IMG/VR virus record: IMGVR_UViG_3300006929_000018 | Span: 1-55,527 of that record | Source of the DNA: a virus | Lineage: Duplodnaviria > Caudoviricetes | Strand: one strand, 5' to 3' | Length of the DNA stretch: 55,527 nt | Part shown: positions 1 to 55,527 of the stretch, one piece after another | Layout of the letters: each line of letters starts with the position of its first letter | How positions within the stretch are numbered: position 1 is the stretch's first letter | Program-made: the position numbers and the translations under genes | Notes under the pieces: generated by a model | What the model was told of the DNA's origin: nothing | Database searches by the model: none | Seen by the model: only the letters and a program-made list of their open reading frames with translations

Positions 1-31
1 CTAATAACTATTAACTATAAAATATACTATT

Positions 32-151
32 ATGAAAAATCTATCGCTCAACATTCTTGTAATCTTATTACTTCCAATAACCGTTCCATTCATACTATTA
101 ACTAACTATGATAACGTATGGGGAGAAGCAATAAAACAAATAAAGGGATAA
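32..151 (+). CDS. small hydrophobic early peptide (39 aa)
   Basis: Manual translation MKNLSLNILVILLLPITVPFILLTNYDNVWGEAIKQIKG. AT-rich leader; followed by a T-tract. Confidence 0.5.
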   Translation: MKNLSLNILVILLLPITVPFILLTNYDNVWGEAIKQIKG

Positions 152-191
152 TCTCCTTTTTTACCTACGAATAGTCGTGCCTCCTTTCGGT

Positions 192-227
192 TCACATACT
201 TCGTATGCTCATTTTAATTTTATATAG
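192..227 (+). promoter_or_regulatory. putative early promoter P1 (hairpin + TATA motif)
   Basis: CATAC-TTC-GTATG at 195-207 (template C-GAA-G loop). TTTAATTTTA-TATA-G with TATA at 223-226, 22 nt from the loop centre. Confidence 0.55.
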
Positions 228-365
228 GTAATAATAACTGTTAGAGTATACACGAAAGTGCTTCGCATGCTAACTTACCTTTACCACAGGACATATTTAT
301 CTAAACTTACGAGCACACACACAACCTAACTTAGGTGCTTCAAGTAAAGAAAATGTCCTTTTTTT
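227..365 (+). ncRNA. candidate structured small RNA 1
   Basis: GGTAA/TTACC (227-231/275-279) and GTTAG/CTAAC (240-244/270-274). Long hairpin closed by AGGACAT/ATGTCCT (288-294/353-359) with ACTT/AAGT and GAGCAC/GTGCTT, then a T-run. No credible ORF. Confidence 0.45.
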
Positions 366-370
366 GCTTA

Positions 371-408
371 CGAAACGACTGCGTCTTTCGGTGTTATATT
401 ACATATAA
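371..408 (+). promoter_or_regulatory. putative early promoter P2
   Basis: CGAAA-c-GAC-TGC-GTC-TTTCG (template C-GCA-G loop). TTATATTACA-TATA-A with TATA at 404-407, spacing 23. Confidence 0.55.
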
Positions 409-430
409 CTATTAATCAATATATATTATT

Positions 431-502
431 ATGAAATATTACCAATCAGTTCAAAACTTTATCGTTAAAGTATACAATACATTGTATGTATATTATAACT
501 AA
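431..502 (+). CDS. possible 23-aa micro-ORF
   Basis: MKYYQSVQNFIVKVYNTLYVYYN directly after P2. Leader (TATTATG) resembles that of the ORF at 32. Confidence 0.35.
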   Translation: MKYYQSVQNFIVKVYNTLYVYYN

Positions 503-524
503 TTATTAACCTAAATTAAATATC

Positions 525-749
525 ATGTCAATACTTGGAATCGCATTCTTCACCGCTATAGGTTATTTTATTATAGTCTATAAATTATTAGGTAGAAAGA
601 AATTAGTTAAAACACAGTTACTGTGGGATATACTATTTACTATCGGTCTACCTATACTATTCATCGGTACATTCAGTGGACTAGCAACAGCTGTATTAGC
701 TGGAGTTATGTTCTCTGTATTCACATCATTACTACCAAAGGAGAGCTAG
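525..749 (+). CDS. small integral membrane protein
   Basis: 74 aa with 2-3 hydrophobic segments. Confidence 0.7.
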   Translation: MSILGIAFFTAIGYFIIVYKLLGRKKLVKTQLLWDILFTIGLPILFIGTFSGLATAVLAGVMFSVFTSLLPKES

Positions 750-760
750 ACTCTCTTTTT
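737..760 (+). terminator. intrinsic terminator
   Basis: GAGAG-CTAGA-CTCTC followed by TTTTT, overlapping the stop codon of 525-749. Confidence 0.65.
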
Positions 761-761
761 A

Positions 762-798
762 GAACTCACTTTGTTCGTTCAATTTATATTATCTATAG
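762..798 (+). promoter_or_regulatory. putative early promoter P3
   Basis: Template strand GAAC-GA-AC-AAA-GT-GA-GTTC (tandem GA mismatch, C-AAA-G loop). TTATATTATC-TATA-G with TATA at 794-797, spacing 23. Confidence 0.5.
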
Positions 799-960
799 AT
801 ATATGTGTGGCTAATAATACCAGAGTGATTAAGTAACTACGACTAAAACTCAAGCACAATATCCTTATAATATTATGGTTAATAATATATAGGTCGGAGC
901 AATATAATTCTAAATCACAAACCGTTCAGGTAGTTGATAATTATATTGTTCCTTCCTTTT
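798..960 (+). ncRNA. candidate structured small RNA 2
   Basis: Several stems, including the 14-bp GGAGCAATATAATT/AATTATATTGTTCC (896-909/939-952, one G-U), followed by TTCCTTTT. Confidence 0.4.
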
Positions 961-996
961 ACAACAAAATAAATGTATAACTTAAATTAAATAATT

Positions 997-1326
997 ATGA
1001 AACTAATTAGTATTCTGATAACAGCCGCGTTATTTATTAACGTAAATCACTATCAATCAAGACCTTACACTGACTGTATACCTGAAGCATGGTATGATGA
1101 CTTCAGCGACTTTGAGTATGAAAACAAAATAGATACAGTATTAATAGATACTGCATCTTCAGACACAACATTAATAGACACTACTCGCAATCCTTATCAC
1201 GATATAGATTGGGCAGCAGAGTTCGCTAAATTAGATGATAAATTAGATAGCATGGATATGAATATCAACGAATTAATTATCTATGAAATTGAAAACTATA
1301 ATGACACAATAAATAAAAATAAATAA
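997..1326 (+). CDS. acidic protein with N-terminal signal/TM segment
   Basis: Hydrophobic N-terminus, IDT repeats, Asp-rich. Confidence 0.65.
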   Translation: MKLISILITAALFINVNHYQSRPYTDCIPEAWYDDFSDFEYENKIDTVLIDTASSDTTLIDTTRNPYHDIDWAAEFAKLDDKLDSMDMNINELIIYEIENYNDTINKNK

Positions 1327-1328
1327 TT

Positions 1329-1523
1329 ATGAGCATAGATATAAGTATAAAGAAAATAGATACATATAATAAAATATTAGATGTTATAAACAGTAGTTCT
1401 ACAAAACATCATCAAGACGTAGCATATATAATGATAGAAAGATTCGGGAATTTATTCTTTGACGAATCACTTACAGAAATATTATTAGAAACAGCTAATA
1501 AAACATTTGGATATACAGATTAA
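1329..1523 (+). CDS. hypothetical protein
   Basis: 64-aa ORF tightly packed in the operon. Confidence 0.6.
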   Translation: MSIDISIKKIDTYNKILDVINSSSTKHHQDVAYIMIERFGNLFFDESLTEILLETANKTFGYTD

Positions 1524-1525
1524 CT

Positions 1526-1561
1526 AAGAACCCTTCGGGGTTCTTTTTTTGTTATATATAA
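1526..1561 (+). terminator. intrinsic terminator overlapping putative promoter P4
   Basis: AAGAACCC-TTCG-GGGTTCTT plus T-run. TTTTGTTATA-TATA-A with TATA at 1557-1560, 22 nt from the TTC centre. Confidence 0.75.
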
Positions 1562-1585
1562 GTATTAATTTAAAAATATAAAAAA

Positions 1586-1972
1586 ATGGCAAAAGCTAAA
1601 ACAGCAAAGAAAGCTACTAAAGTAGCAAAGACAGTAGAAGCAGAAACTACTAAAAACAAAGGACAATTAGTTCCTAACATCAAAATTACACCTCACACAT
1701 TTAAGAACGGGACAACTATTCTTAATATCAGTTGTAAATTACCAGACTTTATTGACTTCTTACAAAACAATAAAGTTGTAGGTAAAGACGGCAGCTCTTG
1801 GGTTAACATGAAGGGTTTACCATCTAGTTCTGGTGGATACACTGTTATACTAAATGACTACTTCCATGACGCACAACAACTTGCAGATGAAGTATTTGGT
1901 GCAGATGAACTTGACGTACAAGTTGAAGACTTTGAGTTAGAAAGTAGAAGACAAGAGAACAAAGTATCATAA
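1586..1972 (+). CDS. putative nucleic-acid-binding protein
   Basis: Lys/Ala-rich histone-like N-terminus, beta-rich core (DFIDFL...WVNM), acidic C-terminal region. Confidence 0.55.
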   Translation: MAKAKTAKKATKVAKTVEAETTKNKGQLVPNIKITPHTFKNGTTILNISCKLPDFIDFLQNNKVVGKDGSSWVNMKGLPSSSGGYTVILNDYFHDAQQLADEVFGADELDVQVEDFELESRRQENKVS

Positions 1973-1979
1973 TAATTAT

Positions 1980-2061
1980 AAAAGAGAGTATTATCGTTTA
2001 ACGAGCGTTACGTAGAAAATAGGATAAAGTCAACGCGCCTATCGGTTAACGCTCTCTTTTT
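1980..2061 (+). other. structured intergenic element ending in a U-tract
   Basis: AAAAGAGAG/CTCTCTTTT, GAGCGTTA/TAACGCTC, ATAGG/CCTAT. Confidence 0.5.
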
Positions 2062-2066
2062 GCTTT

Positions 2067-2102
2067 ACAAGTCTTTCAGACTTGTGTTTTTATTGCATAT
2101 AA
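2067..2102 (+). promoter_or_regulatory. putative early promoter P5
   Basis: ACAAGTCT-TTC-AGACTTGT (template GAA loop). TTTTATTGCA-TATA-A with TATA at 2098-2101, spacing 22. Confidence 0.55.
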
Positions 2103-2127
2103 CTTTTAACCCCTTAAATTTATATTT

Positions 2128-2493
2128 ATGAAAAACCAATTAGAACTAACTGATGATTACATCAAAAAATTGAAAACACTATTACGAATGAAAAAGATTA
2201 CTTCTTATGATGTAGCTCACGCTTCATTTAGAAAAGCAAATCAACACTGTATTATTAGCTCTACAGACAAAAGAACATTAACTATCACATTTATAAACGG
2301 TGATGTTAAGAAATTTCCTACAATTATATCCTTATTAAATGAAATTAAAATAATTAATAAATGGTATAAGTCTGCTAGAAGAAAGTATATCAAAAGATAT
2401 TATAAAGTAATAGGAAAATGGAATAACAGGCATAACAATAAAGCTCCTAAACAAGAGCAATTTAACGCCTTAATTGAAAAATATAATATATGA
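2128..2493 (+). CDS. basic hypothetical protein
   Basis: 121-aa Lys-rich ORF after P5. Confidence 0.65.
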   Translation: MKNQLELTDDYIKKLKTLLRMKKITSYDVAHASFRKANQHCIISSTDKRTLTITFINGDVKKFPTIISLLNEIKIINKWYKSARRKYIKRYYKVIGKWNNRHNNKAPKQEQFNALIEKYNI

Positions 2494-2666
2494 TTATTAC
2501 CGAAGAATTAAAACTTAAAGCAAACATAAGAACAAGGTGTGCTAGAATCATAGCCACCTTGAACTCTCCTTATGAACAACAAACAGTTAATCAACTTATT
2601 AAAGAAACTGAAAAATTAGTAAAATATTGTATGTATAACCAAATAAATAACGAAAATGGAAAATAA
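2490..2666 (+). CDS. hypothetical protein (58 aa)
   Basis: Manual translation MIITEELKLK...NENGK. ATGA overlap with the upstream stop; fills the gap. Confidence 0.55.
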   Translation: MIITEELKLKANIRTRCARIIATLNSPYEQQTVNQLIKETEKLVKYCMYNQINNENGK

Positions 2667-3048
2667 AACATCAGAAAACATAATAAAATACAAAGACGAA
2701 TTAACAGCTGAAACATTACAAGGTATTATTGACAACTTGCAAGCTCAAGTAGGCGAATTAACTACAGAAATTTTTAATAAAGAAAAAACATTACGAGACA
2801 TCAACAAACCAACTATAACACAAAAACAATTAGATACAATAAATGAAGCAATATCTAATTATACAGACAATGTGGAGTTTTCTGAACAAGACTTTGATGT
2901 AGAACTTTGTATGGAATACGATAATAGAATTGAAATAAGTAGCTTATGTTTTAATTCTTCTGGAGATATGTTTGATGATATAATGAGATATGTAGAAAAA
3001 GAATTTAGAGTTATACAAGAAGAAGAAACCTCTACTGATGAATCTTAA
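2656..3048 (+). CDS. coiled-coil acidic hypothetical protein
   Basis: 130-aa ORF. Confidence 0.7.
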   Translation: MENKTSENIIKYKDELTAETLQGIIDNLQAQVGELTTEIFNKEKTLRDINKPTITQKQLDTINEAISNYTDNVEFSEQDFDVELCMEYDNRIEISSLCFNSSGDMFDDIMRYVEKEFRVIQEEETSTDES

Positions 3049-3223
3049 TTACGAAGACTGGAGTAAGTCTACATATCAACATTGTGACGACCCTACAGAA
3101 CACGATGAAGAAGAGACAGACTTCACAGAAGATGATGTAGAATTAACCATGTGTTTAGATTACCTAGACGAACACAATATGATGGAAGACTTTTTAATAT
3201 GGGTAAATAAAAATTACAAATAA
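3038..3223 (+). CDS. small acidic protein
   Basis: 61 aa, very Asp/Glu-rich. Confidence 0.6.
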   Translation: MNLNYEDWSKSTYQHCDDPTEHDEEETDFTEDDVELTMCLDYLDEHNMMEDFLIWVNKNYK

Positions 3224-3224
3224 T

Positions 3225-4100
3225 ATGAAAACAACGGAACAAATTCTTAATGAAAACGGACTTAACTGGAATGTAACTAAAGAAAAACTAATGTATGCTG
3301 GTGAGTGTACTCCTAGCGCTAACAATGGATTACATGACACTGATTACTACGGTATAGTTCGTGAAGATACAGGTGAAGTATTTACTACTGTTAAAAAAGG
3401 ATATACTCCTACGCAAAACTCTAAAATTATAGACACTATGCAATCAATCGCAGGTAATAATGATTTAATAATTACTAAAGCTTTAGCGATAAATGGTGGT
3501 AGAAAAATATTAGTACAAATGCAAAAACCTGACAATACAGTATATATAGGTGGTCAAGAGACCAAACAATATGTATATGCTATCAACTCTCATGATGGGA
3601 CATCAGCTTTAAAGTTTGGGTTTATGAATCAAGTAGTATATTGTTCAAATCAATTTGCTTGGATGAGTAACAATGGACTTAAAGGATATGTTCATAAACA
3701 ATCTATCCAAGATAAAGTAACTAATTTACCAGAGATTCTTAACTTTGATGGACAAGAAGAAAGAATAGCTCAATTACACGAGATGAGTATGACGCCTATA
3801 GGACATAAAGAAATCACTGGATTACTAGATTATTTAACTGGTATAGACTCTACAGTCCCTAATTGGGCAGGAGATATAAGTACAAGAAAGAATAATATTA
3901 GAGGAGATTTATATATGTCTGTTACTAAAGAGACTAATAGAGTAGGAATGAATAAATGGGGGCTCTTTAACGGAGTAACTATGTATACATCTCATAGTAA
4001 ATCTATACCTAATAGAGAAAATGGCAGAGAAGAATCTGTTTATACTGGCTCAGGTCAGAAAATGAATGATAATGCATTTAGTTGGTTATCAAATAATTAA
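3225..4100 (+). CDS. DUF932/TIGR03299-like phage protein
   Basis: GLNWNV, VREDTG, YTPTQN, NSHDGT, VYCSNQ and WGLFNGVT motifs typical of the family. Confidence 0.8.
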   Translation: MKTTEQILNENGLNWNVTKEKLMYAGECTPSANNGLHDTDYYGIVREDTGEVFTTVKKGYTPTQNSKIIDTMQSIAGNNDLIITKALAINGGRKILVQMQKPDNTVYIGGQETKQYVYAINSHDGTSALKFGFMNQVVYCSNQFAWMSNNGLKGYVHKQSIQDKVTNLPEILNFDGQEERIAQLHEMSMTPIGHKEITGLLDYLTGIDSTVPNWAGDISTRKNNIRGDLYMSVTKETNRVGMNKWGLFNGVTMYTSHSKSIPNRENGREESVYTGSGQKMNDNAFSWLSNN

Positions 4101-4102
4101 TT

Positions 4103-4267
4103 ATGAAATGGTATTTAAAAATAATAATAACAAATACTAAATCTAAATACATGATAAGAACATATGGATATAGTATAATAGTATATAAAAAACTATTTCC
4201 GTATGTTTTTATTAAACATCGTGTATTTGAAGATTTAGATAAAGCAATTGAATATATTAATCAATAA
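4103..4267 (+). CDS. hypothetical protein (54 aa)
   Basis: Manual translation MKWYLKIII...EYINQ. Confidence 0.45.
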   Translation: MKWYLKIIITNTKSKYMIRTYGYSIIVYKKLFPYVFIKHRVFEDLDKAIEYINQ

Positions 4268-4274
4268 TAATACA

Positions 4275-4350
4275 GAGAGCTCATACCAAAGCAGTATTGG
4301 AAACATGAGCGCGCAAACATGGAACAATATACTCAGGTCACTGAGCTCTC
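4275..4350 (+). other. structured intergenic element
   Basis: GAGAGCTCA/TGAGCTCTC 9-bp closure, with alternative GCTCAT/ATGAGC and CTCAG/CTGAG stems. Confidence 0.5.
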
Positions 4351-4373
4351 CTTATTATTCTAAAAACAAAATT

Positions 4374-4766
4374 ATGGGAAGATACTATGATGGCGACATT
4401 GAAGGTAAATTTTGGTTTGCCGTTCAATCAAGCACCGCTCCAGCAAGGTTTGGAGGTAATGAATATGAGCCAAGCTATATTAACTATTATTTCGGAGAAG
4501 ACCAATTAGAAGAAGTAAAAGAAGAGTTAGATAGAATACACAAAAACATGATGGGAAATATAGAAAAATTAGATGATTTCTTTGCACAAACTAATGGATA
4601 TAATACACTAATGATTATAGATTGGTACAAGAAAATGTATAAAGAAACAATTAACGAAGAAGAAGTTAAAGATATGTTAGTTGAATACGCTGACTATCAA
4701 TTAGGTAATCAGATAGCTGAGTGTATAAAAGAAAATGGACAATGTAATATAAATTGTGAATTATGA
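4374..4766 (+). CDS. conserved-looking phage protein (MGRYYDGDIEGKFWF...)
   Basis: ATG at 4374 after an A-rich leader is preferred over the TTG at 4248. Confidence 0.7.
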   Translation: MGRYYDGDIEGKFWFAVQSSTAPARFGGNEYEPSYINYYFGEDQLEEVKEELDRIHKNMMGNIEKLDDFFAQTNGYNTLMIIDWYKKMYKETINEEEVKDMLVEYADYQLGNQIAECIKENGQCNINCEL

Positions 4767-5002
4767 CAAAATTAGTAGAAACACCAAAAAATCAACATGA
4801 AGCTGTCTTATGGCATCTTAATGAATACAGCACCATTACATCATGGGAAGCAATTAAAGAATATGGAGCTACAAGATTATCAGCTATCATATATAATTTG
4901 AGAGATGATGGATATATTATCACTACAAATATGAAAACTACTAAAAATAGATTTGGTAGAAATGTAAATTATTCAGAATATAAATGGGAACATATAATAT
5001 GA
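4763..5002 (+). CDS. winged helix-turn-helix protein (HTH_39-like)
   Basis: ITSWEAIKEYGATRLSAIIYNLRDDGYII signature. Confidence 0.75.
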   Translation: MTKLVETPKNQHEAVLWHLNEYSTITSWEAIKEYGATRLSAIIYNLRDDGYIITTNMKTTKNRFGRNVNYSEYKWEHII

Positions 5003-5250
5003 CAGCAAAAGAAGTTAGAACTTATTTAACAGAAACATATGGTGAATGTAAGCATGATGAATATGCTATGGCAGGCGCTATAAATCAAACACTACAGGAC
5101 ATGGACTATGACAATGGTTGGGACTTGTTTCATCTATTAGTAGAAAACACACCTATACCACATTTACATACACATAGTTATGGATTTCATACACAAAATG
5201 GTAGAGGTATCATAGAAAGAATACAAGCTTATTATTATGAGTTCTCCTAA
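4999..5250 (+). CDS. hypothetical protein
   Basis: ORF track 4984-5250; second Met (4999) preferred. Confidence 0.6.
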   Translation: MTAKEVRTYLTETYGECKHDEYAMAGAINQTLQDMDYDNGWDLFHLLVENTPIPHLHTHSYGFHTQNGRGIIERIQAYYYEFS

Positions 5251-5539
5251 AGAAATAATACATAATGAATATTGTGCAGGTAAATGCCCTAAGTGTGATA
5301 GTGACAACATTGAATACTTTGGTTCTGAGATGTATGATGAGCAATTAGTTTATAACTCACATTGTGAAGATTGTAACTTAGATTTTCATGAGTATTATGA
5401 TGTAAAATATGACAGTTCTTATGGTATAGAATATATAGAAGAATCTGAAGAAGAAACACAATTATCATGTTGTGGAGATGAAATGACAGGAATATTAGAA
5501 GACATCCAAATTTGTCCAACCTGTAAAGAACATCAATAA
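5237..5539 (+). CDS. zinc-ribbon protein
   Basis: CPKC, CEDC, CC and CPTC motifs. Confidence 0.65.
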   Translation: MSSPKEIIHNEYCAGKCPKCDSDNIEYFGSEMYDEQLVYNSHCEDCNLDFHEYYDVKYDSSYGIEYIEESEEETQLSCCGDEMTGILEDIQICPTCKEHQ

Positions 5540-5562
5540 TATTAATATTAAAAAAAATAATT

Positions 5563-5925
5563 ATGGGATTAGACCAGTATGCAAAAAGAAGAGCTCCAAT
5601 ACAAAAAGGAAAAGAAATAGCTTATTGGAGAAAGCACAATAGACTTCAGGGTTGGATGGAAGAACTTTGGAGAGAAAAAACAGGTAAAGAAGGAGTATTT
5701 AACTGTGAAGAAGTTATATTAGAGTTAATAGATATAACGAATTTAGAGAAAGCTATTCTCAATAAAGAACTACCTCAGTCAGAAGGATTTTTCTTTGGAA
5801 ATGACTCTTATAGTTGGGACGAAGAAGATATTCAAGAACAGATAAAAGATGATTTAAAATTCATAAAAGAAGCTAAGCAAGCAATTATGGAAGGAGATGA
5901 AGTTGTATATAGTTCTTGGTGGTAA
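5563..5925 (+). CDS. conserved phage protein (MGLD...YWRK...GFFFG type)
   Basis: MGLDQY, YWRKHN, GFFFG and YSSWW motifs. Confidence 0.7.
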   Translation: MGLDQYAKRRAPIQKGKEIAYWRKHNRLQGWMEELWREKTGKEGVFNCEEVILELIDITNLEKAILNKELPQSEGFFFGNDSYSWDEEDIQEQIKDDLKFIKEAKQAIMEGDEVVYSSWW

Positions 5926-6146
5926 TGAAAGAATTTAATTTAAACAGATTAATGATGTCTTGTTGTGTAAATATAGATGACGAGTATTATGAAGAACTTT
6001 ATGACTATTTAATAGAAATAGATGTAGATTTAAATACATTAAACATTGATGACTTGGTAGTTAATGGTGTTCAATTTCTTGATAAAGAAGATTGTGAAGA
6101 TTACTACATACTAAAAGAAACCGACAGTGGATGTTGGGTAATATAA
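5925..6146 (+). CDS. acidic hypothetical protein
   Basis: TAATG overlap with the upstream gene. Confidence 0.55.
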   Translation: MKEFNLNRLMMSCCVNIDDEYYEELYDYLIEIDVDLNTLNIDDLVVNGVQFLDKEDCEDYYILKETDSGCWVI

Positions 6147-6152
6147 TTATTT

Positions 6153-6185
6153 GGGGGTCTTTGACCCCCTTTTAATTTTTTATAG
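6153..6185 (+). terminator. intrinsic terminator ending the early region (possible P6-like element)
   Basis: GGGGGTC-TTT-GACCCCC + TTTT, followed by TTTAATTTTT-TATA-G (spacing 20). Confidence 0.75.
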
Positions 6186-6211
6186 TATATTTAACCTCTC
6201 AAAATTAAAAT

Positions 6212-7498
6212 ATGGAAGACAGAGAAATAGAACACATGTTGTTAGGTAAAATTATGCTTAATGATAAAATATTAGAAAAATATTCTGATACACTACACAT
6301 TGATTTGTTCCAATATCCTATAAGCAGAAAAATATTTTCTACTATGATAGAATTAAAAAACGAAGGCAAAAGTGTAGACTTAGTTACATTAAATACTGGG
6401 CTAGAAAATGAAACAGATTCTTTTTCTCCAGTATTAGCGGAATGTACGTCTAAAGGACACTCTTTAGCTAATGTAAGTTCTTGTATACAAACTTTAGAGA
6501 GTATATATCAGAAAAACAAACTAATGACAATATCTCAAAACATTAGTAACTCTGTTAAAAACAGACACAAATTACATAAAATTATAAGTTCTGTACAAAA
6601 TGAATTAGCTGAAATTAATACATCTAAAGTTATTGAATTAGATGATTTGTCGTTACAATTAAAAAACACATTATCAGATATAAATAATAGAATGTCAACA
6701 GACGGCTTGTTAGGTATAGCGACAGGTTTTGATAAAATAGATAAATTTACAGGGGGTTGGCAGGAAACCGACTTAGTTATTATCGGAGGAGCTTCTTCTA
6801 TGGGTAAAACTAGTTTTGCTCTTGCCATATTATTAAATGCTTGTAAGTATTCTAACACTCCGTCTGTGATATTTTCTTATGAAATGAGTAGTAATCAATT
6901 GTTAAAACGATTAATATCTATGGAATCTTCTGTAGAAAATAATTATATAACAAACGGAACACTTGGTAAAGATGAATATCTTAAAGTAAATCAAGCTATT
7001 GGTAAAATAGAAAAACTACCTATTAATATAGATGAATGTAATATTACTAATTTAAATTATTTGGTAAATAGAATTAAAAGTTATGTAAAGAAAAGAAGTA
7101 TAAAACTAGTATTAGTAGATTACTTACAATTAGTTACTTACACAACTAAAAATTCTACAAGAGAACAAGAGGTTAGTAAAGTAGCTAGAACATTAAAAAA
7201 TCTAGCAAAAGAACTTAGTATAACTATTATAGCTTTATCACAATTAAATCGTGGTGTTGGTATGCGTGCAATGGGTAAACCAACTTTATCAGATTTACGT
7301 GAATCTGGAGAAATAGAACAAGCTTCCGATATAGTTATATTAATACATAGGCCTGAATATTATGGTATAAAACATGATGATTTAGGTAATGACACTAAAG
7401 GTGTAGCTAATATTATATTTGCTAAAGGTAGAAATATTGGCGTAGGAGAAATACCTTTAAAATTTATTAGTAAATTAACTAAATTTGAAAACGCATGA
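6212..7498 (+). CDS. dnaB: replicative DNA helicase, DnaB family
   Basis: TGFDKID, Walker A GASSMGKT, SYEM, VDYLQL, LSQLNR, LSDLRESGEIEQ, AKGRN. Confidence 0.95.
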   Translation: MEDREIEHMLLGKIMLNDKILEKYSDTLHIDLFQYPISRKIFSTMIELKNEGKSVDLVTLNTGLENETDSFSPVLAECTSKGHSLANVSSCIQTLESIYQKNKLMTISQNISNSVKNRHKLHKIISSVQNELAEINTSKVIELDDLSLQLKNTLSDINNRMSTDGLLGIATGFDKIDKFTGGWQETDLVIIGGASSMGKTSFALAILLNACKYSNTPSVIFSYEMSSNQLLKRLISMESSVENNYITNGTLGKDEYLKVNQAIGKIEKLPINIDECNITNLNYLVNRIKSYVKKRSIKLVLVDYLQLVTYTTKNSTREQEVSKVARTLKNLAKELSITIIALSQLNRGVGMRAMGKPTLSDLRESGEIEQASDIVILIHRPEYYGIKHDDLGNDTKGVANIIFAKGRNIGVGEIPLKFISKLTKFENA

Positions 7499-7647
7499 CG
7501 TTACCAGCAAAAATTATAATTACAACAACGATTTTTATATTCATGATATATATATCTATACAAATATTAGGGTATATATGTCTAGCTGTTATATCATATT
7601 ACGGGATAAAACATTTTATTAACAAAGTTTTGTCATTAAAAAAATAA
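7495..7647 (+). CDS. small membrane protein (50 aa)
   Basis: Manual translation, hydrophobic. ATGA overlap with the dnaB stop. Confidence 0.5.
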   Translation: MTLPAKIIITTTIFIFMIYISIQILGYICLAVISYYGIKHFINKVLSLKK

Positions 7648-7659
7648 TGTTTATTTTTG
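7629..7659 (+). promoter_or_regulatory. Bacteroidota primary-sigma promoter
   Basis: TTTG (7629-7632) - 19 nt - TATTTTTG (7652-7659), matching the -33/-7 consensus. Confidence 0.65.
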
Positions 7660-7689
7660 TCAATCACTTAAATAAATAAGTGATGTAAT

Positions 7690-7944
7690 ATGGGAGAAAA
7701 AAAATCACGTTTATCACAAATCATTGATGAAATTTCACATGACTTAAGTGTGGATAAAAGTACAGTACGTAGTGTGCTTACTTTATTATTCAAGGAAATA
7801 GCAATAACACTTATCTTAAAAGGTAAGCCAGTGTTGATTAGAAGATTTGTTAAATTCGTTATAGCTTTACGAGGAATTAACAAAATAAGAAAAGATATAA
7901 ATAATGTAAATAAAGAAGAAAATGAACTTAAGAGAACTGACTAA
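7690..7944 (+). CDS. HU/IHF-like DNA-binding protein
   Basis: Two N-terminal helices then GKPVLIRRFVKF, like the HU G..V.I.GFG.F pattern. Confidence 0.65.
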   Translation: MGEKKSRLSQIIDEISHDLSVDKSTVRSVLTLLFKEIAITLILKGKPVLIRRFVKFVIALRGINKIRKDINNVNKEENELKRTD

Positions 7945-8383
7945 AGAACTACCATATAAATGGAGAGTTCAATCAGCTAGGTATGGTAAAGCTGCTTGTG
8001 TAGCTTACATAGACGCTAGAGACGCTCAAGACTTATTAGATGAGGTTGTAGGACCTAGTAAATGGTCTACAGAATACTACGAATCATGTGGATTATTGAT
8101 GTGTCGTGTTGGTATACACACAGAACATGGTTGGGTATGGAAATCAGATACTGGTTCCGAATCTAATGTAGAAAAACAAAAGGGACATGCATCAGACGCA
8201 TTTAAACGTGCGTGTGTATCGTGGGGTATAGGTAGATTTTTATATAGACTACCAATACAAACCCTTAAAACTAAGGAATATAAAGGTAAAGAATATCCTT
8301 ATGCACCAGAAAAAGATAAGATTATCTTTGATGGCGAAACTTTAACAAAATATATAAACTGGAAAATTAAAAACAATAAATAA
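7922..8383 (+). CDS. Rad52/22-like (Sak) single-strand annealing protein
   Basis: WRVQ, YIDAR, KGHASDAFKRA..WGIGRFLY. Confidence 0.85.
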   Translation: MNLRELTKELPYKWRVQSARYGKAACVAYIDARDAQDLLDEVVGPSKWSTEYYESCGLLMCRVGIHTEHGWVWKSDTGSESNVEKQKGHASDAFKRACVSWGIGRFLYRLPIQTLKTKEYKGKEYPYAPEKDKIIFDGETLTKYINWKIKNNK

Positions 8384-8961
8384 TGAAAGTATTACCATTT
8401 GACTTAAACACAACATCTTCTAAACCAGAAGGTAAACAAGAGTATTTAAAACCTGGGGCTCACCACTGTAAAGTTGTAAGTATAACAACATCTGATTTAA
8501 TAGACAACTACAAAGGCTCACCATTTATTACATTTAATGTAACAAGTAATAACAAAAACGGTAGAGTACAAATGTGGGCAGTTAAACAAACTGACAAACC
8601 TTCAACACAAGATTGGAAGAAAAAACAAATGAAAGACTTTTTAGTCAACGCAGGTGTGTCTGATTTCTCTGACGATTCTAAAGCTATGAATGATGTTATA
8701 GGTAAAGACTTAATGATAACATTTATATCAGAAGAGTATGTTACGGTTAACAGAGAAACAGGAGAACCAGTAATTAGAGAAGCTGTTAAATATAGATGGA
8801 GTAATAAAGCGGGAGCAAACTGTGCTTATAGTCCAGATATGAATAAAAAACTATCAAATGAAGATAGAGACAAATACAAAGTAATGATGAAAGATTATCA
8901 AGGAACATCAGCTTCTGTAGAAAACGCTGACGGTATGACAGACGAAGATATGCCGTTCTAA
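8383..8961 (+). CDS. probable single-stranded DNA-binding protein
   Basis: Beta-rich core, acidic DEDMPF C-terminus, adjacent to the annealase. Confidence 0.7.
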   Translation: MKVLPFDLNTTSSKPEGKQEYLKPGAHHCKVVSITTSDLIDNYKGSPFITFNVTSNNKNGRVQMWAVKQTDKPSTQDWKKKQMKDFLVNAGVSDFSDDSKAMNDVIGKDLMITFISEEYVTVNRETGEPVIREAVKYRWSNKAGANCAYSPDMNKKLSNEDRDKYKVMMKDYQGTSASVENADGMTDEDMPF

Positions 8962-8969
8962 AACAAATA

Positions 8970-9341
8970 ATGATGGTAAATGAAATTTTCATAGCGGGGA
9001 ATGTCCCTTCTAGTAAGAATGGTAAAAGATGGACTGGGAAATATCTTATACATTCTAAGACTACAATGAATTATATCAAAGAATCTAAAGAAGATTACGT
9101 AAGTAATAGGAAAAAGTTTCTGGATATGATTGAGGGTAAACAACCTCCCTATAAGATTTCATTTACTTTTCATAGAAGTACAAGAAGAAAATTTGATTAT
9201 ATAAATCCAGCACAAACTGTACAGGATTTAATGGTAAAATACCAATGGATAGAAGATGATAATTGTGAATTTATCAGACCATTTTTTGACGAATATACAT
9301 ACGACAAAGAAAATCCAGGTGTAACAATTAAAATATTATGA
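8970..9341 (+). CDS. RusA-like Holliday junction resolvase
   Basis: GNVPSSKN, RRKFDYIN, QDLMV..WIEDDN, ENPGV.I.I. Confidence 0.75.
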   Translation: MMVNEIFIAGNVPSSKNGKRWTGKYLIHSKTTMNYIKESKEDYVSNRKKFLDMIEGKQPPYKISFTFHRSTRRKFDYINPAQTVQDLMVKYQWIEDDNCEFIRPFFDEYTYDKENPGVTIKIL

Positions 9342-9778
9342 ATGTATCAAGTATAAACGATTTTGTAGAAAAATATTGTGAACTACATGAAATAACACAA
9401 AATAAATTATTTTCATCAAGTAGACATAGGCCTTTAGTAGAAAAAAGAATGATATTAGCTTACTTTTTACGTAAAGGTACAAACATGAGTTGGAATGCAA
9501 TAGGTAAATTAATGAACAAAAACCATGCTTCTATGATACACTATGTGAATAAAATAGAAACATTAATCACAATATATCCATATTTAAAAAGAATGTTTGA
9601 TTCAACTAACGAATTATATTCTCAGTTTGAACACACTTTTAAAGAGCATAGTAATATATATAAAGAACTATTAATAGAAAATCAAAAATTAAAAGATAGA
9701 ATTAATAGAAATATAGATATGATAAATACAATAATAGAAGAAGATAAAAAAGGTTATTTAATACAAATTGAACAATAA
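9338..9778 (+). CDS. DnaA C-terminal (domain IV)-like HTH protein
   Basis: SSSRHRPLVEKRMI.AY..R....SWNAIGKLMNKNHASMIH. Confidence 0.75.
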   Translation: MNVSSINDFVEKYCELHEITQNKLFSSSRHRPLVEKRMILAYFLRKGTNMSWNAIGKLMNKNHASMIHYVNKIETLITIYPYLKRMFDSTNELYSQFEHTFKEHSNIYKELLIENQKLKDRINRNIDMINTIIEEDKKGYLIQIEQ

Positions 9779-10083
9779 TGACAAAAACAAAAAAAACAAA
9801 AACAAAAATTAAAATACAGGGTAAAAATTATATGGTTCATCCTGAAGTAGAAGACTCTATTAAATTCTTAAGCGAAATAATTAGAGCTCATGAAGTAGCT
9901 TTATTAACTTGGGTTCATAAAATATGGAACAAGCAAGCTTTTGACGATAAAGACATAAAAGACTTTGAAAAAAGTATGTATGAATACACTATGAGAATAC
10001 CAAACGCTAACGACATATTAGCAAATATGATGAACATAGACAAACAAAAACAAGATATAGAAGAAGAGTTGAAAGATGAGTAA
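9778..10083 (+). CDS. hypothetical protein
   Basis: 101 aa, TAATG coupling. Confidence 0.65.
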   Translation: MTKTKKTKTKIKIQGKNYMVHPEVEDSIKFLSEIIRAHEVALLTWVHKIWNKQAFDDKDIKDFEKSMYEYTMRIPNANDILANMMNIDKQKQDIEEELKDE

Positions 10084-10861
10084 TTTAACACACAGTAATT
10101 ATTATCAAGACAGAGAATATATATCTAACTCTATGTTAAATCATATATCTATATCTCCAGAATATTTTAAACACATGTATGATAATCAACAAATAGCTAC
10201 ACCAGCTATGAAATTAGGTTCAGCTATACATATGGATATATTACAACCTGGAGAGTTTCTTAAACATTATGCAATATCTCCTAAATTTGACAAAAGAACC
10301 AAAAAAGGTAAAGAGGATTTTGCAGAATTTACTAAAAATAATATGTTTAAGAATATTATTTCTGAATCTGACTATGAGTTAATAACGGAAATATCTTTAA
10401 AGGTAATGAATGACACCGCGGTTCATCAACTCTTGAAACATGGTGAAGCAGAAAAAATTGTAACATGGCACAATAAACATCATGATGTAAAGTGTAAGGG
10501 TATGTTAGACTATCATAGAGATGATATGATAATAGACCTTAAAACAACTAAAGATTGTTCTTATAGTGGATTTATGAAATCTATGATTCAATATAAGTAT
10601 CATAAACAAGCTGCCTTTTATATGGACGCTGTAAAAGCTACACGATTTATAATTGTAGCTATTGAAAAAACAGCTCCATTCGCTATCAATATATTTGAGT
10701 TAGGTGACGATATGATAGATGAGGGTAGAGACATGTATAACCAAGAATTGGAAATCTATAAGTATTGTATGGATAATGATTATTGGCCTGGTTCAGGTTA
10801 TGACCCATTAGATAAAGATGCTGAAAGGACAATTCACATATTAACCAATAATTATGAGTAA
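10076..10861 (+). CDS. PD-(D/E)xK exonuclease, RecE/DUF3799-like
   Basis: ISNSML, GSAIH, KGMLD, IIDLKTT, YHKQAAFY, AIEKTAPF. Confidence 0.85.
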   Translation: MSNLTHSNYYQDREYISNSMLNHISISPEYFKHMYDNQQIATPAMKLGSAIHMDILQPGEFLKHYAISPKFDKRTKKGKEDFAEFTKNNMFKNIISESDYELITEISLKVMNDTAVHQLLKHGEAEKIVTWHNKHHDVKCKGMLDYHRDDMIIDLKTTKDCSYSGFMKSMIQYKYHKQAAFYMDAVKATRFIIVAIEKTAPFAINIFELGDDMIDEGRDMYNQELEIYKYCMDNDYWPGSGYDPLDKDAERTIHILTNNYE

Positions 10862-11264
10862 GAAGTCGGTATTATTTGAAGGGGGGGTAGAAAAAATATC
10901 TACCCTCTCTGACGGCTCATTAAGGATACATATAGGTACTCCTGAGCTGTCAAACGAAACTATGGTAAATCTATTCAATTTAAATAGAAAAACAGGGTAT
11001 GTATTATTATCACCATACCCTATAAATCAAGACCAAAAAGACGCTGTAGAAAAAGCTGCAGAAAATATAGAACACGAATCTACAGAATTTGGAAACAAAA
11101 CACCAAGTCAAAGATTACGTGCAGTATTATATGTGTACTGGGAAAAAACACAACCAAAACAAATTAATCCTGATACAGGCAATATAGAGTTGGTTGAATT
11201 TGATTTATTTTATAAAAGAGAGTTAAATAAAATTGTTGAACATTATAAAACTAAACTAGACTAA
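10854..11264 (+). CDS. hypothetical phage protein
   Basis: KTPSQRLRAVLY motif; 136 aa. Confidence 0.7.
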   Translation: MSKKSVLFEGGVEKISTLSDGSLRIHIGTPELSNETMVNLFNLNRKTGYVLLSPYPINQDQKDAVEKAAENIEHESTEFGNKTPSQRLRAVLYVYWEKTQPKQINPDTGNIELVEFDLFYKRELNKIVEHYKTKLD

Positions 11265-11395
11265 TGGCGGTAAAATCATTTGTATTTAAAAAAGTAAAAC
11301 AGAAAAAAAGACCTGGCGTTCACGCTAAGTCTAAAACTTCTAAGTTAAAACAAAGTATTAATTATAAAAAGAAATATCGTGGACAAGGAAGATAA
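11264..11395 (+). CDS. small basic peptide ending KKYRGQGR (43 aa)
   Basis: Manual translation; TAATG coupling. Confidence 0.6.
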   Translation: MAVKSFVFKKVKQKKRPGVHAKSKTSKLKQSINYKKKYRGQGR

Positions 11396-11678
11396 ACATA
11401 ATAAATATTATTATGAATTAGATAGAAATTTACCATATGTAGATTCTACAAACAATTTAGATAATGATAAACAAGACAAAAGAATACCTGACTATTACAA
11501 AGGCAAAGAAGGTTACGAAGCTAGAAAGGTTTGTGATAACTTTGATTTATCTTACCATTGTGGCACAGCAGTAACTTATATTCTGCGAGCTTATAGAAAA
11601 CATGATACACCAGTAGACTGTATTAAAAAAGCTATAGCTCATCTAGAATTTGAATTAGAAAAATTAAAAAATAAATAA
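11379..11678 (+). CDS. DUF3310-like protein
   Basis: PDYYKG, GTAVTYILRA.RK, DCIKKAIAHLE. Confidence 0.7.
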   Translation: MDKEDKHNKYYYELDRNLPYVDSTNNLDNDKQDKRIPDYYKGKEGYEARKVCDNFDLSYHCGTAVTYILRAYRKHDTPVDCIKKAIAHLEFELEKLKNK

Positions 11679-11679
11679 T

Positions 11680-11844
11680 ATGGAAATAACATTATCAATA
11701 TTTACATACGCGATAGGATTTGTTTCAGGAATGTATGTGTTATCACAACTAGAAAGTGGGATAAAATCTAGAATAAGAAACAATGAAACATTAAAGAACT
11801 TAAAGAAATACGATAAAAAAAATGATAATTCACAAAGTAAATAG
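11680..11844 (+). CDS. small membrane-anchored protein (54 aa)
   Basis: Manual translation MEITLSIFTYAIGFVSGMYVL... Confidence 0.5.
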   Translation: MEITLSIFTYAIGFVSGMYVLSQLESGIKSRIRNNETLKNLKKYDKKNDNSQSK

Positions 11845-12679
11845 AAAAACATTTACTATAAGACCCTCTGGGAGGAGTACAGATTTTATTTCTCCTAGTT
11901 TTGGACACGGTTGTTTATACAACTGCTCTTATTGTTATATGAAACGCAATAAACCTTACGGCCTTAGTATAGCAAAAAACACAGAAGATATACTTACTAG
12001 CATAAATAATCATGTAACTTTTGACGATACAATTAAACCAAATCAAACACACCCAGAATACATAACGTATGATATAAGTTGTAATGAAGACTTTGCTTTA
12101 CACGCTAAACATCATGAGTGGGAGAAAATATTTACATTTTTTAAAGACCATCCTAAAGCTATGGGTAGTTTTGCTACTAAGTATGTAAATCCTGAATTAA
12201 TTAAATTTGACCCTAAAGGTAAAATACGTATACGATTTAGTTTAATACCACAACATAAGGCAGATATACACGAACCACACACATCTAAAATTATAGACAG
12301 AATAAAAGCAATTGACGCTTTTATAGATTCTGGTTACGATGTTCATGTAAACTTTAGTCCTGTAATAGTATATGACGGATGGTTAAATGATTATAGGTTT
12401 TTGTTTAATATGTTAAATGATTATGTAGATTATAAAAACCAAGTCTTAGCAGAAGTTATATTTCTTACACATAATTTTAAAAGACATAAGTTTAATTTAA
12501 CTAGTAATCCTGAATCAGAAAAAGACTTGTGGGTTCCGCATATACAAGAAGATAAAATATCACAATATGGTGGTGTTAACACAAGATATAATCATAAGCT
12601 AAAACGTGAGTATATAAATCAATTTATAGATTTACACAATAGTATTATACCTTGGAACACAATAAGATATATATTTTAA
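11822..12679 (+). CDS. spore photoproduct lyase-like radical SAM enzyme
   Basis: GCLYNCSYCY (CxxxCxxC), DISCNED, FATK, RIRFS, EPHTS...RI.A, GY.V..NFSPVI, all matching SplB motifs. Confidence 0.85.
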   Translation: MIIHKVNRKTFTIRPSGRSTDFISPSFGHGCLYNCSYCYMKRNKPYGLSIAKNTEDILTSINNHVTFDDTIKPNQTHPEYITYDISCNEDFALHAKHHEWEKIFTFFKDHPKAMGSFATKYVNPELIKFDPKGKIRIRFSLIPQHKADIHEPHTSKIIDRIKAIDAFIDSGYDVHVNFSPVIVYDGWLNDYRFLFNMLNDYVDYKNQVLAEVIFLTHNFKRHKFNLTSNPESEKDLWVPHIQEDKISQYGGVNTRYNHKLKREYINQFIDLHNSIIPWNTIRYIF

Positions 12680-12693
12680 TAAAATAAATAAAT

Positions 12694-13512
12694 ATGATTA
12701 GTTATATAGGAGGTAAAAGCCGAATGGCTAAATGGATATCAGAATATATCCCAAAAGATATAGAATCCTACACAGAAGTGTTTGGAGGAGCTTTCTGGGT
12801 ATATATTAAAAGTGATGTACATACATTACCAAAATTAAAAAAAGTCGTTTATAATGACGTAAATAGGTTTATGGTTAATTTGTTCCAATGTTGTACAGAG
12901 CCATATTTCTTTAATAAACATATGGAAGAATCTGAAATCAAATCACAAAATGAAAAACTATTTTATGAATATCAAGAAGAAATAAAAAATACTTGTGATA
13001 TAGGTTTTAATGACTATTCATTTGACATGGCTATGAAATACGCTTACATAGCTACACAGGTATTTAGTGGTAGTAAAATTATGGAGTCTAAATATATAGA
13101 CCTTAAAGGTAAATATAATTCAAAATTTGATGCGTTTAGAAAAAGATTGATGAATCCTGATGTTATACAAAAATTGCACAAAATTACTAACTGTGAAAAT
13201 TTAGATTATACAGAATGTATTTCTAAATATGATGGAGTAGAAAGTTTCTTTTATGTAGACCCACCATATTGGAAAACTGAAAATTATTATTCTAATCATG
13301 ACTTTGATTCATTAGACCATGATACATTAGCTAAATGGTTACAGAATATAAGAGGTAAATTTGCACTATCTTATTATTATTTTGAAGAACTAGAACATAT
13401 GTATCCTAGAAAAGATTTCCGATGGGTGAGTAAAGAGTTTACAAAAGCTGCTGGAGCACAAAAAGGAAAGAAACAGAATAAAGGAGAAGAACTATTAATA
13501 ATGAATTACTAA
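12694..13512 (+). CDS. N6-adenine DNA methyltransferase (D12/Dam family)
   Basis: YIGGKS, EVFGGA, YND, YVDPPY, LSY, ELLIMNY. Confidence 0.92.
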   Translation: MISYIGGKSRMAKWISEYIPKDIESYTEVFGGAFWVYIKSDVHTLPKLKKVVYNDVNRFMVNLFQCCTEPYFFNKHMEESEIKSQNEKLFYEYQEEIKNTCDIGFNDYSFDMAMKYAYIATQVFSGSKIMESKYIDLKGKYNSKFDAFRKRLMNPDVIQKLHKITNCENLDYTECISKYDGVESFFYVDPPYWKTENYYSNHDFDSLDHDTLAKWLQNIRGKFALSYYYFEELEHMYPRKDFRWVSKEFTKAAGAQKGKKQNKGEELLIMNY

Positions 13513-13841
13513 TGGACAATATAGAACCTGGTGAAATAGTTTATTGTGATATTACTTATGAATATGAAAAACCATATCGTAATAGAACTAAAACAGAAAC
13601 TATAGAAATTATAAATGTTGTATTTGGTAGGGAGTATGTAGACACATACCCCCTGCTAAAATATAAAGTTTATAATAGAGACATAAGAAAAATTAATCCT
13701 AAAAAACCTCCTCAATGTGATGTACGTGTCATAGACTTAAAGGTACACGCTAGAGTAGGATTTAAACATAAAAATAGAGGTTATGTAGAAGTAGCTAGAA
13801 ATACACAAATAAGAAATAAAATAACTGGAGCTTATGAATAA
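13512..13841 (+). CDS. hypothetical protein
   Basis: 109 aa, TAATG coupling. Confidence 0.65.
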   Translation: MDNIEPGEIVYCDITYEYEKPYRNRTKTETIEIINVVFGREYVDTYPLLKYKVYNRDIRKINPKKPPQCDVRVIDLKVHARVGFKHKNRGYVEVARNTQIRNKITGAYE

Positions 13842-14028
13842 TTTTAAAAATATTAAAAAAATATTAAAAACACAAATAGAAAAAAATACACACGTATTTT
13901 GGACTTTTGATGAGGACAAAATGGAATTTACACAAATATATAAAAACTATAATAATGGTTTAACTATATATACTCCATCACAATTGTTTAACCATATTAT
14001 AGATTATGCAAAAACAAGACAAGATTAG
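13834..14028 (+). CDS. hypothetical protein
   Basis: 64-aa overlapping ORF. Confidence 0.55.
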   Translation: MNNFKNIKKILKTQIEKNTHVFWTFDEDKMEFTQIYKNYNNGLTIYTPSQLFNHIIDYAKTRQD

Positions 14029-14106
14029 ATACTATAAAAAATATATAAAGTATTTAGAAAAGTGTATAAAAAGAATTAATAACTATATTAAAAAATTAGA
14101 AAGAGA

Positions 14107-15390
14107 TTAATTGATTTCTACATTATAATTTAATATACCTTGCAATCCATTTTTTCTATGATATAAAAAAGCTTGAGCTTTTTTGATATTACCTATATAC
14201 CCCTTACTATCGTGCCAATAATCTGTTGCAGACATTGAAGATAGATTACGAACTGTTATACCTTGCAGTTCTTCAATAGCTTGTAGTTTTGTAGATTTGT
14301 TAGTATGTAGATGACCTCTATGTACCTCAACATAGTCTACATCACTCCAAGCGTTTTTATATCTTTGTGAAATTATACCTGGTAAATCGTTAGTTTTAGG
14401 TCCGTCACCATGGTCTGATATTACCATGTTCTTACCATATACTAACATTTTCATTAAACTATCACCGTTATCTACTTTTACGTCATTATGGTTTTCAAAA
14501 TATAATTCTAGGGTGTCTCCTAAATGCATCATAGATTCTCTGTCGTGATTACCTGGTATTACCATAACATGAACAGGAGTTATTTCAGATAAATAATTAA
14601 TTACTTTAATCAATAGTTTTCTGCCTGCTCTATACATATCTATATGATAATTAGTATTAAATTGTGGTGTACCTCTTGTTGTAGCTGGTATAGGCCAATC
14701 TCCATCTGCATTTAAAAAATCATGACCAGCTATAAATAATATTTTATCTATATAATATCCTTGAGCCCTGTATAATAAATGTTCAACAGCGTCTACTAGT
14801 CTTTGTTCTGCAATCTTTAAATCATACTTATCTCCTTTTATACCTATTTTACCTAGGTGTAAATCAAACGCTGATATCTCTAATAAATATTTATCTCTTT
14901 TATCTTGTCTGTCCCTTTCTTTTTTTGCTACCAAAGGTGATAAGTTTGATAAATCTTCTTTTATTTTTTCTTTGATTAACTTTACATTTAATTCTTCTTT
15001 GATAGGTTTCAGGAAAGCTTTACTTCTATACATAGTAACTGTAATAGGATTACGGTCATTATCAAATCCTGTAACCTCATATGTCCCTATATCATATTTC
15101 TCTACATACCATTTATCTAAATCTACTTTACATTGAGTGAGTAAATCTTCTAAGGTTTTAACTCTTGTGCAGTTTTCTGCTATTGCTACCGCTTCTCCTT
15201 TAGATTCTTGGAAATTATAAACTTCTTTTTCTTTAGGCATGTTGTCAGGATTCTTTTCTCTCATCCTTCTCGCTATAGCTCTAATCTGTTCATAATTAGT
15301 TCCGAATTTTTTTGCTGTATCAGCATATTTACTACGCTGTAATTGTGGATTTTCTTTTAAATACTTAATTATTTTATCATTCAAACTCAT
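14107..15390 (-). CDS. calcineurin-like metallophosphoesterase with N-terminal HTH-like region
   Basis: DLHLG, GHD, PGNHD, HGD, GHLH metal-binding motifs. Confidence 0.85.
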   Translation of the reverse strand: MSLNDKIIKYLKENPQLQRSKYADTAKKFGTNYEQIRAIARRMREKNPDNMPKEKEVYNFQESKGEAVAIAENCTRVKTLEDLLTQCKVDLDKWYVEKYDIGTYEVTGFDNDRNPITVTMYRSKAFLKPIKEELNVKLIKEKIKEDLSNLSPLVAKKERDRQDKRDKYLLEISAFDLHLGKIGIKGDKYDLKIAEQRLVDAVEHLLYRAQGYYIDKILFIAGHDFLNADGDWPIPATTRGTPQFNTNYHIDMYRAGRKLLIKVINYLSEITPVHVMVIPGNHDRESMMHLGDTLELYFENHNDVKVDNGDSLMKMLVYGKNMVISDHGDGPKTNDLPGIISQRYKNAWSDVDYVEVHRGHLHTNKSTKLQAIEELQGITVRNLSSMSATDYWHDSKGYIGNIKKAQAFLYHRKNGLQGILNYNVEIN

Positions 15391-15480
15391 AGTTTTATAA
15401 TGTTATTTTATATGTCTATAAAATTATTTTATAATTGTTTGAATATGAAGGTCTTAGAAAAAAAGTTATTAACACACTTA

Positions 15481-16059
15481 TTAACTATGTATAGCGTAAG
15501 TAACATCTATTGTTGATGCACTTGCTGACATGTAGAAATATACTGTTTTTTCTACATTTGCAAACATTGAAGAGGGTGGTTCAAAACTATTAGTTACTAC
15601 TCTAGCACCCCCACCTGTTAATACGCTTGAGAGTACACTAGCCAGACTTACAGTTTCTAGAGTTGACATTGTATCTCCCATTAGTCTAATTGTTGTTCCT
15701 CCTGTTACGTCTGTTATTACTCCTGAACCTACTGTAAATGTTAATTTATCTGGACTGTCAAAACTCCAATGTAAATCAAAAGCAGGTGAAGATTCTTTAT
15801 TGCAAACTGTTAAGTTTAATAATGATTGTCCTGGTTTTAATGTAAGGATGTGTGTGACTTCACCACCCCTAGGTTTTGCAAAATTCAATTTTGGTGAATT
15901 AGAAGACACCAAGACATTTGACCTTTTGTTGTCAACGTCTTGCTGCTTCTTTCTTAAGTCTTTATTTATTGATTTGTTTGGGTAGTCCTGTCTATTCGTA
16001 GATAAACTATCTCTTCTTGATAACTTTTTATACCTATCCTTGTCTTTAATTAAAGGCAT
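15481..16059 (-). CDS. hypothetical, possibly structural protein
   Basis: Basic N-terminus, beta-rich C-terminal domain. Confidence 0.65.
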   Translation of the reverse strand: MPLIKDKDRYKKLSRRDSLSTNRQDYPNKSINKDLRKKQQDVDNKRSNVLVSSNSPKLNFAKPRGGEVTHILTLKPGQSLLNLTVCNKESSPAFDLHWSFDSPDKLTFTVGSGVITDVTGGTTIRLMGDTMSTLETVSLASVLSSVLTGGGARVVTNSFEPPSSMFANVEKTVYFYMSASASTIDVTYAIHS

Positions 16060-16065
16060 AGTCTA

Positions 16066-16494
16066 TTAGTCATCAGAAGCTATTCCTGTATCAGGACCAT
16101 CACAAATTAAGTATTGTACTTTTTGTGCTGCTGTAGTAGCTGCTAAATCTAAATTAGCAGAACCATCAGCCGCTCCGTCTATATGAATTGGAGAAAACAT
16201 ACATACACCTGGCTTCAAATCAGCTATAACATCACCATCTGGTTTTACAGCTACTGGATAATCTGTATCTACATTTTTTATAAATACAAATATCATATCT
16301 TTATTATGACTTGCTAAGTTAATAGTAGTATCTGAAGTTCCGTTAGTTAATATTTCACCTGTAGATATTAAAGCTGAATCTACCGTAGTAGCTCCTGTAG
16401 TAAAAGATGGTGAAAATGAAAGTACTTGATTTCCATCTGAATCTGTTAATGTTAAAGTTCCTGATACTGTTACTGATAATGTTTGTGTTGCCAT
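16066..16494 (-). CDS. putative small virion beta protein
   Basis: Thr/Ser/Gly-rich; FIKNVD motif; similar to the neighbouring gene. Confidence 0.65.
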   Translation of the reverse strand: MATQTLSVTVSGTLTLTDSDGNQVLSFSPSFTTGATTVDSALISTGEILTNGTSDTTINLASHNKDMIFVFIKNVDTDYPVAVKPDGDVIADLKPGVCMFSPIHIDGAADGSANLDLAATTAAQKVQYLICDGPDTGIASDD

Positions 16495-16509
16495 TTTTTT
16501 ATATTTTTA

Positions 16510-16899
16510 TTAAGCGTTAGCGTCTATTTCAATTGCAGCGTATTCTATTGTAACCGTTGCTGTATCTGCTCTTGCTGTTGTTGTACCTGTACCCTTTATC
16601 ACTGTCATTAAAAAATGACCTGGTTCTAATATACCTATTAAATCAGCAGCAGAAGAAGCTCCATCATATATTTTAACAAAGTTAGTATCATCTAAATTTT
16701 TAACATATATCATTCTACCGTGCCCTGGAGCAGCCATTACAGTTGAATCACCATCATGAGCTACATCTATTCTTCCTGTAGCTATTTGGTCTACACCTGT
16801 TATATTTAGTGTGTAACTACCACTTTGAGTTTGACTATATCCAGTTCCCGAGGAAGCTGTCATACTTAAAGAACAGCTAAGAGTATAATTTTTTGCCAT
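16510..16899 (-). CDS. putative small virion beta protein
   Basis: YVKNLDDTN and LEPG motifs. Confidence 0.65.
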   Translation of the reverse strand: MAKNYTLSCSLSMTASSGTGYSQTQSGSYTLNITGVDQIATGRIDVAHDGDSTVMAAPGHGRMIYVKNLDDTNFVKIYDGASSAADLIGILEPGHFLMTVIKGTGTTTARADTATVTIEYAAIEIDANA

Positions 16900-16912
16900 C
16901 GTTTTTTAATTT

Positions 16913-16924
16913 TTTACAAAGTTA
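16913..16924 (-). promoter_or_regulatory. -7 promoter element TAACTTTGTAAA
   Basis: TAnnTTTG just upstream of the 16899 start. Confidence 0.5.
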
Positions 16925-17179
16925 AGAATTTTTTTTATTATATATACTATCTTTAATTTTTTTTATATCAGCACATTTTTCGTATTCTTCAGTTTCTATG
17001 AAGTGATTTATTATATCATCATATATATCTTCTTCTATTTCATCTTTTTCACTATAAGGTTCAAATGGTAATGCACAACCATTATAGTCTAATAAATCTT
17101 CTATAGATAATTTTCCCATAAGTAAATAATATGCATTTTTATATACATCTTTAAATATTATGTTTTTATCTGAAGACAT
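16922..17179 (-). CDS. UVR (UvrB/C) motif-like small protein
   Basis: HFIETEEYEKCADIKK. Confidence 0.6.
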   Translation of the reverse strand: MSSDKNIIFKDVYKNAYYLLMGKLSIEDLLDYNGCALPFEPYSEKDEIEEDIYDDIINHFIETEEYEKCADIKKIKDSIYNKKNS

Positions 17180-17790
17180 TACATTAAGTCCTTGCTTTCT
17201 AATAAAGTGTAAGAAAATGAATTACCCCATACTTCTCTAGCTGTTTGACATATATTGAGAAACGCATGCCAGTCATCATTAGAAGCAATTACTTGACATC
17301 CTGCTGACCATTTGTTAACATACGTAGATGTTTTACCTTCTAGAGCTGTAGCTCTATGTATATTTATACCGAACACACCTGTGTCACAAGTAGACTCATC
17401 AAATTCATATTTATCATTTCTGTTATTATCTCTATATACTGTTACAGGTTTCTTTTGTCCTAGAGCTAAATATTTACCACTATGTAATCTAAGTTTGTGT
17501 GAACCTCTATATTGTCCTGGTTTTAATACCGCGCAACCTATTTTATCTATCCAAGGGTTTTCCATCCAATCATCACCTGGGTCTGTAGTACATTCATATT
17601 CATGATATTTCCACTCACCGTTTTCATCTTTATAAGATATAGTCATTATATCATCAAACTTATTTGTAACCTTTCCATTAGTATCAGAGTTTCTAATACC
17701 AATAATATTTACATCATAATTGTCGTTAGTAAAGTATTTATATCCTTTTTCTAACATAGCCTTCTGAATTGACTCTCTGTAGTATTTCAT
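17179..17790 (-). CDS. probable endolysin with L,D-transpeptidase (YkuD)-like catalytic motif
   Basis: GINIHRA...WSAGCQV His/Cys motif; next to the holin. Start moved to the ATG at 17790. Confidence 0.65.
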   Translation of the reverse strand: MKYYRESIQKAMLEKGYKYFTNDNYDVNIIGIRNSDTNGKVTNKFDDIMTISYKDENGEWKYHEYECTTDPGDDWMENPWIDKIGCAVLKPGQYRGSHKLRLHSGKYLALGQKKPVTVYRDNNRNDKYEFDESTCDTGVFGINIHRATALEGKTSTYVNKWSAGCQVIASNDDWHAFLNICQTAREVWGNSFSYTLLESKDLM

Positions 17791-17791
17791 T

Positions 17792-18184
17792 TTACTTTTT
17801 TGTTTTTTCAAGTGAACGACCTCCAAAATAAGCTCCAATCACTGTAATTAATACTAATTGCAATAAATCTGTCCATTTTGCTTCAACTACAAAGTTAATA
17901 ATTCCCGCGTCTATAAAGATTAATAATACTGTTGATATTACTAAAAATATTAACACTAATGGTCTAACATTTTTACTTAACCAAGAATCAGATTTCATAT
18001 CCGCTTCCCATCTTGTAGATATTTCTTTTTCTAAACTAGTTTGATACGAAGCAATTAATTCTTTTATCTTTTGTTCTGCCTCTAACTTTTCTTCTTTTGA
18101 AGTATGTAAGTTGTCTATGACTCCACCTACACCCTCTACTAAATCTTTAGCTCCACCGCTAAATATTGTTCCTAATATACTCAT
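17792..18184 (-). CDS. holin (GTA 3TM-type)
   Basis: RWEADMKSDSWLSKNVRP plus TM helices plus YFGGRSLEK. Confidence 0.85.
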   Translation of the reverse strand: MSILGTIFSGGAKDLVEGVGGVIDNLHTSKEEKLEAEQKIKELIASYQTSLEKEISTRWEADMKSDSWLSKNVRPLVLIFLVISTVLLIFIDAGIINFVVEAKWTDLLQLVLITVIGAYFGGRSLEKTKK

Positions 18185-18201
18185 AATTTTATTTTTTGTT
18201 A

Positions 18202-18954
18202 TTAATAGTTCTGTTGATTATTATTTTCTGTATTATCAGTTATTGAACTTATTGGCAAAGGTAAATTTGGTCCAGGTATGTTTCCTGACGGGTCAGCTGG
18301 GTCTGGACTTAAACCTTCACAACCACTTTGTAAACATTCTGCTTTAGTTAAATATTGTCCAGTTGAACCCTGTATTTGTATACATTGATATCCAAATTTA
18401 GGATGGTCTCCTATCATAGCACAGTCCCAACTAGTTTTTACTGATGTATTTGGAAATGAACCACTACAACATGGTCCTTTATATATTTGGTATCCTCCAG
18501 CTTGATTAAAACCAGGAAATCCTACATGATGCTGAATTTGTGATACCTGAGAAAAATACCCTCTATATACTACACACATTTTATCTACAGCTTTAACAAA
18601 ACCCCAATTACACATCGCACCTCCCGTAGCGGTTGCGTCTAATACTATCTCTTGTCCATTTGTCAATTGTGTTTGCCCAACACTAGCACAAACTAAATCA
18701 TAAAAAGCTTGATTTTGACCTACTGATGTAGCAGGATAACTAGCATTCATAGGATGTCCCATAATCCAAAAACTTCTAGGCCATGTAGCGTTATCTCCAC
18801 ATGTCCAATCTGTTTGATTCCAGGTCATATATGTTGGGGGAGACATTTGTGTATTTATCCCTGCAACCGCGCATATACACCATTGGTGATAAGGTGGTAA
18901 AGGAGCTACCATTGTTTTTGTTAATTCATGACTATCTAATTCATTTACTGCCAT
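18202..18954 (-). CDS. Cys-rich hypothetical protein
   Basis: 250 aa, many Cys, Pro-rich tail. Confidence 0.65.
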   Translation of the reverse strand: MAVNELDSHELTKTMVAPLPPYHQWCICAVAGINTQMSPPTYMTWNQTDWTCGDNATWPRSFWIMGHPMNASYPATSVGQNQAFYDLVCASVGQTQLTNGQEIVLDATATGGAMCNWGFVKAVDKMCVVYRGYFSQVSQIQHHVGFPGFNQAGGYQIYKGPCCSGSFPNTSVKTSWDCAMIGDHPKFGYQCIQIQGSTGQYLTKAECLQSGCEGLSPDPADPSGNIPGPNLPLPISSITDNTENNNQQNY

Positions 18955-18959
18955 AACTT

Positions 18960-19124
18960 TTATTTTTTATATGGAAACATTTTATTTAACTTTTCTTTTC
19001 TTTTATTACACCCACAATCAGAATCTACACTTATAATTTTAACAAGTTTTTCTACACCACTTTTTGTAATTATCTTTTGTAATGTATCTCCTAATCCTTT
19101 TGATTTATTATCTTTTTCCTCCAT
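18960..19124 (-). CDS. small phage protein (SKGLGDT...CGC..RKEKLN)
   Basis: Manual translation, 54 aa. Confidence 0.6.
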   Translation of the reverse strand: MEEKDNKSKGLGDTLQKIITKSGVEKLVKIISVDSDCGCNKRKEKLNKMFPYKK

Positions 19125-19476
19125 GATATTCTACTGCGTGTCCTTCGTTAATTAATAATTCGTTCAAATTTACTAAGGTTAATTTCTCTTGTCCGTCTAC
19201 CATGTCTAACTGAATCTCTCCTAAACATCTACCAAACTTACCAACTCCATGAGAGTTTAAGGTTATATTTTTACATCCTTCTAGTAACTGCTTAACCCTA
19301 TCTTTAGCAGCTAATCCTTTAGCTTTTTCTTCTAAATCTTTAGTTCTAGATTCTGGAGTGTTAATACCTAAAAATCTAATTCTTTTTTTTACTTTGATGT
19401 CAAATCCTAAATCTATCTCTGCATCAATAGTGTCTCCATCTACAACCCTTAGTAGACTTATTTTATAATTATACAT
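19108..19476 (-). CDS. thermonuclease (SNase) family protein
   Basis: RVVDGDT, RFLGINTPE, GKFGRCLG, LINEGHA. Confidence 0.9.
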   Translation of the reverse strand: MYNYKISLLRVVDGDTIDAEIDLGFDIKVKKRIRFLGINTPESRTKDLEEKAKGLAAKDRVKQLLEGCKNITLNSHGVGKFGRCLGEIQLDMVDGQEKLTLVNLNELLINEGHAVEYHGGKR

Positions 19477-20510
19477 TATCTTATTATATAGTTAATACCT
19501 AATTTAAAATTGTACCATTCTCTATTCCAATACTTATTGTATTTTCCTTCTACAAACACACCTAGTTGTTTGTTTAGTTTTTTACCAAATATAGTTCCTC
19601 CTGAATAATCATACCATTGCCCTCCTATAAAATTATGATAAGCGTATTCGTTACCATTGTCATAATGATACGGCATTAAATTACCCCAAGAATGTAGCCA
19701 AAAATCTTTTTTATAATAATAATAGTCAAATCCCACTACTAAAGAATAATTCCAAATTCTATCTAATTCATTTCTTTTTCTTTCTGTGTAATCTGACAAT
19801 ACTTTTGGTATTACTATTTGTTCCCATACATCAGAAGATACAGCTACCAAATTTCCATCTGCGTTATAATACATTTGATGATATACATCTACATTATATC
19901 CTTCCTGTAACGCTAAGTAAGTGTAGTGTATATTACCATTATCTAATTTCCATTCTTCTAATGGGTCATATCCATAAGGTTCAGCTATTCTTTGTACAGC
20001 TCCTATATTAAACGATAGTTTGTTGTTATAGTTATATCTATACCTTTGAGAACCTTCAAAGTAATCTACATCAGCAAATCCATCTTTTAGATACTCTACC
20101 TTAGCGTTCCAATTATTTCCCACATATCTAATAAAATGATGTTGGTCTAAATATTCTACACCCTCTTGTCTTTTGTAATTAGCTTCAAACAAAAACTCTA
20201 ATCCTTTTATTTTTCCTATTGTTGCCGCGTCACTATAATTAGATTCGGTACCATCATAAAAAGTATTAGCTTTATTTTCATATCCAAATCTAGCTATTTT
20301 TCTAACACCTAAAGTTATATTGTAATCATAAGGAGTTTGTATCGTAGTAGTTGTCAATCCATCTGTCACAGAGAAAACATCTACATCTGATATAGACGTT
20401 CCTCCATTTATAGCTCCGTAAAAAGTAGAAAATTTAAAATATTTTTTTATATCAATTTCTTGTGATATGGAAAATAGAGGTAATAAAAGTAATATTATTA
20501 TTTTTTTCAT
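19476..20510 (-). CDS. putative outer-membrane beta-barrel protein
   Basis: Signal peptide ending SIS-Q, aromatic-rich amphipathic strands, terminal KLGINY strand. Confidence 0.6.
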   Translation of the reverse strand: MKKIIILLLLPLFSISQEIDIKKYFKFSTFYGAINGGTSISDVDVFSVTDGLTTTTIQTPYDYNITLGVRKIARFGYENKANTFYDGTESNYSDAATIGKIKGLEFLFEANYKRQEGVEYLDQHHFIRYVGNNWNAKVEYLKDGFADVDYFEGSQRYRYNYNNKLSFNIGAVQRIAEPYGYDPLEEWKLDNGNIHYTYLALQEGYNVDVYHQMYYNADGNLVAVSSDVWEQIVIPKVLSDYTERKRNELDRIWNYSLVVGFDYYYYKKDFWLHSWGNLMPYHYDNGNEYAYHNFIGGQWYDYSGGTIFGKKLNKQLGVFVEGKYNKYWNREWYNFKLGINYIIR

Positions 20511-22849
20511 CTTACAATTTTCTTTTCTACTGTTCCGTCATCATATATAAAAAACAGCATTTTATTTTTTTCTATTTTAGCTGGCCTACCCAATATATCT
20601 GTAATCATTAATAAGTTTGCTATACGTTTTGGTAAAGGTCCTACCCATGTTCCCTCACAATAATCATAAGTTAATTGACATATGTTATCCCAATCGTTTT
20701 CACAACAATATTCGTCTACATCAATTACCCAAGCGTAGCACGGGTCATTTAACCAATATGGTACACCTGGTCCTGTTATACATCCAGCGTCATAGAAACA
20801 TGAGTCTTCTATATTGACATTAGCTAATTCATTATACGAGTACGCATCTTGGTCCATACATCCTTCAACCACAGATATACACGAGCCATTATCAGTATTA
20901 GCTGTTGAATCATAATTAAAGGCAGCACTATCCATACAACCGTAAATATAAGGAATACAGCTAAAGTCTTCGGTATTAGCTTGTGGGTTAAAATTAAGCA
21001 TACTAGGGTCAGTACAACCGTAAATATAAGGAGTGCAACTATTATTGTCTGCATTGGCTAAAGGATTAAAGTTAAACATTGTAGAGTCCATACACCCATA
21101 AACAAAAGGCTCGCAACTTCCATTATCTATATTAGCTATAGGATTGTAATTAAACATTGTAACATCCATACACCCATAAACTATATCTACACAAGAACTA
21201 TCATCAACATTTGCGCTAGGAGAATAATTAAAAGCTGTACTGTCTGTGCATCCATAAATTGGTAATACACAAGAACCGTCATCAGTGTTAGCTGTAGAAT
21301 CGTAATTTAACGATACAGGATTCATACACCCCTCAATAATAGGAACACATGTAGAATCGTCTACATTTGCATTAGGATTGTAATTAAAAGCTAAAGGATT
21401 AGTACATCCATACACTATAGTTATACAAGAACCTGGTATTTCTACATTAGCTGAAGGATTATAATTTAACGATGTACTATCCATACATCCTAATACTATT
21501 AAAGTTTGACATGTGCCATCATCATAATCTGCTGTAGAATCATATTCTATATATAAAGGATTCATGCATCCAGGATTATAATAACAACTTCCATCGTCAG
21601 TATTAACAGAATCTATATAATTAACAGCTGTAGAATCTATACATCCATATGTTTTTTCTTCACACGTATTACCGCAATTTGTTATTATTTGATATGGTAA
21701 TAAAGGTTGTATAAATGGTGGTTGTATACTAATTAAAGTATCTCCTTCTGGGTTTATGAATGTAAATCCACACTCTATTGTAGTTAAACTAGCTTGCGAT
21801 GATATATGAAATCTAAATGTTATTGGGTCTGGAGCTGTTAGTCCTACATAATAAATATCCTCAAAACCTCCTGTATGTGTAAATTCATATAATGTATCTG
21901 GATGTATTAGTTTTAAATGTGACCCAACCCACCCATTGCCCATTAAATCGTGCAATACAAGGGTATAAACACAAGTGTCTATTAACTCCATAGTGTTAGC
22001 TGTACTATCATAATTATACATAGACGTATCAATACATCCAAATATTTTTAATGTTTGACAACTTCCATCATCTATATCTGCAAAAGGATTCCATTCTACA
22101 TAGTCATCATCTGTACACCCTAATATAGGTGGGCATGAATCAGAAACAAAAACATGTGCTGAGTCATTACCGAAAGCTGGGTCTGTACCATATACTAATG
22201 TATCATTACACTGTTTAACAAAATAAGAACCATCTTGTCCTTGCCATAACCCTCCGTTTAAACCATCTCCGTATGAATCATATATAGTAAATGTTAAATC
22301 TCCTTTAGGTATTTGAACTGGGATAACTACTGTAGCGTAATCAGGCTGTGAGTTGTAGTTTCCTCCTGAAGCATAAATTATCCCATTTGTGTCTTTTATA
22401 TCCCAAGATGTCTCACTTTGGTATTGGTCTAAGTTTATAATAACTTTAGCTGGAACTAATTGAACTGGTGGAGGTTGAGGCATACATTGCGGAACCACTC
22501 TATTATGTATTAATCCTGAGTTAAATGTACTTACAGGATAATTTATTATTGTATCTCCACATATACTAACATAATATTCTCCATTAGTTATACCATCACC
22601 ATAACTATCAAACATAACAAAAGATATATTAGTTATACTATCTGGAATATACACAGTATCAATATTCATTATATTAGACGAATCATAGTATCCATAAGGA
22701 ACATGATGTAATGTATCTCCCTGATAAACAGAATCATATAATACCCATTTAGTTTCACTAGGATACGAATCTGTTTGTATATTTATAATAACTTCTTTTT
22801 GAGCAAAAGTTATTATAGGTAATAGTAATATTAGTAATATTTTTTTCAT
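20507..22849 (-). CDS. secreted Cys-repeat protein with T9SS-like C-terminal domain
   Basis: Signal peptide TFA-Q, two DSYGDG domains, 13 GC.D..A.NY...AN.DDGSC-type repeats, C-terminus ITDILGR...IYDDGTVEKK. Confidence 0.75.
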   Translation of the reverse strand: MKKILLILLLPIITFAQKEVIINIQTDSYPSETKWVLYDSVYQGDTLHHVPYGYYDSSNIMNIDTVYIPDSITNISFVMFDSYGDGITNGEYYVSICGDTIINYPVSTFNSGLIHNRVVPQCMPQPPPVQLVPAKVIINLDQYQSETSWDIKDTNGIIYASGGNYNSQPDYATVVIPVQIPKGDLTFTIYDSYGDGLNGGLWQGQDGSYFVKQCNDTLVYGTDPAFGNDSAHVFVSDSCPPILGCTDDDYVEWNPFADIDDGSCQTLKIFGCIDTSMYNYDSTANTMELIDTCVYTLVLHDLMGNGWVGSHLKLIHPDTLYEFTHTGGFEDIYYVGLTAPDPITFRFHISSQASLTTIECGFTFINPEGDTLISIQPPFIQPLLPYQIITNCGNTCEEKTYGCIDSTAVNYIDSVNTDDGSCYYNPGCMNPLYIEYDSTADYDDGTCQTLIVLGCMDSTSLNYNPSANVEIPGSCITIVYGCTNPLAFNYNPNANVDDSTCVPIIEGCMNPVSLNYDSTANTDDGSCVLPIYGCTDSTAFNYSPSANVDDSSCVDIVYGCMDVTMFNYNPIANIDNGSCEPFVYGCMDSTMFNFNPLANADNNSCTPYIYGCTDPSMLNFNPQANTEDFSCIPYIYGCMDSAAFNYDSTANTDNGSCISVVEGCMDQDAYSYNELANVNIEDSCFYDAGCITGPGVPYWLNDPCYAWVIDVDEYCCENDWDNICQLTYDYCEGTWVGPLPKRIANLLMITDILGRPAKIEKNKMLFFIYDDGTVEKKIVR
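20798..21646 (-). repeat. 11 tandem ~26-aa Cys repeats (coding)
   Basis: From GCIDSTAVNY to NIEDSC in the 780-aa protein. Confidence 0.9.
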
Positions 22850-23007
22850 TAGTCGTGTTGTGGTCTTAATTTTATTTTACCTCCTTTACCAAACCCAGCT
22901 TTCATTTCTGCATAACTTTCTGGACTAATTGTACTCTTAGCTTTAGAACGTGATGTACCTGCTTTTTTTCTTTTATTAATATTGTAATATAATCCTTTTT
23001 TTGCCAT
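22849..23007 (-). CDS. small basic protein (MAKKGLYYNINKRKKAG..., 52 aa)
   Basis: Manual translation; TAATG coupling to the downstream gene. Confidence 0.6.
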   Translation of the reverse strand: MAKKGLYYNINKRKKAGTSRSKAKSTISPESYAEMKAGFGKGGKIKLRPQHD

Positions 23008-23009
23008 AA

Positions 23010-23363
23010 TTAAAAATCTTCCATTAATAATTCATCTATATATTCTTGTATCTCTTTTCTTGTCGCTTTTATAGCAAATGATATATCCGCTTGAAATCTT
23101 TTCATTTCCTCTCCATCTTTAAAAACAACTATTGTAGGTACTACAACTATTTCATATTTATTTTGAGCTTTAGTATTTTCAGCTATGTCTATATATTTTA
23201 TTTTATCTACATCAGTTAACTTTTTTAACCACGATACATCATTAGTACTATTCCAGCCAGCATTAAATTGTGTTACTGTTATTTGACTAAAAGATATATT
23301 TGTTAATAATACTAATAATATTATCAATAAATAAAGAGTAAATGTTTTTGGGTTTGCATTCAT
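23010..23363 (-). CDS. exported thioredoxin-fold protein lacking CxxC
   Basis: Signal peptide SFS-Q, FNAGWNSTN in place of WCxxC, VVPTIVVFKDG. Confidence 0.7.
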   Translation of the reverse strand: MNANPKTFTLYLLIILLVLLTNISFSQITVTQFNAGWNSTNDVSWLKKLTDVDKIKYIDIAENTKAQNKYEIVVVPTIVVFKDGEEMKRFQADISFAIKATRKEIQEYIDELLMEDF

Positions 23364-23647
23364 TATCTTAATTCGTCTATTTTAGCTTCTATTCTATCTA
23401 AGTCTTCTTTTAATTCCTCTACATCATCTGCGGTGTTTTCAATAGTTAACCTTATATTTTTATCCTTCATGTCAAACTCCATTCTTGTTACATCTGGCGG
23501 AGGAGGTACTGGAAGTTCTTTTGCTTCTTCTATATCTGCTTGTAAAGCAAACCATCCTCCTATAAGAGTAGCTATTAACGCAGCTATGCCTCCTAGTGTT
23601 TTAATACTAATTTTAAAACTCGTATCCTCGTTTAATTCTTTTGCCAT
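23363..23647 (-). CDS. TM + Pro linker + coiled-coil protein
   Basis: One TM helix, PVPPPP, C-terminal heptads. Confidence 0.65.
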   Translation of the reverse strand: MAKELNEDTSFKISIKTLGGIAALIATLIGGWFALQADIEEAKELPVPPPPDVTRMEFDMKDKNIRLTIENTADDVEELKEDLDRIEAKIDELR

Positions 23648-23648
23648 T

Positions 23649-23858
23649 TTAATTCCAAAAAATAATTTTACCTAATATTCCTAATATTACAGCCCATATA
23701 GACCATAATGCTTTTGTTGTGTTTTTTCTAAATGATGTATTTTTATTAACTTTAGAAATAGTTCCTACATCTGGGTCTAATAAACGTATTTTTATATCAC
23801 GTAAATCTTCTTTTACCTTTACTAATTCTTCGTGTATTTGTTTATTAGAAATTGACAT
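23649..23858 (-). CDS. small protein with C-terminal TM helix
   Basis: 69 aa. Confidence 0.6.
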   Translation of the reverse strand: MSISNKQIHEELVKVKEDLRDIKIRLLDPDVGTISKVNKNTSFRKNTTKALWSIWAVILGILGKIIFWN

Positions 23859-24028
23859 TATATTTCAAATCCAAAATTCAATACCATTATTCTAAATTTT
23901 TTTGAAGTACAACCTGCTTCACAAAACAAACAAGCTTTAATTTCTAAAACTGTTATTCTACCTAATCTAATAGATATTTCATATTTTTGTTTTTTGTTTC
24001 CTTTTGACCAACTGTTTATCCAATTCAT
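23858..24028 (-). CDS. hypothetical protein (56 aa)
   Basis: Manual translation MNWINSW...NFGFEI; TAATG coupling. Confidence 0.55.
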   Translation of the reverse strand: MNWINSWSKGNKKQKYEISIRLGRITVLEIKACLFCEAGCTSKKFRIMVLNFGFEI

Positions 24029-24044
24029 TTTATTTGTTTTTAAT

Positions 24045-24773
24045 TTATATATTATCTAAGTATGTTTGTAAATTATCTCTATCTCTAGATGATAAGGCGT
24101 TATTACATATTACTATTTCAGCAACTTCCATCGCATTCATAGGTTCACCTATTTTTTCCATAGTTAGTAATTCTGTAATGTCCTCTGTTCCGTCTCCCGT
24201 TCCAGATTGTGTTCCTGCAACACCATCTATATATATTTGTATTACTCCTTCTTGATTTCTTTCCCAGCTTATATTAAATATTTCATCATCTGATAATTCT
24301 TCTGGTAAATTAAAGTCATGTCTAGAACCATCTATTTTAACCCTAGCTTGTTCGGCAGTTTGTATTTTTAAGAAATTATTACCCGAAGCATCTTCCCATA
24401 TAAAATCACTCCAAGTTCCATCGGGAAATATACGCATAGTTACAGAAAATGAACCTAAATCTAGGGATGTTGTTAATCTTAAACTGTCTCCACCGTGGTC
24501 AAAAATTACACGTTTTGACGTCTGGTCTTGTTTAGGGTGCGTTGTATTATAACTAGCTGTTTGAGCGGGGGTTGAGGTATCTGTTAAATGATTATTACTT
24601 CCCGACTTATCTCTCCATTCAGAGACTACATGATTGTTTGCTGAACCACCGACAAAATATGTTGATATTCCTTCATCAAATTTATACCAAGCTATTAAAG
24701 ATGATATATCTGCAGGAGTCCAATCTGAAGAAGATGGTTTTGATGACGATAACATATTTACTAATCCTAACAT
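24045..24773 (-). CDS. LamG/concanavalin-like domain tail protein
   Basis: MLGL start, WTPADI..L.AWY, WRDKSG..NH, EIVICNNALS. Confidence 0.7.
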   Translation of the reverse strand: MLGLVNMLSSSKPSSSDWTPADISSLIAWYKFDEGISTYFVGGSANNHVVSEWRDKSGSNNHLTDTSTPAQTASYNTTHPKQDQTSKRVIFDHGGDSLRLTTSLDLGSFSVTMRIFPDGTWSDFIWEDASGNNFLKIQTAEQARVKIDGSRHDFNLPEELSDDEIFNISWERNQEGVIQIYIDGVAGTQSGTGDGTEDITELLTMEKIGEPMNAMEVAEIVICNNALSSRDRDNLQTYLDNI

Positions 24774-24785
24774 ATCTTAATCTGT

Positions 24786-25556
24786 TTATGGTTGTGATGT
24801 GTTATAAGTTACTGTTCCCTCTGTAGTCCCTGTAAAATTATTTCCACTACTATCTAAAAGGTTATTTTCAAACTGATAATACGCTATTAACCCGTTTGTT
24901 TTATAATCTGTTCTTGTTGGAGAACTAAAATAATTTGTTGATAAGTCTGCTAAAACTCCATCGTTATACATTGCTTGTATTTCTGATGAAACTTTTACTT
25001 GATTATACACAGCAAATTGGTCTATGTATCCATCATAAAATGCGCTGCTTACATCTTCATTAGTGCCTATTACACATCTATCCATCGTATCGCTACCCCA
25101 GTTGTTTGGTTGCGAAACTGTTTCCTGTAACACTGAATTATAATAAATTTTTACTTCTCCTGTGCCTGCTCCATCGCTTTCCCATGTTACTGCAAAATGG
25201 TTCCATCCTAAAGCCATATATTGTGCGTGTGTAATATTTGCTTCGTATGTAGCTTCCTTGTAAACATTCCCTAATCTATAAACAGCTCTAAATTGTGTGT
25301 GACCTTTATGATATTGTAGTGTTATACCGTTGTTTGTATCGTCATCTACAAATCTAAATATATTTTGATTGGCAGAAGCATTGTTTTCTCTCATGTTTAT
25401 CCAAACAGAAACTGTTCCTGAATTTGGATTTACCTGTTCTATAAATTCATCAGGCAAAACAACACCTGAGTCCGCTCCATTTAACTCTAAAGCTAAAGTA
25501 CTACTAAAAACTCCACTTTCAGTAGTAGGTGAAAGAACCCCGCCTAATCCCAACAT
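24786..25556 (-). CDS. LamG/concanavalin-like domain tail protein
   Basis: TVSVW, WNHFAVTW, GYIDQFAVYN, LIAYYQFE..LLDSSGN. Confidence 0.8.
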   Translation of the reverse strand: MLGLGGVLSPTTESGVFSSTLALELNGADSGVVLPDEFIEQVNPNSGTVSVWINMRENNASANQNIFRFVDDDTNNGITLQYHKGHTQFRAVYRLGNVYKEATYEANITHAQYMALGWNHFAVTWESDGAGTGEVKIYYNSVLQETVSQPNNWGSDTMDRCVIGTNEDVSSAFYDGYIDQFAVYNQVKVSSEIQAMYNDGVLADLSTNYFSSPTRTDYKTNGLIAYYQFENNLLDSSGNNFTGTTEGTVTYNTSQP

Positions 25557-25915
25557 TAGTCTCCTATATATGCGATTAACATTCCTGGTGTACCTATATT
25601 AACCGATGTCCATCTTCCAAATATTGTAACTCCTTTTGGAAAAGTATTACTTACATCTACTTGGTCACCACCAGTTCCAGATATTCTTGTAGCTGTAGCC
25701 GCGTCATGAGCCGCAGCTTGTGTTCCTATGTATTCAGAGGTACCATAATTTGTGTCAGCTACTAAGCCTCCTGAAGAGTCTAATGTAGTATCAGCTAAAA
25801 AGGTGATAGCTACAAATACTTTACCTGTAGGGGGAGTTATAGCTCCATCAGCATCTGTAAATACAGAACCTAACTGTCCAAAACTTTTTTTGTATAAATC
25901 ATCTATGTTTGCCAT
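25556..25915 (-). CDS. putative structural protein
   Basis: GQLGS and FPKGVTIFGRWT...IAYIG motifs. Confidence 0.6.
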   Translation of the reverse strand: MANIDDLYKKSFGQLGSVFTDADGAITPPTGKVFVAITFLADTTLDSSGGLVADTNYGTSEYIGTQAAAHDAATATRISGTGGDQVDVSNTFPKGVTIFGRWTSVNIGTPGMLIAYIGD

Positions 25916-25934
25916 TTTATTTAATTTAAATTAT

Positions 25935-25946
25935 TTTACAAAGATA
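25935..25946 (-). promoter_or_regulatory. -7 promoter element TATCTTTGTAAA
   Basis: TAnnTTTG in the gap upstream of 25915. Confidence 0.5.
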
Positions 25947-25953
25947 ATAAAAC

Positions 25954-28900
25954 TTATCTTATTATTGGTGATTCTTTTTCAGAACTACCACCATATATAA
26001 CTTTTCTAACTTCCTTATGTGTTTGACCAAATGGAGCTACTTCGTACTTTAATTCTGTTTCCCATTTTGGCGTTCCTTTCTCTGCTAGATAAGAATCTCT
26101 TTTTTGAGTTTCTCCACTTATAGCGTAATCTACAGTATTACCTATATTTTGAGCTGTTCCGAAAGACGTAGGTATTATTGTATAATTTATAAATCTGTCT
26201 ACATCCGTCATTACATTAATATCTTTATTTAACTTTTTTAAATGTCTTAAAACTATATCATCTTCACCATCATCGTCTAAAGCTAATATTAATAAAGAAA
26301 CTACACCAGCTAATCCTATACCCCTTATATAAGCTCCCATTTCTTTTTGTTGGTCCTCTCCAAGTTTGTCATATTCTTCTTTAAATGTAGCCATAGATAT
26401 ATCTCCATTAGTAAACCTACTCCATAAAGAAGATACATAACCACCAGCTGTTGTATAACTACCAGATTGAACTTCACCAAATCTATCTATATCACGCTGT
26501 TGGAATCTATCTCCCACCAATGTAAAATACCATTTTTTAAATTGTAAAGCAGCTCTACCTAAAGCGTAAGTACCCAACATTCTTCCGTCTAAAGCAGTGT
26601 ATCCCTCACCATGTAATGTAGATATTTTGTGATTTATCTGTCTAACTCTTTCTTGTGTAATTTCTCCTGAGCTATATTCTTCTTCTGTTAACATTCCCAA
26701 GAAAGCAGCTCCTTGTATATAATTTTCTGATTTATCCATAAAGAAAAACGACAATCTTTCTATCTTACCAAAAGCTCCTTTTTTATTATCTAAATGAACA
26801 AAATCACTAAAGCTATATTCTACTATTCTATGCTTTTTTAATATCTCTTGAGAATAGTTCCAATCTTGAAAATATCTTTTTTCTCCAACAACTAATTGTT
26901 TACCACCACGTTTACGGTACTCTTGATATTTACCAGCTAATATATTACCTACCGCGACCAACGGATTAAAACCTAAATATCTTAATGTAGTTAATCTAAC
27001 TAACCAATCTAATATCTTTTCTGCAGTATTAAGTTTTGGTCTTTTCTTTTCTAAGAAAGACTCTTTCCACCATCTTGTTAAATATTCGGCTGCATTTTTA
27101 TTACCATTTTCTTTATTAAACTGTATAATTGAATCTACTAACACCGACATGTTTTTCATTCCTACAAATGGATTTTCTTTTAGATTTATAGCATTACCAT
27201 AGTTATCTCTTTGTACGTCTCCATACTTAAATAAAGTACCTCTAATAAATTCTAATAGAGCTCCATTTAAATCCATAGACATGTGTTCAAATTCTGTAGC
27301 TTGTCTTCTTCTGTATTCTTCTATTAAAGCCTTGTCTGCTTCTGTAAGTTTGTCAGGAGATATTCCTTCTGCCATTTTTGATATAGCGTCACCGTCATTT
27401 AATAAGGCGTCTATTTCTGCGTCAGTTAAAACTATTTTACTACCGTCTTCATTTATACCCTGTTGTTTTAATTTCGTAGCTCTACGTTTCAGTTTTTCTA
27501 ATATAGCAGCGTTTGCTATTCTTTCTTTTGCTGTACCAGCACTTTTTAAGTATGTTCTTATGCTACTTAAAGACATTAGAACTTCTGTTCCGTTTATATC
27601 ATGATATAATTTAACATTTTCTACATTCATGTTTTTACCCATTCTCATATCATATAATCCAAATAATCCTTCTTTGCTAAACATTTCTAAATCACCCATC
27701 TGTATATTTTTTACAGCGTCTATTCTTTCTTGCCTTATAATGTTTCCAAACTTATCGTTCATTTCTCTATACAAATTCCAATAATCGTACTCTTCTTTAG
27801 TAATCTCACTTTTTTTATTTTTCATTTCTTCTGCAGAAATTAAAGTTATTCTACCTCCTTTTTCTCTATTGGTTATGTTACCATATAAAGTTTCATATCT
27901 TTCTGTCATATTCATTTGACCCTTTATCTTCTCTATAAGACCAATACCTTTAAGTTTAGATTCTATAAGTTTATCATGAGCTGCGTTTATTTCATTCGTA
28001 TACATTCTGTATCTAGATAAATAATTGTAGTAATTTTTTTCTATTTCATTTATCATATATTGTATCTCAGGTCTTCTAGATGTCATATTGTTAGACCCCA
28101 TCCATTTTCTTAACCATGATATATCTTCATTTTTAGAAGGCTTAACAAAATCATAGTTTTGTAAATCTGCTTTTTCTTGTAAATACTTTGTCTGTTTTTC
28201 AAATGCTCTTTGTGCTATTTCTTTTCTAATAATATGTTTAGCTCTATTAGTAGCAGAACTATCTAATCTATCTAACTTAGTCATAGCGTCATATAGATAT
28301 TCATCATCATGTTTTTGTAAAGATTCTAAATTTAATTTATCCGCTGTTAAATCTTCTGCTATTTCGTAATCTATTACATATTGAGAATACCTATCTTTTA
28401 ACCTTTTATAAATTAAACTATCTTTTTTGATAGAACCCATTGTAATACCCTTGTCTTCTACCCATTCTTTAAAAGATAATAAATCATTACTATCCATATA
28501 TTCTTTACCTTCACTTGTATATCTATTAAAAGCTTTTTTAGCTCTTTTAACTTCATCCGCAGCAGAAACATCCTGTATTTTATATATGTATATAGGTTTT
28601 TCTCCTTTTATAAAAGCTTTGTGATATTTATTTCCATTTTCTTTTATATCATCATAATTATCATATCCTTCACTACGAGCCCAAGAATCAAGATTTTTTA
28701 TGTCATCTATACTATTTCTTTTTATAGGAGGGCTAATACGTACCAGAGTATTTCCAGGTTTTATTAATTTAGTTATATCATTACCTGTATCATTATATGT
28801 ATTATAGCCATGACTAATAGTTTTTTTATTACCTGCTATTATAGCTTCTTCTTCTACAATATCTAGTGTCATTTTACCCACAACACCCTCTTCTTCTTTT

Positions 28901-31900
28901 ATTTGTTTACTTCTTTCTTCTAACTGTCTATCTATATTTATATCTCTTTGTTTTTCTTCCTGTATTCTTTCTTCTATTGATTCAATAAAACCTATAACAT
29001 CAACATTAGGACTTATTCTTTCTTGCATAGAATTTATAGTATTATCCATATATTGATTTATTTTACCTATAAACTTATCAGAAAATAAAGGAGATAAAGA
29101 ATCTTCTTTGAATCCAAATTCAAAAAACTTATATTCAATATTAAACATTAAAATTTGTTCTCTTTCTTTCAAATCATTAAATCCATTTCTCATTTGTTGT
29201 ATTTCTGATTCTGTAATAAATTCATTTAATAGTTGTTTATTTAAAACTACTTGTTCACGACCCTTACTATTTTTTACAATTTTCATAGATTTAAAAAACG
29301 TATTGTCTGGATTGGACTTCATAACCTTTTTTAATTCTTGTATTAATCTACTTTTAGTTAAATTAGGATATATAATATCTGTCATATTTTCTAACATTTT
29401 ATCAGATATTATTTTGTTGATTATTTTATTTTTTTGGTCCTTACTTTTGTATAGTAATCCTTTTTTATTATTATAAACTTCTTCCATTATGGACTGCATA
29501 TAAGGAGTGTATCTTATATCTGTTACAGAAGCTCTATTTAACATCGTTTCAAATAAACCTAAAGCGTGTGTCATAATAGGATTTTCAAAAAGTCCTCCCA
29601 TATTTCTTTTTTCGTCTCCTCTTATGTCATTAATCTTTTTTACTACACTCATCAATTCTAAAGGATTCTTTTCTATAGATTGATGTACTGTAAACGCTTT
29701 ACCTACAGGTTGAGCTACATCTTTATTAAATTGTTCTAAGTTATATATAAGACTTAATGTTTTGATTTGTTCTTTTGATAAAATAGCTTTTTCCCTCATT
29801 CCTTCTGCTTCAAATTCATCATATATAAATTCAACTGTCTCAGGAGATTGCTTGCTTAACCAATTAATAAAGTCTGAACTCTTTTTACCAGGTTTCTTTT
29901 TTGTTCCTAGTAATTGTTGTATAGTGGAATCAGAAGAAACAAATCTTTTACCATCTGTTGTTTTCTGCCATTGGAAATACTTTTGTACAATATCAGATGT
30001 GTATATATCTTTACATTCTTGTAAAGAATATCCTAATCTTCTAAGCATTACAAATCCTGCTACTGATTGTTCGTTTAGTCCTAGTCTTTCTGCATACTGC
30101 CATTTAGCGTTGTCTAATACTATATTAAGTAACTGAGCTAATCCAAACCAATTTCCTACTCCGTTTTCAGCGTTTCTATCGTCATAAAATTTATCCACTT
30201 TTCTTCCGTTAATATCTACTTCAAAACCTAGTTCTACGCCACTAACAGAAAATATATTCAAACTTCTTTGTAAAGCAGCTACAATACCTACAAGAGCTTT
30301 TGTAGGAACATTTTCTTTAAATGTTTTAGAATCTCCATGAGGAGTTAGTTGAGAGTCTGTTTTAGGTCTTTCTTTTCCAATTACCTTTTCTACATCTTTT
30401 TGAAAGTCTATATTTGCTGTAATTTCTTTTCTTACATCTTCTCTACTAACTAAGTCTACATATAAATCAAAAAATTCATTACTATCATTTCTCCAATCAT
30501 CAGATGATTTTATTTCATTTTTGTTGTATTTGAAGTTCATATGTACTGAGTCTCCATCTAAGTCAGCTCCCCAATATGCGGATACTTCGGCTGGTATGGT
30601 TATTTTAGACGTAGGACTTCCTTTTAATTGTCCATGAAATCCTTTTACTATAAATACACTTGTACTTACTTTACCATGCGAAGGTATTCTAGTTCCTAAA
30701 AATAAGTCACCTTCTTTAACTCCTTGTTTTTGTAAATAACCAGGCACGTAAGCTTCTGAAACTACAACCTTTTTACCATCTATAGTTCTTTCTTCAAAAG
30801 CTTTTAATCCCATCCCCAATGAAGACGATTGATAAGCTATACTCCCTTTTGTGTACATTTTAGTTCCTTTCTTAGCTACCCTACCATTAGCTATAGAATT
30901 GTACACAGAGTTCATTGCAGGGTATCTACCGTCTAGATTGCCAAATATTGAAGCAACTAACTGACCAAATACCGCTGGGTCAACAGAACCTTCAAATTTT
31001 TCCATTTCTTTAAATACATCTTTAGTTTTGGCGTCAGGAGAAGTAATCATACCTTCATCTAAATTTCTTTCTTTGTTAGCTTTTTCCATTACATTTTTAC
31101 GAAGCTCTAACATTCTATTTAGAATTTCAAAGTCTTTAGGACTATTCATATTGTTTGCTAAATTGTAAAACAATTGTGACGGAAAATATCTTTCTTCTTT
31201 TTGTTTGTCTAACTCTAATTGTATACCTAATCCCTTTCCACTTAAACCATTAAACTCCCTGTTTATATCATTTTCTTCACCTATCATAAACAGTTCATCC
31301 TGACTTTTTAATATATTGTCTAAATTCTCTTTATTTAAATTCCTAACATCATATATATATTTGCTGCCTTTTTTTCCGTTAATTCCATCAAACCAAAGTT
31401 TAGCTGAAGATTCAGAAGCAGCTATTACTAAGTGACCATGAGAAAACATATCAACATATTCTAAATTTGGTATAGTAGCAGCGGCTATACTTGTGTTTCT
31501 TTCTCTTAATATATTCGCTATGTTTTTATGTATTTCACTTGTAGCTTCCATATCAGGAGTTAACACTTGTACAGCAAATTTTAGATACGTAGTATTACCA
31601 TCTTCTCCTCTATAATTATATACAAACTTATATACACCTCCTACATCTTTAACTCCACCATATTTTTCTGTAATTATTTTTGCTTGTTGTGGTAATATGT
31701 ACCCCGCTGCATCATTCTCTATCCAAGCTTCCACTCCTTTAGGTATTTCGTTTTCTGTATATATATTACCTTCTTTATCTACATAATAATCTTTTGTAAT
31801 AACAGGTTCAAATGATGTTGTGTGGTCGTATGTTGTATGAGAAGCAATAGTACCAGCTAATCTTTTTATATAATCTACTTCATCCTTCGCTTGTTTGTGG

Positions 31901-34900
31901 TCATACCCTAACAACTGTTGAGCCATAAATTTATTAGCTATATAACTTGTTAAAAAATTCTTACGCTGCTCTACTGTACTGTTATTCCAAGATGTATTGT
32001 TTTCTAACAAATCAGGATTTTTAAAAAGTTCTAATAGAAATTTATCATATATTTTATCTATTTCTTTAATTTTATAATTACCCTGTTTATCTTTTATAAC
32101 AGTATAAGGAAAAACCTTGTCTCCTTTTATATATTTGTCTTTTAACGCTGGATTATTATATAATGTTCCTAAAACTTTATTTCTACTAACTACATCTGTT
32201 ATAGCTATAGATTTAACATAATATCTTCTACTTTTATCAGAAAATGTTCCAATTACTTGGTCGTATAATACCGACTCTCCTGCTTTTGATTTTTGCACAG
32301 CATTAAGATAATTATACATATCTATAGTCATCATTTCCGCTGGGTCTATTTGTGTCATAGTTTTAGCTCCGTTGTCCCATCTTTCTACACTATCTTGACC
32401 TGGATAATATCTATACATACCAGAATGAACAGTTATGTCAAATGGATTATCCATTATATCTCCAGTTTGACCACCTATTAATATATCCGCCTCATATTTC
32501 TCTTGTATCATTAATGAAAAAATATTATTTTTTGGGTTGAATATACTTTTCTTTCTTTTGTCTATATTTAATATTTTTTCTACCGAATCATAAGCTTGGT
32601 TATGTAGAGCGTTATTATTATTAAATATACTAATACCGTCACCTGTTACGTTGTCTACAATAGACAAATAGTTCATAGGTCTAGACAACACTAATACTTC
32701 ACTTAAAACTTGTTTAAAAGATTGCAAATTGTTTTCAAAATAATCATAAGCTTTTGCCCTTTCGTTTACTTTAGTTGTCCATTTTTCTGTATTTTTATTA
32801 AACAACATAAACTTACTATTTTTAAGACTTATTCCTTGTAACCCTGATTGTCTTTCAAAAAATACATCAGTTAAATACATAGGCTTTCCATTCCATATTA
32901 TAGTTTCGTTTAATATAGCGTCTATATCTATTCTTTCAAATCCGTCTGTATTTTTAAATAATGTTTCTATTATAGCTACTACACCATCATTTTTAGAAAT
33001 TGAACTAAAATTATTTTCACTTACTTTATTATATATATTTTCTATCTCTGCTCTTTTTTGTTGTTTTTCCGCTTCTGTAGAATTAGTCCAACTGTCTATC
33101 ATTCTAGTTATAACACTTTGTTCTGTTGTTCTGCTTAATAAAACCCTATCTTGCCACAAATATTCTCCAGTATCTTTGATAAGTAATCTATCTCCCTGTA
33201 ATCTTTCAATTACCATACTTTGAAATATATTAGATATTTGTAATAATTTAGCGTCTGTATAGTTTTGATTTTCAAATACTTTATTATCTAATATAGATAA
33301 CATTTGCTGTATTTCAACAGAGTTACTTTCTCTAACCATTCGTATAAAATCTTCTGGATTTCTTTTAACGGATTTAGCTAAACTATATAATTGATACATT
33401 AATTTTTTTCTTTCAAAAGGAGATTCAGATTTTACATTATATATTTCCGCTACAGCTTTGAAAAAATTAGTTAAAGTTTTAGGCATATTCATGTTCTTTA
33501 ACTCTTCGTTATGTAAATCCGCTTGATTTAAATCTGTCTCATCGTTAAGCTCCTCCTCTTCAAATTGTATCATTAATTGTTTACCTTCCTCGGTTTCTAA
33601 TCCTATTCCTTTTTCTTTTACTATAGCTTCCAATAATAATTTATCACTATTAGCTAAATTCTTTTTATATTTAGGATTAGTCGTATATAATACCGCTCGT
33701 ATATATTGTTTTAATTGTTCTATCTTTTTATCTTCTAGAGATTCTGAATTTATTAATCCAGATTTATTTATTCTTTTTATTACATTATCCACTATTTGTT
33801 CGTCTTCCAAACCTTTGCCTAATTCATAATTTAAAAACGTATGAACTAACGCATATTCTGTAGCTTTTCTAAACGCTGCTTTTTTAGCTCTTTTTATTTC
33901 TCCATAACCTGAGTTTTTGATAACACCTTTTTTACCGAAGTTTAAGAGTACGTGTTTCATTGCAGCTTCTAATGTAAGGGTAGGTAATACATCGTCTACT
34001 TTATTTAAAAATTCCCTAGCTTCTTCATCCGTAGCAAGGTTTTTAGTTTCTTTATAAAATTTAACTAAATCTTCTTCTAATTGTTTTTGTACTTTACTGT
34101 CTTTTATAATTGCGTTTAACGAACCATAACTATTAGCTTCTAATGACCTTACGAAAGATTCTTCCAGTAAGTGTTTCTGTTTCAAATTGCTTAATTTTTT
34201 AGCTATAGCTCCACCCCTTCTTTTAGTAGTAAGTTGTGTAATAAGAGACACATATAACTCTGATGTTTTTGTATCGTCTACACCTTCATTTTTTACAATA
34301 TTTGTTATAATATCTTTTATATCACTTTGTATGTTATTGTTGTTATTTATAATACCTTTCTGTAATTCTACGAAAGTTCCTACTGTCATTACAGTTCCGT
34401 CTATATCAATTAATGTTAATTCTGGATATTGTATAGAAGTTAAATCAAATATATCTGACTTTACTAAAAGTTTGTTAATTCTTTTGATTAATGGTGATTC
34501 CTCTTGCATTCTATACCAAACGTGACCACCTTCATGTATTATATCTGTGCCTACTGTACCACCTTCTTTTATAAGTAATGTACTACCTATAGCTAATGAA
34601 ACAGCTTCATTTCCAAAAGCATCTAAAAGTTGCCCACTAATTACATACGCTTGGTCTGCTGGTATTAGATTTTTTTCTAATAGTTTTTGCAGCATAACAT
34701 ATTCTCCTAACCCAGCGTTTGTATATACTTCATGGTTTCTTCTAGGTACAGCTCCATCATATTTTTTGAATGTATTATCTTCACTAGGCTTAGTTATCTT
34801 ATCTTTTATTTTAGATTTAATTTTTTTAAAACCTGATACAATCTTTTCTTTTGTTTCTTTGACTTTTTCTTTTACTGTTGTAGTTTTCTTAGCTCTTGTT

Positions 34901-37809
34901 ATTTGCTCGTCTTTAACATCATAATCCCTATATTCAATAGTACCTATTACTTGTCCATCTACTTCAGCTACCATTTTATATTGGTATAAATCATTATTGA
35001 ATTGAAAAAATAATTGTCCGTCTATTTTAATTACATCTTTTCCACCTTCTTTTGGTAAAATTAATTTTATTTTGACTGGTATATTATCTTGATTTATATA
35101 TCTAGCTAAGAAATTATTTATAGTTTCGTTACCTACTTTACCCTCTCTATTGTAGAATTTTATTTTACTACCTTTACTATCTGTAATAGTATAACTACTA
35201 CCTCCTTTTGTAGGTACAATAGATTTAGCTCCTACTATAATTTCACCACCTTTTTTAGCTATAGTTTCGGCTAATTTTTTTACTTTTTCTAATATTGGAA
35301 TTTTTTTACGAACCTTTTCAGACTTAGGTTCTTCAGGTAATTTTAATTGTTTTTGTTCAGTTTCTGCTTTTTTTTTACCTGTATCTTGCTTTGATGACCA
35401 GTCTGCCCAAGACTCTGTTATAGTTCCGTCTTGTTTTCCTTTAAGATATTCTTCTGCTTTTTTATAAACGTCAGGTGTAACTCCAGCCATACCTTTCATT
35501 TTCTTTTTCAGTTCATTAAAAGCTCTTTTTATTTGTTGTGGAGTTTTTGATTTCTTTAGTATTCTTTCAGTTCTATCTACAGCGTCAGATACATTTTTTT
35601 CAACAACTTTTGTTCTTTTTCCTGTTAAATCTTGTACCGCTTCTACTCCTTTTTTACCTACACTTTTTACCGTTTTAACTCCCTTTTTAGCCACTCCTTT
35701 TATGGCGTCAATAGCTTTACCTAAAAATCCTTTAGAGTCTTGTTCTTTTTGATATTGTTTATATTCCTGTACAGTCATGCCAGCTTCTTTAGCTTGTTTA
35801 GCTGTCATTCTTTCTTGACCTTTTTGTGTGTATTGTTCGTACTCTTCTGATGTAAGTCTTTCTTTATATCTTTTGTCTACCTTTCCTTCTTTTGTTAAAA
35901 TTTCTTCTTTTTGTAAATAAAAATTTTCTATTTCGTTTTTAAGTTTTTTTTCTTCAACTTGTAATTCATTTAGAGCAGATTTCTCTTCATTATTTATTTT
36001 GTTAATAACAGATTGTTGTTTTTCTTTAGAAACATTTTGTTTTACCTTTTTTCTTTTTTCTTCATAGATTGACTTTACTTGTTCTTGTTGTGAATTATTT
36101 CTTGTTAATCTATTTTCTCTGTAAAAAACCTGTTTTGCTCCAGATTCAGTAAGAGTTGTGTTAACAGAATGTTTATCATAATTTTCTACCATTCTGTCTA
36201 TAGTCTTAAAAATATTGTCTCTACCTTCTTCTGTTAACTTTCCTTCTTCTACTTGTTTTTCTATAACTCCTTTCATAACAGTTCCATCACCATTATGATT
36301 CCACACGTGGTCCGCAACTAATTCATCAGATAGATTTTGATAATCTCTCATTACTTCTGGATTGTATGTTCCGTCTTCGTTTAGTAATCTTAACTGTTCT
36401 GTTTTTTGTAATTTTTCATCTAACATTTTAGACCTCTCTGCTTGAGCATCTACAGCTCCTCTAGTACCACCCATTGCCGCTCCTAAACCTACAGATGTCC
36501 AGAATATATCTCTAGCTTCTTTTGTAAATGTACCGTCAGCATTTGTTATCCAGTCTGTATAAGATTCGTAATCTTTACCTTGTTCTTCTTGTAAGTTTGC
36601 GTATTTTATCCATTCTTGATATGTTTCTTGTAATCCTTCTGTATATCCCTCTACACCCGCATAAGCTCCCGCTGTAGGTAATACAGTCCCAGCTCTTCCT
36701 AATAATGGTTTTATGATACCAGCTATACTTTTGCTAAATCCTGCTGGTTCTGGACTAAGTCTAGCTATTTTACTCATTTTAAAGTTTTTACCAAGGCCTC
36801 CAAATAATATACCATATTGCACAACATCTAACGCAGCCCATTTGGCATTATCCCAAACAACTCCACTAGCAGCATTTGCAGCTTGTTCTTTACTTAATCC
36901 CATTTTTATACCCTGACTATATGTTTCTCCTCCTAAGTAAGCTCCTTCAAATAAATTGGCTGTTATACCCCCTCCAATTGCTCCTGTCCATCTTTCAGCT
37001 CCTTTTGTTAGTACCATTCCTTTTTTACCAGCATCTATTGCGATATGTTTAGCTAGTCCACTTCCTCCTACTCTGTTAGTACCATATAATAATTTTGCAA
37101 CTTTAGAACCCTGTTGTGTTGTAGCAACCATTCTTCCTGCTTGACCTATTCTTCCTGTCTTAGCTAATCCTATAAGTGCTCTACCCCCAAATCTAGTAGC
37201 AGCAAAAGCTCCACCTCCATACGGTATCATAAATGAAGCCGCGTATGGTAATAACCTAGCAACTTTATGTGACCAAAATTCTGCCTTAAACATATCTGTA
37301 AATGTAAGGTCTTGTAAATCTTCTGATACAATTAATAAATTTTCATTTTGAAACTCTTGGCCTTTTTTCTTTAACCATTCTCCCACTGATGTATTAGGGT
37401 CTGGGTCATTAGGACTTACTAAAGCAGATAGATAATCTATTGTATCTCCTGTTCCATACACTAAATCTCCCCATCCCGCTCTTAAGGCTCTACCTGTGTC
37501 TGATACAAAATCACCCATAACTGCATCAGGGTCGGTCATATATAAACTTCCTGTTTCTACGTCACCTCTCATAGGGTCTACTAAACCTTGTGTAAGGTTT
37601 TCTCTCATTTGACCTTGAGCAACGCTTCTATAATAGTTGTCTATATTTTGTTGTTGTTGCACTTCTTGTTCACTAGGACCTAGTAAACTTTGAAATATTT
37701 CTGATGTACTCTGTGCGTTGTCATATCCCTGTATAGCTTCTGATGGTAATTGTACATTTGGGTCTAAATCACCACTAGGTAAATATGTTTCTTCGTATTT
37801 TTCAGCCAT
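25954..37809 (-). CDS. giant virion RNA polymerase polyprotein (crAss-like two-barrel RNAP)
   Basis: GADLDGD (DLDGD at 30550-30564), upstream RIPSHG, NDAAGYI, YKFVY, YLKFA and ESSAK motifs; HEGGH zincin motif at 34522-34536. Confidence 0.88.
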   Translation of the reverse strand: MAEKYEETYLPSGDLDPNVQLPSEAIQGYDNAQSTSEIFQSLLGPSEQEVQQQQNIDNYYRSVAQGQMRENLTQGLVDPMRGDVETGSLYMTDPDAVMGDFVSDTGRALRAGWGDLVYGTGDTIDYLSALVSPNDPDPNTSVGEWLKKKGQEFQNENLLIVSEDLQDLTFTDMFKAEFWSHKVARLLPYAASFMIPYGGGAFAATRFGGRALIGLAKTGRIGQAGRMVATTQQGSKVAKLLYGTNRVGGSGLAKHIAIDAGKKGMVLTKGAERWTGAIGGGITANLFEGAYLGGETYSQGIKMGLSKEQAANAASGVVWDNAKWAALDVVQYGILFGGLGKNFKMSKIARLSPEPAGFSKSIAGIIKPLLGRAGTVLPTAGAYAGVEGYTEGLQETYQEWIKYANLQEEQGKDYESYTDWITNADGTFTKEARDIFWTSVGLGAAMGGTRGAVDAQAERSKMLDEKLQKTEQLRLLNEDGTYNPEVMRDYQNLSDELVADHVWNHNGDGTVMKGVIEKQVEEGKLTEEGRDNIFKTIDRMVENYDKHSVNTTLTESGAKQVFYRENRLTRNNSQQEQVKSIYEEKRKKVKQNVSKEKQQSVINKINNEEKSALNELQVEEKKLKNEIENFYLQKEEILTKEGKVDKRYKERLTSEEYEQYTQKGQERMTAKQAKEAGMTVQEYKQYQKEQDSKGFLGKAIDAIKGVAKKGVKTVKSVGKKGVEAVQDLTGKRTKVVEKNVSDAVDRTERILKKSKTPQQIKRAFNELKKKMKGMAGVTPDVYKKAEEYLKGKQDGTITESWADWSSKQDTGKKKAETEQKQLKLPEEPKSEKVRKKIPILEKVKKLAETIAKKGGEIIVGAKSIVPTKGGSSYTITDSKGSKIKFYNREGKVGNETINNFLARYINQDNIPVKIKLILPKEGGKDVIKIDGQLFFQFNNDLYQYKMVAEVDGQVIGTIEYRDYDVKDEQITRAKKTTTVKEKVKETKEKIVSGFKKIKSKIKDKITKPSEDNTFKKYDGAVPRRNHEVYTNAGLGEYVMLQKLLEKNLIPADQAYVISGQLLDAFGNEAVSLAIGSTLLIKEGGTVGTDIIHEGGHVWYRMQEESPLIKRINKLLVKSDIFDLTSIQYPELTLIDIDGTVMTVGTFVELQKGIINNNNNIQSDIKDIITNIVKNEGVDDTKTSELYVSLITQLTTKRRGGAIAKKLSNLKQKHLLEESFVRSLEANSYGSLNAIIKDSKVQKQLEEDLVKFYKETKNLATDEEAREFLNKVDDVLPTLTLEAAMKHVLLNFGKKGVIKNSGYGEIKRAKKAAFRKATEYALVHTFLNYELGKGLEDEQIVDNVIKRINKSGLINSESLEDKKIEQLKQYIRAVLYTTNPKYKKNLANSDKLLLEAIVKEKGIGLETEEGKQLMIQFEEEELNDETDLNQADLHNEELKNMNMPKTLTNFFKAVAEIYNVKSESPFERKKLMYQLYSLAKSVKRNPEDFIRMVRESNSVEIQQMLSILDNKVFENQNYTDAKLLQISNIFQSMVIERLQGDRLLIKDTGEYLWQDRVLLSRTTEQSVITRMIDSWTNSTEAEKQQKRAEIENIYNKVSENNFSSISKNDGVVAIIETLFKNTDGFERIDIDAILNETIIWNGKPMYLTDVFFERQSGLQGISLKNSKFMLFNKNTEKWTTKVNERAKAYDYFENNLQSFKQVLSEVLVLSRPMNYLSIVDNVTGDGISIFNNNNALHNQAYDSVEKILNIDKRKKSIFNPKNNIFSLMIQEKYEADILIGGQTGDIMDNPFDITVHSGMYRYYPGQDSVERWDNGAKTMTQIDPAEMMTIDMYNYLNAVQKSKAGESVLYDQVIGTFSDKSRRYYVKSIAITDVVSRNKVLGTLYNNPALKDKYIKGDKVFPYTVIKDKQGNYKIKEIDKIYDKFLLELFKNPDLLENNTSWNNSTVEQRKNFLTSYIANKFMAQQLLGYDHKQAKDEVDYIKRLAGTIASHTTYDHTTSFEPVITKDYYVDKEGNIYTENEIPKGVEAWIENDAAGYILPQQAKIITEKYGGVKDVGGVYKFVYNYRGEDGNTTYLKFAVQVLTPDMEATSEIHKNIANILRERNTSIAAATIPNLEYVDMFSHGHLVIAASESSAKLWFDGINGKKGSKYIYDVRNLNKENLDNILKSQDELFMIGEENDINREFNGLSGKGLGIQLELDKQKEERYFPSQLFYNLANNMNSPKDFEILNRMLELRKNVMEKANKERNLDEGMITSPDAKTKDVFKEMEKFEGSVDPAVFGQLVASIFGNLDGRYPAMNSVYNSIANGRVAKKGTKMYTKGSIAYQSSSLGMGLKAFEERTIDGKKVVVSEAYVPGYLQKQGVKEGDLFLGTRIPSHGKVSTSVFIVKGFHGQLKGSPTSKITIPAEVSAYWGADLDGDSVHMNFKYNKNEIKSSDDWRNDSNEFFDLYVDLVSREDVRKEITANIDFQKDVEKVIGKERPKTDSQLTPHGDSKTFKENVPTKALVGIVAALQRSLNIFSVSGVELGFEVDINGRKVDKFYDDRNAENGVGNWFGLAQLLNIVLDNAKWQYAERLGLNEQSVAGFVMLRRLGYSLQECKDIYTSDIVQKYFQWQKTTDGKRFVSSDSTIQQLLGTKKKPGKKSSDFINWLSKQSPETVEFIYDEFEAEGMREKAILSKEQIKTLSLIYNLEQFNKDVAQPVGKAFTVHQSIEKNPLELMSVVKKINDIRGDEKRNMGGLFENPIMTHALGLFETMLNRASVTDIRYTPYMQSIMEEVYNNKKGLLYKSKDQKNKIINKIISDKMLENMTDIIYPNLTKSRLIQELKKVMKSNPDNTFFKSMKIVKNSKGREQVVLNKQLLNEFITESEIQQMRNGFNDLKEREQILMFNIEYKFFEFGFKEDSLSPLFSDKFIGKINQYMDNTINSMQERISPNVDVIGFIESIEERIQEEKQRDINIDRQLEERSKQIKEEEGVVGKMTLDIVEEEAIIAGNKKTISHGYNTYNDTGNDITKLIKPGNTLVRISPPIKRNSIDDIKNLDSWARSEGYDNYDDIKENGNKYHKAFIKGEKPIYIYKIQDVSAADEVKRAKKAFNRYTSEGKEYMDSNDLLSFKEWVEDKGITMGSIKKDSLIYKRLKDRYSQYVIDYEIAEDLTADKLNLESLQKHDDEYLYDAMTKLDRLDSSATNRAKHIIRKEIAQRAFEKQTKYLQEKADLQNYDFVKPSKNEDISWLRKWMGSNNMTSRRPEIQYMINEIEKNYYNYLSRYRMYTNEINAAHDKLIESKLKGIGLIEKIKGQMNMTERYETLYGNITNREKGGRITLISAEEMKNKKSEITKEEYDYWNLYREMNDKFGNIIRQERIDAVKNIQMGDLEMFSKEGLFGLYDMRMGKNMNVENVKLYHDINGTEVLMSLSSIRTYLKSAGTAKERIANAAILEKLKRRATKLKQQGINEDGSKIVLTDAEIDALLNDGDAISKMAEGISPDKLTEADKALIEEYRRRQATEFEHMSMDLNGALLEFIRGTLFKYGDVQRDNYGNAINLKENPFVGMKNMSVLVDSIIQFNKENGNKNAAEYLTRWWKESFLEKKRPKLNTAEKILDWLVRLTTLRYLGFNPLVAVGNILAGKYQEYRKRGGKQLVVGEKRYFQDWNYSQEILKKHRIVEYSFSDFVHLDNKKGAFGKIERLSFFFMDKSENYIQGAAFLGMLTEEEYSSGEITQERVRQINHKISTLHGEGYTALDGRMLGTYALGRAALQFKKWYFTLVGDRFQQRDIDRFGEVQSGSYTTAGGYVSSLWSRFTNGDISMATFKEEYDKLGEDQQKEMGAYIRGIGLAGVVSLLILALDDDGEDDIVLRHLKKLNKDINVMTDVDRFINYTIIPTSFGTAQNIGNTVDYAISGETQKRDSYLAEKGTPKWETELKYEVAPFGQTHKEVRKVIYGGSSEKESPIIR

Positions 37810-37810
37810 G

Positions 37811-39997
37811 TTATCTGTTTAATGTAAAATATTTGCTCCAATCCCTACTTGTTTTTCTAAATTTCTTGAATGTTTCTTTGTCTGTATTTTTACTATAGTA
37901 ATCTAAAAAGGCTTGTGGTCCTTTCATTAATGCTTCTTTTAATCTTGCGTTATTTGGATTATTTAAGCTTGAACTTAAATTACTAGTTACCTGCTGCATT
38001 AATATATTTTGTTTTTCTCTATCTCCTCCTGATTCTTTTTCTGTTTCTGTTAATAACCAACTCATTACTAATGGAGATGATAAATTCGCATTCTCCGCAC
38101 TCACGCCCCCTACTACTAAACTAGTGTCTATACTTTGTTTATATGAATTTGCTACCTCTGGTAATACCTGTGTATTTCCTTCTGTATAAATATCTGCTAA
38201 ATTTTGATGTAATGCTGTTTTTTGTTTTAAATAAAAAGCTTCATTTTTTTGTTTAGTCTCATATGATAATGATTCGTTGTATACTTTGGATAATGATTCA
38301 CTATCTGTAGTTTTATCCATTTGTTGTCTAAACGCTACATTGTTTAAGTCTACAACATCATAATACATATCATCTGAAGAAGTATAGTCTGTGTCTATAA
38401 ATTCGTTTACCATTACTACTTCTACAGGCATATTCCCATACTCACTCATTATTTTTTTAATATCTGATTCATCACTATCTTTTGTTACTAAAAATGATGT
38501 AGGTTGTCCTGTTTGTTTGTCTAATCCTCTAACTCTAAATCCTAAATATGAACCATTATAATTTAGGTCCATTTCTTCACCTTCGCCAAAAGGATTCCAT
38601 CCTAAAGCTCCGCCAATAAAACCACCTCCAAAACCTACACCAGAACCAATAGCTGTTCCTACACCTGGAACTACTGAGCCAACCGCTGCTCCTCCTACTG
38701 TAGTTGCGGCTCCCGCTTCTATTCCTCTTTCCCACCATGTTCCAGATACATCGTCATCTGTAACCATAGTTCCAGTTTCTGTATATAAACCTCTAACTTT
38801 CATACCATACAACTTTTTGTTTTCTGCGTTGTATTGTTCCCCATAATGAGCTTTTAATACTGACGTTTGTAATGCTGGGTCTGTTAAAATTTGTCCTGAA
38901 GCTAATAATTGATGACCCGCTATAACATTTGTACCTCCAAGTTTACTATGAGGTCTAGAATTTGCGTCATACCCTCCTAACATTTGCCATATATCACTAT
39001 AAGCTGTTCCTGATTGTGGGTCTCTACCTTCTAATAAAGCTGCAAACCCACTTCTTCCTTGTCCTCCTGTACCTGAACCTATTTTATTTTCCATATTAAA
39101 GACATCTTTAATAGTTAGAGGTCTGTCTATTGTTCCTGTATAGTTTGCGAATAAAGCCGGTAATTCATCAAGATTACTTTGAAATTGCTTTACATAACTT
39201 GTTGGTATTTTCTTTTCACCATATACTGGTTCTCCAGTCCAATTTAAAGCGTCTTTAATCCAAGTATGAACCGCATCTGGATTTTGTTGTAATGTACCTA
39301 CGTCTATACCAGTATCTCTTGACATATCTGATAAGACCGCGTGCATGTTATGAGCGTAAAATGTCTCTACGTCTATCTCTTGCCCCATATCAGTATCTTC
39401 TATCATACTACTTATATCATAATCTCCTCTTATTCCAGAAAACTGAAAATCATCTGTTTCTCCAGATATAAATTGATTATATCTATCATAGTCACCAGGC
39501 ATTATTAAACTACTTGTTTGTTCATTTTGTTGAGCAGCTATAAACTTTTCTAAGTTAGCTTTATTTTGAGAAACTCTTTGTAATATTGGATTTCCCTGTG
39601 TAGGGTCAGAATTAGGATTATTAATATTCATTTTATATTTATTCATATAATAATCTAAATTCCCATACAATCTAGCTTGTGTAATATCTCCATTATATTT
39701 AGTTATGATATCCTTTACATCACCCCATCCTGAATGTTCAGAATGCCATTTCTTCATATCGTCTATATCTTTTTGTCTACCAAAAGAACTATTTAATATT
39801 TGATTTGCTGAAGATGTAGCTTGTTCTAATTGTAATTGATATCTATTTTGTTGCTCTATTCTTTGACTTTGTTGTTGTTGCAACATCTGTATCAACTGTA
39901 ATTCTTTCATTTGAGCAGCGTCTCTTTGACTCCTTCTATCTTGAGCAGACTGATACCCCGAGCTTAATGTTGACCAAAAACCATAATCTATTGCCAT
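37811..39997 (-). CDS. putative ejection/cargo protein
   Basis: Gln-rich helical N-terminus, glycine-zipper segment, adjacent to the vRNAP gene. Confidence 0.65.
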   Translation of the reverse strand: MAIDYGFWSTLSSGYQSAQDRRSQRDAAQMKELQLIQMLQQQQSQRIEQQNRYQLQLEQATSSANQILNSSFGRQKDIDDMKKWHSEHSGWGDVKDIITKYNGDITQARLYGNLDYYMNKYKMNINNPNSDPTQGNPILQRVSQNKANLEKFIAAQQNEQTSSLIMPGDYDRYNQFISGETDDFQFSGIRGDYDISSMIEDTDMGQEIDVETFYAHNMHAVLSDMSRDTGIDVGTLQQNPDAVHTWIKDALNWTGEPVYGEKKIPTSYVKQFQSNLDELPALFANYTGTIDRPLTIKDVFNMENKIGSGTGGQGRSGFAALLEGRDPQSGTAYSDIWQMLGGYDANSRPHSKLGGTNVIAGHQLLASGQILTDPALQTSVLKAHYGEQYNAENKKLYGMKVRGLYTETGTMVTDDDVSGTWWERGIEAGAATTVGGAAVGSVVPGVGTAIGSGVGFGGGFIGGALGWNPFGEGEEMDLNYNGSYLGFRVRGLDKQTGQPTSFLVTKDSDESDIKKIMSEYGNMPVEVVMVNEFIDTDYTSSDDMYYDVVDLNNVAFRQQMDKTTDSESLSKVYNESLSYETKQKNEAFYLKQKTALHQNLADIYTEGNTQVLPEVANSYKQSIDTSLVVGGVSAENANLSSPLVMSWLLTETEKESGGDREKQNILMQQVTSNLSSSLNNPNNARLKEALMKGPQAFLDYYSKNTDKETFKKFRKTSRDWSKYFTLNR

Positions 39998-39999
39998 TT

Positions 40000-42900
40000 T
40001 TATTCTTCTGTTGTATTTGTATTATTGTTCCCTGTATTATCAAGAGGGTTTTGTAGATTAAATCCACTTAGATACCCTCCTACTTCTGTTCCTTTCTTTA
40101 TTAAATCTAACAAAGCTGTATTACTTGAGCCCATACTACCCATAGCGTTAGCAAAAGTTAATCCAGCAAATTCTGACGCTGCTTTCTTATTAGCTAATTG
40201 CATTTGTAGATTTTCTGTTCTTTTAGCTTCTTTTTGTACTGAGTCAAAGTTTTCTTTATATAACAATAAATCAGAATATTGTTTTTGATTTTCTCTTTGT
40301 AAAGCCGCGTCTTGATTTGCAAACTCTAATAAAGCTAATGACCTTTTAGCGTCTAAAATACCTGAATTAGCTAAAAACTTAGCTCTATCCCCTGCAGTTC
40401 CTCTTACGCTATTATCTAACCCTTGTTGGTAAGCTTTGTCTATACCTGTTCTAATTTTTAATTCTTCTTCTGGGTGATAACCTTGTTTTGCTAATTCTTT
40501 TGTTTCTCTTAAATGCTCATAAAACATAGGGCTTAACCTAGCTTGTTCTTCTGGTGTAACGTCTTTCATTGCAGCCGCTAACGCTTTTTTACCCATAACA
40601 GCGTTTACTAAAGCTTCTGGACCTCCAAACGCAGACATTATACCTTGAGCTGCGTCTACTGTACTTTTTAATATATCCTGTCCTGTTGGTCCCTGACTTC
40701 TATCCTCTGTTTCTGTTTCGTCTAAGTTTGGGTCTACTTCAAACGCTTCTGGGTCTATATTGTATATAGCGTCTATATCAGTGGCTAACATGTCAGCGTC
40801 ATAAGTTCCTGTAGCAGGGTCATAAGCTAGATAATTTGGGTCTTTCATTTTATCTAACAATTCAATTTGCTCTTCTGTCAACCCATCTACGTTTTCTAAC
40901 GCTAATATTTTATTTAATCTTTGTTGTTGTTCGTAATCTAATGTTCTTAAACCATTTTGTAACATATGCCTATCTTGCGGCAATACATTTGCATTGTACC
41001 ATCCAGAGGTCCTAAATTGACTATACTCTACATCTAATTGTTTTTTTCCGTAATTTGGATTATAATCTGGGTCATCTGGTCTATCATTACCAGTCATATC
41101 TGGCTCCATTTTTTTATCTAACCATTCTTTACTGACATAATAGGTTTGTCCATCCCTCATGTCGTAAAGTTCATACAAGCCTAATCGTTGAGCTCTAGTT
41201 GTGTTTTCTTTTGTTAGAAATCCTGAAGTTTCGTCACCCTTAGCTAAATCTACTACTTTTGCTGTAGCTTCATTTTCTTTTATAATTCTTTTTCTACTAT
41301 GATTATATGTATTAAAATCTTGTATATCTTGCCTGTCACCATCCTTTTTTAATCGGAATATTTTATCTGCTACTGTAGGGTCAGTACTTATGTCTACATA
41401 TTCGTCTGTTCTTTTATTATAAGTAGTTGCTTGTTCCCCTTCAGTAGGTTGTTCTATCGTTGTTTTTTCTGATAGACCTGACAGTTCATTATAAGTATTT
41501 AAAATTTGTGTTTTTTCTTCTTCTGAACCAGTAAACGTGCCATCTTGTATTTTTTGATAATCTTCTTCTACAGTTCCCAACGCTTGTTGCTTTGCGTCAT
41601 TATACCACATATTTAATTGTGTAATATCATTATTTTGAATAGCTCTATTTAATGTATTTAAATCAATTGCTCCGTCAGGGTCATAATTTTTCTTTAACTC
41701 TAAATATTCTAAAGCTTCTTGTAATGTATTTCTTTCTGTTTCTAATGCCGTTATATCATCTTCATTTTCCGCTACAGATATTCTTTCGTCTATTTTAGAT
41801 AATTTAGTTTTTAAATCGTTTCTTAATTCTGTTTCTGAATTTTTATCACTCCACTCTACCTTTTTTTCTTCTTCTGTTTCTTGTACTAATCTTTCGCTTT
41901 TTTCATCGTCAGTTTCTCTTATTCCTGTTTCTTGTTCATTTTTATTTCTTTGTTCTTCTAAATCTCTTAACTCAGCTTCTTGTATATCATATTGTTCATT
42001 AGTTAATCTTCCTCTTCCTGCCGCTTCATTAGCGTCTCTTTCTGACTCTTCCTGTACATTTGTTTGATATAATTCCTCTGGATTCCAATTACCGTAATCT
42101 CCTTCTATTTCTTCAATTCTAATTAAGTCCTCTGGCGAAGCGGTTCCATCGTTTTTCTTTTCTTGTAATGTATTGTATTCTGCTATATCGGCTTCTCTTT
42201 GTTTCCTTTCTTTATTTGTTTCTAAAACTCCTGTTTCTAATTTATTTAACTCTCTTTCTTCATCTAATATTTCTTCATGAACATTAAATCTTTCTTCAAA
42301 ATCTTCTTCAAAATCTTCTGATAAAACCACGTCTTCTATAGACATTCCTTTATATTTTTCTGCTAATTCAGGATTTTGATTTATCATTCTTTGAGTGGCA
42401 GGACCATATTCATTTATTTCGTTTAGAGCGTATTCTACATCATACTCTATCCATTCTTTATCATCTTCTGTTAATTCAGACTCATCTGTATAACCATAAT
42501 TTTCTATAGATTCTTTTGTGTATTTATCTCTTAACCTATCCTCTAACGATTTTTCATCTTCTACACTTTCAACTTCTAAACCTTCTTCTACAACAGGAGT
42601 ATCTTCTTCTTCTACTACAGTTGTTTCGTCTTCTGTCGTTACTTCATCCTCTTCTGTATCTTCCTCTGCAACTTCTATTTCTCCTTCATTTTCCTCTACT
42701 ACTTCTTCTTCTATTATAACTTGACTTTCTGTATCTTCTTCTGTATCTACTTCTGCAGGTTTTTCCATAGTCATAGCGTCTTCTACGCTAATTCTTTCAC
42801 CATCTTTTTCTGCTTTTATAAAAGAGTCTTCTACCCCTAATTCTGTTATTTCTTCTAATAATTTATCTGCGCTAGATTTATTGTATAACGGACCATCTTC

Positions 42901-44259
42901 TGGTACAGTCACTATGTGTGCGTTAAGTTCACCTTTTATAAATTCAGTTTGTACTAAATATCCCTCTGCTTTTAATTTTTCTATTTTTTCTTTTAATTCT
43001 CCTGTAGGTTCTCCTACGGAAACTCCTATTTGTACTTTATATACAGGAAAAGTTTCTTGTGGCTCCCAATTTAATCCATCTTCACTTTTATTATATATTG
43101 TTCCATCTACCATTATTGATTCGTCTTCTATTCCTGCTGGAACGTCTTGCAGTGAAGGAAAAGATTTTATTTCTGGTTCTTCTATTATTTCTGTTTCTAT
43201 TGGTTCTAAAGGGGTTTCTCCTAAATAAGGGTCCCCTTCTTCAATAATATCTTGGCTATATACTGATATTTCTCTTTCTAAAGCTTCACTATCATTTAAT
43301 AATTCATTTTTTAAATTATTATCTGGTTGGTCATTTAATACCTTTATAGCTGTTTCTATATCTTCTTCTGAATACCCTTGGTCTTCCAGGTTTTTTCTAT
43401 AGACTTCATCCATATTTATATCATCTCTTCCTCCATCTGATAATATTTGATTACCTTCTACGCCATCTGTAATATCATAATCTCCATCGGTATTATCATA
43501 AACATCAGCAGCTTGTCGAGTTAATCTGTCATTACTTGATTGCGGGTTTGTTATATTGTGCAGTTTGTCTATAGCATCCGCGTCTCCTGCTTTTATTTTC
43601 TCTATATCTTCTTCACCTATATATCTCGGTGAATTAGGGTCAAACATACCTCTATGCTCACAAAAAGCTACTAAAATTGCAGCAGAGTATCTTTCGTCTG
43701 CAGCTAATTCTGGATTAGCTACTAAATCAATGTCTATACCATTTCTGTTTAATATTCTAGTTACATTTTCATAATTTGACCTTCCTGTTAATTGTACTCC
43801 TCCTCTACCCCTATATGTCCATCCATCATCATCTTCGGTGTTACCTATTCTACCACTATAAACTACATTAAATAATTCTTGTTGCCTAGAGTCTATAACA
43901 CTTTGACTTAACTGTCCTCCATTAACATCTTGACTATTAGCTGTATGAACCGAACCTGCCCATTCCCATAATTCTTTTGGTATTGTTTTACCATTTGCTG
44001 TTGTTACAGATTCTCCAACTATTTCTCCGTTTTCATCGTACCACCCCATTCTAGTTGCGTATCTACCTAAACTTGAATCAGGACTCCCTCCAAATTTTTC
44101 AAACATTCTATCGCGACTATAATAAGCTGATTCTGTAGCTGTACCACTTCTACTTTCTATACCATTAAGTATATATAATAGTTTTATTTGCTCGTCATTA
44201 AGACCAGCTCTTTTAGCTTCAGCGTCTATTGTTTTTCTAAAACTTTTTGGGTTTGCCAT
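40000..44259 (-). CDS. ejection protein with GH19-like muramidase and SPOR-like domains
   Basis: IES, YRGRGGVQLTGRSNY, DLVANPEL; YKVQIG...DSFIKAEKDGERI; long acidic region. Confidence 0.75.
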   Translation of the reverse strand: MANPKSFRKTIDAEAKRAGLNDEQIKLLYILNGIESRSGTATESAYYSRDRMFEKFGGSPDSSLGRYATRMGWYDENGEIVGESVTTANGKTIPKELWEWAGSVHTANSQDVNGGQLSQSVIDSRQQELFNVVYSGRIGNTEDDDGWTYRGRGGVQLTGRSNYENVTRILNRNGIDIDLVANPELAADERYSAAILVAFCEHRGMFDPNSPRYIGEEDIEKIKAGDADAIDKLHNITNPQSSNDRLTRQAADVYDNTDGDYDITDGVEGNQILSDGGRDDINMDEVYRKNLEDQGYSEEDIETAIKVLNDQPDNNLKNELLNDSEALEREISVYSQDIIEEGDPYLGETPLEPIETEIIEEPEIKSFPSLQDVPAGIEDESIMVDGTIYNKSEDGLNWEPQETFPVYKVQIGVSVGEPTGELKEKIEKLKAEGYLVQTEFIKGELNAHIVTVPEDGPLYNKSSADKLLEEITELGVEDSFIKAEKDGERISVEDAMTMEKPAEVDTEEDTESQVIIEEEVVEENEGEIEVAEEDTEEDEVTTEDETTVVEEEDTPVVEEGLEVESVEDEKSLEDRLRDKYTKESIENYGYTDESELTEDDKEWIEYDVEYALNEINEYGPATQRMINQNPELAEKYKGMSIEDVVLSEDFEEDFEERFNVHEEILDEERELNKLETGVLETNKERKQREADIAEYNTLQEKKNDGTASPEDLIRIEEIEGDYGNWNPEELYQTNVQEESERDANEAAGRGRLTNEQYDIQEAELRDLEEQRNKNEQETGIRETDDEKSERLVQETEEEKKVEWSDKNSETELRNDLKTKLSKIDERISVAENEDDITALETERNTLQEALEYLELKKNYDPDGAIDLNTLNRAIQNNDITQLNMWYNDAKQQALGTVEEDYQKIQDGTFTGSEEEKTQILNTYNELSGLSEKTTIEQPTEGEQATTYNKRTDEYVDISTDPTVADKIFRLKKDGDRQDIQDFNTYNHSRKRIIKENEATAKVVDLAKGDETSGFLTKENTTRAQRLGLYELYDMRDGQTYYVSKEWLDKKMEPDMTGNDRPDDPDYNPNYGKKQLDVEYSQFRTSGWYNANVLPQDRHMLQNGLRTLDYEQQQRLNKILALENVDGLTEEQIELLDKMKDPNYLAYDPATGTYDADMLATDIDAIYNIDPEAFEVDPNLDETETEDRSQGPTGQDILKSTVDAAQGIMSAFGGPEALVNAVMGKKALAAAMKDVTPEEQARLSPMFYEHLRETKELAKQGYHPEEELKIRTGIDKAYQQGLDNSVRGTAGDRAKFLANSGILDAKRSLALLEFANQDAALQRENQKQYSDLLLYKENFDSVQKEAKRTENLQMQLANKKAASEFAGLTFANAMGSMGSSNTALLDLIKKGTEVGGYLSGFNLQNPLDNTGNNNTNTTEE

Positions 44260-45416
44260 TATGAATACATGTTATTAGATTTCCACTTATTTATATTTCT
44301 CTGAGCTATGTTAGCTATTTGTCTATCTGACATAGTAGGTTTAAATTGGTCAGTAGCGTGGTCATATATTCCAGCTCCATTATCAACCTTAAAACTAAGT
44401 GGTCCTCCTCCAGCATATATTGTTCCATCATTTGTTACAGGCATTGGATTGTCTTTATGTGTTTCTGGTCCTGGTGTAATTTTACCTCCCCTCATAGCTT
44501 CTCTAATAGGAGCGGCTGCTTTTGAATAATTTTTTTCTTTTAAACCTTCTTCTACAATATTTTGATTATTTACTATTAATTCATTTCCTGTAAATTCAGC
44601 AATTACATCTCCTATTCTTTTACCTCCTGTATTGTACCTATACTTCATTCCACTTGCAGCTAAGTTACCACCATATATATTTTCAGGTTTATCCATATAT
44701 TGTTCAGAGGTAAAATAGTCTCTTTTTCTTCTTTCTTCCATTAAGTTTTGAGTATAAAATTCTGTACCTTCTGTTTGTATCTGTTTCTCTTTTCTTTTTA
44801 ATTTTTTTGACCTTCTTTTTCTAAACAAATATCCTAGTCCAGCTGCGGCTATTGGTAACCAAGGAGCTGCAAATCCTAAAGCTGTAGACGCTGTTGAAGC
44901 TGCCATATAGTCTCCTACTCCCATTCCTAAAGCTTCTTTATTTCCATATGTATAAGGATTATTATCATTTGCTATACTATAAGCTAAACTTGATATTAAA
45001 GCTGAGCTACCTGTGTTTAATCCAAATTGACCCGTAACATTTCCCGCTGCGTCTGCTGTTAATTTTTTACCAAACAACTTACTAGTAGTTACTCCATCTA
45101 CTGTTGTTGTAGGTATTTTTGAGCCTATATTTTTTAATAACGGAGACACCTTAGATTCTATTTGTCCCGCTTGCGTCGCTGAAACAACTCCTTGTGTTAT
45201 TTTATCTGCTTTCGTTGGTTTTTGATACACGCTTTGGGGTATATATCCTTCTGCTTCTTCAGATTGTAACGAAGTTTGCATCCCCTGCTGGTATAAATCT
45301 TTAGCGCTTGAAAATGTATATGCCGCTGATGTATAAGGATTTATTGGTTTATACTGGGGGTCTGTTACTCTTTTTGCGTCCTGAAATTGTCTTAATATGT
45401 CTAAGTAGTTTGCCAT
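44259..45416 (-). CDS. putative cargo/ejection protein
   Basis: TM-like segment plus basic patch; AEFTGNE...GPETH motif. Confidence 0.6.
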   Translation of the reverse strand: MANYLDILRQFQDAKRVTDPQYKPINPYTSAAYTFSSAKDLYQQGMQTSLQSEEAEGYIPQSVYQKPTKADKITQGVVSATQAGQIESKVSPLLKNIGSKIPTTTVDGVTTSKLFGKKLTADAAGNVTGQFGLNTGSSALISSLAYSIANDNNPYTYGNKEALGMGVGDYMAASTASTALGFAAPWLPIAAAGLGYLFRKRRSKKLKRKEKQIQTEGTEFYTQNLMEERRKRDYFTSEQYMDKPENIYGGNLAASGMKYRYNTGGKRIGDVIAEFTGNELIVNNQNIVEEGLKEKNYSKAAAPIREAMRGGKITPGPETHKDNPMPVTNDGTIYAGGGPLSFKVDNGAGIYDHATDQFKPTMSDRQIANIAQRNINKWKSNNMYS

Positions 45417-46258
45417 TATTGATAAGATTTTCTGTATTTTGCAAGTATTGCAAAGATATTAAATTTTTCGGTACTATTTGTACTGTATTTTATATTTATG
45501 TAAGTTCCTCTTTGTCTAGGTCCAGTTACACGTAGTGGGAATCTTAAAATTCCTTCTTTATATTTAGCTGCTGTATTATTATTTATGTCTATAGTTTCTA
45601 AAGTTGTAGTGTCTGTTTCATAACTTACAAAAGTATTACTTAAATTATTTTTATCTGGAGACATAACTATTTTAGCGTTATCAAAAACTTTTGATATACT
45701 AGGTATTTCTGATATAGTTTTTGTTATAGAACTTTCTTCTATAGCGGCAGGAGTAATGTTTTCATCAAAAAATACAGTCTTATAATTATTTATTTGTTCA
45801 TCCCATTTCCATAAAGATAAATAATTAGAATTATAAGAATTTCTTTCACCTATAAATCTTTCGCTTTCTGTACATACAACATAACCTCCTATATTCATCC
45901 ATTTTTTAGGAGTTACTGAATAATAAGATGTAAAAGCTCCTATAGATTCACTATATACCAGTGTTCTAGAATTTGTATCTGATTCCCACGTTCTGTTTTC
46001 TCCAGTACCTATTTCTGTTTCTTCTCTTTGATTATCTGTATTTAACACAGAACTATGCATTGTAATAATAAGTTCATTATTTTTGTAATCAAATACGCTA
46101 GTAATTCCATTAAATTTTAAAGGATTATCACATATAAATCTTCTTTCTATTTTTTGTTTTGTGTCTAAGCTACCATCTCCTTTAATAATGCTTCTTAAAG
46201 CATCCCTTTGTCCTAAATCGTCTGATATTGCTTTTAACGACTCTCCAGTGTATTGCAT
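45416..46258 (-). CDS. C-terminal part of tail stabilisation protein (frameshift fragment)
   Basis: Frame is open upstream of the ATG as DNTYGKL. TLVYSE....FTSYYS..P and SKVFDN motifs. Confidence 0.7.
   Translation of the reverse strand: MQYTGESLKAISDDLGQRDALRSIIKGDGSLDTKQKIERRFICDNPLKFNGITSVFDYKNNELIITMHSSVLNTDNQREETEIGTGENRTWESDTNSRTLVYSESIGAFTSYYSVTPKKWMNIGGYVVCTESERFIGERNSYNSNYLSLWKWDEQINNYKTVFFDENITPAAIEESSITKTISEIPSISKVFDNAKIVMSPDKNNLSNTFVSYETDTTTLETIDINNNTAAKYKEGILRFPLRVTGPRQRGTYINIKYSTNSTEKFNIFAILAKYRKSYQ
45449..45458 (-). promoter_or_regulatory. possible -7 element TATCTTTGCA
   Basis: About 35 nt upstream of the 45416 start, inside a gene end. Confidence 0.35.
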
Positions 46259-46278
46259 TAGTTTACCATAAGTATTAT

Positions 46279-49200
46279 CTATATATATATTGCGCTTTCA
46301 GAAGATACAACACTATCCATATTTCTTGTTCCGTATTTTGTTGTAATATACAAATGGTTTTCTACAGTTTCTCCAGTACCTACGTTTAATGTTGTTCCTA
46401 ATTCATCTTGTATCATAGAAATTGGATTTACTAATAATTTAGACATAGATTTTTCTTGTAATACATACAAATCGTTTCTCCAATTAACTAATCTAGTTAT
46501 TTCTCCATATTGACTTTCCATGTCATGAAATGAATTTTGTAAAAATATTTTAAAAGAATCTTGTTTTTCTCCAGATATTTTTGTTTCTGAATACGCTATT
46601 TCATATGGTAATTCTAAATTTTGACAAGTTACACTTTCGTCCACTGAAATAGCAGAACGTAAATTATTTTCTTGATTATATACAAAGTTATAATTCCAGT
46701 CATTCCAATTACCTTCTCCTGGAGAATCTGGGTCTTGAACATCTCCTATATTTGTGTCTCCAGCGTTTAAATGATACCCCATTCTCATGTCTGTATTTGT
46801 ATCAGATTCTACTGGAAAAACTTGGAATCTAGCCATAGACCTATTTTCGTATGCGCACGCTGTTTTTTGATGTGAGTAAAAGTTTACAAAAGTATCTCCT
46901 CCAAAAACTGTTGATAAATGAGACTCTTCTGAATTACCACCAGCGTCTTTCTTTATAGGATGAAAATTTCCAGCAGGTATATATCTTGTTGATTGCAAAG
47001 AGTTTTTTGTACTACCTCCATATGGAATGTTATTTCTTACTATACTACATAAAAATTTATGTGGAATATATGATGGTCCTCCATAAGGTCCTCCGTTATC
47101 CGTATAAGGAGTTGAGGACGGATTTAAGTTGCATCTATTTTGTATTTTATCGTTCGCTACTACACTATGATGTAATAAATGTTTTTTGTCTGCTCCAACT
47201 GGAGCCCAGCTTCTGTGTTCTAAAATTGTCGCTAAATCTCTAGGATTTAAAAGACCTCTTTTTTCTCCCACATCTCCATCTCCATCTATTTGTATTAATA
47301 TACTCCTTAATCCACATTGAACTGTAGATATTGTATCATATGTTCTGTCGTGTTCGTTTCCACCTCTTGCGTCTGCACACTCTTCCATAACACCAAAGGA
47401 AAAGGAAGTACCTCCACTATAAACGGTATTACCACCGTCAGTTATTTTATATCTTCCTCCATTATAAAATCCTAATGTATTATTTGAAAATCCCGCCATT
47501 TTATTTGTTGCAGCGGATTCTGAAGCGGCTAAATCTCTAGAAAAAGCTATTTCTCCTTTATCTATCATTAAAACACCATCTTTAAAAAATGAACTTCCCA
47601 CTACCTCCCCCGCTCCTAATTCTTTAGCGTTTAATATTTCATGTAAATATATGTCGTGATGTTGAGCAGGTATATATCTAGTGTCTATATTAGACACAGA
47701 ACCAGCACCTCCACTATACCCCTCTAGATTTATTCCATCACTAGGTCTGTAATTTGTAGCGTATCCCGCTCCTCCATCTACTGACATTCCTATACCATAA
47801 TATGTGTCATACATATAGTATTTAGCAATTAACATTCCATTATTATTTTCAGCTTCTAATCTCTTACAATATCTTAAAGCTTCTTTTGCAGTTTTATTTT
47901 CTTGTACAGCGTCCCATCCAAATGAACCATGTGTCGCTTGCACCACATGAGCAAGAGGGCCTCCAGGTGAAGCATTAGGCAGGCTAGCAGACATATTAAC
48001 CCCTCCGTCAAAAGCGTTACCCGTGTGATTATTACCTCCAAAAGCAGTATTTGAACCTGATACTCCAGTTGAAGCGGTATATTCAGGTATCCATTCATAT
48101 ATCAATCTCATCATAGCGTCTACTCTAATTTTATCTCCGCTTCTAAAAGAATATGACGATGTTCCAAAAGCACTATCTGGACAGTCTAATGTAAATACAC
48201 TACCCTGTACGGCTTGAGCTGTAGCTCCCATACACCAATGAGTACCATCGTAACCTTTGTGTAAATCGTGTCCGTTTGCCATACTCCATGTTTCTCTTGT
48301 ATTTGGCAAAACTTCATAACTACCGAAATACGCGCTATGCCTTCTTTTTGGAGTATAATTACCTGGCGTAAAATCTTGGTCATAATCGTATGGAGTATCC
48401 CACCACTTAAACATTCTAGGACCGTTGACACCAGCGTGAAATTTAGCTCCCGCTTCTTCAAACTCTTCAAAAGCGTATATATTATCGTCACGAGTTGCGT
48501 TACCTGATAATAAAGACCTAGCGTTATTACTATTACTGTCATAAAACGCTAAATTAGAATTTTCAGCTAATCCTATATAACCATTTAAATATGAGTCATA
48601 TGGATTATGTAATACTGCAAGTCCACTTGAAGAATCGTTCATAAATATGTCTGACTGCTCACTATCATCATCGTGTAATCCATCTGGATTATAATATCCA
48701 TACTTTGGAATCTGATTACCATATGCTACAGTTTGATTTAACAATCCTTGCTGTATAATACTTTTATCAGACTCTTGTCTTTCGGCTCTTACCACTCTAA
48801 ATCCAGACATTTTTTCTCTAACGTCACTAGGTATTCTAAATTCAAAATTAACATACAAATCTAATGTGTAATGAGTGTTGTCTCTACTATTTTGACGATA
48901 TCTATTTGGTAGTTGTTTTACTGTACAATTATTATGGTCAATACCATTTGTCAATTCAATAACTTTAGGACTGTACCAACCAGCAGATAGACTTGCACCA
49001 ATATTCCAATTACCATTTGGATGCACGTATTGTGATAATAAATCTAATCCAGCTCCTGTATTTGTAGTTGTAGTTGGGTTTATAACATGTGTTTGAGTTA
49101 CATTCGTTCCATCCTTAGCTCTATGTGAAAACCCCGCCCCACTTAATACATATCTCTGTGTTTTTCTGTCTGTAAAAGCTCCTATAGTTTGATTAAACCA

Positions 49201-51378
49201 AGCTACATCTACAGACGGTGTAGAAGCTCCAAAAATTACAGAAGTTTTGTGGTCACCTGTTAGCTCATGTTGACCTAATAATTTTTTACTATACAATGAA
49301 CCAGTTCCATATGTAGGTAATCCTGGGTCATAATCACTGTCGCCTACCTTTAAAGTTCTTACAGGGTCATTCATTTCAGGCATCTCTATATCTCCTATCC
49401 ATAATACATTTCCAGGCCTACCATTTTTATCATAGACCTGAACACCAAATCTATACATTTCTCCTCTACGATACCCCTTAAAGTTTCCTGTAGCTGGGTC
49501 TTTACTTCCTCCTAATGACATTGTAGCTGTAAATTCAGTATCTGTGTTGTCTGTTACATTACCTCCAGCTCCGTCATCTGATATGTTATCAGTAAATTGC
49601 CCCTGTATAGCTCCTGCTGATATATAAGGAGAAACGTCTGTATTGTGTTGTACATCTACCTGCTTTTCTTTTAATCCAAATGTAACTCTACATCCTCCTA
49701 GTCCATTATCTGAATAATCGTAACTTTCTCCTCCTAGTGTCAATCCATCAGATAAGTATCTGTATTCATGTGATTGTTTTTTTACTATATCTACTCTACC
49801 TTGGTCTGGTATATCACTCCCTGAAACAGTAGTAACATCATCCCCTTTATATGTTCTCCATTTAGGCATTCCATTAGACCATGTCTCTCCTAATGAAGCG
49901 GCAACTGTTGTAGTGTCTCCACTACTATCTATTTCGTATTCTTTTATTTGACTGTCATCTGATGTAATTACACCTGTATTAGAGCTTCCTCCGCTATCCG
50001 CATCTGCAATATTATACCTCCTAACTTTTACATTCCATTCTTTTTCTGATATTGTATTGTCTCTTGTCTTAAGGTTTGCAGCAAATAATATGTTATCTTT
50101 TATTGCTATATCCTTACAAACCTCCCACGTGTTAATATCTATTAATATAGTTTCTACTCCGTCTGGCAGGTCTCCGTTCCAATTAGTATGATAAAAAGTA
50201 ACTTCTTGAGAATTATTTGCGTATTGTTGTGAAGCGGCTAAACTTACTCTTATTGGACCATCATTTTCCGTATGTAATATTGCGTATAATTCTATTATAT
50301 CAAAATCATTATCTAAATCTTTTACTGTTATTTCAAACCCCTGTGAACTTACGTCTGTAAAGGGGTCTCCTGAAGCACTTCCGTAATAATTTTGTGAACT
50401 ACCAAAAGTTTGTTTTGTAGTATGATACAAATTACTAAAAGGACTCATTACTGATTCTCCTCCATTTGAAGAAACATACTTATAACAATATTGTAATTGA
50501 CCCACTGGTAAACTACCAGATATTGTTTTAGTAACCACAGCTTGTGAGGGAGAATGTAAAGGTGTTAAGTCTAATACGTCAGGAGATAATCTATTTTTAC
50601 CTGGTTGACCTAAATTTATAGACCTTAATGGATTTTTATTGTCCGTCCAAAATATTCTTGAAATACATTCATTTTCTACTATTCCTTCTACCCTTACTGG
50701 AACATCTAAATCCATATTTAAATCAGGATACCTATTTAAATAATCATACGATACATGTAAATCATATATTCTTTCTACATTTAAATCTTTATCAAACAAA
50801 ACATCTAAAAATATAGTTTGTGTTCTTGTACTAAATACAAGGTCTGGTTTTACTATTATAAATATTACATTATTATTATATGAATAATGACCCACTATAC
50901 TTGCGTCATGAGTTACAGGTGTAGCAGCTTGAGCTAATAAGCTACCGCTAAATGGATTAATACCGCTTCCTGTATTACCTGTCATTTGATTATTTGGACT
51001 AGGAAAAAAATCTCCTACTTCATTTTTATTAGCGTCTGTTGCCTTTGGGTCTATATATATTTCAGAAAATTTTTCAAAAGCAACTGTGTCTCCTCCAGTA
51101 GTAGATGTTCTTGTTCCTAATATTCCTGTATTATCACCAGCAGCTCCAGTTTCTTCTTGCTGTATTATTTCATCTAAATTAAATATTTTTTTATTTCCTA
51201 ATATATTTTCTACTGTAAATGAATCTCCCCCATCGTTTATTAATCTTATATTTAAAGCGTCCCTATAGCTTCCTTTGATTTGATACCTAGGGTCTGGGTC
51301 TGTAAACATACCCCCAGTAAATCCTTGAACCTGTGAAATAGCTTTATTGGATTGTTGTTTTGGTTGATTTTTAGCCAT
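46279..51378 (-). CDS. tail stabilisation/muzzle protein, N-terminal part
   Basis: FTGGM.TD, YRDALNIR, IFWTD..NPLR.IN, KDNILFAAN, GYRRGEMYRFG, FGGDTF, YGEIT. Confidence 0.8.
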   Translation of the reverse strand: MAKNQPKQQSNKAISQVQGFTGGMFTDPDPRYQIKGSYRDALNIRLINDGGDSFTVENILGNKKIFNLDEIIQQEETGAAGDNTGILGTRTSTTGGDTVAFEKFSEIYIDPKATDANKNEVGDFFPSPNNQMTGNTGSGINPFSGSLLAQAATPVTHDASIVGHYSYNNNVIFIIVKPDLVFSTRTQTIFLDVLFDKDLNVERIYDLHVSYDYLNRYPDLNMDLDVPVRVEGIVENECISRIFWTDNKNPLRSINLGQPGKNRLSPDVLDLTPLHSPSQAVVTKTISGSLPVGQLQYCYKYVSSNGGESVMSPFSNLYHTTKQTFGSSQNYYGSASGDPFTDVSSQGFEITVKDLDNDFDIIELYAILHTENDGPIRVSLAASQQYANNSQEVTFYHTNWNGDLPDGVETILIDINTWEVCKDIAIKDNILFAANLKTRDNTISEKEWNVKVRRYNIADADSGGSSNTGVITSDDSQIKEYEIDSSGDTTTVAASLGETWSNGMPKWRTYKGDDVTTVSGSDIPDQGRVDIVKKQSHEYRYLSDGLTLGGESYDYSDNGLGGCRVTFGLKEKQVDVQHNTDVSPYISAGAIQGQFTDNISDDGAGGNVTDNTDTEFTATMSLGGSKDPATGNFKGYRRGEMYRFGVQVYDKNGRPGNVLWIGDIEMPEMNDPVRTLKVGDSDYDPGLPTYGTGSLYSKKLLGQHELTGDHKTSVIFGASTPSVDVAWFNQTIGAFTDRKTQRYVLSGAGFSHRAKDGTNVTQTHVINPTTTTNTGAGLDLLSQYVHPNGNWNIGASLSAGWYSPKVIELTNGIDHNNCTVKQLPNRYRQNSRDNTHYTLDLYVNFEFRIPSDVREKMSGFRVVRAERQESDKSIIQQGLLNQTVAYGNQIPKYGYYNPDGLHDDDSEQSDIFMNDSSSGLAVLHNPYDSYLNGYIGLAENSNLAFYDSNSNNARSLLSGNATRDDNIYAFEEFEEAGAKFHAGVNGPRMFKWWDTPYDYDQDFTPGNYTPKRRHSAYFGSYEVLPNTRETWSMANGHDLHKGYDGTHWCMGATAQAVQGSVFTLDCPDSAFGTSSYSFRSGDKIRVDAMMRLIYEWIPEYTASTGVSGSNTAFGGNNHTGNAFDGGVNMSASLPNASPGGPLAHVVQATHGSFGWDAVQENKTAKEALRYCKRLEAENNNGMLIAKYYMYDTYYGIGMSVDGGAGYATNYRPSDGINLEGYSGGAGSVSNIDTRYIPAQHHDIYLHEILNAKELGAGEVVGSSFFKDGVLMIDKGEIAFSRDLAASESAATNKMAGFSNNTLGFYNGGRYKITDGGNTVYSGGTSFSFGVMEECADARGGNEHDRTYDTISTVQCGLRSILIQIDGDGDVGEKRGLLNPRDLATILEHRSWAPVGADKKHLLHHSVVANDKIQNRCNLNPSSTPYTDNGGPYGGPSYIPHKFLCSIVRNNIPYGGSTKNSLQSTRYIPAGNFHPIKKDAGGNSEESHLSTVFGGDTFVNFYSHQKTACAYENRSMARFQVFPVESDTNTDMRMGYHLNAGDTNIGDVQDPDSPGEGNWNDWNYNFVYNQENNLRSAISVDESVTCQNLELPYEIAYSETKISGEKQDSFKIFLQNSFHDMESQYGEITRLVNWRNDLYVLQEKSMSKLLVNPISMIQDELGTTLNVGTGETVENHLYITTKYGTRNMDSVVSSESAIYI

Positions 51379-51379
51379 T

Positions 51380-52450
51380 CTATAAGTCTATTAATCCTTT
51401 ATTATTCTTTAAAGGAACCAGTGTATTCCAAATTCTTCCTATTTGTTTTAATTCTTCTGCTGTAGGCATATTATCATCCCCTCTAGCTTTACCGCATAAA
51501 AAATACCATCTTTTTTCTAATTCCTTTATAACATACATAGATAATTTTCCATTTATAAATTCTATATTTTTATGTTGCCACATTATATATTGAGCTACTG
51601 CTGTAGCGTGACTTTCTCTTATCATAGGATATCCATTAGCGTCTGTAGGATACGAAGAATACACTATTGTTAATTCTGTTATCTCGTCATGTTGTAAATT
51701 TAACCTATTACCTCTTACGTAATATCTTAAAGCTTTTTGTTCTGAATCGTTTGCACTTTTTCCTACCCTACCTTTATGCACAGCTGTAGGTTTAAACAAT
51801 TCTTTATGTTGGTAAGAAGAGTCTCCTGTACCTACTCTAACTCCTAGTAATTTTACTATATTATCTGGTAACCTTAATTGTTGATTAGAAAATATACCTT
51901 TACCTCCTGTTAAGTAAGACCCACTACACTTTGCATTTACTTTATTTGAAGATATAGTGTATTTATTACCATGTAATCCTACCTCATTTGCAGTAATAGT
52001 TAAAGTTGTTCCATCTTCTGTATAAGTGTATCCTTCTAATTTATCAGCAAAAAATAATCCTGGAGAGTTATTTGCACTACTACTACCTCCATTTAATTCT
52101 AATATTAATTCGTCTAATGTTAAAGCTAATGATGATTTAATATTTATAGAATTTGCAGAGCTATCTTGATTCAACGATGTGGAATTACTATCATCTCTAA
52201 AATACAATGTAACTCCATTTAAAGTAATACTATCTCCATATGTAGGATTTGCTGTAAATGTTATAGTTCCACTTGCAGCAGCTCCTGTTGATGAATATGT
52301 AGATTCAACCTCTTCAAAAGTATCTCTACTACCTATTAACAGTTCTGCTTCAAAAGCCCATTCCACCCAACTGTTTATATGAGAACTATAATCTTTTAAT
52401 CCAAGATTACGAGATACTGTGTTATATATTCTTTCTATATGTGTATACAT
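51380..52450 (-). CDS. putative tail ring/adaptor protein with inserted beta domain
   Basis: VEWAFEA..LIG, YPTD.NGYPMI, AVAQYI motifs flank a Thr/Ser/Gly-rich insert. Confidence 0.6.
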   Translation of the reverse strand: MYTHIERIYNTVSRNLGLKDYSSHINSWVEWAFEAELLIGSRDTFEEVESTYSSTGAAASGTITFTANPTYGDSITLNGVTLYFRDDSNSTSLNQDSSANSINIKSSLALTLDELILELNGGSSSANNSPGLFFADKLEGYTYTEDGTTLTITANEVGLHGNKYTISSNKVNAKCSGSYLTGGKGIFSNQQLRLPDNIVKLLGVRVGTGDSSYQHKELFKPTAVHKGRVGKSANDSEQKALRYYVRGNRLNLQHDEITELTIVYSSYPTDANGYPMIRESHATAVAQYIMWQHKNIEFINGKLSMYVIKELEKRWYFLCGKARGDDNMPTAEELKQIGRIWNTLVPLKNNKGLIDL

Positions 52451-52454
52451 AATT

Positions 52455-52916
52455 TTATACTGACGCTATAAATACTTCTACTTGATGACCCGCGACTCCT
52501 TTTACTTTTAACGACGTAGCGTTATCTAATGTTGTTCCTCCATTACCACCTTCTACTGTAGTTCCTGTATATATAATACTTGTAGCTGGAGCTAATGACG
52601 TATATGCAGCGTCAGAATCCTCATCATCTAACCCTACTTGTAAAACGTCTGTCCCGTCTAAATTAGTCACCCTAATATATCTTACATCTGTTCTTTTAAA
52701 TGTACCCACAGATTCTGCAGAACCAAATGTGGCAACTTTTGTTAAATTGGTATTAGCTAATTTTAAAATACGTTTTGATACGTTAGCTATACTAAGAAAT
52801 GTATGTGTCATTGTTTGCGCAAAATCTCTTTCGTCTGCTGTTACATCGTGTCCAACTGCTAAAGCTTCTGTTATTGTTACCGTAAGGGTGCCTGCGTTAA
52901 TATCAGTATCCGCCAT
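52455..52916 (-). CDS. putative small virion beta protein
   Basis: LTVTITE, YIRVTNLD, VEVFIAS. Confidence 0.65.
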   Translation of the reverse strand: MADTDINAGTLTVTITEALAVGHDVTADERDFAQTMTHTFLSIANVSKRILKLANTNLTKVATFGSAESVGTFKRTDVRYIRVTNLDGTDVLQVGLDDEDSDAAYTSLAPATSIIYTGTTVEGGNGGTTLDNATSLKVKGVAGHQVEVFIASV

Positions 52917-52921
52917 ATTAT

Positions 52922-53317
52922 TTATTTTATGTTATTAATTACTCTTTTATATATACCTAATGGCATAATTTTACAATTTTTATATTTCTTAGGTCTTACC
53001 CATACTAGTTTATGATAAAAATCATCAAGTATTGGAACCTTATATTTTACCAACTCTCCTGTTTCTTTACTAGCTTTTTGGTCTACTCTAACGTGGAAAG
53101 CTCTTCTATGCTCTCTTTTGTCTAAATATACATATCCCATATTATTTGGTAAATGTATTTTTTCTTCTCTTATTACCAAATCTCTTATAAGTATCTCAAA
53201 ATATCTTTTTACTATTTTATAAAATGTACTATAGTTTATTTTTTTCTGTAAATTATTTTTTACATTATTGTATATTTCTTTTACTTGTGTATACTTATGT
53301 TTATATTTACTACTCAT
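52922..53317 (-). CDS. IHF-like protein of crAss-type tail gene block
   Basis: Basic; helix then IHLPNNMGYVYL; position among the ring genes. Confidence 0.55.
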   Translation of the reverse strand: MSSKYKHKYTQVKEIYNNVKNNLQKKINYSTFYKIVKRYFEILIRDLVIREEKIHLPNNMGYVYLDKREHRRAFHVRVDQKASKETGELVKYKVPILDDFYHKLVWVRPKKYKNCKIMPLGIYKRVINNIK

Positions 53318-53319
53318 TA

Positions 53320-54255
53320 TTACTGTTGTTGTTGTTGACCTAATCTAATTTTTGTTGTATCTACATTGTCTTCTACTAAATCTATAGGAGTTTTTAATAA
53401 TAACGTCATTTCAACTTCCGCTACCCTACTTATTAATAACGGTAAATCTTCTTCAGTTATTGGGTAATGACTTATACCATCATTAAATTCTTCATATTTA
53501 GTTTTACCACTAACATAATCAGCAAATCTCCGAGCTTTTGTTGGGTCTGTTATTATCCCCCATACATCTATCCAGTATTGGTAATATCTTTTTGCTGTTC
53601 CAGAAGGTATTTCATCATTTTCTATACACTGATGCCTTAATCCACAAATTTCTAGAGCCATTTCTTCATTACCGTTTGAGACGTCACTTGATACTTTCAT
53701 ATTGTTGTAAGCTATAGCGTAGGGTTTATTTGTCTTGGTAAACTTATTTGCCCAATCAAAAGAAGCATTATCTTTAGATTTTAACGATAATTTATTCCAT
53801 CCCATCCATCTTCCCACGGAACTGCTGTCAGCGTTACTGACTCTTTTTCTTAATCTAATATCAGTTAAACCGTCATTCAGACCTATATTTAATGTATGTG
53901 GTAGAGTTACGGTAACTGAGTATCTATTAAACTCTGTACCTTCGTGGTAATCTGTTCCATTATAATCATTATTAGACCATCCAAAACTTTCTGAGTGTTT
54001 TATAGAGCTAGTATAACTAGATGTATTACCTAATAAATCATTTTCGTCATCATATGGTAATATTTTTGAACATAAAGGTTGTATATACCTTCTGTCTATA
54101 GGATAATTATTTCTTATTTTATCTTCTATAATTTTTGCTCTATGGTAATGTATCCAATGTTTTATTTGTCTAGTACTTATACTGCTTTCTATAGTTTCAT
54201 CACCTCCAGACAATAACTCTTTTATATTATACGCTATTTCGTTTAATGTTGCCAT
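53320..54255 (-). CDS. putative ring/neck protein
   Basis: MATLNEIAYNI...ISTRQIKHWI..HRA; C-terminal YPI...P.D..DN. Confidence 0.65.
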   Translation of the reverse strand: MATLNEIAYNIKELLSGGDETIESSISTRQIKHWIHYHRAKIIEDKIRNNYPIDRRYIQPLCSKILPYDDENDLLGNTSSYTSSIKHSESFGWSNNDYNGTDYHEGTEFNRYSVTVTLPHTLNIGLNDGLTDIRLRKRVSNADSSSVGRWMGWNKLSLKSKDNASFDWANKFTKTNKPYAIAYNNMKVSSDVSNGNEEMALEICGLRHQCIENDEIPSGTAKRYYQYWIDVWGIITDPTKARRFADYVSGKTKYEEFNDGISHYPITEEDLPLLISRVAEVEMTLLLKTPIDLVEDNVDTTKIRLGQQQQQ

Positions 54256-54267
54256 ATTTTTATATTA

Positions 54268-54279
54268 TTTACAAAATTA
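54268..54279 (-). promoter_or_regulatory. -7 promoter element TAATTTTGTAAA
   Basis: TAnnTTTG upstream of 54255. Confidence 0.5.
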
Positions 54280-54292
54280 CAAATTTTATACC

Positions 54293-54338
54293 AGAAAACA
54301 GAAATAGGCCCTCACAAATTAATGTTTAGACCTATTTC
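54293..54338 (-). terminator. possible terminator
   Basis: GAAATAGG/CCTATTTC inverted repeat (54301-54338) followed on the - strand by TGTTTT. Confidence 0.4.
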
Positions 54339-54373
54339 CTTTGCACAGGGAGCAAAATTTTGAAGTTATATAA

Positions 54374-54991
54374 CTATTGTTGTGCCTCGTGCGCCTGTAC
54401 AGTATAATTAGTACTTTCTATATTAGCTGTCATTTTTCTAACAACTACATTTAAAATATCATGTTGATACTGTTCTGGTATATCATCCCAATCCGATACG
54501 TTAAGATGTTTTAAATACCTTAACCCAAAAGTGTCGCCAGAAGTAAAATCAGGGGTAACTCCTCCTGCTGGACTAAAATGAAAATAAAGTCTTGTGTCAC
54601 CAGCCACCGTTGTTGTAGTAGCACATATTGGATTAAACGCATTAACCTCTTTAAACGGATTATTACTAGTTCTTAAAGCAGCTAATTCGTCATCTGAAAC
54701 TATCCTACATTCAACCCCATTCACATTAGCGTATGTTAAATGATGATAAGATGTATTAAATTCACAATAGTTTGCCGCTACAGTAACATTTGATGAAGTT
54801 TCACTTGCACTTTCTCTAGCTCCAGTCATTTCAGAATAGTCTTGATTAGCTCTCATTAACGCATATCTTTCGTTTAAAAATTCAGTTATTGATAAATTAA
54901 TAAATATATCCTTTTCATTATTTGTATAAAAAGGTTGGTCAGCTTTATCTAACATTAAATCTAAATAATCATATGCGTCGGCTATCGTCAT
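54374..54991 (-). CDS. putative ring/adaptor protein
   Basis: MT......DLMLDK......EKDIFIN, YLK, IPEQYQHDI pattern. Confidence 0.65.
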   Translation of the reverse strand: MTIADAYDYLDLMLDKADQPFYTNNEKDIFINLSITEFLNERYALMRANQDYSEMTGARESASETSSNVTVAANYCEFNTSYHHLTYANVNGVECRIVSDDELAALRTSNNPFKEVNAFNPICATTTTVAGDTRLYFHFSPAGGVTPDFTSGDTFGLRYLKHLNVSDWDDIPEQYQHDILNVVVRKMTANIESTNYTVQAHEAQQ

Positions 54992-55527
54992 TATTTACTA
55001 GCTTTTAAATTATCAATTTCTTTTTCTATTTCTGATATTGCTGTACCTGCTCTCATTGGATGTTCTTCTACTTTTTCTAATACCACTTCTTCTTTTGGTT
55101 CTTCTGTTTTACCAGTTCTAACTTGATATTTTAATAAAGCATAAGTATCTCCATTATCTTTTAACCACACTATTGCTTGGTCATCAGTAAGTCCTATATT
55201 TAAAGTATTGTGTTTCCATACACCATTTACTTTAGTCAAAATATTCTTGTCTAAAGCTTTCTTTAAAAATACTCTATGTTCTTTATCTATGTCATTTAGA
55301 TGTGATAAAAATGTATCTGGATTGTCATTAGCAAATTGAATAATTCTTGCTTTTAATAACATTTCTTCTAAATTAGCATCTATCCCCATAAGTAAAGCTA
55401 AGTCTCTCATATCTGACTCCGTTAATCCTGACGCTGTCGTTATTGCTTGAGCGCTCTTTAAAGAGTTTTCAGCCTTTTTTTGTTCTTTACTAGAAACATC
55501 TTCAATAGTAAATTTTCCTTTTATTAA
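54991..55527 (-). CDS. conserved crAss-type protein, 5' end truncated by the window
   Basis: Frame is open to the window edge (LIKGKFTIEDV...); NPDTFL, LKKALDKNIL, IG...DQAIVWLKD. Confidence 0.7.
   Translation of the reverse strand, partial: LIKGKFTIEDVSSKEQKKAENSLKSAQAITTASGLTESDMRDLALLMGIDANLEEMLLKARIIQFANDNPDTFLSHLNDIDKEHRVFLKKALDKNILTKVNGVWKHNTLNIGLTDDQAIVWLKDNGDTYALLKYQVRTGKTEEPKEEVVLEKVEEHPMRAGTAISEIEKEIDNLKASK

What the first reader, a model, noticed from the sequence alone, without database searches (positions are those of the whole stretch)
192..2102. Repeated hairpin + TATA elements at fixed spacing: candidate promoters for the virion RNA polymerase
Seen: five intergenic elements combine a hairpin with TTWWRTTDYM-TATA-R. 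The template-strand loops are GAA, GCA, AAA, GAA and GAA, centred at 201, 381, 771, 1535 and 2076. TATA starts at 223, 404, 794, 1557 and 2098, giving spacings of 22, 23, 23, 22 and 22 nt. Stem sequences differ while loop type and spacing hold. Two stems have tandem GA/GA mismatches on the template strand. Each element follows or overlaps a T-tract, so each unit is separately punctuated. A weaker sixth copy lies before dnaB (6153-6185, spacing 20). Known: C-GNA-G triloops are unusually stable DNA mini-hairpins, and N4 virion RNAP recognises such template-strand hairpins. N4 uses an unrelated single-subunit enzyme, whereas this genome encodes a two-barrel vRNAP. Inference: this is a structure-plus-sequence promoter code for a crAss-like vRNAP. 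P4 also reads as an ordinary terminator.
Basis: partly seen in the sequence, partly recalled or inferred. Interest (0 to 1): 0.9.

Follow-up and report, generated by a model that had tools for sequence, protein, structure and literature searches.

The report
Hairpin-plus-box early promoters, crAss-like phage
An uncultured marine crAss-like phage heads each of its first short rightward gene units with the same 15-base AT-rich box placed 21-24 bases after a small DNA hairpin, which makes a testable candidate for the still-undefined start signal of the RNA polymerase these phages inject.

Summary
All five elements sit at the stated coordinates, with hairpin loop centres 22-23 nt before TATA.

From the window alone the linear box is not significant. 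An unbiased motif search scores it below shuffled intergenic DNA, and two of the five hairpins are weak by DNA energies.

Related contigs carry the case:
- In 34 related loci the box scores 122 times on the early-gene strand and 0 times on the other.
- 60 of 70 distinct copies have a hairpin centred 20.5-24.5 nt before TATA, against 17.5±3.4 in shuffles.
- Orthologous promoters carry unrelated stems at the same spacing, and some stem changes are compensatory.
- A covarying ~75-nt RNA begins at the last base of the box.

Late operons carry host-type TAnnTTTG boxes instead. The 3951-aa protein folds like the phi14:2 virion RNA polymerase.

Best reading: phage-specific early promoters, probably for the injected polymerase. 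The hairpin is a likely but unproven component, and in E4 and E5 it also reads as an ordinary terminator.

This scan has noted similar hairpin-plus-box arrays in other crAss-like genomes.

The parts
1..7 (+). 3' end of a further box copy cut by the contig start. The full copy is TTCTATTACTAATAA, preceded by the hairpin GTCACtgcGTTCC, in the near-identical relative L005 at 3282-3296. It heads the 39-codon ORF at 32-151.
168..227 (+). E1. It consists of a degenerate CGAA...TTCGG box (168-190, inner GTCGtgcCTCC at 174-184), the hairpin CATAC-ttc-GTATG (195-207, loop centre 201) and the box TTTAATTTTATATAG (213-227).
   Evidence: Template-strand DNA fold -2.1 kcal/mol, z -3.2.
289..365 (+). Small structured RNA with its T-run terminator, expressed from E1. 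In 22 of 27 related loci its first G is the last base of the box. In this window a 61-nt insert (228-288) separates the two.
371..408 (+). E2. It consists of a bipartite hairpin CGAAA-c-GAC tgc GTC-TTTCG (371-390, loop centre 381) and the box TTATATTACATATAA (394-408). It lies after the RNA's own terminator T-run (359-365).
   Evidence: Template-strand DNA fold z -1.4.
741..798 (+). E3. It consists of a separate terminator GAGAGctagaCTCTC with T5 (741-760), the hairpin GAAC-TC-AC ttt GT-TC-GTTC with a tandem TC/TC mismatch (762-780, loop centre 771) and the box TTATATTATCTATAG (784-798).
   Evidence: The fold is not better than shuffles (z -0.04). In relatives only the loop varies (TTT, TGC, TTC).
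1526..1561 (+). E4. It consists of a terminator-type hairpin AAGAACCC ttcg GGGTTCTT (1526-1545) whose T-run runs into the box TTTTGTTATATATAA (1547-1561).
   Evidence: z -4.6
2066..2102 (+). E5. It consists of the hairpin ACAAGTCT ttc AGACTTGT (2067-2085, loop centre 2076) and the box TTTTATTGCATATAA (2088-2102). It heads the long operon that starts at 2128.
   Evidence: z -4.3. Orthologues carry other hairpin types.
6153..6185 (+). Weak sixth copy before dnaB. It consists of the terminator hairpin GGGGGTC ttt GACCCCC and TTTAATTTTTTATAG (one mismatch to the pattern, spacing 20). The block is nearly invariant in 12 distinct relatives and shows no covariation. Its function is uncertain.
25954..37809 (-). 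3951-aa virion RNA polymerase candidate with DLDGD at residue 2416. This is the enzyme proposed to read the elements.
54272..54279 (-). Host-type TAnnTTTG box (TAATTTTG) 24 nt before a late-operon start. Similar boxes lie at 25939-25946 (-), 16917-16924 (-) and 7652-7659 (+). They serve as the contrast class.

Best explanation
These are phage-specific early promoters at the head of an array of short, individually terminated transcription units. The array begins at the point where the late and early arms diverge. The signal has two parts.

The first part is a 15-nt AT-rich box, consensus TTAYRTTAYATATAR. Transcription is inferred to start at or next to the final R.

The second part is a short inverted repeat whose loop centre lies 21-24 nt before TATA. 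On the template strand it can form a mini-hairpin with a G-N-A or AAA triloop.

The most likely reader is the injected two-barrel virion RNA polymerase. The proposed mechanism runs as follows. After ejection, supercoiling extrudes the hairpin in its AT-rich setting. This gives a polymerase that handles single-stranded DNA well, but duplex DNA poorly, a fixed structural landmark and an opening next to the easily melted box.

In some units (E4, E5) the same hairpin with its T-run also ends the preceding transcript.

Shown: the sequence anatomy, its strand and position specificity, conservation, stem turnover at fixed spacing, the contrast with host-type boxes, and the fold of the polymerase. Inferred: the start site, the identity of the polymerase, hairpin extrusion, and any role of the hairpin in initiation.
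For: (1) Placement. The five elements, plus a sixth cut by the contig start, occupy the large intergenic gaps of the first 2.1 kb. The rest of the genome is tightly packed.

(2) Specificity. A matrix built from 12 distinct sites scores >=12 bits 122 times on the early-gene strand and 0 times on the other strand in 34 related loci (310,061 bases). In the window the hits are the 5 early sites plus one intragenic hit at 29746.

(3) Hairpin association. 60 of 70 distinct copies have a hairpin centred 20.5-24.5 nt before TATA. I dropped the intragenic hit before this count; it passes the loose rule at 20.5 nt. Shuffled upstream DNA gives 17.5±3.4 with a maximum of 26 in 200 shuffles. Random window positions give 27%. 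Neighbouring 4-nt distance bins hold 0 to 33.

(4) Stem turnover. There are 23 distinct hairpins, which I group by eye into about 8 stem families.
- The orthologous promoter of the small RNA carries either CATAC/GTATG (spacing 22) or GAACC/GGTTC (spacing 24).
- The orthologous E5 promoter carries three hairpin types.
- Double changes keep pairing: GTCAC/GTTCC to GTCGC/GCTCC, GAC/GTC to GGAC/GTCC, GTCG/CTCC to GGAC/GTCC, and GAACCC/GGGTTC to GAGCCC/GGGCTC or GAACTC/GAGTTC.

(5) Register. In 25 distinct loop-anchored hairpins the closing pair is Watson-Crick in 25 of 25 and the next pair in 22 of 25. Partners slid by 1-2 columns give 2-14 of 25.

(6) Strand clue.
- Loops are T-N-C in 18 of 25, TTT in 6 and GTT in 1.
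- Of the 30 non-Watson-Crick cells I counted at stem positions 2-5, 28 are C/T or T/C on the top strand. On the template strand these are G·A pairs.
- By recall, not tested here, G·A pairs stabilise DNA, while the U/C mismatches they would make in an RNA stem do not.

(7) Not merely terminators.
- E1-E3 each follow a separate terminator, and the terminator scan did not flag their own hairpins.
- The first promoter of the array has no rightward unit upstream but still carries the hairpin box.

(8) Start site. A 72-nt RNA is present as 16 distinct sequences. Its outer stem GGACAU/AUGUCC is invariant and its inner stem covaries. It begins at the final G of the box in 22 of 27 loci that were anchored on the RNA, not on the box.

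(9) Reader.
- Host-type TAnnTTTG boxes lie 24-38 nt before late and middle operon starts and are absent from the early array.
- Residues 1750-2750 of the 3951-aa protein fold like phi14:2 gp66: 6VR4, E 4.4e-21, TM 0.65, followed by QDE-1 and RDR2.
- For phi14:2 the preprint reports that early genes are read by the injected, rifampicin-resistant enzyme, which transcribes ssDNA well and dsDNA weakly (passages).
Against: - No transcript data could be obtained, so no start site or polymerase is shown.
- In the window alone the box is not distinguishable from AT-rich background.
- E2 and E3 hairpins are weak by DNA energies.
- E4, E5 and the sixth copy are ordinary terminator-like hairpins. In that class the fixed spacing follows simply from the terminator T-run being the T-rich start of the box.
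- Every hairpin is followed by T-rich sequence, because the box itself is T-rich. A purely RNA-level terminator role therefore cannot be excluded.
- 10 of 70 copies have only 2-3 Watson-Crick pairs plus a tandem mismatch.
- The lineage of L021 has TATT for TATA, has lost E2 and has one hairpin at 28 nt.
- A second-tier relative (L184) heads its early units with a different box and no separate hairpin obvious by eye. My matrix finds one hit >=12 in 15 such loci, lying far from the early region.
- In phi14:2, the only tested system, the authors found no common motif upstream of early transcripts. I found no similar element in its first 12 kb.
- The related copies share ancestry, so the counts are not independent events.
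Confidence: 0.5

Rival explanations
1. The box alone is the promoter. The hairpins are only intrinsic terminators, insulators or 3'-end stabilisers of the preceding short transcripts and act as RNA. The fixed spacing arises because units are packed so tightly that the terminator's U-tract is the T-rich start of the next box.
For: - E4, E5 and the sixth copy are flagged as terminator-like.
- In the E4 class, stems covary as terminators do and the T-run merges into the box.
- In L134 a plain terminator hairpin sits at the usual distance, where other genomes have a terminator plus a second hairpin.
- The box begins with TT and is T-rich, so every hairpin is followed by U-rich RNA.
- The second-tier relative L184 shows boxes directly after T-runs with no extra hairpin (by eye).
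Against: - E1, E2 and E3 already have their own stronger terminator with a T5-T7 run a few bases upstream, and their second hairpin lacks a T-run.
- The first promoter of the array carries the hairpin box with no rightward unit upstream of it.
- Conserved tandem TC/TC mismatches would weaken an RNA stem but give G·A pairs on the template DNA strand.
- The loops are T-N-C rather than typical stable RNA loops, except the UUCG loop of E4.
Confidence: 0.27
2. The elements are immediate-early promoters read by the host RNA polymerase, with its primary sigma factor, an alternative sigma factor or a phage-modified form. The virion polymerase would have another task or other targets.
For: - Many phages use host polymerase for their first genes (general knowledge).
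- The box is AT-rich and a loose sigma-70-type scan finds a 9-of-12 match at 398-427.
- The phi14:2 authors found no motif for vRNAP-made early transcripts.
Against: - The box lacks the TAnnTTTG element that precedes the late and middle operons of this same genome. That this element is the Bacteroidota consensus is recalled.
- Sigma-70-type matches in 1-8000 are no more frequent than in shuffles (62 against 52.9±6.8).
- The phage carries a phi14:2-like virion RNAP, whose known job in phi14:2 is early transcription.
Confidence: 0.13
3. The elements are not promoters. The repeated modules would be RNA processing sites, replication or packaging repeats, or recombination hot spots that shuffle early gene cassettes.
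For: - Contig ends of several assemblies fall inside the repeated modules: the window start, the L036 end, the L014 start and the L134 start.
- Relatives differ by whole cassettes between modules.
Against: - Contig breaks at repeats of about 40-50 bp are expected from assembly.
- Each module sits upstream of a gene or RNA in one orientation only, follows a terminator, and abuts the 5' end of a structured RNA.
Confidence: 0.05

Closest known systems
Early promoters P1-P3 of coliphage N4 (Schitoviridae), read by the injected virion RNA polymerase (review PMC4496689, passages read)
   Same: - Both are clusters of promoters for the first genes of a phage that carries its own polymerase in the virion.
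- Both have a short inverted repeat with a 3-nt loop.
- In N4 the template-strand loop needs a 5'G and 3'A with a G:C closing pair. Here 18 of 25 distinct loops are G-N-A on the template strand and 20 of 25 closing pairs are C-G.
- In both, variable stem bases are kept paired.
   Different: - The enzyme is unrelated: T7-like single-subunit in N4, two-barrel here.
- The N4 hairpin is centred at -11 and is itself the conserved core. Here the loop centre lies 21-24 nt before TATA, and a 15-nt linear box lies between hairpin and inferred start.
- Stems here are often weak, and some double as terminators.
- Dependence on gyrase and SSB is untested here.
AT-rich pre-early promoters of Thermus phage P23-45, assigned to its tape-measure-fused two-barrel virion RNAP gp96 (PMC10770324, passages read)
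   Same: A virion-delivered two-barrel RNAP is paired with a short, strongly conserved AT-rich linear motif upstream of the first transcription units. A different promoter class serves later genes. P23-45-type RNAPs also appear among the fold matches.
   Different: No hairpin is mentioned in that paper; the word occurs 0 times. I did not see the motif itself, which is shown only in figures, so sequence likeness is untested. The phage, host phylum and polymerase architecture differ.
Early transcription of Cellulophaga phage phi14:2 by gp66 (bioRxiv 10.1101/2020.03.07.982082, passages read)
   Same: It has the closest solved relative of the polymerase (6VR4). Early genes form a rightward block with long, highly transcribed non-coding stretches. 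Middle and late genes use host-type promoters.
   Different: The authors report no detectable common motif upstream of early transcripts. I found no copy of this box in an intergenic region and no strict C-TNC-G hairpin in its first 12 kb. I could not see its supplementary table of mapped 5' ends.
T7-group single-subunit RNAP promoters (recalled, not tested)
   Same: Both are compact linear promoters of about 15-20 nt that end in TATA directly before a purine start.
   Different: No T7-like RNAP gene was seen in the window or in the 7 kb beyond its left end. The likeness is one of form only.

Membership tests
N4-type hairpin promoters of virion RNAP | Template-strand DNA hairpin with a 3-nt loop that has 5'G and 3'A, and a G:C closing pair (PMC4496689; the 5-7 bp stem length is recalled). 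| tested here: inconclusive
   Window: E1 is C-GAA-G with 5 bp. E2 is C-GCA-G with 3 bp, a bulge and 5 more bp. E3 is C-AAA-G with a tandem mismatch. E4 has a 4-nt loop. E5 is T-GAA-A with 8 bp. Only E1 passes a strict rule. Family-wide, 18 of 25 distinct loops are G-N-A on the template strand.
N4-type hairpin promoters of virion RNAP | Hairpin centred at -11, with the conserved block spanning -17 to +1. | tested here: not met
   The loop centre lies 21-24 nt before TATA, so about 25-28 nt before the inferred start, and a separate linear box lies between them.
N4-type hairpin promoters of virion RNAP | Read by a T7-like single-subunit virion RNAP. | tested here: not met
   The candidate enzyme folds like phi14:2 gp66, QDE-1 and RDR2, which are two-barrel polymerases.
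N4-type hairpin promoters of virion RNAP | Hairpin extrusion driven by supercoiling and activation by host SSB. | not testable with these tools
   This needs probing of supercoiled DNA and in vitro transcription.
Early promoters of crAss-like two-barrel virion RNAP (no consensus in print) | The genome encodes a gp66-like virion RNAP within a crassvirus structural module. | tested here: met
   Structural module: crAss_MUZ E 1.7e-110 and CrAss_Ring_1 E 4.7e-23. Polymerase: tblastn to crAss001-like 'putative RNA polymerase' E 9e-6 across the DLDGD motif, and fold match to 6VR4 E 4.4e-21.
Early promoters of crAss-like two-barrel virion RNAP (no consensus in print) | The elements head the first transcription units of the early arm, on the sense strand only. 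| tested here: met
Early promoters of crAss-like two-barrel virion RNAP (no consensus in print) | Rifampicin-resistant transcripts start at the element. | not testable with these tools
   No RNA run was listed and no cultured host is known.
Intrinsic (factor-independent) terminators | G+C-rich stem-loop directly followed by a T-run. | tested here: inconclusive
   Met by E4 (1526-1545), E5 (2066-2086) and the sixth copy (6153-6169). The hairpins of E1, E2 and E3 were not flagged.
Bacteroidota primary-sigma promoters (consensus recalled: TTTG near -33, TAnnTTTG near -7) | A TAnnTTTG element a short distance before the start. | tested here: not met
   There is no intergenic TAnnTTTG in the early array. 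Such elements lie before late and middle operons at 54279(-), 25946(-), 16924(-) and 7652(+).

The most novel reading that the evidence does not exclude
crAss-like two-barrel virion RNA polymerases recognise a bipartite promoter. One part is an extruded template-strand G-N-A mini-hairpin, which serves as a structural landmark and opening. The other is a lineage-specific linear box that sets the start about 26 nt downstream. This would be a convergent reinvention of the N4 solution by an unrelated enzyme. It would also explain why no shared linear motif was found in phi14:2, and why this scan keeps meeting hairpin-plus-box arrays with different boxes in other crAss-like genomes (unchecked notes).
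Probability: 0.35. Interest if true: 0.85.

Novelty: new variant of a known kind. Interest (0 to 1): 0.72.

Why it matters
The promoter of the polymerase that crAss-like phages inject is still undefined. The only experimental study I could read found no common motif. Searches of the held literature found no later definition.

This array gives concrete short templates for testing:
- a box,
- hairpins of several natural stem types at one spacing,
- natural loop variants,
- natural copies with weak or replaced hairpins.

It also suggests how an enzyme that prefers single-stranded DNA could begin on an injected duplex. If the hairpin matters, two unrelated virion polymerases would have converged on the same DNA structure.

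Tried and rejected
- RNA evidence: no RNA holder was listed for window 1-2400, so no reads were laid.
- Rfam (E<=1) gave only a sub-threshold plastid match at 891-961. ARAGORN found no tRNA.
- Megablast of 1-6200 against phage records found no match.
- Sequence-only identification of the 3951-aa protein failed. The single-sequence PDB search gave 0 hits. The profile PDB search gave only low-complexity hits. PHROGs and Pfam gave 0 families. The fold search settled the question.
- The de novo motif search in the window alone did not recover the TATA box. It recovered a C-rich ...CTTTCGG motif, which is the 3' arm of the outer stems (13.44 bits, z 4.4).
- The short core TTACATATAR with one mismatch is not enriched (34 against 37.9 expected).
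- A strict C-TNC-G rule with a perfect stem of at least 4 bp finds only E1 in the window and nothing in phi14:2 1-9600.
- phi14:2's first 12 kb has no intergenic copy of the box.
- The viral-contig pattern scan added one new related contig among 18 stretches. The rest were chance hits or contigs I already held.
- Second-tier relatives reached through the terminase gave one matrix hit >=12 in 15 loci, far from the early region. A box seen by eye in L184 recurs in only three of 79 loci (L184, L183, L221), so I made no statistics on it.
- The more distant DnaB group (L016-L019) shows no array in the DNA held.
- I considered an operator-palindrome reading for a dimeric regulator and rejected it, because the inner stems differ in sequence while staying complementary.
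I did not see the phi14:2 table of mapped 5' ends or its promoter file, which may bear on the comparison.

Full report
WHAT IS THERE

The window is the whole held contig. Genes run rightward from 1 to about 14,050 and leftward from there to the end. Packing is tight, and nearly all large intergenic gaps lie in the first 2.1 kb.

Each copy is preceded by an inverted repeat whose loop centre lies 22, 23, 23, 22 and 22 nt before TATA. The stated loops, coordinates and T-runs are correct.

The window in fact begins inside a sixth copy. In the near-identical relative L005, the box TTCTATTACTAATAA with its hairpin spans the window's first seven bases. A further copy lies 520 nt upstream, right after the point where the leftward late arm and the rightward early arm diverge.

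IS IT MORE THAN CHANCE

Taken alone, the window does not prove the linear box. The pattern was fitted to the five sites. A de novo search of the 1,012 intergenic bases gives it 10.49 bits, below the best motif found in shuffled intergenic DNA (11.68±0.40 in 60 shuffles).

The hairpins are uneven. On the template strand, DNA folding gives z = -3.2, -1.4, -0.04, -4.6 and -4.3 for E1 to E5. Under a strict N4-like rule only E1 qualifies.

The co-occurrence is still unusual. All 5 of 5 sites have a triloop hairpin of score >=3 centred 21-25 nt before TATA. The same test succeeds at 12% of random positions and 19% of intergenic positions.

RELATIVES

A DnaB-based scan of viral contigs gave loci with 60-79% DnaB identity. 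An ncRNA-anchored scan of metagenome contigs gave 113 matches, of which 27 are relatives.

A matrix built from 12 distinct sites scores >=12 bits 122 times on the early-gene strand and never on the other strand in 34 loci (310,061 bases). These hits make up 71 distinct 80-nt contexts. Well-covered genomes have 5-7 such sites within about 3 kb.

Of 70 distinct contexts, 60 have a hairpin centred 20.5-24.5 nt before TATA. The one intragenic hit, W 29746, was dropped before this count. Shuffled upstream DNA gives 17.5±3.4. The bins at 12.5-16.5 and 16.5-20.5 nt hold 1 and 0.

The ten exceptions all belong to two conserved boxes, GTCAC-tNc-GTTCC and GTCG-tNc-CTCC. Each has 2-3 Watson-Crick pairs around a tandem TC/TC mismatch.

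These copies share ancestry, so the counts are not independent events. The stronger point is stem turnover at a fixed place:
- I count 23 distinct hairpins, which I group by eye into about eight stem families.
- The orthologous promoter of the small RNA carries two unrelated hairpins.
- The orthologous E5 promoter carries three hairpin types.
- Several double changes keep pairing.

In a loop-anchored register the closing pair is Watson-Crick in 25 of 25 distinct hairpins and the next pair in 22 of 25. Slid partners give 2-14 of 25.

WHICH STRAND, DNA OR RNA

Loops are T-N-C in 18 of 25 distinct hairpins, TTT in 6 and GTT in 1. On the template strand that is mostly C-(G-N-A)-G. This is the loop and closing pair that N4 promoters need for extrusion and stability (PMC4496689, passages).

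Of the 30 non-Watson-Crick cells I counted at stem positions 2-5, 28 are pyrimidine-pyrimidine C/T on the top strand. On the template strand these are tandem G·A pairs. By recall, these stabilise DNA, whereas the U/C mismatches they would form in RNA do not. The families with this feature are probably paralogous, so I count it as two or three origins, not 28.

E1, E2 and E3 each lie just after a separate, stronger terminator with a T5-T7 run, and the terminator scan did not flag their own hairpins. The first promoter of the array has the hairpin box although nothing rightward lies upstream of it. These points favour a DNA-level, promoter-linked role.

Against this, E4, E5 and the copy before dnaB are plain terminator-like hairpins whose T-run runs into the box. 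The E4 class covaries as terminators do. In L134 a plain terminator occupies the usual distance.

WHERE TRANSCRIPTION STARTS

I anchored a metagenome scan on the RNA downstream of E1 and not on the box. Among the 27 related loci, 22 have the box directly abutting the RNA, with the final G of TATAG (or TATTG) as the first base of the RNA's terminal helix. The other five, including this window's lineage, have an insert between them.

The RNA has 16 distinct sequences. Its outer stem GGACAU/AUGUCC is invariant. Its inner stem covaries among AGCAC/GUGCU, GGCAG/CUGCU and AACAC/GUGUU. A U-run follows. This is indirect but fair evidence that the start lies at or beside the final R.

WHO READS IT

Late and middle operons are preceded by TAnnTTTG(TA) boxes 24-38 nt before their start codons. 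These lie at 54279-, 25946-, 16924- and 7652+, and also at the leftward operon in L005. No such box lies in the early array. That this element is the Bacteroidota primary-sigma consensus is recalled, not tested.

Sigma-70-type matches are no more frequent than in shuffles. No T7-like polymerase gene was seen in the window or in the 7 kb beyond its left end. That stretch holds a lysozyme-domain protein and the large terminase.

The genome is crassvirus-like: the muzzle protein matches at E 1.7e-110 and ring protein 1 at E 4.7e-23. Its 3951-aa protein carries DLDGD at residue 2416. It matches crAss001-type 'putative RNA polymerase' across that motif.

I folded residues 1750-2750 with an alignment of 31 homologues. 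The model has pLDDT 80 and pTM 0.77. Its best PDB match is the phi14:2 virion RNAP 6VR4 (E 4.4e-21, TM 0.65), followed by QDE-1 and RDR2.

In phi14:2 that enzyme makes the early, rifampicin-resistant transcripts. It transcribes single-stranded DNA well and duplex DNA weakly (preprint, passages). Assigning the boxes to the virion polymerase is therefore an inference from exclusion and analogy.

LIMITS AND COUNTER-EVIDENCE

- The phi14:2 authors found no common motif upstream of early transcripts. I found no copy of this box in an intergenic region and no strict hairpin in its first 12 kb.
- The L021 lineage has TATT for TATA at the RNA promoter, a degraded box at two sites, no E2, and one hairpin at 28 nt.
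- Second-tier relatives (terminase 80-84% identical) give one matrix hit >=12 in 15 loci, far from the early region. One of them, L184, heads five early units with a different AT-rich box directly after T-runs, with no separate hairpin that I could see (by eye).
- The box is therefore lineage-specific and the hairpin is not universal.
- The sixth copy before dnaB is nearly invariant in 12 distinct relatives, shows no covariation and scores poorly on the matrix. I leave its role open.

COMPARISON WITH WHAT IS KNOWN

The closest working analogue is the N4 early promoter. The two share the loop type, the closing pair and the maintenance of pairing. They differ in the enzyme, the geometry and the presence of a linear box, so this is not a member of that family.

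The closest analogue by enzyme type is the AT-rich pre-early promoter assigned to the two-barrel virion RNAP of P23-45 (passages). That paper does not mention a hairpin.

My searches of the held literature found no defined promoter for a crAss-like virion RNAP. A 2026 N4 paper still treats crassvirus ejection and polymerase biology as open (passages).

Earlier notes of this scan describe hairpin-plus-box arrays with other boxes in several other crAss-like genomes. I did not test those notes and do not count them as evidence, but they show that the theme recurs.

VERDICT

These are most likely phage-specific early promoters; I put promoters of some kind at about 0.85. They are probably read by the injected two-barrel polymerase (about 0.6). 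The hairpin is a plausible but unproven structural part of the signal (about 0.5), and in some units it also serves as a terminator. I give the whole statement a confidence of 0.5.

Noticed in passing
window 289-365 (+): A small structured RNA of about 72 nt plus a U-run lies downstream of E1. It has no Rfam match. It is found in 27 metagenome loci as 16 distinct sequences. The outer stem GGACAU/AUGUCC is invariant and the inner stem covaries (AGCAC/GUGCU, GGCAG/CUGCU, AACAC/GUGUU), around an unpaired ACACACA stretch. Its function is unknown.
   Followed up: partly
window 228-288 (+): A 61-nt insert lies between the E1 box and the RNA. It is absent from 22 of 27 related loci. Four other loci carry an insert of different sequence at the same place (about 100 nt where measured), with the promoter and hairpin further upstream.
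   Followed up: partly
window 1-7; L036 end; L014 start; L134 start: Several assemblies break inside the repeated promoter modules. This window starts at the ninth base of a box copy. The likely cause is assembly breaking at repeats of about 40-50 bp, not a genome end.
   Followed up: partly
window 54272-54279(-), 25939-25946(-), 16917-16924(-), 7652-7659(+): TAnnTTTG(TA) boxes lie 24-38 nt before late and middle operon starts. TANNTTTGTA occurs 17 times in the window against 9.7 expected. This points to a Bacteroidota host and to host-polymerase transcription of the later genes.
   Followed up: partly
window 168-190, 371-390, 1530-1540, 2033-2047: The best de novo intergenic motif in the window is ...C..CTTTCGG (13.44 bits, z 4.4). 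It is the 3' arm of the outer CGAA/TTCG stems and also occurs in the structure upstream of E5.
   Followed up: partly
window 1980-2061 (+): A long GAGAG...CTCTC-closed structure with a T-run lies upstream of E5. It is conserved in L001 and L020 but replaced in L008 and L021.
   Followed up: no
L184 (rc of 3700-6700): A relative with a terminase 83% identical heads five early units with a different box, TTT-ACTATTNTTAYTAA, directly after T-runs. This suggests that each lineage has its own early box.
   Followed up: partly
L042 (phi14:2) about 4470-4500: A T-arm-like GGGGGTTCGAATCCCCC lies inside the long, highly transcribed early intergenic region of phi14:2. Seen by eye only.
   Followed up: no
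window 25954-37809 (-): The 3951-aa polymerase protein has 57 homologues of 2,269-4,081 aa, in tiers of about 67-83%, 41-48% and 30-32% identity plus one at 26%. They lie on contigs of up to 105 kb. None has a Pfam domain on record.
   Followed up: partly
L028 7209-12731: Beyond the window's left end lie a leftward 819-aa protein with a lysozyme-like domain, a 176-aa ORF and the large terminase. The contig therefore lacks at least 7 kb of the genome.
   Followed up: partly

What the first reader, a model, noticed from the sequence alone, without database searches (positions are those of the whole stretch)
227..365. Structured unit with its own promoter and terminator and no credible ORF (small RNA 1)
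Seen: about 140 nt between P1 and a T-run. It has a 5' branched domain (GGTAA/TTACC, GTTAG/CTAAC, CAC-GAAA-GTG, TGC-TTC-GCA) and a long imperfect 3' hairpin with an unpaired ACACACACA stretch. Only a 20-codon ORF is possible. Inference: an immediate-early ncRNA, perhaps a decoy or antitoxin mimic against host defence. I do not recognise the family.
Basis: partly seen in the sequence, partly recalled or inferred. Interest (0 to 1): 0.7.

Follow-up and report, generated by a model that had tools for sequence, protein, structure and literature searches.

The report
Conserved early hairpin RNA, crAss-like phage

Summary
Partly confirmed. The 3' hairpin (289-358) and T-run (359-365) are real. They recur in 24 sequence contexts on about 30 metagenomic or viral contigs. 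All 18 predicted pairs hold in 15 distinct variants, 2 of them with compensatory changes. 58 of 77 positions are invariant, including all internal-loop bases and ACACACAA in the apical loop. The fold beats shuffles (z -3.2). There is no Rfam match, no conserved ORF, and no credible copy in the bacterial genomes searched.

The "5' branched domain" (227-288) is a 62-nt insertion found only in this phage lineage, and its fold is no better than chance (z -1.06).

The phage is crAss-like, not N4-like. "P1" is one copy of a repeated cassette: a DNA hairpin with a 3-nt loop, then TTTCGG, then TTACATATA. This cassette precedes the first early units.

The unit is the first or second one of the rightward (early) arm. 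In 18 of 24 contexts a new promoter cassette follows the T-run. In 6 contexts the next gene follows directly, so there the hairpin is a 5' leader.

Best reading (0.45): an early, self-terminated hairpin RNA that acts through its invariant unpaired bases, probably by binding a protein. No expression data were available, and the decoy or antitoxin idea is untested.

The parts
168..190 (+). P1 cassette core, CGAA...TTTCGG. This is the variant with inner TAGTCGTGCCTCC, which has no clear inner stem.
   Evidence: Regex and HMM hits (E 3.7e-4). The same core occurs in L018, L005 and L047.
195..207 (+). Second promoter-region hairpin, CATAC-TTC-GTATG (5 bp, 3-nt loop).
   Evidence: Read. It is conserved as ACATAC-TT[CT]-GTATGT in L003, L008, L017, L018, L030, L043 and L064.
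218..226 (+). TTTTATATA, the local version of the core TTACATATA that in relatives directly abuts the hairpin.
   Evidence: 19 of 24 contexts have TTAC[AC]TAT[AT] next to GGACAT.
227..288 (+).
   Evidence: Absent from relatives. Present only in the window, L002/L014 and L036. Fold z -1.06. Not hit by the promoter HMM.
289..358 (+). Conserved long imperfect hairpin: 18 pairs in 3 helices, three internal loops, 19-nt apical loop.
   Evidence: Alignment A1, RNAalifold, pair counts, fold z -3.19, CM R1 at 105.7 bits.
317..324 (+). Invariant unpaired ACACACAA in the apical loop.
   Evidence: Invariant columns A29-A36 in 15 of 15 variants.
359..365 (+). T-run (7 T here, 6 or 7 in relatives): the U-tail or terminator tract.
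371..407 (+). P2 cassette for the next unit: CGAA, GAC-TGC-GTC hairpin, TTTCGG (386-391), TTACATATA (399-407).
   Evidence: E 4.7e-14, inflated by a self-copy in the model. Present after the T-run in 18 of 24 contexts and cleanly missing in 6.

Best explanation
The unit is a non-coding early transcription unit of a marine crAss-like phage. A promoter cassette starts transcription at or just before GGACAT. The cassette is a DNA hairpin with a 3-nt loop, then TTTCGG, then a TTACATATA-type core. The transcript folds into a 70-nt imperfect hairpin whose base is followed by 6-7 U, and most transcripts end there. This would give an RNA of about 77 nt with both ends protected. In this window the RNA may carry a dispensable 62-nt 5' extension. 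The RNA is made before any phage protein exists. Its stems tolerate compensatory change, while every unpaired base of the three internal loops and the ACACACAA of the apical loop is invariant. The most likely mode of action is therefore sequence-specific binding of a protein that is already present: a host factor, or a virion-delivered protein such as the RNA polymerase. That would make it a decoy, sponge or cofactor rather than an antisense regulator of phage mRNAs. Some read-through probably also occurs, so the same hairpin can be the 5' end of the first early mRNA. SHOWN: the structure, its conservation, the non-coding status, the position, and the repeated promoter-like cassette. INFERRED: transcription, the start site, the polymerase used, termination, action in trans, and the protein partner.
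For: Phage type: Pfam CrAss_Ring_1 (82 bits) and crAss_MUZ (32.8 bits) pass their cut-offs. The 3951-aa ORF has ADLDGD. Its core matches 'putative RNA polymerase' of crAss-like Bacteroides phages: 32 records, best 27.7% identity, E 2e-6. Position: the longer contig of the same phage (L002) shows leftward late genes, about 330 nt of non-coding DNA, then the first promoter-like cassette, inside which the window begins. In 5 contexts (L010, L017, L030, L033, L058) the hairpin unit comes straight after that non-coding DNA. Hairpin: 15 distinct variants. 18 of 18 pairs are standard in all 270 cells, against 34-52% when partners are slid. 2 pairs show changes on both sides and 1 shows AU to GU. 0 of 500 shuffles reach the observed covariation score. 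58 of 77 columns are invariant. Fold z is -2.6 to -3.3 in four variants. The G.U pairs and the T-run fit the + strand only. Identity to the window is 85-94% for the hairpin and 63-94% for six neighbouring genes in L003, L005, L008 and L010, with the hairpin's differences confined to the upper stem and apical loop. Non-coding: no conserved ORF. Promoter-like cassette: 13 of 18 distinct CGAA...TTTCGG cores have an inner stem of at least 3 bp on a 3-nt loop, against a mean of 8% in shuffles. There are four different stem sequences, and the cassette precedes early ORFs in the relatives. Stand-alone layout: a fresh cassette follows the T-run in 18 of 24 contexts. Not antisense: no complementarity beyond chance and no extra motif copies in the window. 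[quoted passage not shown]
Against: No 5' or 3' end of an RNA has been observed, so the start site, the polymerase and termination are all inferred. In 6 of 24 contexts (L008, L009, L010, L033, L058, L064) no cassette follows the T-run and the next gene starts about 35 nt later, so there the hairpin must be a leader that is read through. The covariation rests on three sequence lineages, hence few independent events. The measure 'pairs with a change on both sides' is reached by 425 of 500 shuffles. The clade is narrow: relatives whose DUF932 protein is 76% or more identical. Part of the invariance may reflect recency, since some neighbouring genes are as similar (ORF64 at 94% in L005, DUF932 at 87%). 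No partner protein, target or known RNA family was found. The window's own P1 core lacks a clear inner stem. The promoter reading leans on analogy with N4 and LUZ7, whose polymerase is unrelated.
Confidence: 0.45

Rival explanations
1. Cis-acting 5' leader element. The hairpin is the first part of the early mRNA and controls it. It could be a leaky or regulated terminator (attenuator), an RNase III-type processing site, a 5' stabiliser, or a put-like antitermination signal. Any short RNA is then a by-product.
For: In 6 of 24 contexts the next gene follows the T-run with no promoter cassette. The cassette is lost cleanly in at least three hairpin lineages (L008/L064, L010/L033, L058), so it is dispensable. 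The base stem is only 6 bp with 3 G-C pairs, which fits partial read-through. The analogies are from my own knowledge, not from a call: T7 early RNase III sites and the HK022 put RNA.
Against: 18 of 24 contexts re-start with a full cassette right after the T-run. Invariant loop sequences are not needed for a stabiliser or a simple terminator. A U6-7 tract is kept in all 15 variants, which an antitermination element would not need.
Confidence: 0.27
2. DNA-level element. The inverted repeat works as DNA: as an extruded cruciform that helps the virion polymerase load on single-stranded DNA, as part of a replication origin, or as a packaging or end signal beside the conserved non-coding region.
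For: It lies within a few hundred bases of the conserved non-coding junction between the late and early arms. phi14:2 gp66 transcribes denatured DNA in vitro. Neighbouring promoter cassettes are themselves small DNA hairpins. 10 of the loci end within about 150 nt of the hairpin, although repeated cassettes would also break assemblies there.
Against: G.U pairs (AU to GU in 5 of 15 variants; further wobbles in the apical part of L003 and L017) would be A-C mismatches on the other strand. The T-run is on one side only. Three internal loops and a 19-nt apical loop make cruciform extrusion unlikely. The arm motifs are not repeated elsewhere in the genome: 16 matches against 12 expected, and 1 against 0.05 where the single match is the element itself.
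Confidence: 0.13
3. Ordinary terminator or insulator with no function of its own. The conservation reflects a young clade, and the promoter in front of it is incidental.
For: The clade is narrow, and the CM finds nothing in more distant relatives: 0 credible hits in 48 other loci. Some neighbouring genes are equally similar.
Against: Other terminators of the same region are short 5-9 bp hairpins, not 70-nt structures. The promoter-hairpin-T-run order is kept in 24 of 24 contexts while the flanks are shuffled, and leaders of 0, 62 or about 105 nt are tolerated. The changes that did occur in the stem are compensatory.
Confidence: 0.1
4. It encodes a micro-protein (the 20-codon ORF 352-414 or the GTG ORF 258-329).
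For: The ORFs exist.
Against: Frame, length (5 to more than 40 codons) and sequence are not kept among the 24 contexts. ORF 258-329 lies mostly in the insertion that relatives lack.
Confidence: 0.01

Closest known systems
Early long non-coding RNAs of the crAss-like Cellulophaga phage phi14:2 (g004-g005 and g005-g006 intergenic regions; bioRxiv 10.1101/2020.03.07.982082, passages read)
   Same: A crAss-like phage of a marine Bacteroidota host. Non-coding, rightward, near the start of the early arm, and present from the earliest time point. Function unknown.
   Different: No sequence or CM similarity: R1 finds nothing in phi14:2 1-8000. Those regions are several hundred nt long, against about 77 nt here. 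In phi14:2 no common early promoter motif was found, whereas here a repeated cassette is obvious.
Hairpin early promoters of N4-like phages (N4, LUZ7; passages of PMC4496689, PMC3715699 and PMC9163698)
   Same: A short DNA hairpin with a 3-nt loop, then a T-rich spacer and G. The N4 sequence reads GTTGC-TTC-GCAAC-TTAT-G and GAAGC-TCC-GCTTC-TTTT-GG (that these are P1 and P2 is my recall). Here it reads, for example, GTC-TTC-GAC-TTTC-GG. Both sit in front of the first early units of a phage that injects its own RNA polymerase.
   Different: The polymerase here is the two-barrel crAss type (DLDGD), not the T7-like N4 enzyme. An extra TTACATATA core lies 6-8 nt further on. The loop centre is not always the base N4 requires. 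The start site is unknown. The resemblance is one of working principle, not family membership.
Phage-encoded small RNAs that act without translation, such as RNA anti-CRISPRs and pseudo-ToxI antitoxin mimics (from my own knowledge, not from a call)
   Same: A short structured phage RNA that could neutralise a host protein faster than any phage protein could be made.
   Different: Those RNAs mimic CRISPR repeats or ToxI repeats. Here there is a single copy, no repeats, and no look-alike in 401 Flavobacteriaceae genomes beyond weak single hits. The pattern scan of one genome per 185,579 species found none either.
RNase III processing hairpins in the T7 early leader, and the phi29 pRNA encoded at the genome's left end (from my own knowledge, not from a call)
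   Same: An irregular hairpin with internal loops just downstream of the first early promoters. In phi29, an early non-coding RNA is encoded at the left end.
   Different: T7 sites have no U-tract and no own promoter-terminator pair. pRNA is about 170 nt with two interacting loops. No similarity was tested or found, and Rfam gave no match.

Membership tests
Any Rfam 15 family | Covariance-model match at or near the gathering score | tested here: not met
   0 matches at E up to 10 in 150-430. In 1-3000 the only match is elsewhere (891-961, E 0.74, 21.7 bits against 55.8 needed).
Intrinsic (rho-independent) terminator | A stable stem directly followed by a U-run on the transcribed strand | tested here: met
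   GGACAU/AUGUCC base stem plus 6-7 U in 15 of 15 variants. The simple scan does not list it, because that scan allows loops of 3-8 nt only. Termination efficiency was not measured.
N4-type virion-RNAP hairpin promoter | Recognised by a T7-like single-subunit virion RNA polymerase | tested here: not met
   The virion polymerase candidate is crAss-type, with a DLDGD motif and hits to crAss 'putative RNA polymerase'.
N4-type virion-RNAP hairpin promoter | A stem of 4-7 bp with a 3-nt loop upstream of the start | tested here: met
   13 of 18 distinct cores have at least 3 bp on a 3-nt loop, against 8% in shuffles. The window's own P1 core does not, but a second hairpin at 195-207 does.
N4-type virion-RNAP hairpin promoter | Start site 11 nt (N4) or 13-14 nt (LUZ7) downstream of the loop centre | not testable with these tools
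   No RNA ends are available. The GG of TTTCGG lies 9-12 nt from the loop centre, and the base after TTACATATA lies 26-29 nt from it (read).
Trans-acting antisense sRNA or type I antitoxin | Extended complementarity to a target mRNA, usually a neighbouring one | tested here: not met
   The longest antisense matches in the 55.5-kb window are 11-12 nt, A/T-rich, not near start codons, and none lies in 366-1000. The complement of the CA loop is not enriched: 15 matches against 10.2 expected. Host targets were not tested.
Type III antitoxin (ToxI-like) or CRISPR-repeat mimic | Tandem repeats, or similarity to a host repeat array | tested here: not met
   Single copy. There are 1-2 weak hits per genome in 82 of 401 Flavobacteriaceae genomes, about twice the roughly 40 expected at that threshold. 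The best (E 2.6e-4) lies in coding DNA.
Y RNA with Ro/TROVE protein | A TROVE-domain protein encoded nearby and a Y-RNA model match | tested here: not met
   No TROVE hit in the 17 ORFs scanned with Pfam (not every ORF of the window was scanned). No Rfam match. The lead came from crAss001's early TROVE gene.
Protein-coding micro-ORF | Frame and peptide conserved among relatives | tested here: not met
   Two frames, 5 to more than 40 codons, across 24 contexts.

The most novel reading that the evidence does not exclude
The repeated cassette (a DNA hairpin with a 3-nt loop, TTTCGG, TTACATATA) is the long-sought early promoter of a crAss-type virion RNA polymerase, which would be convergent with N4. 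The invariant hairpin is then that polymerase's first product: a translation-independent RNA made within moments of DNA entry. It would neutralise a host defence or RNA-binding protein, or titrate the virion polymerase itself in the way 6S RNA titrates host polymerase, and so time the early programme.
Probability: 0.15. Interest if true: 0.8.

Novelty: new member of a known kind. Interest (0 to 1): 0.5.

Why it matters
crAss-like phages are among the most abundant phages known. How their injected RNA polymerase finds early genes is open: the phi14:2 study found no common early motif. What their abundant early non-coding RNAs do is also unknown. This clade offers a compact RNA of about 77 nt with clear invariant and covarying positions. 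It also offers a sharply defined, modular promoter-like cassette next to it. Both are small enough for direct in vitro tests with a recombinant virion polymerase, and for pull-downs. My five literature searches found no description of either in the library searched.

Tried and rejected
N4-like reading. I first took the 3951-aa ORF for an N4-type vRNAP. PHROGs, Pfam and PDB sequence searches of the giant ORF itself gave nothing.

Near relatives in named phages: none by blastn of window 1-3000.

Insertion 227-288 as a degenerate duplicate of the promoter cassette. By eye it has ACACGAA, a TGC-TTC-GCA hairpin and TTTACCACA at the right spacing. The cassette HMM does not hit it at E up to 10, so this is not supported. 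Insertion as a mobile mini-element: the only other copy in the viral collection is on the same phage's contig.

Upper hairpin as an RNA copy of the promoter hairpin (CTTACGA / CTTTCGG resemblance): the cassette HMM does not hit 289-358 either.

Pairing of the CA loop with the invariant ATATGTGTGG of the next non-coding unit: only 6 bp, so no weight.

More distant homologues. CM R1 found nothing credible in 48 other loci; the two hits at E 0.26 are on the wrong strand, downstream of DUF932. It gave 5 weak hits in 151 Flavobacteriaceae genomes, best per-genome E 0.009, which is the chance level for 151 genomes. The genome-collection pattern scan gave 7 chance hits, none with the closing stem. 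In the metagenome scan, 18 of 44 loci were chance hits without the closing stem; L026 was inspected and is unrelated.

Expression: no RNA holder was listed for window 1-1500.

phi14:2 intergenic regions: no tRNA and only sub-threshold Rfam hits.

Slip: I meant to leave the window out of the cassette model, but L001, a copy of window 1-2500, contributed its P2. The P2 E-value is therefore inflated. The P1 hit is not affected.

Supplementary tables of the phi14:2 preprint (transcript coordinates, primer-extension sites) were not available and may bear on the comparison.

Full report
WHAT THE WINDOW IS. The window is a whole IMG/VR virus record of 55,527 bases, rated 82% complete, with 30% G+C and no tRNA. 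Small rightward ORFs fill 1-6,000. Rightward replication genes follow: DnaB, Rad52-like, a PDDEXK protein, a spore-photoproduct-lyase-like protein and a Dam-type methylase. From 14,100 onward all large ORFs run leftward, including one of 3951 aa. I first read that ORF as an N4-type virion polymerase. Pfam finds CrAss_Ring_1 (82.1 bits) and crAss_MUZ (32.8 bits) above their cut-offs, and CrAss_Ring_2 just below. The giant ORF carries ADLDGD. A 501-residue piece around that motif hits 'putative RNA polymerase' of Bacteroides crAss-like phages in 32 records, best 27.7% identity, E 2e-6. No start codon in 1-3,000 has a Shine-Dalgarno sequence in front of it (read), which fits a Bacteroidota host.

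WHERE THE UNIT LIES. A longer contig of the same phage (L002, 99.9% identical over window 1-1000) continues to the left of window position 1. It shows leftward late-type genes, a terminator, about 330 nt of A/T-rich non-coding DNA, and then a promoter-like cassette inside which the window begins. The finding therefore lies in the second unit of the rightward arm. In five other contexts (L010, L017, L030, L033, L058) the same unit comes straight after that non-coding DNA and is the first unit. By analogy with phi14:2 and crAss001, this arm is the early one, transcribed by the injected polymerase (passages). That is an inference from layout, not a measurement.

CHECKING THE OBSERVATION. The 3' hairpin and T-run are as described. 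The 77 nt from 289 to 365 fold into one hairpin at -15.6 kcal/mol, z -3.19, with 2 of 200 shuffles as good. The 5' 'branched domain' does not hold up. Its 62 nt fold at z -1.06, with 27 of 200 shuffles as good. It is also simply absent from relatives.

I used the DUF932 gene 3 kb downstream as an anchor and then DNA patterns. This recovered the hairpin in 24 distinct sequence contexts on about 30 contigs. In 19 of the 24 contexts, a TTAC[AC]TAT[AT] motif directly abuts GGACAT. The window's lineage (window, L002/L014, L036) has 62 extra nt there. Two contexts (L022, L049) have an unrelated leader of 105 nt. Two truncated contexts (L053, L061) show the end of the same leader. The hairpin is thus the conserved entity, and the sequence in front of it is variable and dispensable.

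THE HAIRPIN. Fifteen distinct variants align with 58 of 77 columns invariant. RNAalifold predicts 18 pairs in three helices. All 270 pair cells are standard pairs, against 34-52% when the 3' partners are slid by 1-3 columns. Two pairs of the upper helix change on both sides (G-C to A-U; C-G to G-C) and one changes from A-U to G-U. None of 500 column shuffles reaches the observed covariation score or the percentage paired.

There are caveats. Thirteen pairs never vary. The variation comes from three sequence lineages. The count of pairs with double changes is matched by 425 of 500 shuffles.

The pattern is nevertheless telling. Where the stem varies, it varies in a compensatory way. The unpaired bases of all three internal loops and ACACACAA in the apical loop never vary, while the rest of the apical loop varies freely, with indels. 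G.U pairs and the one-sided T-run (6 or 7 T in every variant) point to the + strand as the working strand, and hence to RNA.

Against the window, the hairpin is 85-94% identical in L003, L005, L008 and L010, and six neighbouring genes are 63-94% identical. The hairpin is at the top of the local range but not far outside it. The clade is narrow, and recency accounts for part of the invariance.

CODING IS EXCLUDED. The ATG in the 3' arm opens ORFs of 5 to more than 40 codons in two frames, depending on T-run length and on what follows. The GTG ORF 258-329 lies mostly in the insertion.

THE PROMOTER-LIKE CASSETTE. 'P1' is not a sigma-70 match. It is a copy of a cassette that follows the T-run of the preceding terminator. 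The cassette runs CGAA, two or three bases, a short stem with a 3-nt loop, TTTCGG, 6-8 bases, TTACATATA. It is then followed either by an mRNA leader of the form A[CG]TATTAA[CT]CAAT and an ATG, or by the hairpin.

Among 18 distinct cores, 13 have an inner Watson-Crick stem of at least 3 bp on a 3-nt loop, against a mean of 8% and a maximum of 28% in shuffles. The stems come in four different sequences (GAC/GTC, GTC/GAC, GGAC/GTCC, GAACC/GGTTC), so the stem covaries. In one subtype, which includes the window, a second hairpin (ACATAC-TT[CT]-GTATGT) lies between TTTCGG and the core.

An HMM of the cassette finds only two copies in the 55.5-kb window: 162-191 (E 3.7e-4) and 365-409. Later early genes carry only the core after their terminator's T-run, for example at 1546-1575 and 2087-2110 (read; weak HMM hits). 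More distant relatives, with DUF932 54-63% identical, lack the CGAA...TTTCGG part altogether: 0 hits in 43 loci (L081-L123; L079 also had none, and L080 is a contig already known to carry the cassette). They have T-run + TTTACTATTATTA + the same leader.

My reading is that the A/T-rich core is the general early promoter element of this group and the hairpin cassette is a clade-specific addition. The design recalls N4 and LUZ7 early promoters, which have a stem of at least 4 bp, a 3-nt loop, and a start 11 or 13-14 nt from the loop centre (N4 sequence). The polymerase here is unrelated, however, so this is a resemblance in working principle only. In phi14:2, no common motif was found upstream of early transcripts. 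Whether transcription starts at the GG of TTTCGG or just after TTACATATA cannot be settled without RNA ends.

STAND-ALONE UNIT OR LEADER? In 18 of 24 contexts a complete new cassette starts 4-6 nt after the T-run, so promoter, hairpin and terminator form a unit of their own. In 6 contexts (L008, L009, L010, L033, L058, L064) the cassette is cleanly missing, and the usual mRNA leader and the next ATG follow the T-run. In those phages the downstream genes must be reached by read-through, or from a start I cannot see. The hairpin is then at least sometimes the 5' end of an mRNA. This keeps a cis-acting role seriously in play.

WHAT IT IS NOT.
- Known RNA family: no Rfam family matches.
- Copies in the window: the arm motifs and the complement of the CA loop are not enriched there.
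- Antisense target: none stands out.
- Bacterial genomes: the element was not found. The pattern scan gave 7 chance hits. CM R1 gave chance-level hits in 151 Flavobacteriaceae genomes. BLAST gave only single weak A/T-rich hits in 82 of 401 genomes, and the best of these lies in coding DNA.
- Distant relatives: the CM finds no homologue in the more distant relatives or in phi14:2 1-8000.
- TROVE protein: none appeared among the 17 ORFs scanned.

MOST LIKELY MECHANISM. I commit, at about 0.45, to the following. The RNA is a self-terminated early hairpin of about 77 nt with both ends held in or next to the base stem. It is made before any phage protein exists. It acts through its invariant unpaired bases by binding a protein that is already in the cell: a host factor, or a virion-delivered protein. 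Read-through makes the same hairpin the 5' end of the first early mRNA in some phages.

The rivals are a purely cis-acting leader element (0.27), a DNA-level element (0.13), an ordinary terminator (0.10) and a micro-protein (0.01).

NOVELTY. Phage small RNAs, and early non-coding RNAs in a crAss-like phage, are known kinds. This RNA has no described family. My five searches of the paper library turned up no description of it or of the cassette. I therefore rate it a new member of a known kind, of moderate interest. Its main value is that the RNA and the adjacent promoter-like cassette make the early transcription of crAss-like phages directly testable.

Noticed in passing
window 163-226 and 366-407; L003, L005, L018, L022, L047 and other loci: A modular promoter-like cassette (T-run, CGAA, covarying 3-5 bp stem with a 3-nt loop, TTTCGG, TTACATATA) precedes the first early units. 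It is gained or lost as a clean block of about 41 nt between relatives. It is a candidate early promoter for a crAss-type virion RNA polymerase.
   Followed up: partly
It has an invariant ATATGTGTGG that in L008 and L018 directly follows a TTACATAT core. It may be a second early non-coding RNA.
   Followed up: partly
window 891-961; L088 56-83 and 2491-2518: The long hairpin AGGTCGGAGC...GTTCCTTCCTTTT is an expanded version of a short terminator (AGGTCGGAGC-TAAC-GCTCCTTCCTTTTT) that is repeated in a distant relative. This part is not conserved in the closer relatives.
   Followed up: no
L002 2440-2776 (left of window position 1); L110 430-745: A conserved non-coding region lies between the late and early arms. 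A shared block (CGAAGTTATACAA...ATTGTCAAG) is kept even in a distant relative. Read on the other strand, it looks like TTGACA-N15-TATAAC. It could be a leftward promoter, an origin or an end region.
   Followed up: no
window 431-502; L010 about 2960-3030: A 23-codon micro-ORF after P2 (ending VKVYNxLYxYYN) is kept in L010 with a different N-terminal half. It comes just before the 74-aa two-helix membrane protein gene (525-749).
   Followed up: no
L022 and L049, the 105 nt between TTACATATA and the hairpin: An alternative leader inserted at the same point as the window's 62 nt. It contains TTGACA-N17-TATTCT.
   Followed up: no
L065 (phi14:2) 1806-1843: The highly transcribed intergenic region of phi14:2 contains a tRNA T-arm-like motif. 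It gives a weak partial tmRNA hit (11.7 bits, E 0.054, far below gathering), and ARAGORN finds no tRNA.
   Followed up: partly
window 25954-37809 (-): The 3951-aa virion polymerase candidate has a single D.D.D motif (ADLDGD at residue 2416) and one HExxH (HEGGH at residue 1092). The whole protein has no PHROGs, Pfam or PDB sequence match.
   Followed up: partly

Follow-up and report, generated by a model that had tools for sequence, protein, structure and literature searches.

The window analysed here is a stretch of 55,527 nucleotides from IMG/VR record IMGVR_UViG_3300006929_000018, a marine crAss-like phage that is 82% complete. A short-form radical SAM gene of the spore photoproduct lyase (SPL) family is located at positions 11822..12679. 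All of the features described below lie on the + strand. The reading frame begins with the ATG at 11822, terminates with the stop codon at 12679 and encodes a protein of 285 amino acids; the start, stop and strand agree with those given in the preliminary description. The gene and both of its junctions were recovered in independent metagenome contigs, and contig X6 record 20 spans positions 11634-13437 with 2 differences from the window. The window stretch appears in no RNA data set listed. In close relatives the frame is intact, mostly at 284-287 amino acids, and the median dN/dS of 0.133 (73 usable of 76 pairs) indicates purifying selection. Within the close clade of 202 sequences, 133 of the 285 positions are at least 98% conserved.

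The protein was compared with curated family profiles. A score of 87.4 bits (E 1.1e-24) is obtained with the Pfam SPL profile PF20903, above the gathering threshold of 27. Residues 8-284 align with profile positions 65-337 of 338, and the downstream motifs are thus collinear up to the C-terminus, as had been proposed. The best-scoring curated family is TIGR03886, with 315.7 bits (E 3.7e-94) over profile positions 62-346 of 346 against a cut-off of 437.55. The profile for SplB proper, TIGR04070, gives 84.8 bits (E 5.1e-24), under its equivalog cut-off of 400, and PF04055 gives only 17 bits, under 29.5. The HMMER alignment to the SPL of Geobacillus thermodenitrificans (Gt; PDB 4FHC, 4FHD, 4FHE, 4FHF, 4FHG, 4K9R and 4RH0) has an E of 7e-12 for 4fhc, and the family profile matches chain residues 94-366 of 4fhc with an E of 1e-29.

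The AF2 model of the 285-residue protein has a pLDDT of 97.0 and a pTM of 0.93. With Foldseek, the model superimposes on 4fhe/4fhc with a TMq of 0.88, an rmsd of 2.2 A and an E of 1.5e-19. Six SPL entries are matched at a TMq of 0.88 and the next match is RlmN, at 0.51; the further radical SAM enzymes PFL-AE and HydE also rank after the SPL entries. The model contains the partial TIM barrel and the CxxxCxxC loop by which the radical SAM superfamily is recognized. The best structural match in BFVD is a viral protein of 469 residues (TMq 0.67). The similarity to SPL is far beyond chance, both by profile (TIGR03886) and by structure (Foldseek).

SPL's alpha/beta domain at the N-terminus, a four-stranded sheet with three helices, is absent from the phage protein, which lacks about 60 residues. 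The alignments begin at profile positions 65-76 and at chain residues 94-95, and positions 1-61 of TIGR03886 are unmatched. The missing domain went unnoticed in the preliminary description. The possibility that the gene is split, with an upstream ORF coding for the N-terminal domain, was ruled out: the open frame reaches upstream only to 11810, and the upstream ORF specifies a 54-residue peptide unrelated to SPL.

The radical SAM cluster motif C31-x3-C35-x-Y37-C38-Y39 is encoded at 11912..11938 and corresponds to C90, C94, Y96, C97 and Y98 of the Gt enzyme. In the HMMER alignment CLYNCSYCY of the phage protein stands opposite CMGHCHYCY of 4fhc, and Y37, the aromatic residue before the third cluster cysteine, is the counterpart of Y96. 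Opposite Y39, both the alignment and Foldseek place the phenylalanine of the Y98F mutant in 4k9r. All five motif residues are found in 201 of 202 close-clade sequences, with a gap in the remaining one. The segment DISCNED (residues 84-90, 12071..12091) stands opposite EAACTSD of the Gt enzyme, which places C87 on Cys140 and D90 on the SAM-binding Asp143. Cys140 is the H-atom donor in the account of Benjdia 2012 (PMC3467042), from which the residue roles of Gt SPL are taken here. The fourth conserved cysteine (Gt C140, Bs C141) and the relay tyrosine (Gt Y98) are therefore matched by C87 and Y39. C87 is present in all 202 close-clade sequences. The part of the preliminary description that proposed an SPL-like phage enzyme with its catalytic cysteine and tyrosine apparatus retained is borne out by these alignments and by the fold match.

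Across the wider family, the position of C87 is a cysteine in just 51 of 101 representatives. An alternative cysteine at position 210 or 279 was considered as a general rule and holds only in part, since 12 of 56 full-length representatives have no cysteine at 87, 210 or 279. The chemistry of the family may therefore not be uniform. Covariation between Cys87 and Tyr39 is weak, the tyrosine being present in 41 of 45 representatives with the cysteine versus 27 of 41 without it.

The residues that contact the lesion in SPL were located by alignment. The loop S16-G17-R18-S19 (11867..11878) aligns with S76-K77-P78-S79 of the Gt enzyme, the backbone of which is described as holding the 3'-thymine (PMC3467042). 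The S-G-R-S residues are at least 98% conserved in the close clade. The segment at 12179..12241 carries K120-Y121, R138 and S140, the counterparts of K174/Y175, R193 and S195. In the Gt enzyme, K174/Y175 belong to the SAM carboxylate and cluster environment, and R193 binds O4 of the dihydrothymine. Among representatives, K120 is found in 101 of 108, R138 in 99 of 105 and S140 in 93 of 106. E211 (12452..12454; Glu in 95 of 105) corresponds to the dihydrothymine-binding E268, and Y283 (12668..12670; Tyr in 90 of 94) to Y339, which binds O4/N3 of the dihydrothymine. A beta-hairpin is formed by residues 242-256 (12545..12589), with strands at 242-246 and 252-256 in the AF2 model. Its tip, Q248-Y249, is the counterpart of R304-Y305, and it also contains R255-Y256. 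R193, E268 and Y339 as well as the hairpin Tyr305 are thus all matched, by R138, E211, Y283 and Y249, respectively. The retention of the thymine-binding residues and the hairpin tyrosine is a feature that the preliminary description does not mention. In total, identical counterparts exist for the three cluster cysteines and for Y96, Y98, C140, D143, K174, Y175, R193, S195, E268, Y305 and Y339.

Two further residues of the Gt enzyme, proposed to contact the intra-lesion phosphate, are not kept. The counterpart of R273 is T216 (N218 in a shifted alignment), and that of K309 is N253. On the tree, R255 arises at the node that marks the loss of K309. Among the sequences listed, Arg255 is present in 32 of 33 without the lysine versus 1 of 5 with it. 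This pattern suggests that the positive charge was moved rather than lost, and R255 may serve as a stand-in for K309.

The phage protein falls outside SplB proper, in a distinct and mainly viral branch that had been overlooked. It shares with SplB the fold, the CxxxCxYCY motif, the H-donor cysteine at the Bacillus position, the SAM-binding Asp, Lys and Ser residues, the dihydrothymine-binding Arg/Glu/Tyr triad and the beta-hairpin with a tyrosine at its tip. It differs in being only about 21-27% identical and in lacking the counterparts of R273 and K309; the gene has no splA partner, and the phage is one of non-sporulating hosts. TIGR03886 is a family of non-sporulating bacteria, with members such as Deide_3p02150 of D. 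deserti, DGo_PA0134 of D. gobiensis and proteins from Streptomyces, Aureimonas and Methylobacterium. T216-H217, R255-Y256 and the C-terminal RY(I/A)F are common to these proteins and the phage protein. The H-donor site is occupied by Glu or Thr in five members (P0142 and P0168, which score over the cut-off, and the D. deserti, Streptomyces and Aureimonas proteins, assigned by record name), whereas the phage protein has Cys. Three of four members listed in the alignment have a cysteine instead at the position of residue 279 of the phage protein. P0142 scores 566.6 bits over positions 2-346 of the TIGR03886 profile, compared with 315.7 bits over 62-346 for the phage protein.

In a quick tree, TIGR03886 is sister to the short-form radiation (SH-aLRT 82-92), and the short-form branch lies apart from SplB. 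This branch is large and almost purely viral, with 473 IMG/VR contigs, and the nearest Atlas clusters are 63-100% viral. A single weak match was found in 50,697 cultured-phage records, and PHROGs holds no family for the protein. The closest named cellular relatives, at 37-42% identity, are from Deinococcus (6 records), Methylobacterium, Aureimonas, Roseomonas and actinomycetes. One cellular relative is encoded directly downstream of a photolyase gene and another near ddrOP3. An AMG taken from a sequenced bacterium was considered and set aside: a pattern scan of the genomes of 185,579 species, which detects near relatives only, gave one close copy, located on a MAG contig with the gene order of viral locus L006. 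Two Leptospira matches at 27-29% were also obtained. No assayed member of the short-form branch or of TIGR03886 was found in the literature.

The gene forms a single-gene presence/absence cassette at 11831..12683. The flanks, 11481-11830 and 12684-12899, abut in the related locus L090. A gap of this kind occurs in four further loci (L097, L101, L091 and L093), its edges displaced by tens of bases. Of 28 syntenic relatives, 8 carry the SPL gene and 20 lack it; it is thus dispensable. No clean flanking repeat appears in the junction alignment; an 18-nt overlap in L090 was considered as a direct repeat at the cassette ends and is explained by the resemblance of A-rich leaders and ATGAT starts alone. 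In the contigs of four DNA runs, from which rare variants are dropped, no junction bypasses the gene as a whole. At least 6 different arrangements occur across 83 related loci, with no conserved partner gene. The annotated neighbours (DnaB, a DEAD helicase, PolB, AAA_24, an ExoVIII-like protein, a 5'-3' exonuclease and an Mre11-like protein) are replication, recombination or repair genes. The combination of such neighbours with no fixed partner fits a repair enzyme that acts as one protein. A search of the record for further UV-lesion repair functions gave neither a photolyase nor a Pyr_excise gene.

It is on balance probable that the gene encodes a stand-alone, N-terminally shortened radical SAM DNA repair lyase of SPL type, and that this marine crAss-like phage carries it as an optional cassette within its replication/recombination block. 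The enzyme would most likely reverse the spore photoproduct (SP), or an SP-like thymine dimer, independently of light. From the fold, residues, conservation, gene context and distribution described above we infer its substrate, chemistry and timing, with the steps modelled by homology on G. thermodenitrificans SPL. A [4Fe-4S] cluster on C31, C35 and C38 would cleave SAM reductively. The beta-hairpin, with Y249 at its tip, would flip a lesion between two thymines from the DNA duplex into the opening of the barrel, where the 5'-dihydrothymine would be held by R138, E211 and Y283 and the 3'-thymine by the S16-S19 loop. The 5'-deoxyadenosyl radical would abstract the hydrogen from C6, the methylene bridge would then break, and the thiyl radical would be passed on via Y39 (and Y37). 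The predicted role is a dark, direct reversal of SP or a very similar thymine dimer after infection, and the gene would be a niche-dependent fitness gene. The scores under both TIGR cut-offs, the loss of R273 and K309, the incomplete conservation of the H-donor cysteine in the wider family and the dispensability of the gene count against an SPL-type repair function. The chemistry of SP formation also counts against it: in the account given in PMC3742179, SP forms when DNA is dry or in the A-form and SASPs and Ca-DPA are present. SP is not known to form in hydrated DNA.

The same radical machinery might instead act on a UV or radical lesion different from the classical SP, such as some other pyrimidine dimer arising in DNA that is hydrated or densely packed, or a thymine-thymine link that is interstrand or non-adjacent. 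Such a substrate is unlikely. In its favour, with R273 and K309 not kept and the N-terminal domain missing, the enzyme may grip the DNA backbone in another way; the branch stands apart from SplB on the tree; and marine virions are hydrated, so that SP is not the lesion expected there from the conditions described in PMC3742179. However, R138, E211, Y283, the H-donor cysteine and the relay tyrosine are placed exactly as in SPL, which argues for a saturated C5-C6 thymine with a methylene bridge, and the gain of R255 where K309 was lost also speaks against a different lesion.

Modification of thymine or a thymine derivative in DNA, in the manner of gp53 of phage M6, is improbable. In the preliminary description, base modification had been offered as an alternative on the basis of the adjacent methylase and "DUF3310" genes. 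The precedent is real: M6 gp53, a radical SAM isomerase of thymidine hypermodification with an SPL-fold model and the one known DNA-modifying radical SAM enzyme of that fold, is reported to isomerize glycinyl-thymidine in DNA (Lee et al. 2021, PMC8989533). A DNA methylase gene does adjoin the SPL gene, and the 469-residue viral protein found in BFVD was counted in favour of this function. However, gp53 shares the cysteine motif only (BLASTP E 0.017 over 22 residues) and does not match PF20903. It has 480 residues, and its gene cluster also encodes a kinase, a PLP enzyme and a thymidylate-synthase homologue; aGPT-Pplase is a further member of the 5-hmdU pathway. No such 5-hmdU pathway cluster was found in the record and the neighbours scanned: the record as sequenced holds no gene of the thymidylate synthase family (PF00303), which 5-hmdU requires, and no PLP enzyme or kinase domain was detected by Pfam among 20 neighbour proteins (19 neighbour families plus the 99-residue protein of the window). 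This 99-residue protein, encoded upstream and previously named DUF3310, has no Pfam DUF3310 match at E <= 0.1; its only matches, in PHROGs, cover the C-terminal part of families annotated as "nucleotide kinase". The neighbourhood survey likewise revealed no functional link between the SPL gene and the Dam methylase: of the 83 SPL loci, counting that of the window, only 5 have it as their downstream neighbour. Among the 13 syntenic relatives that carry Dam, the two genes are linked in 1 and the SPL gene is missing from 12. That the Dam methylase lies next to the SPL gene is incidental; with no hypermodification genes found either, the base-modification alternative is poorly supported. Furthermore, a lineage would be expected to fix a DNA-protecting modification, whereas 20 of 28 close relatives lack this gene. 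The SPL-like part of the preliminary interpretation is supported and the base-modification part is not.

That the gene is a drifting accessory, at present without function or directed at a substrate other than DNA, and persists through cassette shuffling, would fit the patchy distribution and the lack of a PHROGs family and is nonetheless very improbable given the low dN/dS, the near-invariant positions, the intact frame and the conserved lesion-binding residues and hairpin.

SPL is the textbook repair enzyme tied to endospores and to one lesion of dry, A-form DNA. The shortened and apparently working phage enzyme suggests light-independent repair of a thymine cross-link in some phages. The concept of a phage supplying its own enzyme to mend its UV-damaged genome once injected is shared with T4 endonuclease V (DenV), a glycosylase/AP lyase acting on CPDs; the chemistry and fold of DenV are unrelated, and its Pyr_excise domain is the one absent from the phage record. 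A more tentative reading, on present evidence doubtful, is that virions in nature do incur SP, or a chemically close relative of it, as a lesion of real selective importance, and that the large, virus-specific and N-terminally shortened SPL branch evolved as the dark repair system of phages. In that case the lesion could arise in densely packed capsid DNA under sunlight, as the preliminary description suggested, or in frozen or aerosol-dried particles, and SPL chemistry would be an ocean-wide process rather than an endospore curiosity. Among the papers listed by a literature search, none joined SP with capsid or phage. An active enzyme would mean either that spore-type damage occurs in phage DNA in nature or that the family has a new repair target, and both outcomes bear on how sunlight limits viral infectivity at sea. 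The presence and absence of the gene among near-identical phages provides a natural experiment, and the 285-residue enzyme would be a minimal model for SPL biochemistry. Outside the viruses, an "SPL family protein" of the non-sporulating Curtobacterium aetherium is reported to be induced by UVC (PMC12029717).

The SPL-family reading frame, 11822-12679 (+), has an ATG start and a product of 285 residues. Y39 comes directly after the motif C31-x3-C35-x2-C38. HMMER aligns the product with the spore photoproduct lyase of Geobacillus thermodenitrificans (Gt SPL, PDB 4fhc; E 7e-12), placing CLYNCSYCY of the window protein opposite CMGHCHYCY and DISCNED opposite EAACTSD. According to Benjdia et al. 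2012 (PMC3467042), Gt SPL binds its cluster through C90, C94 and C97 and uses C140 as H-atom donor; Y96 supplies the motif's aromatic residue, and Y98 is the proposed relay residue. The chain numbering of 4fhc is the native numbering plus 27, as counted on the HMMER alignment. Pfam family PF20903 was matched by residues 8-284 on profile positions 65-337 of 338 (E 1.1e-24), with collinearity kept through to the C-terminal residues. The cysteine motif with its Tyr, the placement of DISCNED on the SplB segment with the H-donor Cys, and the downstream collinearity, all put forward in the preliminary description, are thus confirmed. The gene and both of its junctions are reproduced in contigs of other marine metagenome runs, one of which (X6 record 20) spans 11634-13437 with 2 differences. 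Given these contigs and the collinear match, the gene is neither a chance resemblance nor a chimera.

An AlphaFold2 model was obtained from an alignment of 53 sequences (mean pLDDT 97.0, pTM 0.93). In a Foldseek search, six SPL entries came first (TMq 0.87-0.88, rmsd 2.2-2.3 Å), followed by RlmN at TMq 0.51; together with the motifs and the Pfam match, this bears out the earlier claim of an SPL-like enzyme with catalytic residues in a phage. Residue correspondence was taken from an alignment-derived profile, which covers chain positions 94-366 of 4fhc (E 1e-29), and, separately, from aligning the protein with SplB of Bacillus and Brevibacillus in MAFFT. By these alignments the kept residues (window = Gt) are D90 = D143, K120 = K174, Y121 = Y175, R138 = R193, S140 = S195, E211 = E268, Y249 = Y305 at the hairpin tip, and Y283 = Y339, and the loop S16-S19 = S76-S79 is also kept. 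The whole N-terminal alpha/beta domain of Gt SPL, however, is absent. Gt R273 is not kept and lies opposite T216 in the profile alignment; the MAFFT alignment sets H217 on the SPL His, which would make N218 the R273 site. Gt K309 is replaced by N253. Lys occurs at 253 in 5 of the 38 printed MAFFT rows (two SplB, Granulicella, and the family proteins P0215 and P0127), among which only P0127 also has Arg255; Arg255 is found in 32 of the 33 rows that lack Lys253. This switch may represent a positive charge shifted two residues along the same strand face.

The nearest NCBIfam family is TIGR03886, 'spore photoproduct lyase family protein', of non-sporulating bacteria (315.7 bits against a cut-off of 437.55, profile positions 62-346 only). 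SplB proper, TIGR04070, is distant (84.8 bits against a cut-off of 400), and no PHROG family was found for the protein. In a word-indexed search, 4,530 of 4,649 candidate proteins had E <= 0.001; the top 120 are 71-100% identical and mostly 284-287 aa long, and many are of marine origin, Tara included. When representatives at 50% identity were searched exhaustively, 667 had E <= 0.001, and 85 of them reached E <= 1e-30; the full-length representatives are mostly 278-318 aa, with a few of 324-388 aa. The TIGR03886 cut-off was passed by only two of the ten representatives scanned against NCBIfam, P0142 (566.6 bits) and P0168 (465.2 bits), both long forms. A quick IQ-TREE tree of 59 rows was rooted on two SplB sequences; warnings for long branches and composition apply to it. 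Granulicella and P0265 stand at its base, followed by the true TIGR03886 clade (P0142, D. deserti, Streptomyces and Aureimonas; SH-aLRT 95). The sister group of this clade holds 51 rows, 48 of them short forms, which lack the N-terminal domain (SH-aLRT 82), and the window protein falls within a 41-row clade (SH-aLRT 99). Family scores and tree placement make the short form look like a derived radiation next to TIGR03886 rather than a fragment of SplB. In one metagenome protein, P0122 (451 aa), a DUF4326 domain (E 2.8e-10) precedes a short-form SPL domain; residues 152-451 of P0122 are 58% identical to the window protein. The two domains are either naturally fused or were joined in gene calling.

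The H-donor site is occupied by Cys in 51 of 101 representatives, by Glu in 27 and by other residues in 23. The close clade of the window protein is uniform here (C87 in 202 of 202 sequences), and 133 of its 285 positions are conserved at >=98%. The site differs between the phage clade, with Cys, and true TIGR03886 members, which carry Glu or Thr; in three of the four printed true members, a Cys is found at window position 279. Of 56 full-length representatives, 44 have Cys in at least one of positions 87, 210 and 279, and 12 in none of them. By analogy with Bacillus and Clostridium SPL, the position of the H donor may differ among family members. Position 279 is Cys in 6 of the 7 Glu-type full-length representatives, and position 210, adjoining the substrate-binding Glu, is Cys in 19 of the 56.

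The nearest named plasmid homologues, annotated 'SPL family protein', are 36.8-41.5% identical over 98% of the query and belong to Deinococcus (6 records), Methylobacterium (2), Aureimonas, Roseomonas, Streptomyces, Nonomuraea and Kitasatospora; splB of Bacillus and of Clostridium is more distant (24-27%). A TIGR03886-type gene lies directly downstream of a cryptochrome/photolyase gene on a plasmid of Streptomyces sp. NBC_00184 (locus L120, 1-2355), and another lies near ddrOP3 on plasmid 3 of D. deserti (locus L089, 2567-4855). A passage on the D. gobiensis genome places an SPL homologue in two desert Deinococcus species and not in D. radiodurans or D. geothermalis (PMC3314630). An 'SPL family protein' of Curtobacterium aetherium is UVC-induced, which the authors link to desiccation-induced A-DNA (PMC12029717). 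These neighbours, this distribution and this induction suggest a candidate UV-repair role for the sister family. For the window protein, the predicted function is a stand-alone, light-independent reversal of spore photoproduct (SP) or an SP-like thymine dimer, a reading judged somewhat more likely than not. SP formation is described for DNA that is dry or in the A form, with SASPs and Ca-DPA (PMC3742179). Among the papers listed by the literature search, none pairs spore photoproduct with capsid or phage terms. This phage family is not described in the titles, abstract openings and passages covered on photoproduct lyases of phages and viromes, auxiliary metabolic genes and crAss-like phages included. 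A photolyase and a T4-endoV-type gene were not found in the window record, which is provisional because the record is 82% complete.

The preliminary description had offered base modification, linked to the adjoining methylase gene (Dam), as an alternative function. A precedent exists in gp53 of phage M6: this radical SAM enzyme, for which SPL served as modelling template, isomerises glycinyl-thymidine in DNA (Lee et al. 2021, PMC8989533). However, similarity between gp53 and the window protein is confined to the Cys motif (E 0.017), and gp53 has no PF20903 match. A PLP enzyme, a kinase and a homologue of thymidylate synthase are encoded in the M6 cluster, whereas the window has no PF00303 match and 20 scanned neighbour proteins include no relative of these three types. 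The neighbourhood was surveyed in 83 related loci and the window, using clustered, longest non-overlapping ORFs of at least 50 aa (crude calls), and Dam is directly downstream of the SPL gene in only 5 of 83 loci, window included. An SPL-unbiased sample of 33 loci was fetched through the 136-aa gene two genes upstream, and 28 of them pass the insertion site. The SPL gene is present in 8 of these and absent from 20, although a protective modification would be expected to be fixed in the lineage; Dam is found in 13 of the 28, alongside SPL only in L005. The methylase-linked alternative is therefore weak, and lesion reversal remains the preferred reading.

The SPL gene is an optional single-gene cassette, as follows from its presence in 8 of 28 loci and from the gap in SPL-less relatives. 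The cassette spans 11831-12683 (+) by comparison with L090, in which the two flanks abut; L097, L101, L091 and L093 have a similar gap with boundaries off by tens of bases, and no clean flanking repeat is visible in the junction alignment at the cassette ends. The gene is under purifying selection: against 76 relatives (73 usable pairs), the medians are dN 0.18, dS 1.32, which is near saturation, and dN/dS 0.133.

Upstream of the SPL gene lie genes for DnaB, Erf, RusA, a small protein with a DnaA C-terminal HTH domain (9338-9778, +) and an ExoVIII-like DUF3799 nuclease, then two small genes and a 54-aa ORF; downstream are Dam and a convergent Mre11-like exonuclease. At least six arrangements were seen around the SPL gene in the surveyed loci, with annotated neighbours that include DnaB-type and DEAD helicases, PolB, AAA_24, DUF932, DUF2201 metallopeptidase/vWA, DUF1064 and a 5'-3' exonuclease. 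The commonest upstream neighbour (29 of 82 loci) is a 99-aa family, represented here at 11379-11678 (+) and found also in SPL-less relatives. It matches PHROG 'nucleotide kinase' families in its C-terminal part only (E 4e-7 to 8e-4) and no Pfam family at E <= 0.1. The 54-aa ORF (11680-11844, +) has a hydrophobic N-terminus and shares 23 nt with the beginning of the SPL gene; its counterpart in relatives that lack SPL extends to the Dam start codon. The replication block also encodes a DUF932 protein (3225-4100, +), and in other phage backbones DUF932 (cluster 15) is again found beside the SPL gene.

The record is an IMG/VR virus, linear, with a CheckV completeness of 82. Close SPL relatives occur on 473 IMG/VR contigs, the best 80 of which are 73-83% identical, and the viral share of the nearest three Atlas clusters is 100%, 95% and 63%. 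A one-genome-per-species scan gave one close copy, on a MAG contig with the gene order of viral locus L006, and two further, distant matches in Leptospira. GenBank phage records gave only one weak match (24.7% identity), and the best structural match in BFVD has TMq 0.67. A 1,699-aa structural protein (46279-51378, -) resembles, at ~25% identity, proteins annotated 'stabilization/virion structural' in 47 records, from crAss-like phages (cr116_1, Kolpuevirus, Bacteroides phages) and from Cellulophaga phage phi14:2, and on this resemblance the record is called a putative marine crAss-like phage. The structural block also contains giant ORFs of 3,951 aa (25954-37809, -), 728 aa (37811-39997, -) and 1,419 aa (40000-44259, -). 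Pfam gave no family for any of them at E <= 0.001, and the 728-aa ORF has one weak PHROG match. If the phage is crAss-like, their products may be packaged in the virion or ejected.
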